In this document: positions 1-64,000 of the stretch, piece after piece
Layout of the letters: the number at the start of each line of letters is the position of its first letter
How positions within the stretch are numbered: position 1 is the stretch's first letter
Assembly (NCBI GenBank): GCA_045636865.1
Contig: JAZTYJ010000022.1
Coordinates: 3,667-67,666 of the forward strand
Direction: 5' to 3'
DNA: 64,000 nt
Source: Eubacteriales bacterium
GTDB lineage: Bacteria > Bacillota > Clostridia > Oscillospirales > JAAYXM01
The notes under the pieces: model-generated
The model's database searches: none
What the model was told of the DNA's origin: nothing
Seen by the model: the letters and a program-made list of their open reading frames with translations, nothing else
Position numbers and translations under genes: made by a program

Positions 1-102
1 CTTCACGAATTTCTGCTTCTGCCCAATGTCCTGCGATATCGGTGAAATTCTTTGTGCTTTCAATTTCCGTATCGTCGAATCTTGCGCAGTTTCATACTGC
101 AT
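1..102 (-). CDS. hypothetical protein, N-terminal fragment (runs off the left edge of the window)
   Basis: ATG at 102 is preceded by an AAGGGTG Shine-Dalgarno-like motif. The frame stays open to the window edge (MQYETAQDSTIRKLKAQRISPISQDIGQKQKFVK...). Too short for the ORF track. No motif recognised. Confidence 0.3.
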   Translation of the reverse strand, partial: MQYETAQDSTIRKLKAQRISPISQDIGQKQKFVK

Positions 103-165
103 ATATTTCACCCTTGCTTTAAATGGTCTATCAGTATTATACTCCAACTTTCTGTCAATTACAAT

Positions 166-191
166 AAAAAGCACACAAAAGTGTGCTTTTT
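166..191 (-). terminator. rho-independent terminator downstream of the 214-1401 gene
   Basis: Perfect hairpin aaaaagcacac-aaaa-gtgtgcttttt, with T-runs on both strands. Confidence 0.7.
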
Positions 192-213
192 TCACTCTTG
201 ATAGTTCGATCCG

Positions 214-1401
214 TCAAAATCCCAGAATAATCTGCCATAATGCGAGCAAAAGACCTAAAATGGTGAGCATTGTAACCATGAAGTTATTGCGTTCGGAATA
301 AATAAGAGTCAGATCTGCCTCCAGCAACTCTAAAAGGTACTTGACCTGATCTACAATTGGCGCAATATTCTGACTTATTAAAAGCATGGAGCTCAACTCA
401 CCTATTTCTGAGATTGCTGTTTGTTCTACCTTTTCAAGAACTTCTATTATTTTTTTCCTCAACTCGCGTGTCGTACTGATTCTTCGAAAGTATGAATGAA
501 CTTTTTTATTGCCGTGTTCCGTTTGAAAAGCCAAAACTCCATTGATTAAGGCTTTGAGCATCATAACAAACTCAACAGAAAATAAAATTCCGTGATTTAC
601 TGTTAACGGACACTCACCCATATAAAAGTACGGATTGCAAGAGCCATATATTTTTGTCTGAAATTCTTCTTGTCGTTCAAGATAGTTTTTTTGGCAAGGG
701 CAATCTATCAGATTCAAAAACAGAAATGCTTGTCGCGATGCATAAATACGAATAAACTCACGACTTCCCCACGAATTTGACAAGCGTTCTTTAACTATAT
801 TATCGGGAACAAATTCATACCCTTCATCACCTGACAGAATACCATAAAGAAGCTTTGACTCATCTTTTTCTATGTCATCAATAGTTGTATAATTGTGGAA
901 TTTTGTTATTTCGCACAAAAAGCTTGATTCTATCGAATCAGAAAGACCAAGGGTTTCACTCATTGTTTTTGCAATGTCGGCACACGAGCATTCCCCGTCG
1001 GAAAACTCATATTTTTTATGCACCCCGGATTGCCTTATGGCAATAACCTTGTCTGTATCAATATGGTGGATTGAATAATGAAAAGACAAGGAAATTATGC
1101 TTGATTCTTCAAAATACGACAACAATACACACCAGCCCGAAAATCCGTTTGATTCAAGATTCGGGAAGAAATCATTGATAAAGAATCTGCATACTTTATA
1201 GGTCTGTCCGCCTCCGTGCAAAAAACGCTCCGATGTCTGCATATCCTTTATGTAAGCATTATCAGTATCTGTATTAAGGTCGTAATATACATAATGCGAA
1301 AATTCTTTTTTGACTTTTTCCACAAAACACTCATACTTGTCATATGAATCCGCCTTGTAATAAAAAGCATGAGAAAAATTTGCATTGACAATAAACGACA
1401 T
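214..1401 (-). CDS. hypothetical protein with CorA-like architecture (soluble N-domain, long helical stalk, single C-terminal TM helix)
   Basis: 395-aa ORF with an AAAGGGGAAG RBS upstream. The C-terminus ERNNFMVTMLTILGLLLALWQIILGF resembles CorA TM1, but the protein ends there with no GMN motif and no second TM helix. Confidence 0.6.
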   Translation of the reverse strand: MSFIVNANFSHAFYYKADSYDKYECFVEKVKKEFSHYVYYDLNTDTDNAYIKDMQTSERFLHGGGQTYKVCRFFINDFFPNLESNGFSGWCVLLSYFEESSIISLSFHYSIHHIDTDKVIAIRQSGVHKKYEFSDGECSCADIAKTMSETLGLSDSIESSFLCEITKFHNYTTIDDIEKDESKLLYGILSGDEGYEFVPDNIVKERLSNSWGSREFIRIYASRQAFLFLNLIDCPCQKNYLERQEEFQTKIYGSCNPYFYMGECPLTVNHGILFSVEFVMMLKALINGVLAFQTEHGNKKVHSYFRRISTTRELRKKIIEVLEKVEQTAISEIGELSSMLLISQNIAPIVDQVKYLLELLEADLTLIYSERNNFMVTMLTILGLLLALWQIILGF

Positions 1402-1453
1402 ATTCTCTTCCCCTTTTCAAATCATCCTATGTTTTTCACTTTTCCGCTTTTCT

Positions 1454-2122
1454 TCAGTCCTCTATATGCCTATCATCAAGCCAAAGCTCTCTTACAGCCT
1501 CTTCCGGAATACCTATATCAAGGACTTTTTTCTTTCCGCAAAGGGATTTCCCCCGGCATATGTTCAGCCCGACTTTATCAAGTGCAAGCGTATATGTAAA
1601 GTCTGCGCAAATAACACTTCCTTCTGCATTTCCTGTGTCAGCAGAAAGGCCGCTCGGAATATCAACAGAAATAACAGTATTATTCATAGACGCTATTTTA
1701 TCTATAGCAGCTTTTATATTTCCTCGTGGCTCTCCTGAAATCGAAGTTCCCAGAAGGGCATCTATAATAACCGCATCTTCATCTACGCCATCCGTTACTT
1801 TAAGTATCTCAACATTCTCCTTTTTAAGTTTATCAAATGCAATTTTTGCAATATCGCTGAACTCATCTTCCTCGTGAGTGAGATAGACTTTGACATCACG
1901 ACCTGAAGCTTTTAAAAGCCTTGCAACAACGAATCCGTCTCCGCCGTTATTTCCCTTTCCGCAGAAAACAGCAAACATATTATCCGGAAAATCCTTTATA
2001 ATTTCATCGAATATGCTTTTCCCTGCATTTTCCATAAGACGCCATAGTGGAATTCCGTATTTTTCCGATGCAAGCTTATCCAGCTTTTTTATGTGTGCAG
2101 ATGTTGCACGCTGCATAGCCAT
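1454..2122 (-). CDS. nnrE: NAD(P)H-hydrate epimerase (YjeF N-terminal domain only)
   Basis: The motif GKGNNGGDGFVVARLL is typical of the YjeF_N/NnrE family. At 222 aa it has no fused dehydratase domain. Confidence 0.85.
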   Translation of the reverse strand: MAMQRATSAHIKKLDKLASEKYGIPLWRLMENAGKSIFDEIIKDFPDNMFAVFCGKGNNGGDGFVVARLLKASGRDVKVYLTHEEDEFSDIAKIAFDKLKKENVEILKVTDGVDEDAVIIDALLGTSISGEPRGNIKAAIDKIASMNNTVISVDIPSGLSADTGNAEGSVICADFTYTLALDKVGLNICRGKSLCGKKKVLDIGIPEEAVRELWLDDRHIED

Positions 2123-2137
2123 CCCCCTGTACGAAGT

Positions 2138-4033
2138 TTATTTAAGCATGAGATCGCAGACGAGGTTTGAAAGCTCTGTCGGATTATCAACAGAAAGTCC
2201 GCTTATGAGACGCGCGTGTGCATAAAGAACCTTTGAGATTTTTGCAAGCTCATCTTTTTCGTTTTCAAACATCTTTTTCATTTTTTCTGCCATCGGATGA
2301 TCGATGTTGATTTCAAGAACAAGCTGTGCTCGAATCGGATTTGCTTCCATGCCCGGCATTCTGCTGAGCGTTTTTTCCATAGCAAGAGAAATTTCGCCCT
2401 CACTTGAAATACATACAGCATGATCTTTTAGGTCGTTTGTAAATCTGACTGCAAAGAGATTTTTGTCTGCGCTCTCACGGATAAAGTCAAGAAGCTCTTT
2501 TGCGTCTTCGTTTTCTTTTTCAATCTTCTCTTTTTCCTCTTCTGTTGCAAGAGAGAAGTTTTCCTTGCAGACGTTTACAAACTCATGCTCATCGTATTTT
2601 CCGAGAACTGAAATTGCAAACTCATCTACATCCTCTGTGAGATAGATAACCTCATATCCGCGAGAAACAACAGAGCTTACCTGCGGCATAACCGCGATTC
2701 TCTCAGCACTGTCACCTGATGCATAGTAAATCTCCTTCTGCTCCTCTTTCATGCCCGCTACATATTCTTTGAGGCTTACATATTCGTTGTCTTTTGAAGA
2801 CTTAAACAATACTAAATCCTTAAGGCTTTCTTTGTGCGCACCAAAGTCGCTGTATATTCCCCATTTGATTGAAGAACCGAACACCGAGAAAAATTTATTG
2901 TAGTTTTCCCTGTCGTTTTCAAGCATCTTTTTAAGCTCTGAAACAATTTTCTTTTCAATGGCTTTTGCGATTATCTTAAGCTGGCGGTCCTGCTGCAAAA
3001 TCTCTCTTGAAATATTGAGAGACAAATCAGAACTGTCTACAAGACCTCTTACAAAGCCGAAGTAATCCGGAAGAAGATCCTTGCACTTTTCCATAATGAG
3101 AACGCCGCTTGAGTATAGCTGAAGACCTTTTTCAAAATCCTTGCTGTAGAAATTGACGGGCGCGTGTGCCGGAATAAACATAAGAGCTTCAAAGTTCACT
3201 CCGCCTTCTGCCTTCTGTCTTATCGTATTAAGAGGTGCTTCAAAATCGAAGAACTTTCCCTTGTAGAAGTCTGCAATCTCCTCGTCTGTAACCTCATTCT
3301 GCGACTTCTTCCAAAGAGGAACCATACTGTTTAAAACTTCATCTTCGGTGAATGTTTCGTATTCGTCAGAACTTCCCTCTTTGAGCTTTTCTGACGACAC
3401 AAACATACGGATAGGATATCTGATATAGTCGCTGTACTTTTTAACGAGTTCTTCTATCTTCCAGTCCTCAAGGTATTCGCCGAATTTTGTGTTTTCGGTA
3501 TCATCCTTGAGTGTTATTGTGATTTCTGTTCCCACTTTGTCTCTGTCGCACTCGCGGATGGTGTAACCGTCAGCACCTGAAGATTCCCATGAATAGCCCT
3601 GTGTTTCGCCGTGTGCAAGACTCTCTACAACAATATTTTTTGCAACCATAAAAGCTGAATAGAAGCCAACGCCAAACTGACCGATGATGTCAATTTCTTC
3701 TTTATCCTTGTTGTCGGGATTGTTTTTAAAATCAAATGAGCCGCTTTTTGCAATGACACCGAGGTTTTCTTCAAGCTCGTCCTTCGTCATGCCGCAACCG
3801 TTGTCGCAGATTCTGATTGTACGATTCTCTTTGTCTGTCGAGATACGGATTTCAAAATCGCCTCTGCTTTTGTCTACGGTGTTGTCTGTCAGAGACTTGA
3901 AATAGAGTTTATCTATCGCGTCACTCGCATTTGAAATGAGCTCGCGAAGAAAAATGTCCTTGTTTGTATAGATGGAGTTTACCATCATATCAAGAAGTTT
4001 TTTTGATTCTGTTTTAAACTGTTTTTTTGCCAT
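2138..4033 (-). CDS. htpG: molecular chaperone HtpG (Hsp90)
   Basis: LISNASDAIDKL and GQFGVGFYSAF are Hsp90 GHKL ATPase motifs. The track start at 4042 is a GTG inside the RBS. ATG at 4033 follows AAGGTG by 6 nt. Confidence 0.93.
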   Translation of the reverse strand: MAKKQFKTESKKLLDMMVNSIYTNKDIFLRELISNASDAIDKLYFKSLTDNTVDKSRGDFEIRISTDKENRTIRICDNGCGMTKDELEENLGVIAKSGSFDFKNNPDNKDKEEIDIIGQFGVGFYSAFMVAKNIVVESLAHGETQGYSWESSGADGYTIRECDRDKVGTEITITLKDDTENTKFGEYLEDWKIEELVKKYSDYIRYPIRMFVSSEKLKEGSSDEYETFTEDEVLNSMVPLWKKSQNEVTDEEIADFYKGKFFDFEAPLNTIRQKAEGGVNFEALMFIPAHAPVNFYSKDFEKGLQLYSSGVLIMEKCKDLLPDYFGFVRGLVDSSDLSLNISREILQQDRQLKIIAKAIEKKIVSELKKMLENDRENYNKFFSVFGSSIKWGIYSDFGAHKESLKDLVLFKSSKDNEYVSLKEYVAGMKEEQKEIYYASGDSAERIAVMPQVSSVVSRGYEVIYLTEDVDEFAISVLGKYDEHEFVNVCKENFSLATEEEKEKIEKENEDAKELLDFIRESADKNLFAVRFTNDLKDHAVCISSEGEISLAMEKTLSRMPGMEANPIRAQLVLEINIDHPMAEKMKKMFENEKDELAKISKVLYAHARLISGLSVDNPTELSNLVCDLMLK

Positions 4034-4105
4034 TTTATTCACCTTCGTATTTTTCTGTTGTTAATTTATATTATAATGCTAAATGAAAATTTTTACAACA
4101 TCAAA

Positions 4106-4140
4106 AAGAAAAAGAAGCTTCAAAATGAAGCTTCTTTTTC
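4106..4140 (-). terminator. rho-independent terminator ending the hdr/flx/frd-like operon
   Basis: Hairpin gaagcttc-aaaat-gaagcttc flanked by an A-run and a T-run, directly after the transporter stop at 4151. Confidence 0.7.
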
Positions 4141-4150
4141 TTAAAAGGCT

Positions 4151-5521
4151 TTAAGCCATAAGAGTTATTATAAGCTGTGATGCAAGAACAACCAGGACAA
4201 GCGCAATCGGATATGTTGAAGCATAAGCTGCTGCAACATCTTCTGTTTTTGCTGTGTTGATGAGTGTTCCAAGTGCAGGGGTTGATGTCATACCGCCTGT
4301 GATTGAACCGAGTGTGTTGAGAAGGCTTATCTTGAGCACGTACTTTGCAAAGATAAATCCTACAATCATCGGGATAATCTCCATAATTGCACCACCTACG
4401 AAACCGTAGATGACAATCATAGCACCAAGCTCTGACTTTCCTATTTCAGAAACAAGCGAAACACCACCTGATATACCTGCACCGATGAGGAATAGCACAA
4501 GACCAAACTCACGGAAAACCTTTGCAGTAAATTCCGGAACCTTAAGTGAGAACTTGCCGATGCGACCAAAGTGACCGAGAATAAGCGCCATAATGAGCGA
4601 ACCACCTGTTGTTCCGAGCGAGAAGCACGGTCCTGCATAACCCTTTCCTGAAAGCGGAATTGTGATTGAACCAAGAATAAGGCCGAGAACAACTGCGATA
4701 GCAAACGGAGCGATACCGAGCGGTTCAAGTTCAAAAAGACCTTCCTTCTCTTCATGAACAGCATCTGCATCCAATTTGAGAAGTTCTCTTTCCTTGTTCA
4801 TATCTACCTTTAAGAACTTCGGCATAAGCTGAACAAAGAGAACAACACCGATAACACCAAACGGATATGCAATCGCATGTCCGAGTGTAATGATATCTGT
4901 TGGATGGCCAAGAGCTTCTGCAGCTTCAATACCTGCAGAGAATCCCGGAGTTGTTGTAAGTGCACCTGAAAGAACACCAACTGAAAACTCAGGACCGATG
5001 CCCGGTATAAGTGCAAACAATACTGCACAAGCTGAACCACTTAAGATAATAAGCGCACCGATGAGGATGTATGACTTTGCATTCTTCTTGAGGTTTTTGA
5101 AAAATCCCGGACCTGCAATGAATCCAACAGAAGAAACAAAGAGAACAAGACCAACGTTCTGAACAACCTTTGAATACCAGACGTTGAGTGTTGCGCTACC
5201 ATCTTTAATGAAGAAAGCTTTGAGAACAGGAATATTTTCAAGACCGCTGAGGGTTGAAAGATATCCAAAAAGGATAGCTACAAGGAAAACTCCTGCTGTG
5301 CCGAGTGAAACACCCTTGACTGAAATTCCGCCAAGGAGATATCCGAGCGCAGTTACAATGAATATTCCCATAAGGAGCGCTGTAACTGTTGAGAACTTGA
5401 ACACTTTTGCAACGCCCATATCCGGAGCCATTGCATTGAAGATACACCAAGCTGCAATTGCAACTACGATCACGATAGCAATTATAGTCCAAAGTGTTTT
5501 TGAGCTTTTTTTATTTGACAT
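4151..5521 (-). CDS. AAE-family (YidE/YbjL/AspT/SucE-type) transporter, short form
   Basis: 456-aa polytopic membrane protein made of two homologous halves joined by a short charged linker (KVDMNKERELLKLDADAVHEEKEG). Only 15 nt separate it from the upstream flavoprotein gene. Confidence 0.7.
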   Translation of the reverse strand: MSNKKSSKTLWTIIAIVIVVAIAAWCIFNAMAPDMGVAKVFKFSTVTALLMGIFIVTALGYLLGGISVKGVSLGTAGVFLVAILFGYLSTLSGLENIPVLKAFFIKDGSATLNVWYSKVVQNVGLVLFVSSVGFIAGPGFFKNLKKNAKSYILIGALIILSGSACAVLFALIPGIGPEFSVGVLSGALTTTPGFSAGIEAAEALGHPTDIITLGHAIAYPFGVIGVVLFVQLMPKFLKVDMNKERELLKLDADAVHEEKEGLFELEPLGIAPFAIAVVLGLILGSITIPLSGKGYAGPCFSLGTTGGSLIMALILGHFGRIGKFSLKVPEFTAKVFREFGLVLFLIGAGISGGVSLVSEIGKSELGAMIVIYGFVGGAIMEIIPMIVGFIFAKYVLKISLLNTLGSITGGMTSTPALGTLINTAKTEDVAAAYASTYPIALVLVVLASQLIITLMA

Positions 5522-5536
5522 TTTCTCTTCCCTCCA

Positions 5537-7147
5537 TTAGATGTTAGCCTGTTTTGTATAGTTCGGAAGAAGCTTCGGAGAGAGCGTTTCTGTCTCGATA
5601 CCTGCTTTTGCGATTTCTTTTTCGAATTTTGCAATGTGGTCAAGTGTAAGCTTACCAACCTTTACATCCTTCGAAACCTTAGCAGCTGACTTACCTGCAC
5701 TGCGGCCGAAAACAATGATGTCGAGGAGTGAGTTACCCATAAGTCTGTTCTTACCATGGATACCACCGACTGCCTCACCTGCCACGAAGAGATTCTTAAC
5801 GTTAGTTGTCATACCGTCAGGAGTGATATCAAGACCACCGTTCTGATAGTGGAGTGTCGGGTAAATAAGGATCGGCTCCTTGCGGATGTCAATGCCATAT
5901 TTTCCGAACATTCTCATCATAGCCGGAATACGAGCTTCGATTGTGCCCTCGCCTCCAATTTTTTCAATCATCGGAGTATCAAGCCATACTGCAAGGCCGT
6001 TGCCTGTATTTACACCGTTTTCACGTGTGCTGCACTCGCGGATGATTGATGCAGCGGATACGTCGCGTGTTTCAAGCGGATGCATAAATACTTCACCGTT
6101 AACGTTAACGAGCTTTGCACCAAGTGAACGGACTTTTTCTGTAACAAGAGCACCGAAAATCTGCTCGGGATATGCAGCACCTGTCGGGTGATACTGCAAA
6201 GTTTCAGCATAGAGAAGTTTTGCACCTACGCGGTAACCGAGAACAAGGCCGTCTGCAGTTGCGCCGTAGTGGTTTGATGTCGGGAATCCCTGATAGTGCA
6301 TACGTCCTGCACCACCTGTTGCAATGATAACTGTCTTTGCCTTTGCAACGAGAAGATCCTTTGTTTCCATGTTCATAAGAACTGCACCTGCAGCGTTGCC
6401 CTTATCATCGAGGATGAGTTCGATAGCTGCCGAGAAGGCAACAACCGGAATACCGCGGTTTAATACTTCATCGCGGAGAGTTCCCATAATTTCAGCACCT
6501 GAATAGTCCTTTGCGGCGTGCATGCGCTTGCGTGATGTACCGCCGCCGTGAGTTGTGATCATTGTGCCGTTTTCGTCCTTATCAAACCCAACACCGAGGT
6601 TTGAAAGCCACTGAATAGCTTCAGGTGCATCGCAAACAAGCTTTGAGAGAAGGTCGCGCTTTGCGGCAAAGTGTCCGCCACCGAAAGCATCAACAAAGTG
6701 GATAGCCGGTGAGTCGTTTTCCTTGTCAGCTGCCTGAATGCCGCCTTCTGCCATCATTGTGTTTGCATCACCGATGCGGAGCTTTGTAACGATCATTACG
6801 TTTGCGCCTGCCTCGTGAGCTTCGATAGCTGCAGATGAGCCTGCGCCACCGCCACCGATAACAAGAACGTCAACGTCGTAATCCGGGTTGTCAAGATCAA
6901 CGCTTTCTGCATTGATTCTGCTGTGTGCCTGAAGAATGTCTGCAAGCTGTCCCGGAACCTTATCGCCTTTATTCGGACCAATCTTAAGTTCTACAAATTC
7001 GTCTGACTTATAGTCAGGATGATATGCTGCGAGCAATTCTTCTTTCTGCTGTGCAGTCATACGTGCGGGTTCATAAGCAATATTTTTGTCTCGTGCAGCT
7101 TCAACTGCTGCAAGTGATTTCTGTAAACTCTCAGGATACATTAACAT
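5537..7147 (-). CDS. FAD flavoprotein of the succinate dehydrogenase / fumarate reductase / L-aspartate oxidase family, with an N-terminal extension
   Basis: DVLVIGGGGAGSSAAIEAHEAG is a dinucleotide-binding motif, but it begins only at about residue 93. The family-typical GGIHGKNRLMGNSLLD lies near the C-terminus. An alternative start at 7141 has better RBS spacing. Confidence 0.8.
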   Translation of the reverse strand: MLMYPESLQKSLAAVEAARDKNIAYEPARMTAQQKEELLAAYHPDYKSDEFVELKIGPNKGDKVPGQLADILQAHSRINAESVDLDNPDYDVDVLVIGGGGAGSSAAIEAHEAGANVMIVTKLRIGDANTMMAEGGIQAADKENDSPAIHFVDAFGGGHFAAKRDLLSKLVCDAPEAIQWLSNLGVGFDKDENGTMITTHGGGTSRKRMHAAKDYSGAEIMGTLRDEVLNRGIPVVAFSAAIELILDDKGNAAGAVLMNMETKDLLVAKAKTVIIATGGAGRMHYQGFPTSNHYGATADGLVLGYRVGAKLLYAETLQYHPTGAAYPEQIFGALVTEKVRSLGAKLVNVNGEVFMHPLETRDVSAASIIRECSTRENGVNTGNGLAVWLDTPMIEKIGGEGTIEARIPAMMRMFGKYGIDIRKEPILIYPTLHYQNGGLDITPDGMTTNVKNLFVAGEAVGGIHGKNRLMGNSLLDIIVFGRSAGKSAAKVSKDVKVGKLTLDHIAKFEKEIAKAGIETETLSPKLLPNYTKQANI

Positions 7148-7158
7148 TCACCCCTTCT

Positions 7159-7833
7159 CTATTTCTCAATCTCGCGGTTGTTATAAAGCTCTTTGATTTC
7201 ATCAACCGGCTTCTGCATAAGAGCCTCAATAAGCTCGTTGAATGTGCCGTCCTTAATCTCACGGACACGCTCATCAAGATGAGCACAGCCCGGAGCAAGG
7301 TACTTACCGTTGATTCGTCTTGCGAGCATTGCAACCTGCGGATGAGAAATGCCTGCCGGACAACGTGATGAGCAAACACCGCACATTACGCAGTCAAATG
7401 ACTCTTCTGCGCACTTTTCAAAGTCGCCGCGCTGAGCATATGCAATGTACTGCATAACGTTGAGCTCCTGAGTACATGCCTTTGTGCAGGCGTTACAGCC
7501 AACACAAGCATAAATCTCGGGATAGAGCTGCATCATAATTGCTTCGTTTGTCTGAATCTGCTCAATATCATATACCTGCTTTACAAGCGGGAAGAACGGC
7601 AATGTAGCGATGTACATATTGTCTTCTACCTTTGTCTGGCAAGCAAGGCATGCCTTAAGCTCTGAATCGCCCTTGATGCGGTAGATTGTTGCACAAGCAC
7701 CGCAGAAGCCGTTGCGGCATCCGCATCCGCGGACAAGCTGATATCCGGCATATTCCATAGCCGTCATAATTGTGAGGTTTTCCGGAACGGAATACTTCTT
7801 GCCGAAGAGAAAAATATTTACCATATTCTCCAT
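7159..7833 (-). CDS. SdhB/FrdB-like iron-sulfur subunit (2Fe-2S plus two Cys-cluster motifs)
   Basis: Three Cys motifs: CRNGFCGAC...C (plant-ferredoxin type), CVGCNACTKAC and CVMCGVCSSRCP. Confidence 0.8.
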   Translation of the reverse strand: MENMVNIFLFGKKYSVPENLTIMTAMEYAGYQLVRGCGCRNGFCGACATIYRIKGDSELKACLACQTKVEDNMYIATLPFFPLVKQVYDIEQIQTNEAIMMQLYPEIYACVGCNACTKACTQELNVMQYIAYAQRGDFEKCAEESFDCVMCGVCSSRCPAGISHPQVAMLARRINGKYLAPGCAHLDERVREIKDGTFNELIEALMQKPVDEIKELYNNREIEK

Positions 7834-7847
7834 ATTAACACTCTCCT

Positions 7848-8681
7848 TTAATATTCATCCGGAAGCTCGTTCAGCTCGTCAAAGCGGAACACCGGACCAT
7901 CCTTACATACATACTTTGCGCCTACGTTACATCTTCCGCACTTACCGATACCGCACTTCATCTTAAGCTCAAGTGTAGTATAGATCTGTGTCTTCTCAAA
8001 TCCGAGAGAATAGAGACCGTCAAGTGTGAACTTGATCATAATCGGAGGACCGCACAAAACAGCCGTTTTGTCTGTGTCAAGGCCGAGTTCCTTAACATAG
8101 TTCGGAACAAAGCCGACGTGTCCGTCCCAACCCTCCTGCGGATTGTCGATTGTGAGATGAACATCAACACCTGCATCGTTTGACCACTCTTCGATGATTT
8201 CCTGATAGTCAAGCAAGTCGTCCTTACTGCGTGAACCGTAGACGATGTCAATCTTACCGTAACGGTCGCGGTAATGGCGGCAGTAGTTGATAACTGAACG
8301 AAGCGGAGCAAGACCAACACCACCTGCGATGAAGAGGAGGTTCTTTCCTGCAAACACGTCGTCGACCGGGAACGGGTTGCCGTAAGGTCCGCGGACAGTA
8401 ATCTGCTGACCGACCTCTGCGGCATGGAGCCACTCGGTAACGCAACCGCACTTCTTGATTGAGAATTCCATAAATTCCGTATTTGTCGGTGAAGATGTGA
8501 TTGAGAACATCGCCTCGCCTACACCCGGAATTGAAACCATTGCACATTGACCCGGTCTGTGGTCAAAAGGCTTTTTGCCGTCGGGCGTAACAACGCGGAA
8601 TGTCTTTATATCCGGTGTATCGATTCTGACATCCGTAATAACGCCGATTACGGGAATCAAAGCTTCTGAAATATTACTCAT
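7848..8681 (-). CDS. FlxA / AsrB / sulfhydrogenase-gamma-like FAD/NAD(P)-binding oxidoreductase with C-terminal 2Fe-2S
   Basis: RPGQCAMV...FSITSSP is an FAD-binding motif, LLFIAGGVGLAPLRS is an NAD(P) fold, and the C-terminus carries CGIGKCGRCNVG. Confidence 0.8.
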   Translation of the reverse strand: MSNISEALIPVIGVITDVRIDTPDIKTFRVVTPDGKKPFDHRPGQCAMVSIPGVGEAMFSITSSPTNTEFMEFSIKKCGCVTEWLHAAEVGQQITVRGPYGNPFPVDDVFAGKNLLFIAGGVGLAPLRSVINYCRHYRDRYGKIDIVYGSRSKDDLLDYQEIIEEWSNDAGVDVHLTIDNPQEGWDGHVGFVPNYVKELGLDTDKTAVLCGPPIMIKFTLDGLYSLGFEKTQIYTTLELKMKCGIGKCGRCNVGAKYVCKDGPVFRFDELNELPDEY

Positions 8682-9702
8682 TTTCTTTTCCTCCCATCGT
8701 CTTCATTACTTTAACGATATTCATTGATATCGGACACTTTGAAAGACATCTTCCGCATCCAACACAACCGAATACGCCGTTGTTGTTTTCGGGATAGTAT
8801 ACAAGCTTGTGCATAAATCTCTGACGGAAACGTTCGGTCTGTGTAAGTCTCGGGTTACCGTGAGCCATCTTTGTGAAGTCTGAATACATACATGAATCCC
8901 AGCAACGGAAGCGCTGTATTCCTTTACCTGTATTGAACTCTTTTATATCGTAGCACTGGCAGGTCGGACATACGAAAGTACAAGTTCCGCATCCGAGGCA
9001 GGTTTCAGCCATTTCCTTCCACTTTGGTGAATCGAAAAACTCTTTTGTTTTTCCGCCGCCGAAAGCAGAGGTTGAAAGCTTTGCAAGCGGAAGGCGACTA
9101 AGAATCTTCTTTGTAGCTTCCTTCTGCGCGTCAACTACCTTTTCGTCAGCTTCTTCCGTGAATGCTGCGATTTTTTCCATAAAGGCATTTCCCTTTTCGG
9201 TATTTGCCTTGAAATATACACCGTCATCGCATCTCCACGCACTTACATCTCCCGCCGGTTCTGTTGCATCAATTCCGAATGCTGAACAGAAGCATGTTTC
9301 TGACGGCTTTCCGCAAGCTACCGAAACAACTGTTCCGTGCTCACGTCTTTCCTTATAGAAAGTGTCAACCGGCTCTGAAAGGAAAACTGTATCGAGGATG
9401 TCAAAGCTCTTTACATCGCACGGACGAACACCGAAGATGACGTAATCTTCTTTTTCATCGCGGATATCGATAATTTCAATATTCTTTCCTTCGCGCTTGA
9501 ATTCTACGAAGTTTTCCATCTGTGGGAAGAAAAAGTCTTTTGCGCTGCGTTCAGTATTGAGAGCTTCGCTCCACTTCTTTCCTTCTTCCCATTTTTCAAA
9601 ACGTGCCTTACCGTCGCTACCGTCTACCGGAAGGTATACAGGCATTTTTTCTGACACGGCAGAGATAAGAGCGTCGATTTTTTCAACAGAACATTTACGC
9701 AT
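8674..9702 (-). CDS. FlxB / AsrA / sulfhydrogenase-beta-like 4Fe-4S protein
   Basis: Motifs CGTCTFVCPTCQCYD and CVGCGRCLSKCP. Overlaps the downstream gene by 8 nt. Confidence 0.7.
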   Translation of the reverse strand: MRKCSVEKIDALISAVSEKMPVYLPVDGSDGKARFEKWEEGKKWSEALNTERSAKDFFFPQMENFVEFKREGKNIEIIDIRDEKEDYVIFGVRPCDVKSFDILDTVFLSEPVDTFYKERREHGTVVSVACGKPSETCFCSAFGIDATEPAGDVSAWRCDDGVYFKANTEKGNAFMEKIAAFTEEADEKVVDAQKEATKKILSRLPLAKLSTSAFGGGKTKEFFDSPKWKEMAETCLGCGTCTFVCPTCQCYDIKEFNTGKGIQRFRCWDSCMYSDFTKMAHGNPRLTQTERFRQRFMHKLVYYPENNNGVFGCVGCGRCLSKCPISMNIVKVMKTMGGKENE

Positions 9703-10694
9703 TACTTATCCCCCCTATCAAAAACTTCAGACGGTTCAAGGTCGCCGGTTGTATAATTTACAAGCGGTGCGCGTGATCCTTCTTCTGCGCCTGCCTGATA
9801 TTCACCGTAAAACTCATTGATATCCTTTATAAACTTGCGGTTGAGCAAATGAAGCGGAATGTTCTGCGGACATACTCTTGAGCATTCGCCGCAGTCTGTG
9901 CAACGACCGGCTACATGGAATGCGCGGATGATGTGGAACATCTTTTCTTCAAAGCTGTTTGCCGCCGCCTTGTTCTCAACACCTGAATCCGGGTTTCCGA
10001 AAACACACTTTTCACATGTGCAAGCCGGGCATACATCGCGGCAAGCGTTGCAACGGATGCAACGTGAAAGCTCGTTCTGCCAGAAAGCAAATCTTTCATC
10101 CGGAGTCATCTTTTCAAGACGCTCAACCTCGTCAAAACGGTTTGAATCGAGGACTTCGCCGTCTTCACCCAAAAGCTCATCATATGCAACGTGCTTCTTG
10201 CTCTTGCAATTTATGCAACGCTCTGCAAGCACATCTGCAAACGAAACGGAAACCGGAGCATCTTCGTAAATTGTTGTAACCTTGAGAGTTTCACCGTCGG
10301 TCTCAACGCCCGAGATACCCTCGCCTGTTTTTTCTTTGATTTTTGAAACATCAACCATACCTTCACACGGGATGCCTACCGCATAGACCTTTTCACGGTC
10401 AAAACGGTGCTCTGTAAGGAGCTGATTGAAGCTGTATGTGTCGCAGGGTTTTAAGAAAACGAGAATCTTTTCTTCTGCCTTTATTGTCTTTGAAACGAGA
10501 TATTTTGAGAAGTTTGCTCCGCAAAAATCGTTCCAGACAAAGTTGTTTTTAAGATCTTCTTCGCTTGAGAAAACCGAAGGAGTAACGTCATAGTCAAACT
10601 CACCGGCTCTCCAGCCGAGAACAGAGGAAACTGTTCCGTTATTAAGGAGAGATACTGCCTTTTCAAGCAACATATCGCGTGTTATCTTTTGCAT
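9702..10694 (-). CDS. FlxC-like 4Fe-4S dicluster protein
   Basis: Motifs CIRCNACRDVCPACTCEKC and CTDCGECSRVCPQNI. Overlaps the next gene by 1 nt. Confidence 0.7.
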   Translation of the reverse strand: MQKITRDMLLEKAVSLLNNGTVSSVLGWRAGEFDYDVTPSVFSSEEDLKNNFVWNDFCGANFSKYLVSKTIKAEEKILVFLKPCDTYSFNQLLTEHRFDREKVYAVGIPCEGMVDVSKIKEKTGEGISGVETDGETLKVTTIYEDAPVSVSFADVLAERCINCKSKKHVAYDELLGEDGEVLDSNRFDEVERLEKMTPDERFAFWQNELSRCIRCNACRDVCPACTCEKCVFGNPDSGVENKAAANSFEEKMFHIIRAFHVAGRCTDCGECSRVCPQNIPLHLLNRKFIKDINEFYGEYQAGAEEGSRAPLVNYTTGDLEPSEVFDRGDK

Positions 10695-11116
10695 CGCAGA
10701 TCCTCCAATCTCTTGTTCTCACCAAGTGAAATAACTGTTTCTACAAATTCGTTCATTGTTGCAGAGAACTTTGCACCCTCCGCAGCTGATACCCACTCAA
10801 CACGAGTTCTTTCCTTCTCAATTCCGAGATAATCAAGCATTGAGAACAAAAGTGCCATTCTGCGGCGTGTGTAGTAGTTACCTGAAGTGTAGTGGCAATC
10901 TCCCGGATGGCATCCGCAGATGATTACGCCGTCTGCTCCGCGCTGGAACGCTCTTAAAATAAACATCGGGTTTACTCGGCAAGAGCACGGAACGCGGATA
11001 ATTTTAACTTCTGCAGGGTAATTGAGACGGTTATTACCCGCAAGGTCAGCACCTGCATATGAACACCAGTTACAGCAGAATGCGACAATTAAAGGCTTAT
11101 GTTCATTTACTTGCAT
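10682..11116 (-). CDS. mvhD: MvhD / FlxD-like protein (methyl-viologen-reducing hydrogenase delta subunit family)
   Basis: FCCNWCSYAGADLAG...RVPCSCRV...GADGVIICGCHPGDCHY matches the MvhD family. The likely start is ATG at 11116 (RBS GGAGG), which overlaps the hdrA stop by 10 nt. The longer track ORF is an upstream extension. Confidence 0.85.
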   Translation of the reverse strand: MQVNEHKPLIVAFCCNWCSYAGADLAGNNRLNYPAEVKIIRVPCSCRVNPMFILRAFQRGADGVIICGCHPGDCHYTSGNYYTRRRMALLFSMLDYLGIEKERTRVEWVSAAEGAKFSATMNEFVETVISLGENKRLEDLRCKR

Positions 11117-13101
11117 ATTGCGTCTACCTCCGCCATAATCTGATTTGTTGAGAATCCACGAAGATCCATAGCTCCTGACGGACATGCAACCGTACATGCA
11201 CCGCACCCCTGGCAAACTGCCGGGTTAACCTTTGCGATACGTCTCATACGAGTCGTGCGGTCAGGCATTCTGAATTCTTTGTCTTCATAAGAAATTGCGC
11301 CATACGGACATACGCGTTCACAGGATGAGCATCCGTTACACATAAGCTCGTTTGAGTTTGCAACACAGGGGTTACCCGTGAGCTTATCCTTTGCAAGAAG
11401 TCCGATAACCTTTGCGGCTGCGGCACTTGCCTGGGATACTGTTTCCGGAATGTCCTTCGGGCCCTGACATGCGCCTGAAAGGAACACGCCGGCTGTCGGG
11501 CTCTCTACCGGACGGAGCTTCGGATGAGCTTCTGTGAAGAAGTCGTTTGTATCCATACTTGCCGTGAGCATTGTTGCAAGCGGACGAGCTGACTTGTCAG
11601 GCTCGATAGCCGCCGCAAGAACAACGAGGTCTGCATCAATGTTAATCTGCTTGTTGTTGAGGAGGTCTGATGCCTGAACCTTGAGCTTTTTGCCCTCGGG
11701 AGAGACCTTACCGACCATTCCCTTTATATACTTGACGCCAAATTCTTCAACCGCACGGCGGTAGAACTCGTCAAAGTTCTTACCCGGTGTACGAACGTCA
11801 ATATAGAATACATAAACTTCTGTATCCGGATATTTGTCGCGAACGAGCATTGCGTGCTTTGCAGTATACATACAGCAAATCTTTGAGCAATATTCCTTAC
11901 CCTTTTCGGCACACGCATCACAACGGGAGCCTACGCACTGAACAAACACAACCGTGTGCGGATGCTCGCGGTCTGACGGACGGAGAAGCTTTCCTGCTGT
12001 CGGACCTGCCGCATTTGTAAGACGCTCAAACTCAAGGGAGGTGATAACGTCTTTTGACTGGTTGTATGCAAATTCGTCGAATTTATCAAGGCTTATCGGA
12101 TTATAACCCGTTGCCGCAACGATTGCACCGTAACGCTCCTCAATGATTTCATCCTGCTGCTTATAGTCGATGGCACCTGCGGCACAAACCTTTGCACAAA
12201 CACCGCACTTGCCGTTTTTAAGCATATTACATGAGTTCGGATCGATTGTTGCAACCTTCGGAACAGCCTGAGCAAACGGAATGTAGATAGCTGCGCGGGT
12301 GTCCATATTGAGGTTGAACTCGTTCGGAACCTTTTTCATCGGGCACTTTTCAAGACATGCTCCGCAACCTGTGCAGACATCTTCTTTAACGTAACGTGCC
12401 TTTTTCTTGATCTTTACATCGAAGTTTCCGACAAAACCGTTTACTTCTTCTACTTCACTATAAGAGAAGATGCGGATTTTTTCATTCTGAGCAACGTCAA
12501 CCATCTTCGGGGTGAGGATACATGCCGCACAGTCAAGAGTCGGGAATGTTTTGTCGATCTGTGCCATCTTTCCGCCGATGGTCGGATTCTTTTCAACGAT
12601 ATCAACCGGGAATCCTGCCTCTGCGATATCAAGAGCAGTCTGGATACCCGCGATACCGCCACCGATAACGAGCGCGCGCTTCGTAACCGGAGTTTCGCCC
12701 GGAGTAAGCGGTGCGTTGAGGTTGACCTTTGCGATAGCCGCACGGCCAAGGATGATTGCCTTTTCTGTACCCGTTGCGATATCCTTGTGGACCCATGAGC
12801 ACTGCTCACGGATGTTTGCGATTTCAACCATATACGGGTTGATGCCTGCAGCAGCTGCAGTTTTTCTGAATGTTGCTTCATGCATACGCGGTGAGCATGA
12901 GCAGATAACAAGACCTGTGAGGTTGTGCTCGCGGACTGCGTCGATTATCATATTCTGACCTGCCTGTGAGCACATGTACTGATAGTTGGTGGATAAGACT
13001 ACTCCCTGCTCGCTTGCAAGAGCGTCAGAAACTGCCTGCACGTCAACCGTGCCTGCGATGTTGCTTCCGCACCAACATACAAAAACGCCGATTCTCTGCA
13101 T
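11107..13101 (-). CDS. hdrA: heterodisulfide reductase subunit A (HdrA)
   Basis: VIGGGIAGIQTALDIAEAG is the FAD motif. CVGSRC...YCSKICCMY is the HdrA signature. There are also four ferredoxin CxxCxxCxxxCP motifs. Confidence 0.9.
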   Translation of the reverse strand: MQRIGVFVCWCGSNIAGTVDVQAVSDALASEQGVVLSTNYQYMCSQAGQNMIIDAVREHNLTGLVICSCSPRMHEATFRKTAAAAGINPYMVEIANIREQCSWVHKDIATGTEKAIILGRAAIAKVNLNAPLTPGETPVTKRALVIGGGIAGIQTALDIAEAGFPVDIVEKNPTIGGKMAQIDKTFPTLDCAACILTPKMVDVAQNEKIRIFSYSEVEEVNGFVGNFDVKIKKKARYVKEDVCTGCGACLEKCPMKKVPNEFNLNMDTRAAIYIPFAQAVPKVATIDPNSCNMLKNGKCGVCAKVCAAGAIDYKQQDEIIEERYGAIVAATGYNPISLDKFDEFAYNQSKDVITSLEFERLTNAAGPTAGKLLRPSDREHPHTVVFVQCVGSRCDACAEKGKEYCSKICCMYTAKHAMLVRDKYPDTEVYVFYIDVRTPGKNFDEFYRRAVEEFGVKYIKGMVGKVSPEGKKLKVQASDLLNNKQINIDADLVVLAAAIEPDKSARPLATMLTASMDTNDFFTEAHPKLRPVESPTAGVFLSGACQGPKDIPETVSQASAAAAKVIGLLAKDKLTGNPCVANSNELMCNGCSSCERVCPYGAISYEDKEFRMPDRTTRMRRIAKVNPAVCQGCGACTVACPSGAMDLRGFSTNQIMAEVDAICK

Positions 13102-13113
13102 CTTATCTCCCTC

Positions 13114-13506
13114 CTACTTCGTATATTTTCTGAATGCGCTGACGAGCGCCTGCTGCGGCATATCATCGTCGAGCTTATCTGGAATCATATTTGCCTTCAA
13201 GTGGTTATTTCCTTGCTTGCGGATTTCCATTAGACGAACAGCCTCGATAACCTTTGCAGGCTGAACACTTCTCGGACATCTGTCAAGGCAAGCAAAGCAT
13301 GTGAGACACTTATAAAGTGAATCTGACTTGAGAAGCGGCTCAATGTCGCCGTTTTCAAGCATGCTCACAAACTGATGCGGATGGTATTCCATCTCATCGT
13401 ATGCAGGACACGTTGCCGAGCACTTTCCGCAACGCATGCACTTTGACGGATTAACTCCGCTTATGCGCATGATTTCGTCTTTCAATGCATCATATTTTTT
13501 AGACAT
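13114..13506 (-). CDS. hdrC: heterodisulfide reductase subunit C-like (two 4Fe-4S motifs)
   Basis: Motifs CMRCGKCSATCPAY and CLTCFACLDRCPRS. 130 aa, and overlaps hdrB by 8 nt. Confidence 0.8.
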   Translation of the reverse strand: MSKKYDALKDEIMRISGVNPSKCMRCGKCSATCPAYDEMEYHPHQFVSMLENGDIEPLLKSDSLYKCLTCFACLDRCPRSVQPAKVIEAVRLMEIRKQGNNHLKANMIPDKLDDDMPQQALVSAFRKYTK

Positions 13507-14284
13507 TTGTATCCTCCTTTACTCCGAGAGCTTCTGCAAGGAGCTCCGTAAAATAGATTACGGGAATCTCGGAACCGTTCTTAACGAGGTTATACTTACA
13601 AAGCGGACAAGCCGTAACCATCATTTCCGCACCGCAGTTTTTTGCGTTGTCGCTTACTGCATTGCTTCTCTTCTTTGCGAGTGTTTCGCTCTCGAGAGCA
13701 ATGTAGCCGCCGCAACATTCGTTGCGGTTTGCATAGTAAACAGGCTCTGCACCGATAGCGCGGATGAAGTCTTCCATAATCTTCGGATTTTCAGGATCGT
13801 CCATCTGCATAACTCCACTCGGTCTGAGGAGGAGGCATCCGTAATACGGAGCTATTTTCTTGCCTGTGAGCGGATTTACAACCTTCTCACGGATTTTGTC
13901 AAATCCTACGAGGTCGCGAAGCATTTCGAGATAGTGATAAATTTCGCAGTCACCCTCATATGCATCTTCGTCCATATAGCGATTTACCTTTGAAGCAAAA
14001 GTTTCATCACTCATCGCATGGTTAGTCTGCTTGATTACGTTGTGGCAAGCAGAACAGACCGTAACAAGAGCCTGACCTTTGCTCTTTGCAGCTTTAAGAG
14101 CGCGGACCGATGAAAGCTTTGTTGCAATCTCATCATTTGCAGTTGTGAACACACCGCCGCAACATTGCCATTCTTCGATCTCCTCAAGCGTAATGCCGAG
14201 AGCTTCTGCAGCACGTCTTGCATATGCATCAAGATCTTTCGCTTTGTTTTTTAATGTGCATCCGGGAAAATAACTTAGTTTCAT
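13499..14284 (-). CDS. hdrB: heterodisulfide reductase subunit B-like (two CCG domains)
   Basis: Two CCG motifs (WQCCGGVF and NECCGGY) with flanking Cys residues. The start is taken at MKLSYFPGC, where ATG at 14284 follows a GGGGG RBS. Confidence 0.85.
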   Translation of the reverse strand: MKLSYFPGCTLKNKAKDLDAYARRAAEALGITLEEIEEWQCCGGVFTTANDEIATKLSSVRALKAAKSKGQALVTVCSACHNVIKQTNHAMSDETFASKVNRYMDEDAYEGDCEIYHYLEMLRDLVGFDKIREKVVNPLTGKKIAPYYGCLLLRPSGVMQMDDPENPKIMEDFIRAIGAEPVYYANRNECCGGYIALESETLAKKRSNAVSDNAKNCGAEMMVTACPLCKYNLVKNGSEIPVIYFTELLAEALGVKEDTNV

Positions 14285-14414
14285 AATTTTGCCCCCTGTC
14301 TTTATCTTCTTTAAAAGCACCGTTAATCTGAAAAAGCTTTATAATCCTTTACAAAACAGTTTTACAGACAACACTAAATCCGCACTCGTCATTTATCTGA
14401 CAGCACGGAAAAAC

Positions 14415-14449
14415 ACGGCTCTTATGTCATTTCGAGCCGTTTGTTTTTT
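14415..14449 (-). promoter_or_regulatory. terminator-like hairpin plus U-tract at the 5' end of the predicted hdr leader
   Basis: acggctc-N12-gagccgt (14415-14440) is followed on the minus strand by GTTTTTCC and on the plus strand by TTGTTTTTTG. It lies just downstream of the predicted transcription start. Confidence 0.35.
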
Positions 14450-14451
14450 GA

Positions 14452-14469
14452 TTGTTATTATTATAACAA
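14452..14469. promoter_or_regulatory. Rex-type operator candidate
   Basis: TTGTTAT-TATT-ATAACAA is a perfect 7-4-7 palindrome (9-4-9 if the flanks at 14450-14471 are included). It differs from the clostridial Rex consensus TTGTTAAnnnnTTAACAA by one symmetric position per half-site. Confidence 0.45.
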
Positions 14470-14488
14470 TCTTTACGACATTTTTCAA
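14460..14488 (-). promoter_or_regulatory. sigma-A type promoter of the hdr/flx operon
   Basis: On the minus strand: TTGAAA (14488-14483), a 17-nt spacer, then TATAAT (14465-14460). The -10 box lies inside the palindrome. Confidence 0.6.
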
Positions 14489-14754
14489 CCCATAAATTTG
14501 ACCATTTTTTATATTTATATATGTACATTTTAAAAAAATAACTTTACCGCTTTAGTTTTTGCAAAAAACGCGTAAAACCGCAGTTTTCTGCACTTATCAA
14601 GCATATATTTTTTTCGCATTTTTTCTGTATTTTTCAAGAAACGGACAAATACGTTCCAAAACGACACGTCTATGCCCGTTTTATCAGCATTTTGCACAAA
14701 AAAACAAGCATTTTATCACAATGCATTTTCGGTTTATCTTCTCCCCTTTTCCTC

Positions 14755-14783
14755 TTGCATAAAATGCCGTTTCAGTTTATAAT
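14755..14783 (+). promoter_or_regulatory. sigma-A type promoter of the AEC transporter gene
   Basis: TTGCAT, a 17-nt spacer, then TATAAT. The GGAG RBS and ATG at 14819 follow. Confidence 0.55.
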
Positions 14784-14818
14784 TAACTAAATACTTTTTA
14801 ACAAATTCGGAGTCTGAT

Positions 14819-15760
14819 ATGGATACTTTTCTTTTTTCGGTTAATGCCGTTATTCCCTTGTTTTTGATGACACTGCTCGGCTGGTGTCTCACGAAGCTTA
14901 AATTCTGGAACGATGAGTTTTTAAAAATCGGAAACTCGCTGTCTTTTACGGTTCTCATCCCGGCGATGCTTTTCTATAACATCTACACCTCTGACTTCAG
15001 GGCGGTATTTGACATTAAACTTCTTCTGCTCATTATCGCAACTGTTGTCGTTGTGTGTCTTGCGGGGCTTTTTGTTGTTCATGCCTGCGTTTCCGAGCAC
15101 GCAAGGCGCGGAGTTATTGTTCAGGCACTTTTTCGAGGTAACACAGCCTTGCTCGGAATTCCACTGTGCGAATCATTAATGGGTTCTGAAGGCGCACAGA
15201 TAGCTTCTATTTTCTTAGCATTCATAATTCCGACCTTCAACATTCTCGCAACAATTCTCCTCAGCATTTACAGTAATGACCCTGTTGAATCTCCGTTTTC
15301 TGTTGTAAAGAAAATATTTAAAAACCCGCTCATAATCGGATGCATTTTGGGTATTGCATTTTCACTTTTGAAAATTCCGCTTCCCGAGATAGTTCTTAAG
15401 CCGATTCACGATTTAAAAGTAATCGCAACTCCGTTTGCGCTTTTGATTCTCGGCGGAGATTTCAGGTTTTCAAGTTTCATCTCAAACCTGCGCTATGTTC
15501 TTTTAACCGGATTTTCGCGCCTTATTCTCATTCCGGCTTTCGCCGTCGCGGTTGCGGCCTTTTTCGGTTACCGCGGAATCCACATCGCGCTCGTCCTCTC
15601 CACTTTTGCAACCCCAGTTGCGGTTTCAAGCACCGCCATGACTTATAAAATGAACGGTGATTATGACCTTGCGTGTCAGCTTGTTGTTTTCACCACCATC
15701 TTCTCCGCTTTTTCCCTTACACTGTTTACATTCGTACTTAAAACAATCGGTCTTATCTGA
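14819..15760 (+). CDS. AEC (auxin efflux carrier / malate-permease-type) family transporter
   Basis: 313-aa protein with roughly 10 TM helices and an N-terminus typical of the family ([19 protein letters not shown]). Confidence 0.8.
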
Positions 15761-15780
15761 TACCGGACAAGGAGGATACT

Positions 15781-16614
15781 ATGCTTACAATCGGTTGCCA
15801 CCTTTCTTCTTCAAAAGGTTATCTCGATATGGGAAAAACCGCGCTTTCAATCGGCGCAAACTCCTTTCAGTTTTTCACAAGAAATCCGCGCGGCGGATCA
15901 GCTAAACCGCTTGATCCCGATGACATTTCTGCCTTTCTCTCTTTTGCGAAAGAAAACGGAATAAATACGATTCTCGCACACGCACCGTACACCCTCAATG
16001 CCGCTTCAAAAGACGAGAGAATCCGCGACTTTGCGCGGCTTGTGATGCGCGATGATATTATGCGTCTTGAAGCTACTCCGGGAAATCTCTACAATTTCCA
16101 CCCCGGCTCACACGTCGGTCAGGGCACAGATGCGGGAATCGAGCTTATAGCAGAGCTTCTCAATGAGATTATCTTTCCCGAGCAGACGACAAAAGTTCTC
16201 CTTGAGACTATGGCAGGCAAAGGCAGCGAAATCGGAGGTAAATTTTCCGAGCTCCGCACCATTATCGACAAGGTAAAATATAATGAAAAAATCGGTGTTT
16301 GCCTTGATACCTGCCACGTTTTTGACGGAGGTTATGACATCAAAGAAAATCTTGATGGCGTCCTTTCGGAATTTGATGAGGTTATCGGTCTTGAAAGGCT
16401 TTGTGCAATACATTTAAACGACAGCCTCCACGGCTTTGAAAGCCACAAGGACCGCCACGCAAAAATCGGCGAAGGATATCTCGGCAAGGAGACTTTTTCG
16501 GCGGTTATAAATCACCCGAAGCTTTCGCACCTTCCCTTCTTTCTTGAAACTCCGAATGAGCTTCCGGGATATGCAGAAGAAATCGCATTGCTTAAAAGTT
16601 TATATAAAGGATAA
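15781..16614 (+). CDS. nfo: deoxyribonuclease IV (endonuclease IV)
   Basis: AP endonuclease family 2 motifs: [23 protein letters not shown] and [13 protein letters not shown]. Confidence 0.9.
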
Positions 16615-16628
16615 AGGAGGATTTCACT

Positions 16629-17174
16629 ATGAAATGGCTTGTTGCTTCAGATATTCACGGTTCTGCAGAGTACTGCGAGAAACTTATCAATGCATACAAA
16701 AAAGAGAAAGCAGAAAAGCTTCTGCTTCTCGGGGATATTCTCTACCACGGTCCGAGAAACAATCTCCCGAAGGAATATGCACCAAAAGACGTTATCTCAA
16801 TGCTAAATGAACTCAAAGAAGAGATTCTCTGTGTCCGCGGCAACTGCGATGCAGAGGTTGACCAGATGGTGCTTGACTTCCCCATTATGGCAGAATATGC
16901 AGTTCTACCGCTCAGAAATCGCACGGTTTTCATCACGCACGGTCACAAATTCAACACCAAAACTCCTCCGCTTCTCAAATCAGGTGATATTCTTCTACAC
17001 GGGCACACCCACGTTCCGAAATGCGAAGAATTCGGAGATGGTTATTACTACCTAAATCCCGGCTCCGTTTCTATTCCGAAAGAAAATTCGCCGCACGGAT
17101 ATATGATTATTGAGGACACCGGATTCCTCTGGAAAGACCTTGACGGAAACGTTTATATGGAGCACTCAATATAG
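16629..17174 (+). CDS. YfcE/MJ0936-family metallophosphoesterase
   Basis: Metallophosphoesterase motifs: SDIHGS, LLGDILYHGPRN, RGNCD, FITHGH and GHTH. Confidence 0.85.
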   Translation: MKWLVASDIHGSAEYCEKLINAYKKEKAEKLLLLGDILYHGPRNNLPKEYAPKDVISMLNELKEEILCVRGNCDAEVDQMVLDFPIMAEYAVLPLRNRTVFITHGHKFNTKTPPLLKSGDILLHGHTHVPKCEEFGDGYYYLNPGSVSIPKENSPHGYMIIEDTGFLWKDLDGNVYMEHSI

Positions 17175-17177
17175 GCA

Positions 17178-17209
17178 AAAAGCTTGCAACCTTTTGGTTG
17201 CAAGCTTTT
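17178..17209. terminator. bidirectional rho-independent terminator between convergent genes
   Basis: A 14-bp perfect stem, aaaagcttgcaacc-tttt-ggttgcaagctttt. Confidence 0.8.
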
Positions 17210-17212
17210 AAT

Positions 17213-18277
17213 TTACTTTTTCAGTTTTGATTTCATTACGCCGATTTTTCTCACAATCGCTCTGTAATTTGACTGAACACTCTCTATAATCTTTGCAGTT
17301 TTTGGCATAAAGAGCATATCAAGCTTTCCGACGAAGTCGCATCTCTCCCCTGCAAAACCTGCCTTAAAGCGAATGAGACCATCAAGCTGCGTTTTCTCCA
17401 TATCACCTGTTATGCCGCGAAAATCATAAATGTTGCAGTTGTTTTCGATTGTCCACTTTATCATTTCCCATTGCATCATATAGTTCGGCATACGGTTTCT
17501 TTCACGGTTGCTGCTCGCCCCGTAGAGATACCACACCTTATCACCGAAAAGAATCGCAACTGCGCCCGAAATAACCTGACCTTCATACTCCATAAGATAA
17601 AGGCGGAGATTGTCCGGTGCGAGAATATCGTACATATCCTCGAAATACTTAAGGCTTCTTGCGATAAAACCATCGCGGACTGCAGTTTCTTTCATTATCT
17701 CGACAAAAGCAGGCAAATCTTCTTTTGTTCCGATTCGGGAAGTTACTCCCTTCTTGACCGAAAGACGGACATTGTAGCGCGTTTTTGAGTGGAATGCCGC
17801 AAAAACCTCTTCTTCATTACGTCCGTTTATCGGGAGGCGGAAAACGTATCTCGCCTGAAGATATTCCGGACGGTGCTTCGTGTTGTTTACACAGAACCCC
17901 GCGGAACAAAGTTCCGAAAGATACGGATCATCATCCAAAATATCCGGATCGATTGAGAGCTCATATGCATTATACTTCTCTGCAAGCTTTCTGCTCTCTG
18001 CAAGAAGCTCTAAAAGTGTCTGCGTGTCGCCGTCTGTTGTGACGGGACCGCGCGGACAGTACATATGAGTATATTTCGTTTTTGCGACCTTGCTCGTCAT
18101 AATGAGCATACTGCCGAGAACTTTGCCATCCTCATCGCACGACATAAAAGCATCGCACTTCCACGGCTTTTTAAAAGCCGCCCATTTGAGCGATTTAACA
18201 AAATGCCCTCTCGGGTGTGATTCTACAAACGCTTCGTATTTCTTTGCGCTCGCTTCATCCGTAACATACTGTATCAT
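17213..18277 (-). CDS. FemAB-family peptidoglycan interpeptide-bridge aminoacyltransferase (copy 2)
   Basis: About 350 aa with FemX-like conserved blocks (YCPRGPV, FHSKTRYNVRL, YLYGASSN, MQWEMIKW, FKAGFAGE). Confidence 0.85.
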   Translation of the reverse strand: MIQYVTDEASAKKYEAFVESHPRGHFVKSLKWAAFKKPWKCDAFMSCDEDGKVLGSMLIMTSKVAKTKYTHMYCPRGPVTTDGDTQTLLELLAESRKLAEKYNAYELSIDPDILDDDPYLSELCSAGFCVNNTKHRPEYLQARYVFRLPINGRNEEEVFAAFHSKTRYNVRLSVKKGVTSRIGTKEDLPAFVEIMKETAVRDGFIARSLKYFEDMYDILAPDNLRLYLMEYEGQVISGAVAILFGDKVWYLYGASSNRERNRMPNYMMQWEMIKWTIENNCNIYDFRGITGDMEKTQLDGLIRFKAGFAGERCDFVGKLDMLFMPKTAKIIESVQSNYRAIVRKIGVMKSKLKK

Positions 18278-18280
18278 AAT

Positions 18281-19330
18281 CTATTCCCTTCCCAACATCT
18301 TTCGTGCAATTTTAAAAAGCTTTTGCAAAACTTTAACTTTTCTGTTTGCAGATTTATCGTAAATTACATCAATTCTTCCGACAAAAGAAACAAGCTCACC
18401 GCCAAAACGCTTTTTGAACCTTACAAGTCCCTCAATCGGAGTGAGCTTATCCCCCTCACCTGCGATGCCGCGCATATCATAAAGGAAATAACCGTTATCT
18501 CTCGACCAGCGCATCATCTCCCATTGCATAAGGAAGTTCGGCATAGTCTCTTTCGCTTCGTCGTTACTGCCCGCATACATATGCCAGCTCTTGCCTGCAC
18601 ACGCAAGAAGAACGGATCCTGCAATCGGCTTTCCTTCATACTCAACAATAAACAGCTTGAACATATCTTCGCCGAATGCATCGAGCATATCAGCAAAATA
18701 TTCTTCATTTCTCGCCGTAAAGCCATCCCGCCTTGCAGTTGATTCTAACAGTCCGCAAAATGTTGGGATGTCTTCGCGCGTACCAAGTCGACAAACCGCG
18801 CCGCTTTTGAGAGCTGTTCGAACATTGTAACGCGCTTTTGAGTGAAACATCGCCATGAGCTCGTCGTCCGACTTATTAACATCGATTCTGTAAACAGCAA
18901 GTGGCTGAAGGATTGCATTGTCGGTTGAATTCTCCCCTATTTCCGCGCCCTTTCTGTCAAAGAAATCAAGCCACGGCTTGTTGTTCTCCAAAGTAATATC
19001 AGGATCAAGTGTCAGCTTATATGCGCCGATTTCTTTTGCAATTACTTCAGCTTCTGCCAAAAGCTCAGAAAGTGCTTTTGTATTGTCTCTTGAACACACG
19101 GGACCTCGCGGTGCGTAAAGAAAAATCTTGTCTGTTCGTCTTACCTTCTGAACAAACATCAGCATAACGCCGATTACTTCTTCATCGTCATCCTCGCAGA
19201 TGAGAGCAAAGCTCTTCTGCGCATTTTTAAAATCCTTCCACTCAAGAGACTGCAAAAAATGGCTGTTTTCACTCTTCTTGAAGAAGTCGTAATACTTATT
19301 TATATCATTTTCGCAAACTCGTCTGACCAT
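18281..19330 (-). CDS. FemAB-family peptidoglycan interpeptide-bridge aminoacyltransferase (copy 1)
   Basis: Paralogue of the adjacent gene (YAPRGPV, FHSKARYNVRT, HMYAGSND, MQWEMMRW, FKKRFGGE). A 3-nt gap separates the two. Confidence 0.85.
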   Translation of the reverse strand: MVRRVCENDINKYYDFFKKSENSHFLQSLEWKDFKNAQKSFALICEDDDEEVIGVMLMFVQKVRRTDKIFLYAPRGPVCSRDNTKALSELLAEAEVIAKEIGAYKLTLDPDITLENNKPWLDFFDRKGAEIGENSTDNAILQPLAVYRIDVNKSDDELMAMFHSKARYNVRTALKSGAVCRLGTREDIPTFCGLLESTARRDGFTARNEEYFADMLDAFGEDMFKLFIVEYEGKPIAGSVLLACAGKSWHMYAGSNDEAKETMPNFLMQWEMMRWSRDNGYFLYDMRGIAGEGDKLTPIEGLVRFKKRFGGELVSFVGRIDVIYDKSANRKVKVLQKLFKIARKMLGRE

Positions 19331-19405
19331 ATCAAATGCCTCAAAAAATATATTTTATATATTATACCATTTTTTTACGCATTAAACAAGTCCGGAAAGT
19401 AAAAA

Positions 19406-19429
19406 AGCATTCTCATATACGAGAATGCT
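19406..19429 (-). terminator. rho-independent terminator after the creatininase-family gene
   Basis: agcattctc-atatac-gagaatgct, with a T-run on the minus strand. Confidence 0.7.
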
Positions 19430-19438
19430 TTTTTGTTT

Positions 19439-20230
19439 TTACTTGCGGTTTTCGAGCATATCAACAAATTCGCAGATTCCATCAACGATTTCGTTGCAAA
19501 TTTTCTCTCCAAGCTCCTTTGTAGCTTTTTCAGGAAATCCCATTACACCAACTTCAATTTCATCGCGCTGACCGACTGTTTCAACGACAAATCTGTTGTC
19601 AATCGGCTTTGTTCTCTTTTCAAACCAGTCCTGATCAGATCTCATCATCTTTGAGAAATACTCTTCATCCATAACGATTTCTTCGCGGACTTCATCGGGC
19701 GCCCAATGCATCATAAGTGCAGTCTCCATCATACCTGCGTGGAAGTCGTGCTCCGGCTCCATAGCAAAGCCCGAGAGCCATGTCGGAGAAAGATTCCAAG
19801 CCTCGACGAGAGAAAGAGTGATCTTCTCTGACATCGCCTTGTCGCGGCGAAGGAGCATCTGAAGACTATTGCGAAGAGCGTTTATATTGTCTGTTCCTGC
19901 GTGACCAAGGAAGACGACGATATTCTTAAAGCCCATTTTCACAAATTCAGATACAATTTCACCGATGTAGAGACCGAACGTATTCGGGCTTACGTTGACC
20001 GTGCCGAGAAGCTCGCCACCGGAGAAGCAGTAATTTACAGACGGAGCAACAACTGCATTGAGTTTGTCAGCTGCGATTTTCAGCGGCTTGTTTGCATTGT
20101 GAATATCTGTTGCGAGTGTGAGGTGATATCCGTGCTGCTCTACAACACCGACCGGGATAATAACGGTTTTCGTCTTTGCAAGAGCGTCCTTCATATCTTT
20201 TACTGTCATTTTTTCCATATAGAAAGCCAT
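19439..20230 (-). CDS. creatininase-family amidohydrolase (intact paralogue)
   Basis: Family motifs: IIPVGVVEQHGYHLTLATD, VFLGHAG and HAGMMETA. Confidence 0.85.
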   Translation of the reverse strand: MAFYMEKMTVKDMKDALAKTKTVIIPVGVVEQHGYHLTLATDIHNANKPLKIAADKLNAVVAPSVNYCFSGGELLGTVNVSPNTFGLYIGEIVSEFVKMGFKNIVVFLGHAGTDNINALRNSLQMLLRRDKAMSEKITLSLVEAWNLSPTWLSGFAMEPEHDFHAGMMETALMMHWAPDEVREEIVMDEEYFSKMMRSDQDWFEKRTKPIDNRFVVETVGQRDEIEVGVMGFPEKATKELGEKICNEIVDGICEFVDMLENRK

Positions 20231-20311
20231 ATGTATACCTCCGTAAATTATGTTCTAAAACGATTAAGTTGCTATATTCAAATTATAACATAACAATTTT
20301 TGTTTTTCAAG

Positions 20312-21184
20312 CTAATTTTCCTTCGCTCGACTTAACATAAAAACAGCACCCAAAATCAGAATTATTCCCGCCGAAGAAAATACATCAAGTCTCTCACCTA
20401 AAAGCGTAACGCTGTAAAGTGTTGCCGCCATCGGCTCTATTACCCCGAGTGCCGAAACCGTTCCTGCCGGGAGAGATTTAAATGCGAGAGTGTAGAGAAA
20501 ATACGGAATTATGCACGTACAGATGCCACAGCCCAACATCAGAAGAATATTTATCGGATTTGAAACCGCAATTTCTGCTATCTGCCACGGTTTTGACACA
20601 CAGAGTGCAATTACACTTACCACAATAAAACAATATGTATTCGACGTGACAGGGTTGCATCCGCGCTTCATCTGCACCTTTGTTACGATATTGTATACGC
20701 TGTAAGTAATGCCCGATATTGCGCCGATAATTATGCCGAGAAGGTCAAACTTAAGTCCTCCGACCACTCCCGAAACAAAGCCACAACCGACTATCATACT
20801 GACGACTGCAAGCACTTTAAGTGGTGTGAGCTTTTCTCCGAGAAAGATAACAGAATATATCATTACAACAATCGGGGCGATATACATAAGCACAACAGCC
20901 GTTGATACAGACGTCATCTGCATCGATGCGTAATAACATGTTGCCGTCAGAAACATCGACAAACCGCCTATGACATAAAGTTTTAAATCCTTTTTATTCG
21001 TTTTCAAGATACTTCTGTCCCGGATGAGTGCAAAAATTGTCAGCGTCAGAACCGACACTATTCCGCGGATACACGTCATCTGGACCGATGTGAGTCCCAA
21101 TGGTGCGAGAATGTGAACGAATATACCGGACGTTCCCCAGAACATTCCCGCAAGGATTATGCAAATAAACGCTTTCTTTTTCAT
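20312..21184 (-). CDS. EamA/DMT-family transporter
   Basis: 290 aa with 10 predicted TM helices in two EamA-like halves. Confidence 0.8.
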   Translation of the reverse strand: MKKKAFICIILAGMFWGTSGIFVHILAPLGLTSVQMTCIRGIVSVLTLTIFALIRDRSILKTNKKDLKLYVIGGLSMFLTATCYYASMQMTSVSTAVVLMYIAPIVVMIYSVIFLGEKLTPLKVLAVVSMIVGCGFVSGVVGGLKFDLLGIIIGAISGITYSVYNIVTKVQMKRGCNPVTSNTYCFIVVSVIALCVSKPWQIAEIAVSNPINILLMLGCGICTCIIPYFLYTLAFKSLPAGTVSALGVIEPMAATLYSVTLLGERLDVFSSAGIILILGAVFMLSRAKEN

Positions 21185-21200
21185 AAATATCTTCTATCCC

Positions 21201-21758
21201 CTATCTTATCATTTCTATCCCTTTTTCCAAAAGCTCGTAGTCTATCATCCCTTGTGCATACGTTATCAGATTTCCGTTTTCGTCAATAAAGAACGTCATC
21301 GGAATTGAAGACGTCTGATATGCTATTGAAGCTGAGTATTCAGTATCAAAATACACAGGGAAGATATATCCGTTTTCTTCTATATGTTTTTTGGCTTTTT
21401 TGACCGTCTCCTGCTGATTGTCAGTCGCATTCACCATCATAAACACTACTTCATCCTTATATTTATCATATGCCTTCTGAAAATCCGGCATCTCTTCCCT
21501 GCACGGCGGACACCAGCTTGCCCAGAAGTTCAACACAACAGGTTTTCCTTTCTTATCCGAAAGCCTGATGCTTTTTCCGTCATAGTCCTGCACCGTAAAA
21601 TCAGGTGCAGAAAAAACTTTATCTTGCTCATCCTGTGCATTATCTGCGATGTTCTCGGATGAGTAATTCTCACTTAATTTGTTATAAAGAAAATACGCAC
21701 CCGCAATAAGCAAAACGAGCACAAGAAGTCCGCATATCCACTTAATCAGATTCTTCAT
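21201..21758 (-). CDS. TlpA/ResA-like membrane-anchored thiol:disulfide oxidoreductase
   Basis: An N-terminal TM anchor followed by the thioredoxin-fold motif FWASWCPPC. Confidence 0.85.
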
Positions 21759-21776
21759 TCTTTCTACCTCATCTGT

Positions 21777-22442
21777 TTAGTCAAAAATCGCAAGATATCT
21801 GCCAAGCAGCCCCGAAACCATCAGGACACCTATAAGTATCAGGAAAATTCCGCAAATTGTGTTTATGGTTTTATAATTGCGCTTTATAAAATCAAAAGTT
21901 CCCTTTAATTTATCTATCAGAACTGCACTAATTATAAACGGCACGCCGAGACCTATGGAGTATGCAAGGAGCATCAGAACGCCCGTGTGCGCATTTCCCT
22001 GTTGTGATGCCATCATAAGCGCCGACCCGAGAAACGCTCCAACACACGGACTCCATCCGCAAGAAAACACAACCCCCATAAGTATTGCCGATATAAAACC
22101 AAGCTCCTTCTTTGAATTTAAGCTTCTTATTCCGTGAAACAGGTGAAAATTAAACACTCCGAGAAAATTAAGACCAAAAAAGATCACCAACGCGCCCGTA
22201 ACCACATTGACAACGCCGCGGTATTTCTGCAAAAAACTGCCGACAGTTCCCGCAAATGCTCCGAGAATCAGAAAAACAACCGTGAATCCGAGAACAAAAC
22301 CAAATGCGTTTTTTAATGTCTTTCTCTCCGGAGAATTCTCAGCCCCGGCAGCAAAATACGAAACATAAATCGGAAGCATTGGAAGCATACACGGAGATAT
22401 AAATGTAATTATTCCTTCAAGAAACGAAATCAAATAAAGCAT
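21777..22442 (-). CDS. ccdA: CcdA/DsbD-type thiol:disulfide electron-transfer membrane protein
   Basis: Family motifs: FISPCMLPMLPIY and a second Cys motif CGWSPCVG. ATG at 22442 has a GGGAGAG RBS. The track ORF extends upstream from a TTG. Confidence 0.8.
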   Translation of the reverse strand: MLYLISFLEGIITFISPCMLPMLPIYVSYFAAGAENSPERKTLKNAFGFVLGFTVVFLILGAFAGTVGSFLQKYRGVVNVVTGALVIFFGLNFLGVFNFHLFHGIRSLNSKKELGFISAILMGVVFSCGWSPCVGAFLGSALMMASQQGNAHTGVLMLLAYSIGLGVPFIISAVLIDKLKGTFDFIKRNYKTINTICGIFLILIGVLMVSGLLGRYLAIFD

Positions 22443-22588
22443 ATAAAAACTCTCCCATATCTGCATCAATTTCTGTTATGTTTTTATTAAGCCCATTATT
22501 TCCCAAAGTTAAACAAATGCATTATACCACAGTAAAATAAAAAAGACAACTTCCTCTCACGGAAATTGTCTTTTTATCTTATTGAAAT

Positions 22589-23968
22589 TTAGAATACAGA
22601 TACAATCAGAACTACAAGAATAGCAATCGGAAGCACGTATGCAAGGTACGGTCTCAACCACTTTGCAAGCTTAAGACCGTTTCCTTCGTTGACTTCGCCG
22701 AAATACTTATCCCAGCCCCAACCGTAACGTGATGTGCAGAAGAGTGCATAGAGCAAGCTGCCAATCGGAAGCATTACGTTTGAAACCGTAAAGTCTTCAA
22801 GATCCATAATTCCCTTGCCTGCGATTGTGAAATCTGACCAGACAGTAAAGCCTAAGACACACGGAACCGAAAGAACAAACATAAGTATGATGTTGATTAT
22901 CGCAACCTTGCGACGGCTCATATTCGTAAGCTCAAGCCAGAAGGACATAATGTTTTCAAATACGGCGATAACCGTTGAAAGTGCCGCAAAGTTCATAAAT
23001 ACAAAGAAGAGTGCTCCGATTACTCTGCCACCCGGCATTGCATTGAATATGCTTGAAAGTGTTGTGAAGAGGAACCCTGCCCCAACCGTTGCAGCGTCTG
23101 CGGTTACACCGTTGTTGTATGTAAAGCATGCCGGGAAAATAATAAGACCGGACATAAGTGCAACCATTGTGTCAAGCGACATGATGGTAAGAGCTTCGCC
23201 GGTAAGGCTTCTTTCTTTGCTGATGTAGCTTCCGAAAATAGCGATTGAACCGATACCTATGCTCAATGTGAAGAAAGCCTGTCCCATTGCGGCTGAAATA
23301 ACTGTCCATACGCCATGAGTTTTGACGCCTTCAAGATTCGGAATCAAATAGAACTTGAGGCCTTCTGCCGCATTTGAAAGCGTACAGGAATAAACTGCAA
23401 GGCCTATCATAAGGACAAAGAGCGCAATCATCATATACTTTGTGATTTTTTCTACACCCTTCTGAAGTCCCAATGAACACACACCAAAACCAAGAAGAAT
23501 AACAACAAACGTTGTTATGAGCATAATCGGGGTATTTGTTATAACGCCGCCAAAGACGTTTCCAAGCTCTTCTGCAGTTGAGTACTGAAGAATCGATCCG
23601 TTTAAATACTTAAAGAAGTAAATAACCATCCATGCCGAAATTGTTGTGTAGAACATCATAAGAATATAATTGCCTGCGATGCCTATATACTTAACCAAAT
23701 GCCACTTCTGCCCCGGCTTTTCAAGCGCATCAAAAGATGACGCTATGCTTCTCTGGCTTGCGCGACCTACGGAAAGCTCCATAGTCATAATCGGGAGACC
23801 CATAAGGAGCAAAAATGCGATGTAAATAAGAACAAACAATGCACCGCCGTATGCCCCTGTCAGAATCGGAAAACGGTAAACGTTGCCGAGACCGATTGCG
23901 CAACCTGCCGAAATAAGAATAAAACCGAGTCTTGATGAAAACTTTTCTCTCTGATTCATTTTTCTCAT
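22589..23968 (-). CDS. sodium-dependent transporter, neurotransmitter:sodium symporter (SNF) family
   Basis: AGCAIGLGNVYRFP is the NSS signature, and the protein has about 11-12 TM helices. The start is probably MRKMNQ (or MNQ, three codons further in) rather than the GTG at 24013. Confidence 0.85.
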   Translation of the reverse strand: MRKMNQREKFSSRLGFILISAGCAIGLGNVYRFPILTGAYGGALFVLIYIAFLLLMGLPIMTMELSVGRASQRSIASSFDALEKPGQKWHLVKYIGIAGNYILMMFYTTISAWMVIYFFKYLNGSILQYSTAEELGNVFGGVITNTPIMLITTFVVILLGFGVCSLGLQKGVEKITKYMMIALFVLMIGLAVYSCTLSNAAEGLKFYLIPNLEGVKTHGVWTVISAAMGQAFFTLSIGIGSIAIFGSYISKERSLTGEALTIMSLDTMVALMSGLIIFPACFTYNNGVTADAATVGAGFLFTTLSSIFNAMPGGRVIGALFFVFMNFAALSTVIAVFENIMSFWLELTNMSRRKVAIINIILMFVLSVPCVLGFTVWSDFTIAGKGIMDLEDFTVSNVMLPIGSLLYALFCTSRYGWGWDKYFGEVNEGNGLKLAKWLRPYLAYVLPIAILVVLIVSVF

Positions 23969-24031
23969 CCCTTTTCCTAAAAATTTTGTTTTGCGATGTT
24001 TAAAGTATACCACAAAAAATATGTGTTTTCA

Positions 24032-24060
24032 AGAAAAAACTCCCAAAGCATAACTTCGGG
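24032..24060 (-). terminator. rho-independent terminator after the nitroreductase gene
   Basis: On the minus strand, tcccgaag-N5-ctttggga (one G-U pair) is followed by a T-run. Confidence 0.55.
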
Positions 24061-24075
24061 AGCGTAATACCTTAT

Positions 24076-24603
24076 TTAAAAGCTGTCATATTTAACGACA
24101 TCGTCTATCGGTCTTGTATAAAAGTGCATATCTCTCGGCTTTGAATCATCCGAAGCATATCCCATAACAAGAAGCGCATAAGGGATAATGTTTCCTGGAA
24201 TATTGAATTCTTCACGCATAGCTTTCGGGTCAAAGTGCATAACCCAGCAGGTTCCGAGCCCGAGATTATGCGCTTCAAGCATCATATGAGTAGTAACGAT
24301 TCCGGCATCGACGGGCGCGCACTTTTCACCGTCATACGGACGCGACCAGCCTTCACTTTCGTCGTAGCACACAAGCATTGCAAGCGGTGCATCAAAATGG
24401 CATCTTGTGCATTTTTTAAGCTTTGAAAGCGCATCTTCAGACTTTATAACAAGAATTCTCTGCGGCTGAAAATTGCAGCCGGTAGGTGCAATATGCCCTG
24501 CGTTTAAGATTTTATTTATCAGCGAATCAGAAACCTTTTCTTTTTTAAACTCTCTTACGGAATAGCGTTCTGCTATGAGCTTTTCAAATTCCATATATTT
24601 CAT
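24076..24603 (-). CDS. nitroreductase-family protein
   Basis: 175 aa, with the RYSVREF motif close to the N-terminus (residues 13-19). Confidence 0.85.
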   Translation of the reverse strand: MKYMEFEKLIAERYSVREFKKEKVSDSLINKILNAGHIAPTGCNFQPQRILVIKSEDALSKLKKCTRCHFDAPLAMLVCYDESEGWSRPYDGEKCAPVDAGIVTTHMMLEAHNLGLGTCWVMHFDPKAMREEFNIPGNIIPYALLVMGYASDDSKPRDMHFYTRPIDDVVKYDSF

Positions 24604-24635
24604 CCTTTCAACTTTAATGCAATATATTATTCAAT

Positions 24636-24668
24636 AAAAAACTTCCTGAGCGAACTCGCCCAGGAAGT
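24636..24668 (-). terminator. rho-independent terminator after the ABC permease pair
   Basis: acttcctg-N12-caggaagt, followed on the minus strand by a T-run. Confidence 0.65.
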
Positions 24669-24680
24669 TGTAATCTGATT

Positions 24681-25562
24681 TTAGCCCTTAACTGAGCCGA
24701 TCATAACACCCTTAACAAAGTACTTCTGCAAGAACGGATAAACCGCAATAATCGGAGCAACCGCTACAACGATGGTTGCAAACTTAACAGAGTCTTCTGC
24801 AAAGGTTGTATCACGAGCTGCGCCTTCAAACTCATCCATAACGCTCTGAAGAACGATCTGACGGAGAATGATCTGAAGCGGATACTTAGCTTCGTCGTTG
24901 AGGTAGATAAGCGGACCAAAGAAGCCGTTCCACTGTCCAACTGCAACGAAAAGACCAATTGTTGCGAGAACCGCTGTTGATGTCGGGAGAACGAGGTACC
25001 AGAGGATACCGATGTCGTTAAGACCGTCAAGGCGACCTGACTCTTCGATTTCCTTCGGGAAACCTGCAAAGAATGTTCTCATAATGATACAGTTATAAGC
25101 TGCGAATGCACCCGGCAAAACGATAGCCCAGATTGTATCAATAAGACCGAGCCACTTGATACAAAGGAATGTCGGAATCATACCGCCACCGAAGAACATT
25201 GTAATCATAACAAGGATGTTGATAAACTTACCGCCCGGAAGTCTGTTCGGCTTACTGAGTGCATATGCACCGGTTGTAAGAATTACAAGAGCTACAATTG
25301 TACCGACTACTGTATAGATAATAGTGTTCTTATACGCAGTAAAGATAAGCGGCTTTGAAAGAACAAATCTGTATGTATCGAGTGTAGCACCGAAATGTCC
25401 GTCGACCCTCGGGAAGATGCTTATGTTACCCTGGATAACTTCCCATGTTCCGGAAAGAGAAACAGAGATCATATACATAAACGGAAAGAGAACAACGAGC
25501 AATACAAACCAAAGGAAGAGATTTCTGAGCAACCAACCAATAGTAAATTTCTTTTCAACCAT
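24681..25562 (-). CDS. carbohydrate ABC transporter permease (LplC/MalG-like)
   Basis: 293 aa with six TM helices and an EAA-loop region (ESGRLDGLNDIGILWYLVLP). Confidence 0.85.
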   Translation of the reverse strand: MVEKKFTIGWLLRNLFLWFVLLVVLFPFMYMISVSLSGTWEVIQGNISIFPRVDGHFGATLDTYRFVLSKPLIFTAYKNTIIYTVVGTIVALVILTTGAYALSKPNRLPGGKFINILVMITMFFGGGMIPTFLCIKWLGLIDTIWAIVLPGAFAAYNCIIMRTFFAGFPKEIEESGRLDGLNDIGILWYLVLPTSTAVLATIGLFVAVGQWNGFFGPLIYLNDEAKYPLQIILRQIVLQSVMDEFEGAARDTTFAEDSVKFATIVVAVAPIIAVYPFLQKYFVKGVMIGSVKG

Positions 25563-25580
25563 TTTATATTCTCCTCCTTA

Positions 25581-26573
25581 TTACCAAAGACTTGTTTCGC
25601 TGACTGTTTTCGCAACATAGTTAGATGCGATAACAAGAATCAAGCTGACAACTGAATTGAACAAACCTACTGCCGTACCGTAGCTGAAGCTGTTCTGCTG
25701 GAGACCTGCCTGGTAAACATAGGTTGAAATAACTTCTGATGTCTCATATGTAGCCGGTGTCTGCAAAAGCAATACCTTTTCAAAAGATACGCTGAGAAGG
25801 CTACCCATACGGAGAAGAAGCATTGTGATGATTGTCGGAGCGATACTCGGAAGAGTGATGCTCCAGAGGCAACGCATCTTTCCTGCACCGTCAACAACTG
25901 CTGCTTCGTAGAGCTGCGGGTCAACGTTTGTGAGAGCTGCAAGGTAAATGATTGCGCCCCAACCCATTCCCTGCCAGATACCCGAAGCAATAAAGATTGT
26001 TCTGAAGTATCTTGCGTCGGCGAGAATGTTTGTAGCCTGAATACCCATGCTTTCCAAAACACGTGTTACGATACCGCTTGTCGGTGAAAGAAGCATTGTT
26101 ACAAGGCCGACAACAACAACCGTTGAAAGGAAGTGAGGCATATAGCTGACTGTCTGAACAACTTTCTTGAACTTCATATTGCGAGTCTCATTGAGGATGA
26201 GAGCAAGAATAATCGGCATCGGGAATGACCAAAGAAGATCATAGAACGAAAGCAAGAATGTGTTCCTGATCATTCGCCAACAATATTTATAATTGAAGAA
26301 TCGGATAAAGTGGTCAAAACCGACCCACTTACTTCCGAGAAGTCCGACGAACGGCTTATAGTCCTTAAACGCAATTAAGATACCGTACATCGGGAAATAG
26401 TAGAACAACGCAAGACAGAGAACCGACGGCAATACAAGAATCATAAGATACTTTCCGTCAGAAAGCTTCTTGAGCCACTCGGGTTTTGCACTTGCAGGTG
26501 AACTTGGCAGAACTTCTGCCGAAACGTTTTTTGTCGCCTTCAAAGTTTTCAACTCCTTGATTTTTTCTTTCAC
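25581..26573 (-). CDS. carbohydrate ABC transporter permease (LplB/MalF-like)
   Basis: 330 aa with an EAA-loop region (EAAVVDGAGKMRCLWSITLP). The start is a GTG with a weak RBS. Confidence 0.8.
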   Translation of the reverse strand: MKEKIKELKTLKATKNVSAEVLPSSPASAKPEWLKKLSDGKYLMILVLPSVLCLALFYYFPMYGILIAFKDYKPFVGLLGSKWVGFDHFIRFFNYKYCWRMIRNTFLLSFYDLLWSFPMPIILALILNETRNMKFKKVVQTVSYMPHFLSTVVVVGLVTMLLSPTSGIVTRVLESMGIQATNILADARYFRTIFIASGIWQGMGWGAIIYLAALTNVDPQLYEAAVVDGAGKMRCLWSITLPSIAPTIITMLLLRMGSLLSVSFEKVLLLQTPATYETSEVISTYVYQAGLQQNSFSYGTAVGLFNSVVSLILVIASNYVAKTVSETSLW

Positions 26574-26958
26574 ACATCCCTACACGGGAACCGTGCTTAT
26601 ATTATATGTAACCGCGAACAGCGGAAACTATATAACCAACATTCAGGCGGACCTAAAGACACCCAATGCGAGAATGTCACAAAATCCGCATTCTTATTAT
26701 ACAACAATATACTACAAAATATGAACTGTCACTTTTTTCACTTATCACTAAAATTATTGATTTCAGTAAAAATAATTAAAAAAAATATAAATAACAATTC
26801 AAAAACACACTTTTGAACTTTCCAAACTCAAACATCAGTTAATTTCAAAAAATAAACCATTTCAAAGAACAAATCCATTCGCAGACGCCGTTAATATCTC
26901 GTTAATAACTTGTCAAAAACGACATATTTTTACATCCAAATTTATACATAGCTTAATT

Positions 26959-29196
26959 TCATTCCTTCACATCTTCACCAAAATGCTTTTTACGGTACTC
27001 ACCGGGAGTGTAACCGGTATACTTTTTAAAAAGCCTTATAAATGTGTTGATATTCGGAAGCCCTACCATTTCAGCAATATCTTTGTTTTTGTTCTGTGGA
27101 TTTTCACTTAAGATTACAGCCTTTTTGATTCTGTAGTTATTGATATAATCGGTAAGATTTACGTTCATCTTCTCCTTAAAATAAGAAGAAATATACGCAC
27201 CGGTAAGCTTTAATTTTTCAGCAAAGAGATTCAAATAAATATCCTCTGCATAATGATTTTCAACATAATCAAGAATATAACTGATGATATAATCATCTTC
27301 CCTCTTATTTTCTTTTATGTACTCTATCATTTCATGAAGGAAATCCGCACATACACTTCTGTATTCATACGACGCATCTGCACTTTCAAGACTTCTGTAT
27401 ACTGCAGCGATATCGATATTTTTAGGCAAAGTGTAAAATACTCTGTTAACAAGCTTTACTGCACAATTTATAATTTCGGTGCAAAGCAGATACATTTCAA
27501 ATCGATTTATATTCTTGCGGACGTTATACTCAATAATTTCATCAACCTTGCGAAGCACTTCATCCTCGGTTCCGTTCTGCAATACCGCAGAGAGTTTGCC
27601 CATATCTTCAACCGAAAAATAAAACCGGCTTGCCTCCCTTTCCATATCTTCTTCAAAAAGAACCTGGGTTTCATCTGTGAGTTTGCCATATTTTGAGAGG
27701 TCAGAAAGCGTTTCATAAACTTCTTTAATCTTCAGGGATTCATCGTACTTCCTCGATACCGATATTGTAAAATATGCATATTCCGATTCATTTTCAAGTC
27801 TTAACAAAACATCATCTATAACTTTCTTTATGTCATCGTATTTTTCATATGAAGAAAATACAACCGCAATACCGTTTCTCTCAATCTGGAAGGCGATTGC
27901 CGAAACACCCAACTTTTCAAGATGACCTTCTATGAGTTGTTTCAAGAGGAATGTTGCCTTCCCCGTATCCTCGCTCATAAATTCAAGAAACTCTTTTCTG
28001 TAGCTGACTTTGAAATACGCCATAAACGATGTCTCTGAATAGTTGATTTTTGATTCAATATCCTCAACACCGACATATACATCTCTCATATGAGCCTGCA
28101 AAAGCATCGCATCGAGGATCGACTCGCCATGGTGCTGTACATCATCCGTCTTTCCTACATGTGAAGCGGTTAACTTTACAGCACTTGCCATCTCTCTGAT
28201 AGACAAAGTTTCCTTGTCGTATGCTTTTTTCACCTCTGAATTCTTCAAAAGCTCATCCGAGACATCTTTTACAAAACGTGAATATCTAAAAGCAAACAGA
28301 AGCGAAAGAATTATCGCAAACACAAAGAACAAAAGCGCAAACAAAAGAGTCCACACACCCATTTTGTCCGTTTCATTCACAACATCTGCATCAGGTACTA
28401 TCTTAAACAACTCAATTTTGCCGTTGTTCTTATCAGAACAACAGATAACCGTTCCGTTTCGCACCTTCATAGTATCAAGAACTTGTGACAGTTCATCAAT
28501 TTTTAACGCTTTTTCACTCGCAAAAAGAACAGTACTCTCCACTCTCAAAGCAGAAATATCAAAATCCCTAGCAAATGCGCCAATATCAAGAAGCACAACT
28601 ATAACATATCCGCTTTCCTGTTTTGGTTTGTAGCAAACAGGAAGAATCTGCATCTCTTCTTTCAATGAACCAAACAATACAGAATATGTTTCTGCAGGAA
28701 GTAGCTCAAACAAGCTTCCGCCACCTGTTCTCGAGAGCCAGAAAGCATCATCATATTGCTCGTTTTTAAAGAACCTTTCATAAAACACACTTGAAGTATG
28801 TGTTCCGGTCAGCTCGTATATGTACCCTTCCTTGCGCGCATCAACCAAAAAAGCTGTTGCAATGTACTTTGAAAACTCATTTTGAGGGTTATCAATCAGA
28901 ACAGCGCGCATATCGGCACGAAGATTGTTCTTTTCTATGTATGATCCATTTTCAAAATCCTTATCAGCAGCAAATTTAACAGACAACTCTTCCATCGAAT
29001 ATCTGATATGCGAAATCATCCTTATCGCTTCACTTGAATTATGCTCAAAGCCGATTCTGATTTTATCGAGAACAGCTTCTTGAGCGTCTGTTTTGTCTTC
29101 AGCAACAATGGCAATAAACGCTATTGAAACAGAAATAATTACCGCAAGAAAGAGACTTAAAACCCGAAGAAATATTCCGTTGTTTTTTACATTCAT
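26959..29196 (-). CDS. membrane-bound one-component regulator: two TM helices flanking an extracytoplasmic domain, a cytoplasmic linker domain, and a C-terminal AraC-type HTH
   Basis: The TM helices are at about residues 12-35 and 285-310. The C-terminal AraC HTH is DIAEMVGLPNINTFIRLFKKYTGYTPGEYRK. ATG at 29196 follows GGGGTG. Confidence 0.75.
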   Translation of the reverse strand: MNVKNNGIFLRVLSLFLAVIISVSIAFIAIVAEDKTDAQEAVLDKIRIGFEHNSSEAIRMISHIRYSMEELSVKFAADKDFENGSYIEKNNLRADMRAVLIDNPQNEFSKYIATAFLVDARKEGYIYELTGTHTSSVFYERFFKNEQYDDAFWLSRTGGGSLFELLPAETYSVLFGSLKEEMQILPVCYKPKQESGYVIVVLLDIGAFARDFDISALRVESTVLFASEKALKIDELSQVLDTMKVRNGTVICCSDKNNGKIELFKIVPDADVVNETDKMGVWTLLFALLFFVFAIILSLLFAFRYSRFVKDVSDELLKNSEVKKAYDKETLSIREMASAVKLTASHVGKTDDVQHHGESILDAMLLQAHMRDVYVGVEDIESKINYSETSFMAYFKVSYRKEFLEFMSEDTGKATFLLKQLIEGHLEKLGVSAIAFQIERNGIAVVFSSYEKYDDIKKVIDDVLLRLENESEYAYFTISVSRKYDESLKIKEVYETLSDLSKYGKLTDETQVLFEEDMEREASRFYFSVEDMGKLSAVLQNGTEDEVLRKVDEIIEYNVRKNINRFEMYLLCTEIINCAVKLVNRVFYTLPKNIDIAAVYRSLESADASYEYRSVCADFLHEMIEYIKENKREDDYIISYILDYVENHYAEDIYLNLFAEKLKLTGAYISSYFKEKMNVNLTDYINNYRIKKAVILSENPQNKNKDIAEMVGLPNINTFIRLFKKYTGYTPGEYRKKHFGEDVKE

Positions 29197-29271
29197 CAAG
29201 CACACCCCAAAATCACCATATATTTAACTATCGAAATTTCTGGATACTTAAATATTATATAACAAGTATAC

Positions 29272-29300
29272 AAAAAAAGCAAAGATTTTTTTATCTTTGC
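29272..29300 (-). terminator. rho-independent terminator after the GT4 transferase gene
   Basis: gcaaagat-N6-atctttgc, with a T-run on the minus strand. Confidence 0.65.
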
Positions 29301-29344
29301 CTTTTTCTTCTTTATTTTTACATATTTTTCTTATTTTGCTATAA

Positions 29345-30394
29345 TCATTTTTTCTTATTCTTTTTAATTATTCGATACATATTTATTCCGATAAGTGCGA
29401 GTGCAATCACGATTATAACAAAGAACAACGCCCGCTGTGCACTGCTTGATGCAAGAAGCACTGCAGAAATTCCGAGTATACCGCTTACAGAATATAGAAT
29501 AAGTACGGTCTGCTTCTGCGAGAAGCCGAGGTCTATCAATCTGTGGTGAACATGTCCACGATCTGCATGCATCGGACTCTGACCATTTAAAACGCGTCGC
29601 AAAATTGCGAAAAGCGTATCAAAAATCGGAAGACCAAGAATCAAAAACGGAACTGCAAACGACAGAATCGCATATGTCTTGAACATTCCCTGAATAGAAA
29701 GCGTTGCAAGAATAAATCCAAGGAATGTCGCACCCGTATCACCGACAAACATCTTTGCCGGATTTATGTTGTACGGCAAAAAGCCTATGCAGGCACCTGC
29801 AACGGCCGCCGTAATTACCATAACATTAAATTCAGAAACTATTGCCGCGATGATCAAAAGAGAAATTGACGCTATAGTGCACACTCCGACCGAGAGCCCG
29901 TCAAGCCCATCTATCAGGTTTACGGCATTTGTGATAGCAACAATCCAGATAACCGTTACGGGAATCCCCCATAAACCGAGATTGAGATACGGCGCATCAC
30001 TAAAGAGATTCAAATTTGAAATGACATCAATTCTCGTTCCGTGAAGAACAACAACTGTTGCGGCAATAAGCTGCACAAGAAATTTGAATTTTGCCGGAAG
30101 CTCAATACTGTCATCAACAACGCCAAGAAGAACAACGATAAGCGCACCGATAAGAATTCCCTGCATTTCGCGATCAACAGGAACAATAAAAACAACCGTT
30201 ACAAGGAAAGCAAAAAACACCGCAAGACCGCCAAGCCTCGGTATCGGCTTTTTGTGCATACGTCGTTCATCCTTCGGAATGTCTATCGCTCCTATTTTAT
30301 ATGCTATTCGTTTTGCTGCCGGTGAGAGCACAAACGACAGAATTCCCGCCATCACAAATGCGGCAACAGTTTTCAAAAGCGTGATTTTATCCAT
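29345..30394 (-). CDS. polyprenyl-phosphate N-acetylhexosamine-1-phosphate transferase (WecA/TagO/MraY superfamily, GT4)
   Basis: NAVNLIDGLDGL and FVGDTGATFLGF are family motifs. The protein has 10-11 TM helices. Confidence 0.85.
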   Translation of the reverse strand: MDKITLLKTVAAFVMAGILSFVLSPAAKRIAYKIGAIDIPKDERRMHKKPIPRLGGLAVFFAFLVTVVFIVPVDREMQGILIGALIVVLLGVVDDSIELPAKFKFLVQLIAATVVVLHGTRIDVISNLNLFSDAPYLNLGLWGIPVTVIWIVAITNAVNLIDGLDGLSVGVCTIASISLLIIAAIVSEFNVMVITAAVAGACIGFLPYNINPAKMFVGDTGATFLGFILATLSIQGMFKTYAILSFAVPFLILGLPIFDTLFAILRRVLNGQSPMHADRGHVHHRLIDLGFSQKQTVLILYSVSGILGISAVLLASSSAQRALFFVIIVIALALIGINMYRIIKKNKKK

Positions 30395-30420
30395 AATTCT
30401 ATCCTCTGAATTTCTTTAAA

Positions 30421-31434
30421 TTATACACGAGGCTTCGGAATAAATCCTACCTTTTTTCTGATTTTCACGAGATTTCTCTCTGCAAGAGCCGCTGCACGCA
30501 TTGCATTTTCAGAATAAACCTTCTCAAGATAATCTTTATTTTTGAGAAGATCCTCTGTTTTCTCACGGATCGGGCGAAGCATTTCAACAACAGCTTCACC
30601 TACAGCTAGCTTGAAATCACCGTAACCGCGACCTTCAAATTCTTTTTCAATTTCAGGAATTGTTTTACCTGAGGCAATAGAGTAGATCGTCATAAGGTTA
30701 TTGACACCTGCCTTGCCTTCCTTAAACTCCACCTTTGCCTCGCTGTCTGTAACAGCGCGCTTGAACTTGCGCATTATATCTTCAGGCTTATCAAGAAGAA
30801 GGATATATGCATTTGCATTTGTGTCAGACTTTGACATCTTCTTATCCGGCTCTGCAAGGCTCATAATTCGTCCGCCAACCTTCGGAATATACGGCTCCGG
30901 AATTTTAAATACGTCGCCGTGGTGACTGTTGAATCTGCCTGCTATGTTTCTTGCAAGCTCGAGATGCTGTTTCTGATCTTCTCCTATCGGAACATAGTCC
31001 GCATTGTAAAGAAGGATGTCCGCCGCCATAAGAACAGGATAATCAAAAAGACCTGCATTGATGTTATCTGCATGCTTCTGTGATTTATCTTTAAACTGTG
31101 TCATACGAGAAAGCTCACCATACATAGTGTAGCAATTTAAGATCCACGAGAGTTCAGCGTGCTGCGCAACGTGGCTCTGGATATACATAATATTCTGCTC
31201 CGGATCAAGTCCGCATCCGATGAGGAGCGCAAGAAGAGAAAGCGTCTGCTCACGAAGCTTTGCCGGATCCTGGCGGACAGTTATCGCGTGCATATCAACC
31301 ACACAGAAGAGACAGTCATACAAATCCTGCATTGCAACCCAGTTTGTAACCGCTCCCATATAGTTTCCCAATGTAATATTGCCGGAAGGCTGAATTCCGG
31401 AGAATACACGCTGTCTTTTTTCAATTGATTCCAT
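30421..31434 (-). CDS. trpS: tryptophan--tRNA ligase
   Basis: The class I motifs are present: a HIGH-like region (GIQPSGNITLGNYMGA) and KMSKS. Confidence 0.93.
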   Translation of the reverse strand: MESIEKRQRVFSGIQPSGNITLGNYMGAVTNWVAMQDLYDCLFCVVDMHAITVRQDPAKLREQTLSLLALLIGCGLDPEQNIMYIQSHVAQHAELSWILNCYTMYGELSRMTQFKDKSQKHADNINAGLFDYPVLMAADILLYNADYVPIGEDQKQHLELARNIAGRFNSHHGDVFKIPEPYIPKVGGRIMSLAEPDKKMSKSDTNANAYILLLDKPEDIMRKFKRAVTDSEAKVEFKEGKAGVNNLMTIYSIASGKTIPEIEKEFEGRGYGDFKLAVGEAVVEMLRPIREKTEDLLKNKDYLEKVYSENAMRAAALAERNLVKIRKKVGFIPKPRV

Positions 31435-31458
31435 ATTTAATACCCCTTCAATTCGGAA

Positions 31459-32643
31459 TTAACCTACATAGTCGTTAAGAACCGTTGCAAGTCTGTCGAT
31501 TCCCTTCTCGATTTCAGAAGGCGTCGGAAGTGAGAAGTTGAGGCGGAACGTCGGGCAGACTTTTGATTCGTCTACCGAGAAAGCAGAACCCGGAACGATC
31601 ATAACCTTTGCCTCTTTTGCCCGACGCGTAAGCTCTGCACCGTCAAAGCCATCAGGCATTGTGCACGAGATAAAGAGACCACCGTCAGGACGACTGACTG
31701 AAACCTTTTTAGTGAATTTTGCATCTATGCATTCAAGCATCTTCTCTTCCTTGACGCGATACATGTCACAAATCTTTTTGATATGCTCATCAACATTGAA
31801 ACGAGTGAGATACTCAGCTGTAAGCATCTGGAAGAAAAGATTTGTATGTACGTCAGAAACCTGCTTTGCAACAGTCATTTTATTGATTATGTTCTTATCT
31901 GCACAAGCAAAACCGATTCGGATGCCCGGTGCAAGAATCTTTGAATATGAGCCGGAGAAAATTACTCTGCCATTTGTGTCCATACTCTTGATAGTCGGGA
32001 TGTGTTCACCACGGAAGCGAAGCTCAAAATACGGGCTGTCTTCAATGATTATAAGGTCATACTCCTCTGCAAGAGCAAGAAGCTTTTTGCGGCGTTCAAG
32101 GCTCATTGTGTTTCCCGTCGGATTCTGGAACGTCGGAATTGTGTATATAATTTTTACATTCTTCTCAGTCTTGAGTTTGTCTTCAAGTTCGTCGATATTC
32201 ATACCGTCTTCATCGACAGATACACCAACAAGGCGCACGCCATATGAACGGAATGCATTGAGCGCACCGACAAAGCTCGGATCTTCACAGATAACAACAT
32301 CTCCCTCATTGAGGAAAATCTTCGCAGCCATTTCGATAGACTGCTGACCGCCGCTTGTAATGATAAGGTCATCATTTTCCGTACCAATACCGTACTTCTC
32401 AGAAAGACGATTCTTTGTGATATCACGGAGCGGAGTATATCCCTCACTTACGCCATACTGCAAAGCCTGTGCCGCGCGCGACTCAAAAATAGTCGCCGCA
32501 ATTCTGCTCATAGCTTCAACCGGAAAACTTTCGGGCGCAGGGTTTCCTGCTGCAAAAGATACAAGATCCGGAATATTTGGTGTCTTTAAAATCTCACGGA
32601 TTGCGGAAGGTTTAAGTGTTGATATTCTGCTTGAAAATTCCAT
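31459..32643 (-). CDS. PLP-dependent aminotransferase, class I/II fold (LysN / aromatic-type)
   Basis: PSAIREIL, FAAGNP and SYSKILAPGIRIGF (the PLP lysine). Start taken at MEFSSRIS. Confidence 0.85.
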   Translation of the reverse strand: MEFSSRISTLKPSAIREILKTPNIPDLVSFAAGNPAPESFPVEAMSRIAATIFESRAAQALQYGVSEGYTPLRDITKNRLSEKYGIGTENDDLIITSGGQQSIEMAAKIFLNEGDVVICEDPSFVGALNAFRSYGVRLVGVSVDEDGMNIDELEDKLKTEKNVKIIYTIPTFQNPTGNTMSLERRKKLLALAEEYDLIIIEDSPYFELRFRGEHIPTIKSMDTNGRVIFSGSYSKILAPGIRIGFACADKNIINKMTVAKQVSDVHTNLFFQMLTAEYLTRFNVDEHIKKICDMYRVKEEKMLECIDAKFTKKVSVSRPDGGLFISCTMPDGFDGAELTRRAKEAKVMIVPGSAFSVDESKVCPTFRLNFSLPTPSEIEKGIDRLATVLNDYVG

Positions 32644-32740
32644 GGTAAAACTTGCCCCCAACATTTAAATATACTGCATATATTTTACCATATCACAAAA
32701 GAAATATCAACCAATTCAAGTGAATTATTTGCGATTTCAA

Positions 32741-32770
32741 AAGAAAAAGATGTGGATTTTCCACATCTTT
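32741..32770 (-). terminator. rho-independent terminator after the MOP flippase gene
   Basis: aaagatgtgg-atttt-ccacatcttt overlaps the stop codon, with a T-run on the minus strand. Confidence 0.65.
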
Positions 32771-34512
32771 TAATTCTTTATTCCGGGTAGTCTTTTATAA
32801 ATCGCTGCGAGTTTTTCGCCTTTCGGCATCTTACGGATATCATCTTCGTTTATCGCACGGAGAAGAACAAGCACAACTATATAAACAACGCCTCCAACGA
32901 CAATTCCGAAAACCGTGCAAAGCTTTTCCGGAAGTGCACCCATAAGAAGCTGATAAACAAGCCTTGCGCTTATTCCGCACGAAAGCGCGGCTATGAGCGG
33001 TTTTATAAAGACCATTTTATAATCAAGCTTTACTTTTGTGTTTTTCACAAGGAAATAGAGACTTATCGTCATTATGAGAACATAACAAAGAAGAGTTCCT
33101 ACAGCCGCACCCTTTATGTTGATCTCCGGAACACCAACAGTTAAATAGTTGAACACAAGCTTGAACGCCGCACAACCTACCATAATTTTAACCGGAAGGT
33201 CTGCCCTGCCTGCCGCCTGCAGCATACTGTTTATCGGAGAACAGGTTGATGAGAAAATAACTGCTATTCCCAAAATTGCAAGAAGCGGCGCCGCTATTTC
33301 TACTTCTTCAGGTCGCGCACCGTAGAGAAGATTTAAAATTCCGTGAGAAAGAAAACTCATTCCTATTCCCGCAGGAAGAACAAGAAGCATCGTTACGCGC
33401 AAGACCGCTTCTACATTCTCCTTGAGCGAAGCCATATTCTTCTCTGTCCAGGCGGTTGTTATTGCCGGAAGCGCGCTGACTCCGAATGCAACCGTGAATG
33501 TCGGTATGAGGTTATAGAGATTTACAGCCATACCCTTGTAGCAACCGTTTAAGTAATTCGGTATGCTGTCGAGCGCCTTGCCTGCAGGAATTGCCGAACC
33601 GTAAATTCGCTGAATTGTCGAAAAGTCAAGAGAAACAGCATGTCCGAGCCTGTCAAGAACTGACCACAGGTCGATTATGCCCGTAATCTGCCCAACGCAA
33701 GAGCCGAGCGCTATCGGCACTGCGATTTTTACTATGCGCTTTAAGATTGTTTTTGTCGGTGTTACTTCCTGTTTCGCCGAAAGTTCTTCTTCCGTTATCT
33801 TATCTCCGCTTTTTTTGTGACGGATATATACAGAGAGAAAACTTCCGCATGCACCGAGAGCGACACCAAGTATTGCACCTGCGGCGGCTATCTGCAGAAC
33901 GCGGAGTTTTGCATCCTCAAAGCTTGCATAAGCCGTTCCGAAAACCGTTCCCGATGTTTCAAATTCGCTTATTCCCACCTTGTAGGCAACCATCGAAAGG
34001 CCGAGACCGAAAATAAGCTTTAAGATGACCTCAATGACCTGCGAAAGCGCGGTGGGATACATATTCGAAAGGCCTTCGTAATATCCCTTATATGCCGAAG
34101 TGAGACACACAAAAAACACAGTCGGTGCCATTGCCATAACGGCAAGATATGCACCCGGATTTTTTATGGTGTTTACGAAAAATCCCGCGCCGAAGAAAAG
34201 GATGCAGAAGCCAATGGTTCCCGTTATTAAAAACACCGTATTTGCAATCTTTAAAGTGCGGCGCACATCACGGAAACGATTTTCAGAAACGCTTTCCGCC
34301 ACAATTCTCGCTATCGCCACCGGAAGACCTGCGTTTGAAATAACATACACAGGCATATACAAGTCATATGCCGTTGAGAAGTATCCCATTCCGTCTCCGC
34401 CAAGAATGTTGGCAAGCGGAATTTTAAAAACTGCCCCCAAAAGCTTTACTATCAGAGCCGCAACAGAAAGAATCAGTGCGCCCTTAAAAAAGCTCTGCTT
34501 TTTTCGCTGCAT
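32770..34512 (-). CDS. MOP-superfamily flippase (MurJ/SpoVB/polysaccharide biosynthesis protein type)
   Basis: 580 aa with about 14 TM helices and an N-terminus typical of the family (GALILSVAALIVKLLGAVFKIPL). Confidence 0.8.
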   Translation of the reverse strand: MQRKKQSFFKGALILSVAALIVKLLGAVFKIPLANILGGDGMGYFSTAYDLYMPVYVISNAGLPVAIARIVAESVSENRFRDVRRTLKIANTVFLITGTIGFCILFFGAGFFVNTIKNPGAYLAVMAMAPTVFFVCLTSAYKGYYEGLSNMYPTALSQVIEVILKLIFGLGLSMVAYKVGISEFETSGTVFGTAYASFEDAKLRVLQIAAAGAILGVALGACGSFLSVYIRHKKSGDKITEEELSAKQEVTPTKTILKRIVKIAVPIALGSCVGQITGIIDLWSVLDRLGHAVSLDFSTIQRIYGSAIPAGKALDSIPNYLNGCYKGMAVNLYNLIPTFTVAFGVSALPAITTAWTEKNMASLKENVEAVLRVTMLLVLPAGIGMSFLSHGILNLLYGARPEEVEIAAPLLAILGIAVIFSSTCSPINSMLQAAGRADLPVKIMVGCAAFKLVFNYLTVGVPEINIKGAAVGTLLCYVLIMTISLYFLVKNTKVKLDYKMVFIKPLIAALSCGISARLVYQLLMGALPEKLCTVFGIVVGGVVYIVVLVLLRAINEDDIRKMPKGEKLAAIYKRLPGIKN

Positions 34513-34530
34513 TTTAAAAGCTCCTTTAAT

Positions 34531-35175
34531 TTATCTTCCTAAAATTTCAATGGCACTCTTCATATCATCCGCACCAAAGACAGATGAACCTGCTACTATT
34601 ACATCTGCTCCCGCTTCTTTTGCAACAAGAACATTTTCGCATGTAACGCCGCCATCAATCTGAAGAAGACACTTCGGATTTTTGGCATCTATAAGCGCTC
34701 TTGCCTCTGAAATCTTCGGAAGACACTTATCTATAAACTTCTGTCCGCCAAAGCCGGGCTCAACAGTCATTATAAGCACCATATCAAGAAGATCTATGTA
34801 TTTTTCAAGAGCTGAAACCGGAGTGTTTGGTTTGATTGAAAGTGCCGCCTTTACGCCTGCCGCACGGATTCTCTTCAATGTTTCCAGAACATCCGAATCG
34901 CACTCTTCGTGGATTGTGATGAGATATGCCCCCGCCTTGATAAAATCATCAAGATAGAATGCAGGGTCTGAAATCATAAGGTGAACATCAAGCGGAAGGT
35001 CTGAAACTTTTGAAAGCGCTTTTACAACCGGTGCGCCGATTGAAATATTCGGAACAAAGTGTCCGTCCATAACATCAACGTGAGCCCAATCTGCACCTGC
35101 ATCCTTGAGACGCTTCATATCTCTTTCCAGATTCGCGAAATCTGCCGACAAAATCGACGGTGATACTATAGCCAT
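34531..35175 (-). CDS. rpe: ribulose-phosphate 3-epimerase
   Basis: SPSILSADFANL, HVDVMDGHFVPN and VEPGFGGQKF. ATG at 35175 sits 8 nt after GGAGG. Confidence 0.93.
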   Translation of the reverse strand: MAIVSPSILSADFANLERDMKRLKDAGADWAHVDVMDGHFVPNISIGAPVVKALSKVSDLPLDVHLMISDPAFYLDDFIKAGAYLITIHEECDSDVLETLKRIRAAGVKAALSIKPNTPVSALEKYIDLLDMVLIMTVEPGFGGQKFIDKCLPKISEARALIDAKNPKCLLQIDGGVTCENVLVAKEAGADVIVAGSSVFGADDMKSAIEILGR

Positions 35176-35358
35176 AATTTTTACCTCCAAATTAAATACT
35201 ATACCATTATACCACTACAACCAAAAAGGTCAATGAACAATTTCAAATCGCACGGCATAAAATGCTATTGATCAGAGTAAATGAAGCATGATCTTCTCAT
35301 CTGTCCTCCTCAAAACCAAAGAGAGCGTCATATTTTTTCATTTACTCTTTCATATAGC

Positions 35359-35388
35359 CTGCCCGGAATTCTTATCTCTTCCGGGCAG
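35359..35388. terminator. 10-bp perfect hairpin downstream of the DUF951 gene (possible terminator)
   Basis: ctgcccggaa-N10-ttccgggcag. Neither strand has a clean T-run. Confidence 0.35.
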
Positions 35389-35395
35389 ACAACCG

Positions 35396-35575
35396 TTATT
35401 CTTTTATAATCTTCGATATCATCTTCTCTGCCTTTTTGCGCGGAAGCTCTATTTCGTGTCCGCACCCCTTGCAAAGAAGCTTCACATCCATGCCGACACG
35501 GGTTATCTCCCACAAATCACTTCCGCACGGATGATGCTTTTTTGTTTTTACGGTGTCGCCTGTCTTTATATCCAT
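35396..35575 (-). CDS. DUF951-family small protein (YyzM-like), 59 aa, missed by the 60-aa ORF track cutoff
   Basis: My hand translation is MDIKTGDTVKTKKHHPCGSDLWEITRVGMDVKLLCKGCGHEIELPRKKAEKMISKIIKE. It contains a CxxxxW...CxxC pattern. Confidence 0.65.
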   Translation of the reverse strand: MDIKTGDTVKTKKHHPCGSDLWEITRVGMDVKLLCKGCGHEIELPRKKAEKMISKIIKE

Positions 35576-35585
35576 AGACTCACCC

Positions 35586-36518
35586 TTATCTGTTGATTAT
35601 CTTCTCTCCGTCAAAAAGGAGCACTCCGCCGCCATAACCAAACTTTCCGCCTTCATTTATGTAATTAATCATATTGCGCTGAAGTGTGTTGTTTGAAGGT
35701 AAACCTTCTGTTGTTCCCTCATACTTTTTTCCGCCGAAGATTCTCCAAGAATCTCCGAATCTGTCAGGGCTTTCAAAGACCTTTATCACATCAAACATAT
35801 CGACAAACTTTTTGATGTTTGACTTTTCAGGTAAAACTTTTTCGACATACGGCGGATACATCATCCACGACGTGCAGATAAGCGGCAGGATTCCGTCTTT
35901 TAAATCCTTCTTAAAGAAATCATATGCCATTTTGAAAGATTCCATACAAAGCTCTTTGCTGAGTGGTCTTCCGTCCGTCGGGATGTGGCACGCAAGAACC
36001 ACATCTCCTTCGTCGAGCACGAAATCTCCGCATTTGTAATCTGATTGATAGTAGAATGTATGATACTCGAACTGAAGTCTGCCGAGAGCAAACAATTTAA
36101 GCTCGTCTTCAAGGAAGAAATATTCTACAAAAACTCCGACCTCACCGTAGACACTCATACACTCGTCCATTTTATAGCGGATGTTTGCAGCAGTATCAAG
36201 AAGCACACTTTCGGGAATATTGTATTTTTTATAGTTCTCTTCCATATGCGAAAACATATAAAGCCAGAGAAGAAGCTGCGTTATATACTGCTTTTCCGGA
36301 TCAATTTCAATTGCAAGGTCTGCATATTTCCTTGCACGAATCGATGCATCTCCGCGCTCTTCTCCCCTATACGGCTCAAAGGGTTTTATGGGCATTTCTG
36401 CATTATATCTCTCGGCAAGTTCTTTCGCTTTACAGCCATAAACCTTATCCATTTCAAGGATATATTCTCTATCCTCCTGCGATATCCCGATTTTTTCAAA
36501 AACATCATTTGAGATCAT
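35586..36518 (-). CDS. conserved hypothetical protein, possibly an N-acyltransferase with a GNAT-like C-terminal domain
   Basis: About 310 aa with no TM helices. The family assignment rests on recollection only. ATG at 36518 sits 7 nt after GGAGGA. Confidence 0.4.
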   Translation of the reverse strand: MISNDVFEKIGISQEDREYILEMDKVYGCKAKELAERYNAEMPIKPFEPYRGEERGDASIRARKYADLAIEIDPEKQYITQLLLWLYMFSHMEENYKKYNIPESVLLDTAANIRYKMDECMSVYGEVGVFVEYFFLEDELKLFALGRLQFEYHTFYYQSDYKCGDFVLDEGDVVLACHIPTDGRPLSKELCMESFKMAYDFFKKDLKDGILPLICTSWMMYPPYVEKVLPEKSNIKKFVDMFDVIKVFESPDRFGDSWRIFGGKKYEGTTEGLPSNNTLQRNMINYINEGGKFGYGGGVLLFDGEKIINR

Positions 36519-36539
36519 TTCTTTATCCTCCACATCAAA

Positions 36540-36851
36540 CTAAAATCCTATTATCTGAACAACATATGCAGCCAATGCCGCGAATACCGCAACTACAAGA
36601 AGACTTTTTTTAAAGTATGCCAAAACGAGTGCAACTGCACATCCTGCAAATGCCGACATAAAACTTCCCGTACTGTAAAACACCGCAGGAAACGTCATCG
36701 CCGACAAAACTACATACGGCACATAATACAGAAACGACTGTATCCATACGCTTTTTATCCTTCTGCGGAAAAGTATCATAGGCACCGCGCGGATAAGGTA
36801 TGTAACAAGTGCCATCACAGCAATCGAAGAGAGAATGTATACCGTTGTCAT
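36540..36851 (-). CDS. azlD: branched-chain amino acid transport protein AzlD
   Basis: 103-aa hydrophobic protein that overlaps azlC by 4 nt. Confidence 0.8.
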   Translation of the reverse strand: MTTVYILSSIAVMALVTYLIRAVPMILFRRRIKSVWIQSFLYYVPYVVLSAMTFPAVFYSTGSFMSAFAGCAVALVLAYFKKSLLVVAVFAALAAYVVQIIGF

Positions 36852-37564
36852 ATCTCATCTCTCCTCTCTTCTATTTTAATCGGGAAAAATGTTGCACAAA
36901 ATGCGCTGATGAAAACCGTAATTATAATTATCGTCCATCCGCTTGAGAGCGTTTTCAAAACGGGTGCATAGTAGAACGCAAAGCTTGCAGCAATAGCAAG
37001 AATTACCGCTATGAGAACGTTTTTGTTCTCACGCGATGGCGGAATCACGATAGCAATAAACATACCGTAAAGTGCGATTCCCATAGCAGAGGCAAGTGAC
37101 TGCGGCATAACGGAGGTTGCAATCGCACCGACAGCCGTTCCCATCGTCCACCCAAGCACCGGTGATATTATAAGTCCCGCCATATATACCGCCGAAAGCG
37201 GTTCAGACCGTCGCATACTTACCGCAAAAACCTCGTCCGTTATACCAAACGACACGAGAAATCTCTGTCGGAGTGTCATCGATGCTGAAACCTTCTGCGA
37301 AACAGACAACGACATAAGAAAATAGCGCATATTTATAATGAGCGTTGTTATTGCAATTTCAAGAAGTCTTCCGAGTTCGAACATAATGTTTATACCCGCA
37401 AACTGTCCTGCACTCGTAACATTTGTAAGCGACGTCAGAATCGCTGCCCAGACAGGAAGACCACTCTTTGAAGCCGTTATTCCGAAAGCCATGGAGACCG
37501 AAAAGTAACCAAGGCATATCGGAAGTCCGTCGCAGAGCCCGTCTGAAAAATCTTTTTTCTTCAT
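36848..37564 (-). CDS. azlC: AzlC-family branched-chain amino acid permease
   Basis: 238-aa membrane protein with the AzlC-like N-terminus GLPICLGYFSVSMAFG. Confidence 0.85.
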   Translation of the reverse strand: MKKKDFSDGLCDGLPICLGYFSVSMAFGITASKSGLPVWAAILTSLTNVTSAGQFAGINIMFELGRLLEIAITTLIINMRYFLMSLSVSQKVSASMTLRQRFLVSFGITDEVFAVSMRRSEPLSAVYMAGLIISPVLGWTMGTAVGAIATSVMPQSLASAMGIALYGMFIAIVIPPSRENKNVLIAVILAIAASFAFYYAPVLKTLSSGWTIIIITVFISAFCATFFPIKIEERRDEI

Positions 37565-37603
37565 ATTTTCATTCCTTTTAAACTTCCACTTCCGTTTAAC
37601 TGC

Positions 37604-38077
37604 TCATCGAACAATAGATCCCATCTTCGCTGAAACGAGGTCAATCAGCTCCGTCGGTGAGATTTCAACCTGATAGCCTATCTTACCTGCGCTGAATACA
37701 ATTTTTTCAAACTTCATACACGAGGCATCAACAACCGTAACATACTGTTTTTTCATTCCTATGGGAGAGCAACCGCCACGGATATATCCCGTTACCTTGT
37801 TTATATCCTTAACAGGAATCATTTCCACCGATTTTTCGCCTACCGCCGCAGCACAAGCCTTTAAATCAAGCTCATTTAAAACAGGAACAACAAAAACATA
37901 ATACTTCTTCGATGGAGCTTGTGTAACCAACGTTTTAAAAACACATTCGGGTACCTTTCCTATCTTCCGCGCAACTGATGTGCCATCGAAATCCCCATCA
38001 CTTTCATATGTATATAAGTTATATTCTATCTTATTTGTTTCCAAAACTCTCATAACATTTGTTTTAAAATTTGCCAT
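37604..38077 (-). CDS. ybaK: Cys-tRNA(Pro)/Cys-tRNA(Cys) deacylase YbaK
   Basis: YbaK/EbsC-family length and motifs (KTLV, GGCSPIGMKK). ATG at 38077 follows AAGGTGA. Confidence 0.85.
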   Translation of the reverse strand: MANFKTNVMRVLETNKIEYNLYTYESDGDFDGTSVARKIGKVPECVFKTLVTQAPSKKYYVFVVPVLNELDLKACAAAVGEKSVEMIPVKDINKVTGYIRGGCSPIGMKKQYVTVVDASCMKFEKIVFSAGKIGYQVEISPTELIDLVSAKMGSIVR

Positions 38078-38110
38078 CAAAATCACCTTGTATGATTATA
38101 CCACAAACAA

Positions 38111-38145
38111 ACGGCATACCGCAACAGATATTTGCGGTATGCCGT
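38111..38145 (-). terminator. rho-independent terminator after the lipoprotein gene
   Basis: A 13-bp stem, acggcataccgca-N9-tgcggtatgccgt, with TTTGTTTG on the minus strand. Confidence 0.7.
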
Positions 38146-38161
38146 CTTTTGTTATTATTCT

Positions 38162-38674
38162 TTATGAAAATCTGAATGTTGCCGCAATTTCTGCGAGTTC
38201 TTTTCTTATCGCTTCATTTGTATTTTTCGGATACTCCCAAGAAACGATATAGGTGTTTCCGTCTTTTTCATACACCGAAAACCAAAGCGAATCACCGTCA
38301 GGCTCAATTCCGAGAATCCGGTTTCCCGTCAAGTCTTCTATGATATAATCATCATTTTCGCGGAGAAAGATACCTCTTGCAACTATTTCGTCAGTATTTT
38401 TATAAGTTGTTACCGAAATTTCGACGTCATCGTACTTTTTGCTGTTCCACGTCTCTTCGAGGTTTCCGTCATCAAGGTCGCGCTCATACCGATATCCGTC
38501 CGGGATTGAGATAGTATACCCCTCACCCTGATAAACATTATCTTTCGTCTTTTCTCCACCGACCGTTGCAAACGTCTTATCGTTCTGCACCTCGGGCAGA
38601 TAAAGCGTCTTCTCACGCGCACCGCAGCCTGCAAGAAGAAACACGGATAACAGAAGCAAAATTAACTTTTTCAT
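38162..38674 (-). CDS. lipoprotein of unknown function
   Basis: The signal peptide carries a lipobox: MKKLILLLLSVFLLAGCG. Confidence 0.7.
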   Translation of the reverse strand: MKKLILLLLSVFLLAGCGAREKTLYLPEVQNDKTFATVGGEKTKDNVYQGEGYTISIPDGYRYERDLDDGNLEETWNSKKYDDVEISVTTYKNTDEIVARGIFLRENDDYIIEDLTGNRILGIEPDGDSLWFSVYEKDGNTYIVSWEYPKNTNEAIRKELAEIAATFRFS

Positions 38675-38892
38675 TTTTTAACCCCTTTTACAAAAAATGA
38701 TGCAATAAATATTATCACCATCACCGCGGCATATATACCATAGCAGATTCTCCAGCAATGTGCATCAAATGCAAAATCACCTATGTAAATTGTTTTACCG
38801 AGCGTAGGAACTGAAACTGCGATAAACACAAACACAGCCGCAACAATAAACATAAAAAGGCTTATCAGTCTTAAAAGTATTCTTTTATTCAT
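38671..38892 (-). CDS. small two-TM membrane protein of unknown function
   Basis: Start at MNKRILLRLISLF with a GGGGGA RBS. Overlaps the lipoprotein gene by 4 nt (ATGA). Confidence 0.55.
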   Translation of the reverse strand: MNKRILLRLISLFMFIVAAVFVFIAVSVPTLGKTIYIGDFAFDAHCWRICYGIYAAVMVIIFIASFFVKGVKK

Positions 38893-38979
38893 TATGTCAT
38901 CCCCCTGATACAAAAAAACTTGAATAACAAAAATAAACATTATATAATAAATTCAAAGAAAACAAGCGAGGTGTTTTTT

Positions 38980-39707
38980 ATGATAAGTTATCGCAATTCA
39001 ATAAATGAAATTGACACAGATACCGTTATTATTCCTATCGGAAGTATTGAGCAACACGGCACCCATCTCCCTACCGGCACTGACTATTTCGTCATAAAAG
39101 AGTGGTCTGAGCGAGTTGCCGAAAAAATAAACGCATACCTTCTACCGCCGCTTCCAATAAGCACATGCTATGAACACAAAGGAACAAAAGGCTGTGCAAG
39201 AATGCGCCCTTCAACATTTTCACTTATGCTTACGGATATAATTCTTGATTTACGCGATCAAGGTTTTCGAAAAGTGATTGTCATACTCGGTCACGGAGGT
39301 GTTTTTGCAGCCGGACCGATTATACGTGAGCTCAATGCACTCTATGACGACCTTGAAGTCATTAAGATTGAAAATATCGTGAATGAAAAAATTCTTTCCC
39401 TCTTGCATTCCCCAATGGATGAGATACACGCAGGCGAATCCGAAACATCTATGATGCTTGCAATTGATGAATCTCTTGTAAACAAAGATGAGATGATGAA
39501 AAACGACTTCATTCCCGATTGTCCGAGAGATTATCTGAACTATGCACCTCTTCCGAACCTCTTCCGAACCTCTCTCCGACAGGAGTCTGGGGGCTCCCCT
39601 CATATTCTTCAAAGGAAAAGGGAGAAAAACTTATCGAATATACCGTTGAAGAAGCCGTCAGAATGATTGACAACGCATTTAAATATACATCATCCAAAAA
39701 GTGGTAA
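38980..39707 (+). pseudogene. creatininase-family amidohydrolase, frameshifted by an 11-bp tandem duplication
   Basis: The N-terminal part (IIPIGSIEQHGTHLPTGTD, ILGHGG, HAGESETS) lies in the frame of ORF 38920-39666. The family-typical C-terminus (PTGVWGLPSYSSKEKGEKLIEY...) lies in the frame of ORF 39519-39707. Deleting one 11-bp copy rejoins them into 717 nt, or 238 codons plus a stop. Confidence 0.8.
39547..39568 (+). repeat. 11-bp perfect tandem duplication (cctcttccgaa x2, followed by a partial cctct)
   Basis: Read directly from the sequence. It sits exactly where the creatininase reading frame changes. Confidence 0.85.
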
Positions 39708-39796
39708 CTCAAACGTGTGTTATATTAAGTCTTTACACGCTCATTATAGCGCACTTTCTTATTTTTTTCAATAATCGTTCTCTTTTATAAAAAACA

Positions 39797-39825
39797 TTGA
39801 TTTTTTACATATTATTTGATATTAT
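39797..39825 (+). promoter_or_regulatory. sigma-A type promoter of metK
   Basis: TTGATT, a 17-nt spacer, then TATTAT. The GGAG RBS and ATG at 39862 follow. Confidence 0.55.
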
Positions 39826-39861
39826 ATTGTCAGAACATTTTTTAGTTTGGAGATTTATGCT

Positions 39862-41034
39862 ATGGCACTTTACAAATTTACATCAGAATCAGTTACAGAA
39901 GGACATCCTGACAAAGTCTGCGACCAGATTTCGGATGCAATTCTTGACTCTATTCTCGCACAGGACAAGAACGCCCGCGTTGCCTGTGAAACTATCGTTA
40001 CTACAGGTATGGCACTCGTAATGGGTGAAATATCAACGGAATGCTACGTTGATATTCCGGCAACCGTAAGAAAAACTATCGATGAAATCGGATATAACAA
40101 TCCTCTTATGGGATTTGACTCAAAGACTTGCGCTGTTCTCTCTTCTATCGATGAGCAGTCTCCCGATATTGCGCTCGGTGTTGACAACTCTTTTGAGTTC
40201 AAGGGTTCATCGGACGACTATGCAAACAAAATCGGTGCAGGTGACCAGGGTATGATGTTTGGTTATGCTTGCAACGAAACCGCAGAGCTTATGCCGGCCC
40301 CCATCACATTTGCACACAAGCTCTCAAAGCGTCTTGCCGACGTCAGAAAATCGGGCGAGCTTGATTTTCTCTGCCCGGACGGCAAATCTCAGGTGACATT
40401 CGAATACGACGGCGATAAAATAAAGCGTTGCGACACCATCGTTGTTTCAACTCAGCACCTCGACACAATTTCGCTTGACGCTCTTCGCGATGCTGTTAAA
40501 AAACATATTATCCTCCCCGTTATGCCGGAAGAATATATCGACAAAGACACAAAGATTTTCATAAACCCGACAGGTCGTTTCGTTATCGGCGGTCCGCAGG
40601 GCGACTCCGGTCTCACGGGCAGAAAAATTATTGTTGATACTTACGGCGGCTTCGCACGTCACGGCGGCGGTGCTTTCTCCGGAAAAGATCCGACAAAGGT
40701 TGACAGAAGTGCGGCTTATATGGCTCGCTACATTGCAAAGAACGTTGTTGCGGCAGGTCTTGCAAGCCGCTGCGAAATTGAGCTTGCATATGCTATCGGT
40801 GTTGCACACCCCGTTTCTGTTTTTGTTGACACATTCGGTACCGGCGTTCTTTCAGACGACAAGATTTCAGCGCTTATCTGTGATACGTTTGATATGCGTC
40901 CGGTCAAGATTATTGAGCAGTTTGACCTCCGCCGTCCTATTTATCGACAGACTGCCGCATACGGACACTTCGGCAGAGCTGATCTTGATCTCCCGTGGGA
41001 AAGACTTGATATGGTTGACAAACTCAAAAAGTAA
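39862..41034 (+). CDS. metK: S-adenosylmethionine synthase
   Basis: [32 protein letters not shown] and [16 protein letters not shown]. The track start at 39847 is a TTG inside the RBS. Confidence 0.95.
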
Positions 41035-41041
41035 CTTCAAA

Positions 41042-41078
41042 GGAACTCAAAACCTCAATGGTTTTGGGTTCCTTTTTT
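41042..41078 (+). terminator. rho-independent terminator of metK
   Basis: ggaactcaaaacc-N5-ggttttgggttcc followed by TTTTTT. Confidence 0.8.
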
Positions 41079-41182
41079 ATGTCTGAAATTACATACTTTT
41101 TATCCAAATTTGTAGTTGAAAGCAGAAATATTCTATAGTATAATCTATATAAAACATTTTAGTAACGAAAGGGCGCTTCACA

Positions 41183-42919
41183 ATGAAATTCTTTCACGTT
41201 TATAACGACTGGCACATAAAGGCACTTGAGAAGAATGGTTTTATAAACAAAGATACAGGTTTTAAAATTCAGCATGTTTTCTCAATGCCTGATGAACTTA
41301 AATTCAATAAATATGCCGCAAAAGGCTCACAAATTCACTCTATTATAAAAGAAGGAAAAATTCCTTTTTATGTTGACAGAATTGCAGGCGGTTGTTCATA
41401 TCATGAATACAATTTTGATAAAGAACTCATCCGTGAATACCAAAATATCCTCGGCGATTGGTTTCTTGGTTTTCAGCTTCACGAAAGTGGTTCAAATCTC
41501 AGATGCTGCGACTGGAAAGCTGTCCTTGATGTTATGAATGGTGAAAAAGGTCCGTATAATGCAGATGAGCTTTGCAAGCGCATTTCAACCACTTATGAAA
41601 GAGGCGAAGACGGAGAGCTTCTCCCCTCATTATTCCAGGATCTCCCCGAAGTTTATGCACAAAAACGCTATGCAGAAACTCCCGCTGAGTTCATCAAAGA
41701 ACTCAGAGAATTCTACACTCGTAAGATGGATAAAGTAGATGGACTTGTTCTCCCGTGCGACAGCTACTATATGGCAACAAAAATACATGACGATCTTGGT
41801 ATGCGCTCCTTTATGCCCGAGGTTGGCTGCCAGATTCCGCTCATGCGACCGCAAGTTGCACTTGCACGCGGTATGGCAAAAGCAAAAGGCAAAACGTGGG
41901 GTACGTACTACGAGTGTTGGAGAGCCGTCCAGGAAGACGAAAACTTTGTTTATTCAATGCCCTGCTTCAATACAGATTCTTCTAATGAATGGTATCTTAA
42001 CCAGGAAGATCATCCAGACGATTTCTCCTCACACGGTGAAAATGGCGGAAGTTCCAGATATCTCCAGAACAGAATCTACTATTATTCTCTCATGGCAGGT
42101 GCCGATTATCTCTCTGAGGAATGGGGACTCAACTGCTCTTACATGGATATGAACGACTTTACTCTCTCTGATTATGGCAGGGTAAAAAAAGACTTTATAA
42201 ATACCGCTCTCGACTTCCGCGGTATACGTTCAAAAATCCCATTCGCAATCGTTCTCCCGACAGATTTTGCTTGTTTTGAAATTTTCAATGTGGAGGAAGA
42301 TTGCAAAATCGGTGTTCATCGCAACACATACATGGAATGTCTGCTCTCCGATGCCGAAAAGAAATACTATGGTCATATTGAAGATGTTATCAAGCTCATC
42401 TACAACAGAAGCACTATTATCGGAAACGAAGGACATACTATCACAAACTCGCAATTTGGTGATATCTTTGATATCGTATATGCCGATACAAATGAAGAGG
42501 CGCTTTCAAAATACGAATATCTCATTGATGCAACACCAACTGATGAGTTTGCAAAAAAATCCGGTAAAAAGTTCAAGATTCTTAAATCTTCTGATCTTAA
42601 AAAGCTCGAAACTAATATCAACAAACTCACAAAAGATGTTATGCCGGTATACGTTTCTGATCTCTGTTGGCTCGTTTCTACTGATGAAAACAACCGACGT
42701 TATCTCTCAATTTTCAACAACGAAGGAAACGAGAGAAGCCTCAAAAAAGGAAACACTCTTCTCCATGAGGCTGACAGGCGAGTTACTATCACCTTTAAAG
42801 AAAGCACAACACCTCATATTCTGAAAGAAGCTCTCGGTTCTTGCTCACTTGAGAGAATCAACGACACAACTTTTGAAGCTACAATCCCTGCTTCCGGCTT
42901 CGTAATCATGAGTTTTTAA
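41183..42919 (+). CDS. hypothetical cytoplasmic protein, 578 aa (no family recognised; possibly glycoside-hydrolase-like)
   Basis: A long ORF with its own intergenic region and terminator. It has no signal peptide and no TM helix. Confidence 0.6.
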   Translation: MKFFHVYNDWHIKALEKNGFINKDTGFKIQHVFSMPDELKFNKYAAKGSQIHSIIKEGKIPFYVDRIAGGCSYHEYNFDKELIREYQNILGDWFLGFQLHESGSNLRCCDWKAVLDVMNGEKGPYNADELCKRISTTYERGEDGELLPSLFQDLPEVYAQKRYAETPAEFIKELREFYTRKMDKVDGLVLPCDSYYMATKIHDDLGMRSFMPEVGCQIPLMRPQVALARGMAKAKGKTWGTYYECWRAVQEDENFVYSMPCFNTDSSNEWYLNQEDHPDDFSSHGENGGSSRYLQNRIYYYSLMAGADYLSEEWGLNCSYMDMNDFTLSDYGRVKKDFINTALDFRGIRSKIPFAIVLPTDFACFEIFNVEEDCKIGVHRNTYMECLLSDAEKKYYGHIEDVIKLIYNRSTIIGNEGHTITNSQFGDIFDIVYADTNEEALSKYEYLIDATPTDEFAKKSGKKFKILKSSDLKKLETNINKLTKDVMPVYVSDLCWLVSTDENNRRYLSIFNNEGNERSLKKGNTLLHEADRRVTITFKESTTPHILKEALGSCSLERINDTTFEATIPASGFVIMSF

Positions 42920-42923
42920 TAAT

Positions 42924-42957
42924 AAAAAGAGATGCGAATCTTTCGCATCTCTTTTTT
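42924..42957. terminator. bidirectional rho-independent terminator between convergent genes
   Basis: agagatgcgaa-tct-ttcgcatctct flanked by an A-run and a T-run. Confidence 0.8.
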
Positions 42958-42974
42958 GTTTTATTTGTTTTCAA

Positions 42975-43958
42975 TTAAAGTGTGGCAGCCATAACTGCTT
43001 TAATTGTGTGCATACGGTTTTCTGCTTCGTCAAAAACAACCGATCTTTCACTTTCAATTACCTCGTCGGTAACTTCCATCGCATCAATTCCGAACTTTTC
43101 GTAAATATCGCGTCCTATCGTTGTCTTTAAATCGTGGAATGCCGGCAAGCAATGCATGAAGATGCAGCCGTCACCCGCATTATCAAGAAGCTTCATATTT
43201 ACCTGATACGGAAGAAGATCGTCTATTCTCTCCTTCCAGACGCTCTCCGGCTCGCCCATTGATACCCAAACATCTGTGTAGATAACGTTTGCGTTCTTTG
43301 TTGCCTCCATCGGATCTTCGACAAATTCGATGACCGCGCCCGTTTCCTTCGCTATTTCCATACACTCGGAAACAAGCTCACTTGACGGGAAGTATTTCTT
43401 CGGTGCGCATGCTACAAAGTGCATACCCATCTTTGCACAACCAACCATAAGAGAATTCCCCATATTATATCTTGCGTCGCCCATATATACGAGCTTTTTG
43501 CCAACAAGTGTTCCGAACTTTTCGCGGATTGTCATAAAATCGGCAAGAATCTGTGTCGGGTGGAATTCGTTTGTGAGCCCGTTCCATACGGGAACTCCCG
43601 CATATTCTGCAAGCTCCTCTACTATTTCCTGACCAAAGCCGCGGTATTCGATACCGTCAAACATTCTTCCGAGAACGCGTGCAGTATCTGCAATGCTTTC
43701 TTTTTTGCCGATCTGTGAACCCTGCGGATCAAGATAGACCGGATGCATTCCGAGGTCTGATGCCGCAACCTCAAATGCACAGCGAGTGCGTGTGCTTGTC
43801 TTTTCAAAGACGAGAGCTATGTTCTTACCCTCGCACATACGGTGCGCAATACCTGCTTTTTTCTTCTTTTTGAGCAAATCCGCAAGATCGATGAGATAGT
43901 TGATTTCTGCCGGTGTAAAGTCGAGCAGCTTTAAAAAGCTTTTTCCTTTTAAATTCAT
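42975..43958 (-). CDS. argF: ornithine carbamoyltransferase
   Basis: [17 protein letters not shown] and HCLPAF. The start is probably MNLKGKSF (43958). The track start is a GTG at 43967. Confidence 0.93.
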
Positions 43959-43967
43959 ATCATTCAC

Positions 43968-45131
43968 TTACCTTTCACATTCTGAAACGATGATTTCTAT
44001 CGCTTCGCGCAAGATTTCAAAATCAATATTGAGAGACGGCAAAAGACGGACTTTATCCTTCGCAGTAAGACAAAGGACTCCTCTTTCCATGCAGGCAGCA
44101 ACGACATCGCCTGCCGGCTTCTTCGTCTTGATTCCTATCATAAGCCCCATACCGCTTACTTCTTCCACACCGCTTGATGCAGAAAGAGTTTTGAAGATGT
44201 AATCACTTTTTTCTTTTACTTCGGCAAGAAGCTTATCGTCAATTCTTGAAAGAATCGAGAGTGCACCTGCGGCACATACCGGGTTTCCGCCGAAGGTTGA
44301 ACCGTGATCGCCAAATCCGAGAACGCACTCTACCTTTTCAGAGAGAAGTGCCGCACCGATCGGAAGTCCGCCGCCGAGTCCTTTTGCAGTCGAAACCACG
44401 TCTGGCTCGATTCCGAAATTCATATATGAATAAAGCTTACCCGAACGGCCGTTACCTGTCTGGACTTCGTCGATTATGAGAATTATGTCCTTCTCTTTCG
44501 CGAGAGCCGCAGTTTTCTTTACAAAGTCTTCATCAAGAGCGATAACTCCGCCCTCACCCTGAACACACTCCATCATTATTGCCGCAACTTTGTTCTCCGA
44601 AACAATTCTTGAAAGCGCATCAAAATCATTTGCGGGAGTGTGAACAAAGCCCGGAGTAAGCGGCTTGAAAAGCTCATGGTAATGCTCCTGACCCGTTGCT
44701 GCAAGAGTTGTGAGAGTTCTGCCGTGGAAGCTGTTTTCGAGTGTTACGATTGTAAAATAATCCTCACCTTTCTTCTCTGCGGCGTACTTTCTTGCAACTT
44801 TAATCGCACATTCGTTTGCCTCAGCTCCCGAATTTGAGAAGAAAACCTTCTTCATTCCCGTTCTCTCACAAAGGAGCTTTGCAAGACGTGCGCACGGCTC
44901 TGTATAGTAAAGGTTTGAAGTGTGCTGAAGCTTTCTCGCCTGCTCCGCAACCGCAAATGCCCACTCATCATCTGTAAAGCCAAACGCCGTTACACCTATT
45001 CCCGTTCCCATATCGATATAACGCTTGCCGTTTACGTCGTAAACCTCTGCACCCTTTCCGTGCGTAAGCTCTATCGGAAAACGCTTATATGTGTTTGCAA
45101 CAAAGCTCTTATCAGTTTCCATAATACTCAT
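43968..45131 (-). CDS. argD: acetylornithine aminotransferase
   Basis: Class III aminotransferase motifs: SNSGAEANE, IIDEVQTGNGRSGK and STAKGLGGGLPIGA. ATG at 45131 follows GGGTGA. Confidence 0.92.
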   Translation of the reverse strand: MSIMETDKSFVANTYKRFPIELTHGKGAEVYDVNGKRYIDMGTGIGVTAFGFTDDEWAFAVAEQARKLQHTSNLYYTEPCARLAKLLCERTGMKKVFFSNSGAEANECAIKVARKYAAEKKGEDYFTIVTLENSFHGRTLTTLAATGQEHYHELFKPLTPGFVHTPANDFDALSRIVSENKVAAIMMECVQGEGGVIALDEDFVKKTAALAKEKDIILIIDEVQTGNGRSGKLYSYMNFGIEPDVVSTAKGLGGGLPIGAALLSEKVECVLGFGDHGSTFGGNPVCAAGALSILSRIDDKLLAEVKEKSDYIFKTLSASSGVEEVSGMGLMIGIKTKKPAGDVVAACMERGVLCLTAKDKVRLLPSLNIDFEILREAIEIIVSECER

Positions 45132-45201
45132 ACAAATCACCCAATCTTTCTGTTATAAAACGCGATAAAATCACCTGTGCCGGTGATTTTACAGTCGCAT
45201 A

Positions 45202-46062
45202 TTAACGTGTTACCATCGTTCCTGCACCCTCATTTGTGAGGAGCTCCATAAGGATTGAGTGAGGAACTCTGCCGTCCATTATAATTACTTTTTTTACACC
45301 CTCGTGAATAGCTTCTATGCAGCAATCAACCTTCGGGATCATACCACCCGAAATAACTCCCTCATCATAAAGCTTTGAGGCATCGTCTATTGAAATCTCC
45401 GCGATGAGTGTTGACGGATCATCTTTATCCTTTAAGATTCCTGCGATGTCCGTCATCATTATAAGTCTTTCTGCTCCGAGCGCACCTGCGATGTGAGCCG
45501 CCGCAGTATCCCCGTTTATGTTGTATGTATTTCCGTCTCTGTCGCAACCGACAGTTGAAATAACCGGAATGTAATTCTTCTCAAGAAGATCTACAACAGG
45601 CTGAATATTTATCTTTGTGATTTCACCTACATATCCGAGGCGTTCATCCTTGACCTCTGCTTCGATGAGGCGTCCGTCCATACCGGAGATGCCCATCGCC
45701 TTGCCGCCCATTGCTTCAAGGAGTGTTACAAGTGTCTTGTTTACCTTTCCCGCAAGAACCATCTGAACGATATCGACTGTTTCCTTGTCTGTAACGCGAA
45801 GTCCGTCAACAAACTCAGGCTTTTTTCCGAGCTTGCTCATGATGTCGTTGATTTCGGGACCTCCGCCGTGAACGAGAACAATTTTTACACCGATAAGCCA
45901 TAAAAGAACGATATCTTCCATAACCTGCTGTTTTAAGTGTTCATCTATCATTGCGTTTCCACCGTATTTAACGACTACGATTTTTCCGTTGTAGCGCTTG
46001 ATATACGGAAGTGCCTGCGCAAGAATTTCTGCGCGGTCTGAATTTGAAAGTATATTTGTCAT
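45202..46062 (-). CDS. argB: acetylglutamate kinase
   Basis: VVKYGGNAM, LVHGGGPEI and NINGDTAA. ATG at 46062 sits 8 nt after GGAGG. The longer track ORF overlaps argJ. Confidence 0.92.
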   Translation of the reverse strand: MTNILSNSDRAEILAQALPYIKRYNGKIVVVKYGGNAMIDEHLKQQVMEDIVLLWLIGVKIVLVHGGGPEINDIMSKLGKKPEFVDGLRVTDKETVDIVQMVLAGKVNKTLVTLLEAMGGKAMGISGMDGRLIEAEVKDERLGYVGEITKINIQPVVDLLEKNYIPVISTVGCDRDGNTYNINGDTAAAHIAGALGAERLIMMTDIAGILKDKDDPSTLIAEISIDDASKLYDEGVISGGMIPKVDCCIEAIHEGVKKVIIMDGRVPHSILMELLTNEGAGTMVTR

Positions 46063-46078
46063 TTCCATATCCTCCGGA

Positions 46079-47293
46079 TTATGTGCGGTAGTCACCGTTT
46101 ATTTTTACGTAGTCATATGTAAGGTCGCATCCCCAGGCAACCGCGCCTGCAGGACCGTTGCCCAATGAAACAACGATTTCGATTTCCTTTTCAAGCAGAA
46201 TTTCTTTTGCGATTTCTTCGGAGAACGGAACTCCTGCGCCATCCTTGCAGACAAGGATTTCGCCCTTACAGCTTTTAAAGGAAACGTCAATTGCATTAAC
46301 GTCAACATCTGCACCGCTGTAACCTATTGCACAGAGAACTCTTCCCCAGTTTGCGTCTGCTCCAAACATTGCAGCCTTTAAGAGACTTGAGCAGATGACG
46401 CTCTTTGCAACTGTTTTTGCGATATTTTCATCTTCTGCACCGCTTACTGTACATTCAAGAAGCTTTGTAGCACCTTCACCGTCGCCTGCAATCATTCTGC
46501 AGAGACCGACCGTAACTGTGTTGAGAGCCTGCATAAAGGTTTTGAAATCGTCGCCGTCTGAAGTGATTTTTTCGTTTCCTGCCATTCCGTTTGCAAGGAC
46601 ACAAACCATATCGTTTGTTGACGTATCACCGTCGATGCTTACCATATTGAATGTGTTTTTAATGTCTGATGAAAGTGCGACCTTGAGCATTTCGGGGCTG
46701 ATAGCCGCGTCGGTTGTTATAAAGACAAGCATTGTTGCCATATTCGGGTGAATCATACCGCTGCCCTTTGCGATACCACCCATTTTGCAGACCTTACCAC
46801 CGAGAACAAACTCAACTGCAACTTCTTTTTTAACTGTGTCGGTTGTCATTATGCCCTCTGCCGCAGCCGCGCTGCCTTCATCAGAAAGACCTTCTGCAAG
46901 CTCTTTCATTCCGTCTGCGATAGGCGTAACATCAAGCGGCTGACCTATAACGCCTGTAGATGCGACAACGATGTCCGACGGAGAGAGAGAAAGCTCGTCT
47001 GCGCAGATTTTGCTCATATTCTCTGCAACTTCAACGCCGTCTGCATTGCAGGTATTTGCGTTTCCGCTATTGCAGATAACTGCCTGGGCATAACCGTCTG
47101 CAATGTGGTTTTTAGTAACTGCAATCGGTGCGCCCTTTACGAGATTTGTTGTGTATACCGCAGCAGCTGCCGCCGGGACCTTGCTGACAATGAGCGAGAG
47201 ATCTCTTTTTGTTTTATTCTTTCTTATTCCGCAATGAATGCCGTTTGCGAGAAATCCCTCTGCCGCACAAACGCCTCCGTTAATAAGCTTCAT
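46079..47293 (-). CDS. argJ: bifunctional ornithine acetyltransferase / N-acetylglutamate synthase
   Basis: The ArgJ autoprocessing region is HPNMATMLVFITTDA. The length of 404 aa fits the family. Confidence 0.92.
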   Translation of the reverse strand: MKLINGGVCAAEGFLANGIHCGIRKNKTKRDLSLIVSKVPAAAAAVYTTNLVKGAPIAVTKNHIADGYAQAVICNSGNANTCNADGVEVAENMSKICADELSLSPSDIVVASTGVIGQPLDVTPIADGMKELAEGLSDEGSAAAAEGIMTTDTVKKEVAVEFVLGGKVCKMGGIAKGSGMIHPNMATMLVFITTDAAISPEMLKVALSSDIKNTFNMVSIDGDTSTNDMVCVLANGMAGNEKITSDGDDFKTFMQALNTVTVGLCRMIAGDGEGATKLLECTVSGAEDENIAKTVAKSVICSSLLKAAMFGADANWGRVLCAIGYSGADVDVNAIDVSFKSCKGEILVCKDGAGVPFSEEIAKEILLEKEIEIVVSLGNGPAGAVAWGCDLTYDYVKINGDYRT

Positions 47294-47308
47294 TTTCCAT
47301 ATCCTCCG

Positions 47309-48232
47309 TTATACGTTTAATCCTTCGGCTTCATCTGCCCCAAGAATGATATTCATATTCTGTATAGCCGCACCCGATGCGCCTTTTCCGAGATTGTCAA
47401 ATCTTGATACGAGAACGATTCGCTCATCGTTTCCAAAAGCTGAAACTTCCATATCGTCACGGCCTGAAAAAGCATTTGCAGAAACAAATCCCGCTTCGTC
47501 CGCATTCTCAGAAAATTTCACAAGACCGTTTTGGTAATAGCTTTTATAAATTTCCTTAATGCCTGCCAAATCGGTTTTCACATCATCGCCCGACAATGTA
47601 ATGATAACTTCCATACCGCTGTAATACGGCGCGACTATCGGGCAGAACATCGGCTTTTTACAAAGACCGCATTGTTTTGAAATTTCAGGCAGATGCTTAT
47701 GCTCCTGTGAAAGACCGTACATCCTCGGAGCGTCAAGAAGAATGTCTCTTTCTTTATCTTCATATTCCGCTATCATCTTTTTGCCGCCGCCTGAATATCC
47801 CGTAAGCGATGTGCATGAAAGCGAAATATCATTTGAAATGACTTTGTTTTCAACGAGCGGAGCTATGAGCGCGATTGCGCCGCTTGCATGGCATCCGGGG
47901 TTTGCGATTCTCTTTGATGAAAGTATCGCATCACGTCGTCCTGAAAGCTCCGGAAAGCCGTATGCCCAGCCGTCTGCCGTTCTGTGTGCTGTTGAAGTGT
48001 CGATTACGGCTGTGTTATCATTCGCAATAAGAGAAACAGACTCTCTTGCCGCCGCATCCGGCAAACAAAGAAAAACAACGTCTGCGGCATTGAGCATTGC
48101 GCGTCTTGCCTCAACGTCTTTTCGTCTCTCATCAGAAAGCAGAAGAAGCTCTATATCTCGTCTTTCTGAAAGTCTTTCATATATGCGAAGCCCGGTCGTA
48201 CCTGCGCTTCCGTCTATAAAAACCTTTGTCAT
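47309..48232 (-). CDS. argC: N-acetyl-gamma-glutamyl-phosphate reductase (short, type 2 form)
   Basis: IDGSAGTTG, the active-site region NPGCHASG, and DNLGKGASGAAIQNMN. Confidence 0.9.
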   Translation of the reverse strand: MTKVFIDGSAGTTGLRIYERLSERRDIELLLLSDERRKDVEARRAMLNAADVVFLCLPDAAARESVSLIANDNTAVIDTSTAHRTADGWAYGFPELSGRRDAILSSKRIANPGCHASGAIALIAPLVENKVISNDISLSCTSLTGYSGGGKKMIAEYEDKERDILLDAPRMYGLSQEHKHLPEISKQCGLCKKPMFCPIVAPYYSGMEVIITLSGDDVKTDLAGIKEIYKSYYQNGLVKFSENADEAGFVSANAFSGRDDMEVSAFGNDERIVLVSRFDNLGKGASGAAIQNMNIILGADEAEGLNV

Positions 48233-48270
48233 TTTTATCCCTCGTTTTGGTTTTTTATCAATTCTGAATT

Positions 48271-48300
48271 ATTATACACTATACCGATATGTGTTGTCAA
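48271..48300 (-). promoter_or_regulatory. sigma-A type promoter of argCJBDF
   Basis: On the minus strand: TTGACA (48300-48295), an 18-nt spacer, then TATAAT (48276-48271). Confidence 0.6.
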
Positions 48301-48330
48301 GCTCTTTTCTTGATTTTTATCTGTTTATTT

Positions 48331-48363
48331 TGAATAATATTCATAATTTTTGAATATTATTCG
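48331..48363. promoter_or_regulatory. two tandem ARG-box-like palindromes (candidate ArgR/AhrC operator)
   Basis: TGAATAATATTCA (48331-48343) and TGAATATTATTCG (48351-48363), with starts 20 bp apart, upstream of the arg promoter -35 box. Confidence 0.4.
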
Positions 48364-48367
48364 TTTT

Positions 48368-48877
48368 TTATTCATTCACCTTTTTTAAATCAAGCCTTAT
48401 CATTGCGATTATGATTGATATCATATTTATAATCTCTGTTATCACACCACCGCAGGATTTGTTGATTATGTTATACACAAGCCAGAGTGGCGATGACGGA
48501 AACGCCGACATTCTGACGTATTTCGGAGTCTTTATCCAGAAGGCTATCGTTGTGCATATCATACCGAGAATCGGGAGAATTGAAACTATTCCGTCCCATG
48601 TAAATATTCCGGCGATGATTGAAAGCGCACAGAAGACAACAAACCATATGAAGTTATCTGCCCACTTCTTGCCTTTGTTTACAAAAACACATGCGCGAAC
48701 AGCAGCAATTCCGTTTAAAACCGCGCCCGTATATGCTCCGAGCAGACAAAAATGTATTGCAAACAACACATTTGACGTAAGTTGAAGCGCGACTATTCCC
48801 TTGTGCGTTCTTCTCTGGAATGAGATTACCGAACACGCAAACGCAACAAAGCCCAATATCTGTGCGATTATTTGCAT
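48368..48877 (-). CDS. YgjV-family inner membrane protein
   Basis: 169 aa with five or six TM helices and the N-terminus ILGFVAFACSVISFQ. Confidence 0.7.
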   Translation of the reverse strand: MQIIAQILGFVAFACSVISFQRRTHKGIVALQLTSNVLFAIHFCLLGAYTGAVLNGIAAVRACVFVNKGKKWADNFIWFVVFCALSIIAGIFTWDGIVSILPILGMICTTIAFWIKTPKYVRMSAFPSSPLWLVYNIINKSCGGVITEIINMISIIIAMIRLDLKKVNE

Positions 48878-48979
48878 ATAACCCTGAAACTCCTCTTGAT
48901 TTTTTTATGGTTGCTATTTATAATATAACTAATATATAATACTACTTGTATTAAAATTTTTCAAGGAGAAATATTTTTT

Positions 48980-50302
48980 ATGGACAATAATTTATCAAAA
49001 GGCAAAAAAATTGCCCTTCTTCCCATCGGTGTGTTTCTGATTCTCTATCTCGGACTCGGCATTCTTTTTGAGTACATACTCAAAATTCCGATGGGCTTTT
49101 ATAAAGTACCTATAGTTTTTGCATTCCTTGCAGCACTTGCAGTTGCTTGCATTCAGAACAAAGCTCTCTCCCTCGACAAAAAGCTTGAAATTATGGGACA
49201 CGGTGTAGGCGACAAGAACATCATCACAATGATCCTCATCTTCCTCATCGCAGGAATGTTTGTCGGTGTTGTCGGTCGTTCAAGTGCAGACAGCGTTGCA
49301 TATTTTCTTCTCTCAATAATTCCACCGAAGTTCGCAGTTATCGTTCTCTTTGTCGTAAGCTGCTTTGTTTCTCTTGCGATGGGAACATCAGTCGGAACAA
49401 TTACACTCATCGTTCCGATCGCGGTTTCAGTATCAGTCGCTTCGGGATTCTCCCTTCCTCTTTGCGTTGCTTCCGTCGTGGGTGGCGCAATGTTCGGAGA
49501 CAATCTTTCGTTTATTTCCGATACGACAATTGCAGCATGTAACGGACAAGGCTGTCAGATGAAGGACAAGTTCAAAGAAAACATCCTCATCGCGCTTCCT
49601 GCCGCGATCATTTCCGTTATCGTCATATATTTTCTTTCTTCAAAGACACAGATTTCAGGGGCGATTTCTCACGAGTATGATCTTATTAAAATCATTCCGT
49701 ATATCCTCGTTTTGCTCGGCGGAATTTTCGGTATAAACGTTTTCCTTGTTCTCATTATCGGTATCGTTTCAGGTTCAATCATAATGCTTGCAACAGGCAA
49801 CGCAACCTTCATTGACCTTCTTGTCAATATGGGTTCCGGCGCATCGGGAATGTTTGAAACAACGATCGTTGCAATTTTAGTTTCCGCTATCTGCGCTCTT
49901 ATCCGCGAACACGGCGGTTTTGATGCCCTTCTCTCAATGATAACACGCGTCTTCCGGGGAAAGCGTGGCGGTCAGCTCGGAATCGGCCTTCTCGTCGGCG
50001 CGATGGACATAGCTACAGCAAACAACACGGTTGCAATCGTTATGGCAAATCCGATCGCAAGCGAAATTGCGAAAAATTACGGTATTTCACCAAAGAAAAC
50101 AGCTTCAATTCTCGACTCTTTCTCATGCATATTCCAGGGAATAATCCCATACGGCGCACAGATACTCGTTGCTATCTCTGCCGCAAGCGAGCTCGGAAGC
50201 CCTGTTTCTGCATTTGAGATAATCCCGCTTCTTTTCTATCCGTTCCTTTTCCTCGTAAGCTATCTCATTTCAATATTCGTGATTCCTTCAAAGGATGCAT
50301 AA
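48980..50302 (+). CDS. NhaC-family Na+/H+ antiporter
   Basis: 440-aa polytopic membrane protein. The family call is by overall similarity as I recall it. Confidence 0.75.
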   Translation: MDNNLSKGKKIALLPIGVFLILYLGLGILFEYILKIPMGFYKVPIVFAFLAALAVACIQNKALSLDKKLEIMGHGVGDKNIITMILIFLIAGMFVGVVGRSSADSVAYFLLSIIPPKFAVIVLFVVSCFVSLAMGTSVGTITLIVPIAVSVSVASGFSLPLCVASVVGGAMFGDNLSFISDTTIAACNGQGCQMKDKFKENILIALPAAIISVIVIYFLSSKTQISGAISHEYDLIKIIPYILVLLGGIFGINVFLVLIIGIVSGSIIMLATGNATFIDLLVNMGSGASGMFETTIVAILVSAICALIREHGGFDALLSMITRVFRGKRGGQLGIGLLVGAMDIATANNTVAIVMANPIASEIAKNYGISPKKTASILDSFSCIFQGIIPYGAQILVAISAASELGSPVSAFEIIPLLFYPFLFLVSYLISIFVIPSKDA

Positions 50303-50303
50303 C

Positions 50304-50338
50304 AAAAACTCCGTCAACTCAAATTGACGGAGTTTTTT
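50304..50338. terminator. bidirectional rho-independent terminator between convergent genes
   Basis: actccgtcaa-N6-ttgacggagt flanked by an A-run and a T-run. Confidence 0.8.
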
Positions 50339-50783
50339 ATTTCACTAAATGTAATTTTCTCAAAATTGCCCTGCCGTAAGCTTTAACTTTCAGTCGAAGC
50401 CATACAAACGGATGAACAAAAACTATGAAAGCTGAATACATCCTATAAGACAAATCTTTAACCGTGTAAAACTTTTCGCCTCTGTAAAAAGAATCAAGAA
50501 CGCAGATTACGTCTTTGTCGGAAATACCGTATTCCTTCTGCACACAGTTATCGCCGCGGATGATGTACGAATCCGGGAGGACCTTTATCACGCGATGAAG
50601 AACATATTCATCTCCTCTGCGGTAGAGCGGAACATCGTATTTCTTAAGACGACCATTCGGAGGAAGCAGAATGACCGTATCCCTTTTCTCCTTGAAAAGA
50701 GGGCGCATACTGATTCCGCGAGTTATTGTAACGTACTTTCCGTCTTCCGCAACAGCTTGCTCTACGGTTTTCTTTTCGTTCAT
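50337..50783 (-). CDS. S24/S26-family serine peptidase (signal-peptidase/LexA fold)
   Basis: GISMRP holds the nucleophile Ser, HRVIK the general-base Lys, and RGDN is also present. The start overlaps the PqqD stop by 1 nt (TAATG). Confidence 0.75.
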   Translation of the reverse strand: MNEKKTVEQAVAEDGKYVTITRGISMRPLFKEKRDTVILLPPNGRLKKYDVPLYRRGDEYVLHRVIKVLPDSYIIRGDNCVQKEYGISDKDVICVLDSFYRGEKFYTVKDLSYRMYSAFIVFVHPFVWLRLKVKAYGRAILRKLHLVK

Positions 50784-51052
50784 TATTCCATGATTCCTGC
50801 AGTAAGCATCTGCTCAAGAAGCTTTTCAACGTCTGCAGCTACTGTTTCGGAATCAACTTCATAATCTGTGCTGATCTTTGCAATAACGTCTTCTTTTGAC
50901 ATTCCTGCGTCTATATTTTCCAAAATCGTAGCCGCTGTTTCGTTGAGCTTAACCATACCCTGAAAGTTCTTTGCAGCTTCGCCTGTTGCAATTACAACTG
51001 CATCGCCAAGCACACGGCGCAATACAAAACCGTTCTTGAATTTCATTATCAT
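50783..51052 (-). CDS. PqqD-family protein (RiPP recognition element-like)
   Basis: 89 aa. LNETAATILENIDAGMSKEDVIAKISTDYEVDSETVAADVEKLLEQMLTAGI matches the PqqD/RRE pattern. Confidence 0.75.
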   Translation of the reverse strand: MIMKFKNGFVLRRVLGDAVVIATGEAAKNFQGMVKLNETAATILENIDAGMSKEDVIAKISTDYEVDSETVAADVEKLLEQMLTAGIME

Positions 51053-51080
51053 ATCTCTCCTATTTTCTGATTACCCACTC

Positions 51081-51110
51081 ATTATATAATAACTTACATG
51101 CTTTTGGCAA
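51081..51110 (-). promoter_or_regulatory. candidate sigma-A promoter of the PqqD-S24 bicistron
   Basis: On the minus strand: TTGCCA, an 18-nt spacer, then TATAAT. The AGGAGAG RBS and ATG at 51052 follow. Confidence 0.45.
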
Positions 51111-51112
51111 GA

Positions 51113-51637
51113 CTATTTTTCGTTTTTTGTTGTTTTTTCGGAAAGTGCGTGCATAAATCCGCCCATTTTGGGTGATGAGATGTCACCTCCGATAAGCTTT
51201 CCTTTATACGCAATGATGTTTGCAACTATCCCTTCTTCACCTGACGGATGGTTGTTCACCTTATATGTATATCTCATAACGCGGCGTCCTGAATACTTTG
51301 ACAAATCCATACCTTGTCGTTTCTGAATTTCGTTGTATTCGCCATAAACACCGTCAAACTCTCTCGGGATTTTTACTTCAATGAATTCAACAGGCTCTTC
51401 ATCAACCTCCCATCCGCACTCTCGGAGTATTGCCACTCTGTCTTCGTTTTCAACTGCCGTGCGACCTTCTGCGAGCATCGGTGCTTCGTCGGAAACCGAG
51501 ACCACGACATCCTCTCTCGCGTTACCGATTACCGCTACCACCGAGCAAATTGCTATTGAAAGCGCAAGGAGTCCCGAAATAAATTTTCTTCTTGTGAGCT
51601 TTGTTGTGAATACTACCATTTTTACCTTTCCTTTCAA
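51113..51637 (-). CDS. DUF4830-domain protein (N-terminal membrane anchor)
   Basis: NEDRVAILRECGWEVDEEPVEFIEVKIPREFDGVYGEYNEIQKRQGMDLSKY matches the DUF4830 pattern as I recall it. Confidence 0.65.
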   Translation of the reverse strand: MKGKVKMVVFTTKLTRRKFISGLLALSIAICSVVAVIGNAREDVVVSVSDEAPMLAEGRTAVENEDRVAILRECGWEVDEEPVEFIEVKIPREFDGVYGEYNEIQKRQGMDLSKYSGRRVMRYTYKVNNHPSGEEGIVANIIAYKGKLIGGDISSPKMGGFMHALSEKTTKNEK

Positions 51638-51703
51638 AAGTTTATATTAGATATTTATTTGCAAAAATTCATAAATATGACACACTTTAAAAGCTTTGTT
51701 TCA

Positions 51704-51732
51704 TTGACCTTTCCTCAATTTTGTGGTATGAT
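51704..51732 (+). promoter_or_regulatory. sigma-A promoter with an extended -10 box
   Basis: TTGACC, a 17-nt spacer ending in TGG, then TATGAT. Confidence 0.55.
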
Positions 51733-51767
51733 AGAATATCAAATGTAAATTAAAGGAATATGAGAAT

Positions 51768-52631
51768 ATGTGGATTGCAAAAAACTTTGACGATTACAGC
51801 GTAATAGACTGCGGAAGCGGCGAAAAACTTGAGCGTTGGGGCGACTATTATCTCGTTCGCCCAGAACCTCAAGCTATCTGGATTTCTCCGAGAAAGCATC
51901 CGCGCTGGCAGAAGTATGACGCGCTTTATTCGCGTTCTTCCACCGGCGGCGGAAGCTGGAATAACAGAAATCTCCCCGCATCCTGGCAGATTAAGTATGA
52001 CAACCTCACATTCAACTTAAAGCCTATGAACTTCAAGCACACAGGCATTTTCCCCGAACAGGCGTCAAACTGGGACTTTATCCGCGAAAAGATTTCTTCT
52101 GCAAACCGTCCGATAAACGTTCTCAACCTCTTCGCATATACGGGTGCTGCAACAATTGCGGCGGCATCTGCAGGCGCATCTGTCTGCCACGTTGATGCGG
52201 CACGCGGTATGGTTGCCTGGGCCCGTGAGAACGCGGCATCCTCCGGTCTTTCGGATGCTCCCATCCGCTGGATAGTTGATGACTGTGCGAAATTTGTTGA
52301 GCGAGAAATAAGACGAGGCAGAAAGTATGACGCCATTATTATGGATCCCCCGTCTTACGGAAGAGGTCCCACTGGCGAAATATGGAAGCTCGAAAACAAC
52401 CTTTTTGACTTTGTTAAGCTTTGTGAGGGCGTGCTTTCAGATAATCCTCTGTTTGTCCTTATAAGTTCTTATACAACCGGTCTTGCCCCGTCTGTTCTCA
52501 GGTATATTTCCGATATGATTTTCACAAGCAAGTACGGCGGAAAAAGTGAGTGCGACGAGCTCGGACTCCGCGTTGAAGAGACAGGTCTTTTCCTCCCCGC
52601 AGGCAGCGCGATGCGCTGGTCATCTTTCTGA
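51768..52631 (+). CDS. class I SAM-dependent methyltransferase (RlmI/RlmK-like rRNA methyltransferase fold)
   Basis: VLNLFAYTGAATIAAA is the SAM-binding motif I, and IIMDPPSYG is also present. Confidence 0.8.
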   Translation: MWIAKNFDDYSVIDCGSGEKLERWGDYYLVRPEPQAIWISPRKHPRWQKYDALYSRSSTGGGSWNNRNLPASWQIKYDNLTFNLKPMNFKHTGIFPEQASNWDFIREKISSANRPINVLNLFAYTGAATIAAASAGASVCHVDAARGMVAWARENAASSGLSDAPIRWIVDDCAKFVEREIRRGRKYDAIIMDPPSYGRGPTGEIWKLENNLFDFVKLCEGVLSDNPLFVLISSYTTGLAPSVLRYISDMIFTSKYGGKSECDELGLRVEETGLFLPAGSAMRWSSF

Positions 52632-52658
52632 TTTTCATAAAACGTTACGGAGTTTAAA

Positions 52659-53501
52659 ATGAACGATATTATAAAATCAAAAAATCTCACCTTCAGATAT
52701 AACCTTGACTCGGAAACACCGAAAACAGCTCTGTCTGAAGTGAGCATATCCGTAAAAGAAGGCGAATATCTCGTCATTCTCGGTCGCAACGGTTCGGGAA
52801 AATCCTCCCTTGCCAAGCACTTCAATGCTGTTCTTCTTCCCTGTGGCGGAAAGGTGTATGTTGACGGAATGGACACCGCAAACGAAGAGCTTCTTCTGGA
52901 AATCCGCCGCACCTGCGGTATGGTATTTCAGAATCCCGACAACCAGATTGTTGCAACCATAACCGAAGAAGATGTTGCATTCGGGCCGGAAAACCTCGGT
53001 CTGCCGCGAGAAGAGATACGTGCGCGCGTTGATGATGCACTTAAAACCGTTGGCATGTATGACTACCGCGAACACGCGCCCCACCTTCTTTCAGGCGGGC
53101 AGAAGCAACGCATCGCTATAGCAGGTGTTATCGCCATGCGCCCTCGTTGCATTATACTTGACGAACCGACATCAATGCTCGACCCCGTCGGACGCCGCGA
53201 CGTTCTTGCAATTCTTGAAGAACTGAACAAGAAACACTGTATTACAATTATTCTCATAACCCATCATATGAATGAAGCCGTTCCGGCTGACCGGATAATA
53301 ATCATGGATGCCGGACAAATCGTTATGGAAGGCTCTCCGCGAGAAATCTTCCCTGACATCGAAAAGCTTCACAGTCTTGGACTTACAGTCCCCCAGACGG
53401 TTGAACTTATATCAAAGCTCAACGAAAACGGTTTTGACATACCGCTTGAAAATATCACTCTCGATGAGTGTGTTGATGCAATTGTTAACGCGATTTCCTG
53501 A
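52659..53501 (+). CDS. ecfA1: energy-coupling factor transporter ATPase EcfA1
   Basis: Walker A is GRNGSGKSS, the ABC signature is LSGGQKQR, and Walker B is [10 protein letters not shown]. Confidence 0.92.
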
Positions 53502-53519
53502 TTTTTGGAGGTTATTCTA

Positions 53520-54386
53520 TTGAATCCTGTAATGAGCATACGCGGACTTTCTCACATCTACAGTCCGAAGACACCGTTTGAGTGTTCCGCAATAAACAAC
53601 ATAGACCTCGACATCTACGCCGGTGAAACACTCGGCGTTATCGGTCATACAGGTTCAGGTAAATCCACCCTCATTTCTCACCTTAACGGCCTGATTAAAC
53701 CGTCAGACGGCAAGGTGCTCTATCACGGTGAAGACATCTTCAAATCCGCAGAGTTCACACACAAAATCCGTTTCAGAGTAGGGCTTGTACTGCAGTATCC
53801 CGAATATCAGCTTTTCGAAGAAACTGTATACAAGGACATCGCTTTCGGTCCGCGCAATATGGGACTTTCGCAGGCAGAAATTGACGAGCGAGTCTTTGAG
53901 GCGGCAAGGTTTGTCGGAATTGATGAGTCAAACCTTTCGCTTTCTCCTTTTGAACTCTCAGGCGGGCAGAAGCGACGAGTTGCGATAGCAGGAGTTATTG
54001 CCATGCGCCCGCGAGTTCTAATTCTTGATGAGCCGACCGCAGGTCTTGACCCCGTTGCGAGAGAGGATCTTCTTTCACACATCAGAACGTATCGTGATGA
54101 GAAGGATGCCGCTATTGTTATTGTTTCCCACAGTATGGAAGACATCGCCTCTGTTGCAGACAGACTCATCGTTATGAATGGTGGCAGCATTATGCTCTCC
54201 GGCACTCCCGACGAGGTTTTTTCGCACTCTGATGAGCTTCTCGCCGCAGGTCTTGACATTCCTCAGATTTCTCATATTGCAAACGCTCTTAAAAAGCGCG
54301 GCATCGCACTTTCTGAGTCAATTTATACCGTCGACCGCGCACTCGACGCCATTCTTTCATTAAAGGAGGCGGATGTAAATGATTAA
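53520..54386 (+). CDS. ecfA2: energy-coupling factor transporter ATPase EcfA2
   Basis: GHTGSGKST, LSGGQKRR and ILDEPTAGLD. The likely start is a TTG at 53520, 8 nt after GGAGG. Confidence 0.9.
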   Translation: MNPVMSIRGLSHIYSPKTPFECSAINNIDLDIYAGETLGVIGHTGSGKSTLISHLNGLIKPSDGKVLYHGEDIFKSAEFTHKIRFRVGLVLQYPEYQLFEETVYKDIAFGPRNMGLSQAEIDERVFEAARFVGIDESNLSLSPFELSGGQKRRVAIAGVIAMRPRVLILDEPTAGLDPVAREDLLSHIRTYRDEKDAAIVIVSHSMEDIASVADRLIVMNGGSIMLSGTPDEVFSHSDELLAAGLDIPQISHIANALKKRGIALSESIYTVDRALDAILSLKEADVND

Positions 54387-55203
54387 AGATGTTGCGCTTG
54401 GTCAGTATTTTCCCGGAAACAGTTTAGTTCACAAGCTTGACCCGAGAGTTAAGCTTCTCCTCACAATTTTATACATTGTTACGCTGTTTCTTTGCAACGG
54501 TGTTTTTCCGTATCTCGTTATGGCCGCATTTCTTATAACCGTAATCGTCATAACAAGAATAAACCTTGGGCTCATCTTCAAGAGCCTAAAGCCAATTCTC
54601 ATACTCCTGGCATTCACGGCGATACTCAATGTTTTCTACACTACCGAAGGAAAAGTTCTTATAAACTTCGGCTCTGTCGTTGTTACAATGGGCGGAATTT
54701 ACACCGCAGTCTTTATGGCTGTTAGAATTATGCTTCTGGTTGCAGGAACTTTTGTTATGCTTTCATACACGACGTCTCCCATTATGCTGACTGACGGACT
54801 TGAGAGTCTTATGGCACCGCTCAAAAAAGTCAGATTCCCCGTTCACGAGCTTTCTATGATGATGTCGATTGCTCTTCGTTTTATTCCTACACTCATAGAA
54901 GAAACCGACAAGATTATGTCTGCCCAGAAATCGCGTGGCGCTAGCTTTGAAACCGGTGGAATAATAAAGCGCGCACGTGCACTCATCCCCGTCCTTATCC
55001 CCCTTTTCATAAACGCTTTCAGACGCGCAGAAGATCTTGCACTTGCGATGGAGTGCCGTTGTTATCACGGCGGTGAAGGAAGAACAAGCCTTCACAAATT
55101 AAAGCTTTCTGCACGGGATTATGTCACCACGGCAGTAACACTTCTGATTTTCGCATTTGCTGTTTTTCTCTCACATACGCTCAAAGCAGGTGTTCTGATA
55201 TGA
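54379..55203 (+). CDS. ecfT: energy-coupling factor transporter transmembrane protein EcfT
   Basis: Its position after ecfA1 and ecfA2, plus the conserved ARG motifs (ALRFIP, AQKSRG). Confidence 0.9.
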   Translation: MIKDVALGQYFPGNSLVHKLDPRVKLLLTILYIVTLFLCNGVFPYLVMAAFLITVIVITRINLGLIFKSLKPILILLAFTAILNVFYTTEGKVLINFGSVVVTMGGIYTAVFMAVRIMLLVAGTFVMLSYTTSPIMLTDGLESLMAPLKKVRFPVHELSMMMSIALRFIPTLIEETDKIMSAQKSRGASFETGGIIKRARALIPVLIPLFINAFRRAEDLALAMECRCYHGGEGRTSLHKLKLSARDYVTTAVTLLIFAFAVFLSHTLKAGVLI

Positions 55204-55961
55204 TAAGAAATATTGCTCTTCTTCTCTCGTATGACGGCGCAGATTATCACGGTTGGCAGAGTCAGTTGAACTCTAAAACCGTTCAGGATACCTTAAACGA
55301 TGCCGCATCACAAGTCTTCGGTGAAAAAATTTCTGTTACAGGCTGCGGAAGAACCGACACAGGTGTATCTGCAAAATGCTATTTTGCATCATTTCGCACA
55401 TCCTGCGAAATCCCGCTTGACAAGATTCCTTTTGCGATCAACTCACGTCTTCCTCGGGATATTTCGGTAAGACGCGCATTTTCCGTTTCGGATGATTTTC
55501 ATCCGGTTCATTCCTGCATTGAAAAGGAATATACTTACTATATCTACACCTCCCCCGTTCACGATCCTTTTCTTGAAGGTCGCGCACTTCACAGCAGATA
55601 CGAGCTTGATACAGATCGTATGAAGGCAGCTGCAAAGCACTTTGTCGGCACGCACGATTTTTCTGCCGTGAGAAGTCTCGGCACGCCTGTAAACTCAACC
55701 GTGCGCACGATCTTTGCATGTGAAGTATCAAAGAACGAAAATCTCATAGCTATCCGCATATCTGCAAACGGATTTCTTTATAATATGGCGCGTGCAATCG
55801 CAGGAACGCTTCTCGACGTTTCGTCTGGCAAGATTTCACCCGACAAAATCCCCGATATACTTCTCTCAAAGGACCGCTCACATGCAGGGGCAACCGCACC
55901 CGCTTGCGGACTTTTTATGACAAACGTTATTTATCCTGATAAATTCGGACTATCTGATTAA
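55200..55961 (+). CDS. truA: tRNA pseudouridine(38-40) synthase TruA
   Basis: YDGADYHGWQSQ and the catalytic-Asp motif GCGRTDTGVSA. This is the usual ecf-truA synteny. Confidence 0.92.
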   Translation: MIRNIALLLSYDGADYHGWQSQLNSKTVQDTLNDAASQVFGEKISVTGCGRTDTGVSAKCYFASFRTSCEIPLDKIPFAINSRLPRDISVRRAFSVSDDFHPVHSCIEKEYTYYIYTSPVHDPFLEGRALHSRYELDTDRMKAAAKHFVGTHDFSAVRSLGTPVNSTVRTIFACEVSKNENLIAIRISANGFLYNMARAIAGTLLDVSSGKISPDKIPDILLSKDRSHAGATAPACGLFMTNVIYPDKFGLSD

Positions 55962-55983
55962 TTTCTCAAAGGAGGATACCCAT

Positions 55984-57126
55984 ATGGCACGAAAGAACAC
56001 AAACAAAAAACAGCTTTCAGGGCGCTTTGCCATATTCATAACTGCACTTCTCCTTATCTGTACATTCATTTTCTTCAACAATCAACTCAGTTCAGGCTCG
56101 ATAAAACGCTTTGCTTACTGGGTTTTCAATGGAGCACGCGGCGACGCAAAAGAAGTTTCGATAACTTTTGACGCAAAGGAATTCAACCGCTTTTCGCTTA
56201 TATCCAAAAATCTTCTTGTTGTTTCTCCGGACGAAATTTCAACATACCTTCTCTCCGGCAAGACCGCACTCAATACCCCTGTCATCCTCCGAAATCCTGC
56301 TGTTTCCATCGCAGGAAACAGATTTATGGCATACGATCTCGGCGGTCTCAATTTTTACATCGGAAACAGCAAAAAACTTCTCTTCACCGGTACAACGGAA
56401 TCAAAACTTGTCAATGCAAATATGAATAAAACAGGCTATTTTTCAATAATTACCGACGATGAGGATTCAAAATCTCTCGTCACGGTTTATAATCCTTCCT
56501 TCGAACCGTTTTATAAGTTTCATTCTGCAGAAAAGTATGTTTTTGATGCTGCGGTTTCTCCAAGCGGCAAATCTGCAGCTGTCGTAACATACGGCACAAA
56601 CGAAGGTCAGTTTGAAAGCTCACTCGCGCTCTGCCGCACAAACGAAGACGGATTCTATACCACCGTTTCTCTCGGTGATTCTATGCCGCTTCGCGTTTCC
56701 TACCATTCAGAAAAGAAGCTTTTTTTGGTTTGTAATGACCGCACTATTCTTTTTGCAAATGACGGTTCTACAATTTCGGAACTTTCATACAACGCACTTC
56801 CGATCAAATCATTCTCCCAGTCTTTCGGAAACCACGTTGCAATCGCACTCGACAACTATGCAAACGGCGGAAACACACGACTTTACTTTATTAAAGCCAA
56901 CGGCAACGTTTCCGAATGCCTTGATTTTGACGAGGATATCTACTCAATTTCAAGTGCCGGTGATTTTACGGCAGTTCAGTTTTCCGACAAGTGTGCGGTT
57001 TACAAAAACGACCTCACGCTTCATTCGGAATTTGCAATTTCTGCAGATGTGTCGCGTTGTCTTGTAAATTCTGACGGCTCTGTCATATGTGTTGCAGATA
57101 ACTTTGCAACTCTTTATGTTAAATAG
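55984..57126 (+). CDS. membrane-anchored protein of unknown function (possibly DUF5711-like repeat/propeller protein)
   Basis: An N-terminal TM anchor followed by a beta-rich repetitive sequence. The family call is tentative. Confidence 0.45.
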   Translation: MARKNTNKKQLSGRFAIFITALLLICTFIFFNNQLSSGSIKRFAYWVFNGARGDAKEVSITFDAKEFNRFSLISKNLLVVSPDEISTYLLSGKTALNTPVILRNPAVSIAGNRFMAYDLGGLNFYIGNSKKLLFTGTTESKLVNANMNKTGYFSIITDDEDSKSLVTVYNPSFEPFYKFHSAEKYVFDAAVSPSGKSAAVVTYGTNEGQFESSLALCRTNEDGFYTTVSLGDSMPLRVSYHSEKKLFLVCNDRTILFANDGSTISELSYNALPIKSFSQSFGNHVAIALDNYANGGNTRLYFIKANGNVSECLDFDEDIYSISSAGDFTAVQFSDKCAVYKNDLTLHSEFAISADVSRCLVNSDGSVICVADNFATLYVK

Positions 57127-57137
57127 GAGGCTCTTTT

Positions 57138-57812
57138 ATGACTCTGTCAGCCACTCTCACAATTGATGTTATAACCGTTGCAATTCTCGTGATATCCGCA
57201 CTGCTTGGTCGAAAGCGTGGCCTCATAAAAACAGTTTCGGGCATCCTCGCCTTTGCGCTTGCGCTTTCTCTTTCCGGAACACTTGCAAACATTGCAACTC
57301 CCATCGTCTCCGAAAAATATGTTGCACCTTACATAACGCAGGAGGTTCAGAAGGAACTCGAAGCTTCCCCCGAATCAACTCCCGCGTCTCCCAGCGCATA
57401 TTCCGCTCTTTTTGAAAAGCTTGGAATTCCTGAAACTATCGTCACCGATGCTATAGAGGATATTTCAAAAGCTCTTTCTCAAAGCATAAGAGAACCTCTG
57501 GATGCGCTGTCAAACAGTATCGCATACAAAATCACGCACACGGTTTTATTCATAGTTTTCTTCATTCTTCTCCTTGTTGTTTTCAAGCTTGTCTTCAAGC
57601 TCTTGAATCTCGTATCAAAAATTCCGGGAATTAACTTCGTAAACAAAACACTCGGACTTATTTTAGGACTCATTTTTGGTTATCTTATAGTTACCACGCT
57701 TTCTTTTATCCTTGCAAATACAGGATTTTATCTCACAAACGAAATGATAGAAAAAACATATGTACTCAAATTTATAACAACCTTCTCCCCTGCCGCATTC
57801 TTTGCAGGATAG
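57138..57812 (+). CDS. cvpA: CvpA-family membrane protein
   Basis: The N-terminus DVITVAILVISALLGRKRGLIKTVSGILAF is typical of CvpA. Confidence 0.75.
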   Translation: MTLSATLTIDVITVAILVISALLGRKRGLIKTVSGILAFALALSLSGTLANIATPIVSEKYVAPYITQEVQKELEASPESTPASPSAYSALFEKLGIPETIVTDAIEDISKALSQSIREPLDALSNSIAYKITHTVLFIVFFILLLVVFKLVFKLLNLVSKIPGINFVNKTLGLILGLIFGYLIVTTLSFILANTGFYLTNEMIEKTYVLKFITTFSPAAFFAG

Positions 57813-57843
57813 AATATTTCTAAAGTCAGGAAGTACAAAGAAT

Positions 57844-58392
57844 ATGAACATACCTAATTTACTTTCAATATTCAGGATGTGCCTTGTTCCTGTTTTTATT
57901 GCGGTTTTCTTTTCAGAGCATGAACACGCACATTCGATTGCGGCATGCATTTATGCCGTTGCCGGAATAACAGACGTTCTGGACGGTATAATCGCCAGAA
58001 AATTCAATCTCATCACGAAGCTCGGCAAAATTCTCGATCCGCTTGCAGATAAGATGATGACTCTTACCGTTTTTATATGTATAACTTCAATACACCTTAT
58101 TCCCTGGTGGATTTTTGCGCTGATTTTTGCAAAGGATTTTCTGCTTGTTCTCGGCGGAGTAAAGCTTTACCGCGAAATCTCTGCAGTTTTCAAATCAAAT
58201 ATCCTCGGAAAGCTCGCGACCGTTTTTCTTGTTACCGGCGGATGTGCAATACTTTTGTTTGAAACTCTTTTGCCCGAAATATTCAGAAGTATTTTTCTCT
58301 ATATAGCGGTTGTGCTGTCTTTCCTCGCTTTTTTCAGTTATTTATATCAGTATTACAAATTCAGAACAAAGCACGACACAACAGCACTTTAA
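57844..58392 (+). CDS. pgsA: CDP-diacylglycerol--glycerol-3-phosphate 3-phosphatidyltransferase
   Basis: DVLDGIIARKFNLITKLGKILDPLADK is the CDP-alcohol phosphatidyltransferase motif. Start taken at MNIPNLLSIFR. Confidence 0.88.
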   Translation: MNIPNLLSIFRMCLVPVFIAVFFSEHEHAHSIAACIYAVAGITDVLDGIIARKFNLITKLGKILDPLADKMMTLTVFICITSIHLIPWWIFALIFAKDFLLVLGGVKLYREISAVFKSNILGKLATVFLVTGGCAILLFETLLPEIFRSIFLYIAVVLSFLAFFSYLYQYYKFRTKHDTTAL

Positions 58393-58419
58393 TTTTTAAA
58401 AAAGGAAAGGTATCTCACT

Positions 58420-60723
58420 ATGCAACCTACTTTATGCAGCAGATGCAAAAAAAATATTGCTGTGATTTTTATTACGAAGATGGAAGGTGAAAATTCCGCA
58501 AGCGAAGGTCTTTGCCTGAAGTGTGCAAAGGAGCTCGGAATCAAACCTGTTGACGATTTCATGAATAAGCTCGGCATTTCTGACGAAGACCTTGACGCCA
58601 TGGCAGGCGAAATGATGAGTCTTATTGAGGATGGCGGACTTGATGCTCTTTCCGAGCTTTCTGATGATGATTCGGATGACAGCGACGGAAAAACTGCAAC
58701 CTTTCCGTTTCTCAACAAACTCTTTGGCTCTATGCCGTATCAGCCGGGTTCTATCCCCGAAAATCCCAAGAAGGATGCTGAAAGCTCAAAGAAGGACGAG
58801 AAGAAAACTCCGAAATTCAAGCATCTTGATAATTTCTGCATAAATCTCACGGATCGCGCAAAATCAGGTGCACTTGACCGTATTGTTGGCAGAGCTGTCG
58901 AGATAGACCGCGTTATTCAGATTCTTAACAGAAGACAAAAAAATAACCCTTGCCTTATCGGTGAACCCGGAGTCGGCAAGACTGCTATTGCCGAGGGGCT
59001 TGCAATTAAAATTTCAGAAAAGGATGTCCCTGCAAAGCTTCGTGACAAAGAGATTTTCCTCCTCGACCTGACCTCCCTCGTTGCAGGAACGCAGTTTCGC
59101 GGTCAGTTTGAAAGCCGTATGAAAGGTCTCATTGACGACATAAAGAAAAAAGGCAATGTCATCCTCGTTATCGACGAGGTTCACAACCTTGTCGGTGCAG
59201 GAGATGCTGAAGGCTCAATGAACGCAGCAAACATCTTAAAACCTGCTCTCTCGCGAGGCGAAATACAGGTTATCGGCGCAACAACCTTTGCCGAATACCG
59301 CAAACATATAGAAAAGGACAGCGCACTTGAAAGACGTTTCCAGACAGTTATAGTAAACGAGCCTACAATCGACGAAACGGTTGAAATCATACGCGGTATC
59401 GCTCACTATTATGAAGAATACCACGGCGTCAGGATAACCGATGAAACAGCACGACTTGCGGTTATTCTTTCGGAAAGATATATTACAGACCGTTTTCTCC
59501 CCGACAAGGCCATTGACCTTATCGACGAGGCTTGTTCAAAGCTCAACCTCTCAAGCGAGCTGATCGCGGAGAAAAACGATATCCGAAAGGCTCTTTCGGA
59601 TATCGAGCGCGAGCGCGAGGCCGTAACAGGTGATGCATCTGATGATGCTTTTGAAAAGCTCGCAAACTTAAAAAGCCGCGAGTGTAAGCTTCTTGAGCGT
59701 ATGGCAGAGCTCGATGCAAAAGCATCTCCGAATCTTACGGATGAACATCTTGCCGAAGTTATTGAGCTGTGGACAAAGATTCCCGCATCTGCGATAAGAG
59801 AAACGGAATTTCGCCGCCTTTCAGGTCTCGAAAGTCGTCTTAAGACACGGATTATCGGTCAAGACGAGGCGATTTCCGCAGTTGTTTCCGCAATCAAGAG
59901 AAACCGCGTGGGAATCTCTCCGAAGAGAAAACCTGTTTCCTTCCTCTTCACGGGTTCGACAGGTGTTGGTAAAACCGAGCTTGTAAAATGCCTTGCGGCA
60001 GACCTTTTCAATGCTACTGAATCTCTCATTCGTCTTGATATGTCCGAATATATGGAAAAACATGCCGTTTCAAAGCTTATCGGCGCGCCTCCCGGATATG
60101 TCGGATATGATGAAGCAGGACAGCTTACGGAAAAAATCCGCAGAAAGCCTTATTCCGTTGTCCTCTTTGACGAAATTGAAAAGGCTCACCCCGACGTTCT
60201 TAACATTCTTCTTCAGATTCTTGATGACGGTCGCATCACCGACTCACAGGGACGCGAAGTCAACTTTGAAAACGTTGTAATCGTTATGACTTCAAATGCA
60301 GGAAGCCAGTTTACCGGCGGTACTGTTGGCTTTGCCGAAAAACAGAGTGAGCAGAATCGCGAGCGTATGATGAAGGCGCTTTCTGATTTCCTGCGTCCTG
60401 AATTCATCAACCGAATTGATGAGATTATTGCCTTCAATCCCCTCACGCGTGAAAACTTCAAGGACATCGCAGACATTATGCTCTCCGACCTTAAAGCTTC
60501 ACTTTCTGAAAAGAATATCTCATTCGTCTATGACGATTCGCTCAACGAATACCTTGCAGAAAAATCCTTCTCTGAAAAGTTTGGCGCGCGAAATTTGCGC
60601 CGCACTATCCAGAAGGAGCTTGAGGACGTTATTGCAAATATTCTCATTGAAAATTACGAACACACAATAAGCGGAATCGGTGTTACTGTCGAGGACGGAA
60701 AACTGACTGTAAAATCTATTTAA
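58420..60723 (+). CDS. two-ring AAA+ Clp/Hsp100 ATPase (ClpC/ClpA-type) with a non-canonical zinc-ribbon N-terminus
   Basis: D1 has [15 protein letters not shown] and [12 protein letters not shown]2 has [17 protein letters not shown] and [16 protein letters not shown] tripeptide lies in D2 and could be a ClpP-docking loop. The N-terminus carries CSRC...CLKC. Confidence 0.88.
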
Positions 60724-60803
60724 ATTGCCGTTTTCGGTATTGACTTTAAAACCTTATTTTGATAGTATATAGGCGTAAATTAAATATAAAGGAGTTTTTG
60801 TTT

Positions 60804-61688
60804 ATGAATCCATTTATTATGCACATTAACTTTGCAGAAGCCGGCTGGATGTCTTTCGGCAAGAGAACTGTTGATGACATCTGCAGAATGGCTGCAGCTT
60901 TTGGTTACAGCGGCGTTGAATTCCGCGGACAGTTGCCCGTTGAGTACGAAGCAAACGGCTTTAAGGAATACGCAAAGGCTATCGGCGAAGCTAAAAAGAA
61001 GTATGGTCTTACCGATATTCTCTTCGGCATCGGCGTTTCCGAAAGCAGCAACGCTGACAAGGCAGCTCGCGAGGCATCTATTGCTGAAGCTCTTGAAAAG
61101 GCAAAGATGGCAAATGAATATTGCGGAACAACTCTTTGCAACACATTCGGTCAGACTCTCAAATCAAAGGTTCCGACCGTTACTTATTCACAGTATGAAT
61201 TAAACGGCAGCGCTGCTGCAAATGAAAGCGAATATAAGTATTGTGTCGAATCTTTCCAGAAGGTTGGCGAGGAGCTTTCAAAGCTTGGTATGAAGTTTGC
61301 TTTTGAAACTCATATGAACTACATCCATGACCTTCCGGAGCCCTCAAAGAAGCTCGTTGACGATATCAACCAGGCTTCAATCGGTATCAATATGGACTTT
61401 GGCAACACAGTATATTTCCCGACTCATCCGGAGCTTGAAGAAACTATCGACATCTACGGCGACAAGCTCTTCTACACACACCTTAAGAACTCTGCACCGG
61501 TCGGAACATCTCGTATGGCTACATCTCTCAGCCAGGGCGATATCAATCACCGCGCTTACATAGCAAAGCTTCAGGAAGTCGGATTTACAGGTCCTATCGG
61601 AATTGAAGCTCCGCGTGGCGGCGACCGCATCCACTACGCTAAGGAAGATATTGACTATGTAAAGTCTATCTTCGCATCTGAATTTTAA
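60804..61688 (+). CDS. sugar phosphate isomerase/epimerase (xylose-isomerase-like TIM barrel)
   Basis: GYSGVEFRG, FAFETH and IGIEAP. ATG at 60804 follows AAAGGAG. Confidence 0.75.
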   Translation: MNPFIMHINFAEAGWMSFGKRTVDDICRMAAAFGYSGVEFRGQLPVEYEANGFKEYAKAIGEAKKKYGLTDILFGIGVSESSNADKAAREASIAEALEKAKMANEYCGTTLCNTFGQTLKSKVPTVTYSQYELNGSAAANESEYKYCVESFQKVGEELSKLGMKFAFETHMNYIHDLPEPSKKLVDDINQASIGINMDFGNTVYFPTHPELEETIDIYGDKLFYTHLKNSAPVGTSRMATSLSQGDINHRAYIAKLQEVGFTGPIGIEAPRGGDRIHYAKEDIDYVKSIFASEF

Positions 61689-61691
61689 TTG

Positions 61692-62030
61692 ATGAACATT
61701 CAGATTTACGGCTCAAAAAGCTGCTTTGAAACAAAAAAAGCAGAGCGTTACTTTAAAGAGCGCAAAATCCCCTTCCAGTCAATCGACCTTCCGCGCTACG
61801 GTCTCTCTCCAAAAGAATTCGAACTTGTTCGCCAAAAGGTTGGTCTTGATGCTATGATAAACAAAAAGGCAAAAGGTTATAAGGATAGCTTTATCGAGTA
61901 TCTTGCAGATGATTTTGCAAAAGAAGAAAAGCTTATGGATAACCCGAATCTGATTTCCACTCCGATTGTAAGAAACGGCAGAGAAATCACAGTCGGCTTT
62001 TGCCCCGACATCTGGAAGGACTGGAACTGA
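61692..62030 (+). CDS. ArsC/Spx/MgsR-family protein, YffB-like (single N-terminal Cys)
   Basis: MNIQIYGSKSCFETKKAERYF, NPNLISTPIV and a length of 112 aa. Confidence 0.75.
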   Translation: MNIQIYGSKSCFETKKAERYFKERKIPFQSIDLPRYGLSPKEFELVRQKVGLDAMINKKAKGYKDSFIEYLADDFAKEEKLMDNPNLISTPIVRNGREITVGFCPDIWKDWN

Positions 62031-62039
62031 CACAAAAAG

Positions 62040-62066
62040 CGGCCGTCAGCATCTTGCTGATGGCCG
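62040..62066 (+). terminator. rho-independent terminator
   Basis: ggccgtcagc-atctt-gctgatggcc (one G-U pair) followed by GTTTAGTTTTT. Confidence 0.65.
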
Positions 62067-62095
62067 TTTAGTTTTTAGAAATGGAGATTTTAAAA

Positions 62096-62926
62096 ATGAA
62101 GATTTCATGCGCCGTTTTTGACCTTGACGGAACTCTCCTCACACCGCAGAATACAATTTCGGAAACCGACCTTAAAACACTTCGGGACTTAAGCCGCGAG
62201 GGTGTCAGAATCGTTATCGCAACAGGAAGATCCGAGCTTCAGATTCGTGAATACGTCCATCTTCTCGGTATTTCCGACCCGGTTATCACCTGCAACGGCG
62301 GTGTTATATTAAACCCATCGACACGTGAGATCCTTCATCGGAAGTTCATACGCGATATCGATGCAAAAGCGATGGTTGATGCTTTTGAAAAAATGGGTGC
62401 TGATTATCTTATGTATACACCCGACATCGTTTACCATTCCGAAAACAGCGAAAGAATCAAGTTCTTTTTTGAATACAACAAAAAGGTCAAAGAGGAGTTT
62501 CGTGTTCCGATAAAGTCAATGTCACAGTATCCGAAAGATGCGGAATACAAAAACGTTATAAAGCTTCTTCTTCTCGGAGACCGCAGGGATATCCCCCATC
62601 TTTATGAAAAATTCGGAAATGATAACAATCTCACCATTGTATGCTCCGGACGTGACCGCGGCGGACTTGATCTTCTTGACATTATGCCCGAGGATACGAC
62701 AAAGGGCTCGGGAATTGAAATTCTCGCACAAAAACTCAACATTCCTGTTTCCGAGGTTGTTGCATTCGGCGACAGCGACAATGACGAAAGCATGTTGCGC
62801 GCGGCAGGTTTTTCTGTTGCTATGGGAAATGCCGATGACTATATAAAAGAGATTTCTGATTTTGTTACAAAGAAAAACGACGAATGCGGCATAACATATG
62901 CACTTTCACACATAGCAAAGCTATAA
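62096..62926 (+). CDS. Cof-type HAD-IIB phosphatase
   Basis: FDLDGTLL, ATGR and FGDSDNDESM. ATG at 62096 sits 9 nt after GGAG. Confidence 0.88.
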   Translation: MKISCAVFDLDGTLLTPQNTISETDLKTLRDLSREGVRIVIATGRSELQIREYVHLLGISDPVITCNGGVILNPSTREILHRKFIRDIDAKAMVDAFEKMGADYLMYTPDIVYHSENSERIKFFFEYNKKVKEEFRVPIKSMSQYPKDAEYKNVIKLLLLGDRRDIPHLYEKFGNDNNLTIVCSGRDRGGLDLLDIMPEDTTKGSGIEILAQKLNIPVSEVVAFGDSDNDESMLRAAGFSVAMGNADDYIKEISDFVTKKNDECGITYALSHIAKL

Positions 62927-62930
62927 AGAA

Positions 62931-62960
62931 AAAGCACGGTATGAAATCATACCGTGCTTT
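62931..62960. terminator. bidirectional rho-independent terminator between convergent genes
   Basis: aaagcacggtatga-aa-tcataccgtgcttt. Confidence 0.75.
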
Positions 62961-62970
62961 AGTTCATTTT

Positions 62971-63378
62971 TTAGAAAAACTTGCGGATTGTGTCTGATGC
63001 TTCGTTCTGATCTGCACTGATTGTGATTACGAAATCAATGCCGTGATCCTTGCCGAATTCATCAGCCCAAAGAAGGAATTCGTCTGTCTGCTGCGGGAAA
63101 GAGTTTTTAGAGACCTTATAAAGGCTGTCGATAAAGATCTTTGAAAGGTCAAAGTTTGAAGAGTGCATACCGCAGATGAAAGCCTTGAGGTGTTCATAGC
63201 TTTCGATAAAGTAGCCTGAAACGTCAACCAAGCGAGCCTTATGACTTATATCATATGTAAGCTTTGTTCCACGCTCCATGCAAACAACAGTTAAATCCTC
63301 AGCTGCTGCAGCGTTTGTAAGCTCAATAATCTGCTTTGTTTTTCCGTGTCCCTGAAGACCCATAATTACTCGTACCAT
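62971..63378 (-). CDS. small P-loop NTPase-like protein of unknown function (135 aa)
   Basis: The Walker A-like motif GLQGHGKT sits at the extreme N-terminus, and KIFIDSL is Walker B-like. ATG at 63378 sits 6 nt after AGGAG. The track ORF extends upstream. Confidence 0.55.
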   Translation of the reverse strand: MVRVIMGLQGHGKTKQIIELTNAAAAEDLTVVCMERGTKLTYDISHKARLVDVSGYFIESYEHLKAFICGMHSSNFDLSKIFIDSLYKVSKNSFPQQTDEFLLWADEFGKDHGIDFVITISADQNEASDTIRKFF

Positions 63379-63585
63379 AATGTACTCCTGACTCCGCAAC
63401 TTGCGGTTTCGCTTTCGCGGCAAGCGATCGCCGAATTTCAACCTTTTTGAGGCTGAGTGGTTTTCTGATTATATGATAACACATTTTACACAAAATCTCA
63501 ATGGGTATTTTAGGAAAATTTGTGTATTTTTAAAAATTTTTTGTGAGTATGTTAACAGTTTATTTACTGTTAATTTTTTCTTTAT

Positions 63586-63810
63586 TCACAGTTTTTTCAA
63601 AAATTTTGATTTTTCAGGTGTTATAATGTAGTTGTACATCGTTAAGATGTTCGCATCCCCATACTCATCCCCCTTAAGGACAAGGCTTGCGACGTTTGCC
63701 GCAAGCCTTGTTTCCTTTATATTTATTTTCCCCATGCAAAAAGGCGCAACACCTGCTTCACTTGATGTCATACATCCTTTAAAAGAATCTATCGCAATAA
63801 CAAATTTCAT
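63586..63810 (-). pseudogene. glycerate kinase N-terminal remnant
   Basis: MKFVIAIDSFKGCMTSSEAG matches the conserved glycerate kinase start (MKIVIAPDSFKxSL...). The ORF stops after 74 codons and is followed only by AT-rich non-coding DNA. Full-length enzymes are far longer than this. Confidence 0.45.
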
Positions 63811-63825
63811 ATAGTACTACCCTCT

Positions 63826-63863
63826 CAAAAAATACTCCCCTTGCAAATTGCTTCACAAGGGGA
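63826..63863 (-). terminator. rho-independent terminator after the partial right-edge gene
   Basis: tccccttg-N12-caagggga, followed on the minus strand by AGTATTTTTTG. Confidence 0.7.
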
Positions 63864-63869
63864 AGTTTA

Positions 63870-64000
63870 CTAAATTTCAAGATTTTTGACGTACTCATCC
63901 ATATCAATGATTGTTCCGTTTACACGGGACTCCTCTGCCGCAAACGCAACGAGGTGGCTTGTGCAGGAAATCATAATGTCGGAAATCGAGTTTGATCTTT
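63870..64000 (-). CDS. C-terminal fragment of a gene entering from the right edge (possibly a Gfo/Idh/MocA-type oxidoreductase)
   Basis: The frame is open from the window edge to a TAG at 63870 (...SISDIMISCTSHLVAFAAEESRVNGTIIDMDEYVKNLEI). The family guess is weak. Confidence 0.35.
   Translation of the reverse strand, partial: RSNSISDIMISCTSHLVAFAAEESRVNGTIIDMDEYVKNLEI

Follow-up and report, generated by a model that had tools for sequence, protein, structure and literature searches.

Organization of the locus

The DNA analysed (the window) was a 64-kb stretch of contig JAZTYJ010000022.1 from a gut Clostridia bacterium. Between a promoter and a terminator it contained ten minus-strand genes in the order hdrB-hdrC-hdrA-mvhD-flxC-flxB-flxA-frdB-frdA-AAE; all operon features below are on the minus strand. 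A first-pass annotation had counted eleven genes, but ten were found, both in the gene call of the window and in an independent call on a 99%-identical contig. The junctions that it had listed were all correct: hdrB/hdrC, hdrA/mvhD, mvhD/flxC, flxC/flxB and flxB/flxA overlapped by 8, 10, 13, 1 and 8 nt, and flxA/frdB, frdB/frdA and frdA/AAE were separated by 14, 11 and 15 nt. The hdrC/hdrA spacing was 12 nt.

The strong sigma-70-type promoter that had been placed at 14460–14488 was found there (TTGAAA, 17-nt spacer, TATAAT), with 11 of 12 consensus positions matched and an extended TG. A terminator had been placed at 4106–4140, and an intrinsic one with a 17-bp stem, a 3-nt loop and a T-run was located at 4106–4142, the sole strong one. 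Internal signal sites were weak, and their total was no higher than in shuffled sequence. The 5′ leader of ~175 nt (14285–14459) was predicted to fold into several hairpins (MFE −45.4 kcal/mol, z = −3.7); the first of these (~14410–14447) was followed by a U-run and was terminator-like in appearance, and no Rfam family matched the leader. With tight junctions, a single strong promoter and a single strong terminator, the ten genes form one operon.

Hdr and Flx subunits

The start of hdrB (13499–14284) was set at the ATG at 14284, which follows a GGGGG ribosome-binding site; this gives a protein of 261 aa, a length matching that of relatives. HdrB contained two CCG domains, which are sites for non-cubane 4Fe-4S clusters, and matched methanogen HdrB structures (E 2e-36). 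The 130-aa HdrC (13114–13506) had two 4Fe-4S motifs (CoB_CoM_SS_C, E 8e-18). HdrA (11107–13101, 664 aa), a FAD and multi-Fe-S subunit, scored 777 bits with the HdrA2 model, aligned full-length to HdrA of M. thermolithotrophicus (5ODC_A; E 2e-202) and kept its Cys motifs, and is presumed from these features to be the bifurcating flavoprotein. The 144-aa product of mvhD/flxD (10682–11116) was an MvhD-type 2Fe-2S electron-transfer subunit (FlpD, E 6e-55), matching the C-terminal MvhD part of the HdrA2 model.

Of the two poly-ferredoxin-like proteins, FlxC (9702–10694, 330 aa) was an Fe-S protein with two 4Fe-4S motifs, and FlxB (8674–9702, 342 aa) was an AsrA/HydB-type Fe-S protein (Fer4_22; E 1e-40 to 1e-48 with ShyB/HydB/AsrA models). 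FlxA (7848–8681, 277 aa) carried FAD_binding_6, NAD_binding_1 and a C-terminal 2Fe-2S domain (DHODB_Fe-S_bind), was AsrB/HydG-like in profile searches, and is the predicted NAD(P)H-binding flavoprotein and electron entry point. The HMM searches proposed with the first-pass annotation thus assigned Hdr, MvhD, Asr-like and TfrA-like families, and the domain and profile searches bore out its motif-based identities of HdrB, HdrC, HdrA and the MvhD-like protein as well as of the three Flx proteins.

The fumarate-reductase-like pair

FrdB (7159–7833, 224 aa) had an SdhB-type 2Fe-2S motif and two CxxCxxCxxxC (4Fe-4S) motifs; domain and motif searches detected no CCG domain in it. Residues 54–205 of an archaeal TfrB aligned to FrdB and residues 260–477 to HdrB, indicating that FrdB-type and HdrB-type modules are known to be wired within one polypeptide. 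HdrB, HdrC and FrdB jointly tiled the TfrB model. In one homologue (P0122) the frdB-like part was fused to the flavoprotein.

FrdA (5537–7147, 536 aa) was a TfrA-related FAD_binding_2 flavoprotein with a family-specific N-terminal extension of ~90 aa. It was 39% identical to a bona fide archaeal TfrA (P0199) by BLASTP (38–43% with other tools), and the catalytic residues H320, R340, H433 and R468 were all kept. Alignment and domain searches revealed neither the covalent-FAD histidine nor a Succ_DH_flav_C domain. The histidine was replaced by Asn129, invariant in 33 close homologues (alignment A1), a change more in keeping with a reductase than with a succinate dehydrogenase. An AlphaFold model (pLDDT 95) had E. 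coli FrdA (1kf6_A) as its top structural match (E 3e-37, TM 0.71). The earlier reading of these genes as an SdhB-like Fe-S protein and an SdhA/FrdA-family flavoprotein was therefore confirmed by domains, catalytic residues and an FrdA-like fold, and FrdA is the predicted fumarate-reducing site.

Among NCBIfam models TfrA scored best (333 bits), followed by generic Sdh/Frd (272) and NadB (259), and the models ranked likewise in distant family members. FrdA fell below every curated cutoff (718 bits for TfrA). These scores and the missing C-terminal domain place it in a distinct subfamily with a predicted substrate.

Transporters and DsrC

The last operon gene (4151–5521) encoded, as had been annotated, an AAE-family transporter (456 aa, two Asp-Al_Ex domains). 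It is predicted to be a succinate (C4-dicarboxylate) carrier. The divergent AEC transporter gene that had been offered as supporting evidence does exist (Mem_trans, 14819–15760), but it heads an nfo/yfcE group in the window and was missing from all 81 loci compared (L001–L081); it is not conserved and looks unrelated to the operon. In agreement with the earlier statement that no dsrC is visible in the window, no DsrC-like C-terminal motif was present in any of its frames and no DsrC among its Pfam-scanned ORFs of ≥150 aa.

Conservation of the neighbourhood

At least 597 matching genome stretches were found in a one-genome-per-species collection, and gene contexts were counted in the best 80 of these plus L001. 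Within this set the full hdrBCA-mvhD-flxCBA-frdB block lay alongside frdA in 53/54 related loci, the AAE gene was downstream of frdA in 50/74, fumC (fumarase) was directly upstream in 49/52, and mdh (malate dehydrogenase) was likewise among the neighbours in 44/52. Neither fumC nor mdh occurred anywhere in the 64-kb window. This survey, suggested by the first-pass annotation, shows that the arrangement is real and very widespread.

Locus L087 encoded a flavoprotein homologue of 54% identity in a differently ordered cluster, kor (four genes)-hdrA-mvhD-hdrC-hdrB-frdB-frdA; the Frd-Hdr link thus survives reordering. In marine Gammaproteobacteria homologous FrdBA showed translational coupling to just one NuoF-like subunit of the NADH-binding type, without Hdr, and no FrdBA partner was visible in Prochlorococcus, at L072 or for a fused L088 protein. 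Fumarate reduction by FrdBA therefore does not itself require bifurcation. The extent of the distribution, and FrdBA with a NuoF-like partner or standing alone in other phyla, are new here.

Proposed function and alternatives

The operon probably encodes a dicarboxylate transporter and, on an Flx-Hdr scaffold, a soluble NAD(P)H:fumarate oxidoreductase of several subunits in which fumarate is reduced by NADH and ferredoxin is reduced as well. The earlier proposal that Hdr/Flx feeds the fumarate-reductase-like pair rather than DsrC is well supported by the near-invariant neighbourhood, the gene order at L087 and the TfrA-like catalytic residues. From the sequences we infer which way the electrons flow, that bifurcation reduces ferredoxin, that the Fe-S clusters are wired directly with no thiol in between, and that the transporter carries succinate. 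FlxA would oxidise NAD(P)H with its FAD and 2Fe-2S cluster, and the Fe-S proteins FlxB and FlxC, then MvhD, would relay electrons to the FAD of HdrA. There the pair would be split, one electron going uphill through the ferredoxin-like domains of HdrA to ferredoxin and the second downhill through HdrC, HdrB and the 2Fe-2S/4Fe-4S chain of FrdB. Its endpoint would be FrdA, whose non-covalent FAD would convert fumarate to succinate, and the succinate would exit by the AAE carrier. The net reaction would be 2 NADH + fumarate + oxidised ferredoxin → 2 NAD+ + succinate + reduced ferredoxin. The redox potentials of NADH and ferredoxin are −320 mV and about −420 to −500 mV. With a fumarate/succinate potential of +33 mV (PMC5861303), the coupled reaction would be exergonic by roughly 33–49 kJ/mol. 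No biochemical data for any member of this system were found in the literature searched.

It is unlikely that Hdr/Flx merely wires NAD(P)H to FrdBA with ferredoxin left unreduced. NADH to fumarate is strongly exergonic by itself, and the lone NuoF-like subunit of the gammaproteobacterial FrdBA makes a plain NADH-driven module plausible, but a seven-subunit input module is extravagant for such a job, HdrA keeps the full architecture of bifurcating methanogen HdrA with its cluster motifs and both ferredoxin-like domains, and the L087 cluster lies beside a ferredoxin-dependent 2-oxoacid oxidoreductase.

We doubt strongly a two-step route like those of Desulfovibrio and methanogens, in which Flx-HdrABC would reduce a protein disulfide or that of a low-molecular-weight thiol, and fumarate would in turn be reduced by the thiol so formed, as in Tfr. 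Tfr chemistry is thiol-dependent, the TfrB model is tiled as described above, and the complete CCG motifs of HdrB, both present, leave room for a thiol/disulfide step. However, with no CCG domain in FrdB and only a single HdrB, the fumarate reductase lacks a thiol-oxidising site of its own, the window has no DsrC-like gene, and FrdBA has non-Hdr partners elsewhere.

That the flavoprotein acts on L-aspartate (NadB-like) or another unsaturated acid, with the AAE protein as an amino-acid exchanger, is very improbable: NadB models do score well, the flavoprotein is under all curated cutoffs and the aspartate:alanine exchanger belongs to the AAE family, but the NadB-specific position, which we take to be Glu121, aligned to Gly/His, TfrA was the top model across the whole family, NadB has no Fe-S partner subunit, and it was fumC and mdh that were conserved nearby rather than nadA or nadC. 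A succinate producer also highly expresses an operon of the same layout (PMC7282089).

Comparison with known systems

The arrangement, first taken to be uncharacterised, had already been described in 2019–2020, as a prediction. It matches the "succinate operon" of the succinate producer Pseudoclostridium thermosuccinogenes (Koendjbiharie et al. 2020, PMC7282089; a further source cited there is preprint 10.20944/preprints201912.0288.v1), and Flx-Hdr/tfrAB clusters are known in tubeworm symbionts. The P. thermosuccinogenes order is fumC, a 261-aa gene, a ~108-aa gene, five genes in 5.35 kb, a 224-aa gene and a 534-aa gene; the operon is highly expressed and co-regulated (log2 fold changes −1.4 to −2.0), and its proposed function is a Flx-Hdr-linked, ferredoxin-reducing fumarate reductase (PMC7282089). 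In this comparison by order and size, the order is shared and the lengths are near-identical (hdrB 261 aa, hdrC, hdrA-mvhD-flxCBA ~5.3 kb, frdB 224 aa and frdA 534 aa there), and the proposed function is identical. Unlike P. thermosuccinogenes and most relatives, the window lacks fumC before hdrB, and it ends with the 456-aa AAE transporter instead of a gene of ~83 aa.

The seven protein types of D. vulgaris FlxABCD-HdrABC (Ramos et al. 2015, as cited in PMC7282089 and PMC6315080), namely FlxA (FAD/NAD/2Fe-2S), Fe-S FlxB and FlxC, MvhD-like FlxD and HdrA/B/C, were all found here in mirrored order, as had been claimed. According to the citing papers the acceptor proposed in D. vulgaris is the DsrC disulfide, whereas dsrC is missing from the window and the operon includes a fumarate reductase pair.

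Tubeworm symbionts and Thioflavicoccus have Flx-Hdr/tfrAB/korABCD clusters of the rTCA cycle, in which Flx-Hdr has been proposed to deliver electrons directly to soluble fumarate reductase (PMC6315080, PMC11636981). By gene layout these resemble our operon in joining Flx-Hdr to a soluble fumarate reductase, and the kor-hdr-frdBA cluster of L087, with its 54%-identical flavoprotein, is comparable. Those bacteria are Gammaproteobacteria that grow autotrophically by the reductive TCA cycle, whereas the present host is a fermentative gut Clostridium whose relatives add mdh-fumC and an exporter.

Methanogen TfrAB shares the top-scoring flavoprotein family, non-covalent FAD, an Fe-S subunit with 2Fe-2S and two 4Fe-4S motifs, and HdrB-type CCG domains in the electron path. 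In TfrB, however, the Fe-S and CCG parts are fused, whereas frdB and hdrB are separate genes here; FrdA has an N-terminal extension, no C-terminal domain and a score well under the TfrA cutoff; and the predicted donor is NADH via Flx-HdrA instead of CoM-SH and CoB-SH. With methanogen HdrABC-MvhAGD and HdrA2B2C2 (5ODC, 8RVU, 7BKB) the operon shares an HdrA that aligns from end to end and keeps the cluster-binding cysteine motifs, as well as homologous HdrB and HdrC, but the donor module here is Flx (NADH) rather than hydrogenase, formate dehydrogenase or F420H2, and electrons are predicted to pass through FrdBA to fumarate rather than to CoM-S-S-CoB.

Organization and expression signals of the operon

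The first-pass annotation had counted eleven genes on the minus strand at 4151–14488. Ten densely packed genes were found there, in the order hdrB-hdrC-hdrA-mvhD (flxD)-flxC-flxB-flxA-frdB-frdA-AAE, and ten were also called separately on a 99%-identical metagenome contig; an eleventh gene was rejected, since neither the junctions of 1–15 nt nor the leader held a further ORF. The overlaps and gaps recorded in that annotation were all exact, and the single promoter and terminator that it had claimed were both located on the minus strand, the promoter at 14488–14460 (11 of 12 consensus positions plus an extended TG) and the terminator, a 17-bp hairpin, at 4142–4106. Only weak sites lay within the cluster, and shuffled sequence held at least as many sites overall. 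The likely start of hdrB was the ATG at 14284, following a GGGGG ribosome-binding site.

The operon leader (14285–14459, minus strand, ~175 nt) showed unusually stable folding (z = −3.7) and opened with a hairpin (near 14410–14447) that led into a U-run and resembled an attenuator. Rfam gave no hit for this 175-nt leader at either the gathering threshold or E ≤ 1, and a riboswitch or other known RNA was rejected: the leader was structured, yet matched no Rfam family.

Identities of the Hdr and Flx proteins

The operon proteins were assigned by Pfam and NCBIfam profile searches, which bore out each identity previously read from motifs. HdrB contained two CCG domains and also matched methanogen HdrB structures, and HdrC carried two 4Fe-4S motifs. 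HdrA, which had FAD and several 4Fe-4S motifs, scored 777 bits against the HdrA2 model and aligned over its full length (E 2e-202) with Methanothermococcus thermolithotrophicus HdrA (5ODC_A), a structurally characterised bifurcating HdrA whose cluster-binding cysteine motifs it kept. MvhD matched FlpD (E 6e-55), FlxB and FlxC were both Fe-S proteins, FlxB being AsrA/HydB-like, and FlxA was an AsrB/HydG-like FAD/NAD(P)/2Fe-2S protein. As had been noted before, no dsrC was seen in the window: a six-frame search of its 64 kb for the DsrC/TusE C-terminal motif found none.

FrdA resembles fumarate reductases

FrdA (536 aa) was a FAD_binding_2 flavoprotein (PF00890, E 9e-65). Its best curated model was TfrA (333 bits), followed by generic Sdh/Frd (272 bits) and NadB (259 bits), all scores lying below the curated cutoffs of these models. 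The match to the TfrA model NF004900 spanned positions 6–426 of 546 and ended before the C-terminal domain; Succ_DH_flav_C (PF02910) gave no Pfam hit, and the alignment confirmed that this domain was missing. Searched against 1.84 billion representative proteins, FrdA fell into a separate subfamily that shares a conserved extension of ~90 residues at the N-terminus. TfrA was likewise the top-scoring model for distant relatives of 38–54% identity, and a bona fide archaeal TfrA (765 bits) was 39% identical to FrdA by BLASTP.

In the alignment, the four fumarate reductase catalytic residues were retained as H320, R340, H433 and R468. The position of the covalent-FAD histidine was occupied by Asn129, which was invariant in an alignment of 33 close homologues. 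Non-covalent FAD is the hallmark of enzymes working in the fumarate-reducing direction. An L-aspartate oxidase was less well matched: the 259 bits of FrdA fell short of the curated NadB score of 452.75 bits, and the position of the NadB-specific glutamate, which we take to be Glu121, was Gly in FrdA, with His one residue before.

A first AlphaFold model of FrdA, with the 33 close homologues as input, reached a pLDDT of only 64 and was discarded. The model built from a diverse alignment had a pLDDT of 95 and a pTM of 0.93, and its best PDB match by Foldseek was E. coli FrdA (1kf6_A, E 3e-37, TM 0.71).

FrdB and its link to Hdr

FrdB (224 aa) contained one SdhB-type 2Fe-2S motif and two CxxCxxCxxxC (4Fe-4S) motifs. 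No CCG domain was detected in it by Pfam, the CCG domains of the operon sitting on the separate HdrB. Residues 54–205 of an archaeal TfrB aligned with FrdB and its residues 260–477 with HdrB, indicating that methanogen TfrB amounts to FrdB-type and HdrB-type modules fused in one chain. This fusion supports, but does not prove, a contact of FrdB with HdrB/HdrC in the window operon. One natural protein (P0122) was found to join FrdB and the flavoprotein.

Transporters

The AAE protein matched PF06826 (Asp-Al_Ex) in two stretches (E 7e-59) and TIGR01625 at 142 bits (cutoff 72); no TrkA_C domain was detected in it by Pfam or NCBIfam. Its family membership and position suggest that it may export succinate. 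The divergent AEC transporter, which the first-pass annotation had pointed out beside the operon, was rejected as part of the system, because it lay beside the cluster in none of 81 related loci, matched AEC only at the generic family level (66 bits, cutoff 246), and headed a co-directional group with endonuclease IV (nfo) and the YfcE phosphodiesterase (yfcE).

Gene neighbourhood in related genomes

A collection holding one genome per species was searched, and at least 597 stretches encoding a relative were obtained. The best 80 of these (80–89% identical), together with one further related locus (L001), were compared in detail. All 80 came from Clostridia; most were from uncultured metagenome-assembled genomes with isolate names suggesting animal or human guts, and Yeguia hominis NSJ-40 was one cultured carrier among them. 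A literature search on succinate production by Y. hominis gave nothing useful.

Among these 81 loci, the co-localisation of Hdr/Flx with frd was well conserved, the full hdrBCA-mvhD-flxCBA-frdB block being kept in 53 of the 54 with sufficient upstream DNA. A class II fumarase gene (fumC) adjoined hdrB upstream in 49 of 52 loci, malate dehydrogenase (mdh) was present too in 44 of 52, and AAE, often but not always part of the operon, lay directly downstream in 50 of 74. Thus, the typical operon was mdh-fumC-hdr-flx-frdBA-AAE, a complete branch from oxaloacetate to exported succinate. This arrangement is the strongest evidence that fumarate is the probable substrate. The window belonged to a minority without mdh and fumC, as did the related loci L003 and L046; neither tblastn nor Pfam scans of its ORFs (150 aa or longer) recovered either gene in its 64 kb.

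Outside the operon, the window was ordinary chromosomal housekeeping. An arginine biosynthesis cluster (argF-like OTCase, argD, argB, argJ and argC; 42975–48232, minus strand) and an ECF transporter module with truA (52659–55961) confirmed the chromosomal context. FemAB-family paralogues of 354 and 349 aa lay in tandem at 17213–19330 (minus strand) and were presumably peptidoglycan cross-bridge transferases, and two separate creatininase-family (PF02633) genes lay less than 20 kb apart (19439–20230, minus strand; 38920–39666, plus strand). ORFs of 395 aa (214–1401, minus strand) and 578 aa (41183–42919, plus strand) had no Pfam or NCBIfam match, and ORFs of 170 aa (38162–38674, minus strand) and 156 aa (62971–63441, minus strand) had no Pfam match.

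FrdBA occurs in other settings

In one locus (L087, 811–9771), the order was kor (four genes)-hdrA-mvhD-hdrC-hdrB-frdB-frdA, with a flavoprotein 54% identical to the window FrdA, indicating that the Hdr-Frd link survives a different gene order. The kor genes encoded a four-gene 2-oxoacid:ferredoxin oxidoreductase directly before hdrA. This layout is consistent with a reductive TCA setting; there, the oxidoreductase could receive its ferredoxin from bifurcation.

Two marine Gammaproteobacteria metagenome contigs (L083 and L084, 9366–12891) encoded an FrdB of 212 aa and an FrdA of 545 aa, the latter 46–48% identical to the window FrdA and with the same N-terminal extension. Next came a NuoF-like protein (Complex1_51K, SLBB, NADH_4Fe-4S), the genes overlapping by 4 nt, and no Hdr or Flx was found nearby; these genes predict a three-subunit soluble NADH:fumarate reductase. 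On the Prochlorococcus sp. MIT 1201 chromosome (L085, 6001–8357), FrdA-like and FrdB-like genes stood alone, the FrdA-like gene being 42–44% identical and having the same N-terminal extension; a soluble pair resembling fumarate reductase was not expected in a cyanobacterium. In a Congzhengia sp. metagenome-assembled genome (L072, 8079–11605, 81% identity), frdBA lay behind a CitMHS-family anion transporter and had no Hdr/Flx neighbours. FrdBA was also met as a lone fused protein.

With partners so varied (Flx-Hdr, NuoF-like or none), FrdBA behaves as a portable acceptor module, and this speaks for direct Fe-S wiring rather than a thiol mediator. Its occurrence elsewhere without Hdr indicates that fumarate reduction by the pair needs no bifurcation in itself.

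Proposed electron flow and its significance

The genes, their family membership, their synteny and the catalytic residues were observed; as the most likely mechanism, we infer an electron flow with bifurcation and without a thiol carrier. NAD(P)H would enter at FlxA, and electrons would travel through FlxB, FlxC and MvhD to the HdrA flavin, where they would bifurcate, to ferredoxin on one side and through HdrC/HdrB, FrdB and the FrdA flavin to fumarate on the other. The standard potentials are −320 mV for NADH and about −420 to −500 mV for ferredoxin. With fumarate at +33 mV (PMC5861303), the coupled reaction was computed from standard potentials to be exergonic by about 33–49 kJ/mol.

Two linked readings may be put forward jointly, with a confidence just short of even: that Hdr has been repurposed, the HdrC/HdrB clusters acting as a pure electron relay into fumarate reductase without a thiol, and that the FrdBA pair, extended at the N-terminus, serves as a portable acceptor module for Flx-Hdr, a NuoF-like subunit or none. 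If the first is right, hundreds of quinone-free, mostly uncultured species of gut Clostridia would have an energy-conserving "fumarate respiration", in which NADH would reduce both fumarate and ferredoxin, and ferredoxin would then feed Rnf or hydrogenase. Were the reaction real, fumarate would become one of the few high-potential acceptors behind flavin-based electron bifurcation, and it would be clear how Clostridia that lack both quinones and a membrane-bound fumarate reductase form succinate while conserving energy. Succinate is known to affect the host as well as cross-feeding. Given at least 597 stretches in a collection of one genome per species, and gut-type sources, the operon could be a major succinate route.

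Comparison with known systems

The operon had all the HdrA, HdrB and HdrC features of the FlxABCD-HdrABC-type NADH dehydrogenase/heterodisulfide reductase, and FlxA, FlxB, FlxC and an MvhD-like FlxD were present and, by the operon signals, co-transcribed with hdr; the acceptor position, held by DsrC or heterodisulfide in that type, is probably taken by frdBA here. FrdA shared with the Sdh/Frd superfamily (PF00890) the fold and the catalytic His, Arg, His and Arg of the dicarboxylate site, but differed from membrane-bound Sdh/Frd in lacking the histidine that binds FAD covalently. Compared with thiol:fumarate reductase TfrAB, the 333 bits of FrdA fell short of the 718 bits set for the curated TfrA model (NF004900). 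The CCG domains fused to the Fe-S subunit in TfrB were divided from it here, FrdB and HdrB being separate. The transporter had the two Asp-Al_Ex membrane domains of the AspT/SucE/YidE (AAE) family.

The first-pass annotation had described the arrangement essentially correctly, and its functional idea, that Hdr/Flx delivers electrons to fumarate, was well supported; its claim of novelty did not hold. In tubeworm symbionts, flxABCD-hdrABC is interspersed with tfrAB and korABCD, and direct electron delivery to fumarate reductase was proposed (Rubin-Blum et al., PMC6315080; Mitchell et al., PMC11636981). The arrangement itself has been described as the "succinate operon" of Pseudoclostridium thermosuccinogenes, which consists of a fumarate hydratase gene, seven genes for an Flx-Hdr complex, two for a fumarate reductase and one for a small hypothetical protein (Koendjbiharie et al., PMC7282089). 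Its supplement gives fumC (1366 nt), the hdrB position (784 nt, 261 aa), the hdrC position (325 nt), five genes spanning 5348 nt after it, and the frdB (676 nt, 224 aa) and frdA (1603 nt, 534 aa) positions, and each of these genes is highly expressed and co-regulated. No biochemical characterisation of such a system was found in the literature searched. Compared by order and sizes only, the P. thermosuccinogenes and window operons had the same order, hdrB-hdrC-hdrA-mvhD-flxCBA-frdB-frdA, and almost the same sizes, but the fumarate hydratase gene immediately upstream in the former was absent from the entire window. The value of the window lies not in discovery but in one more example and a pointer to the cultured carriers Y. 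hominis NSJ-40 and P. thermosuccinogenes: its operon is no new module and would not surprise specialists, being a further member of a published, still predicted kind of system.
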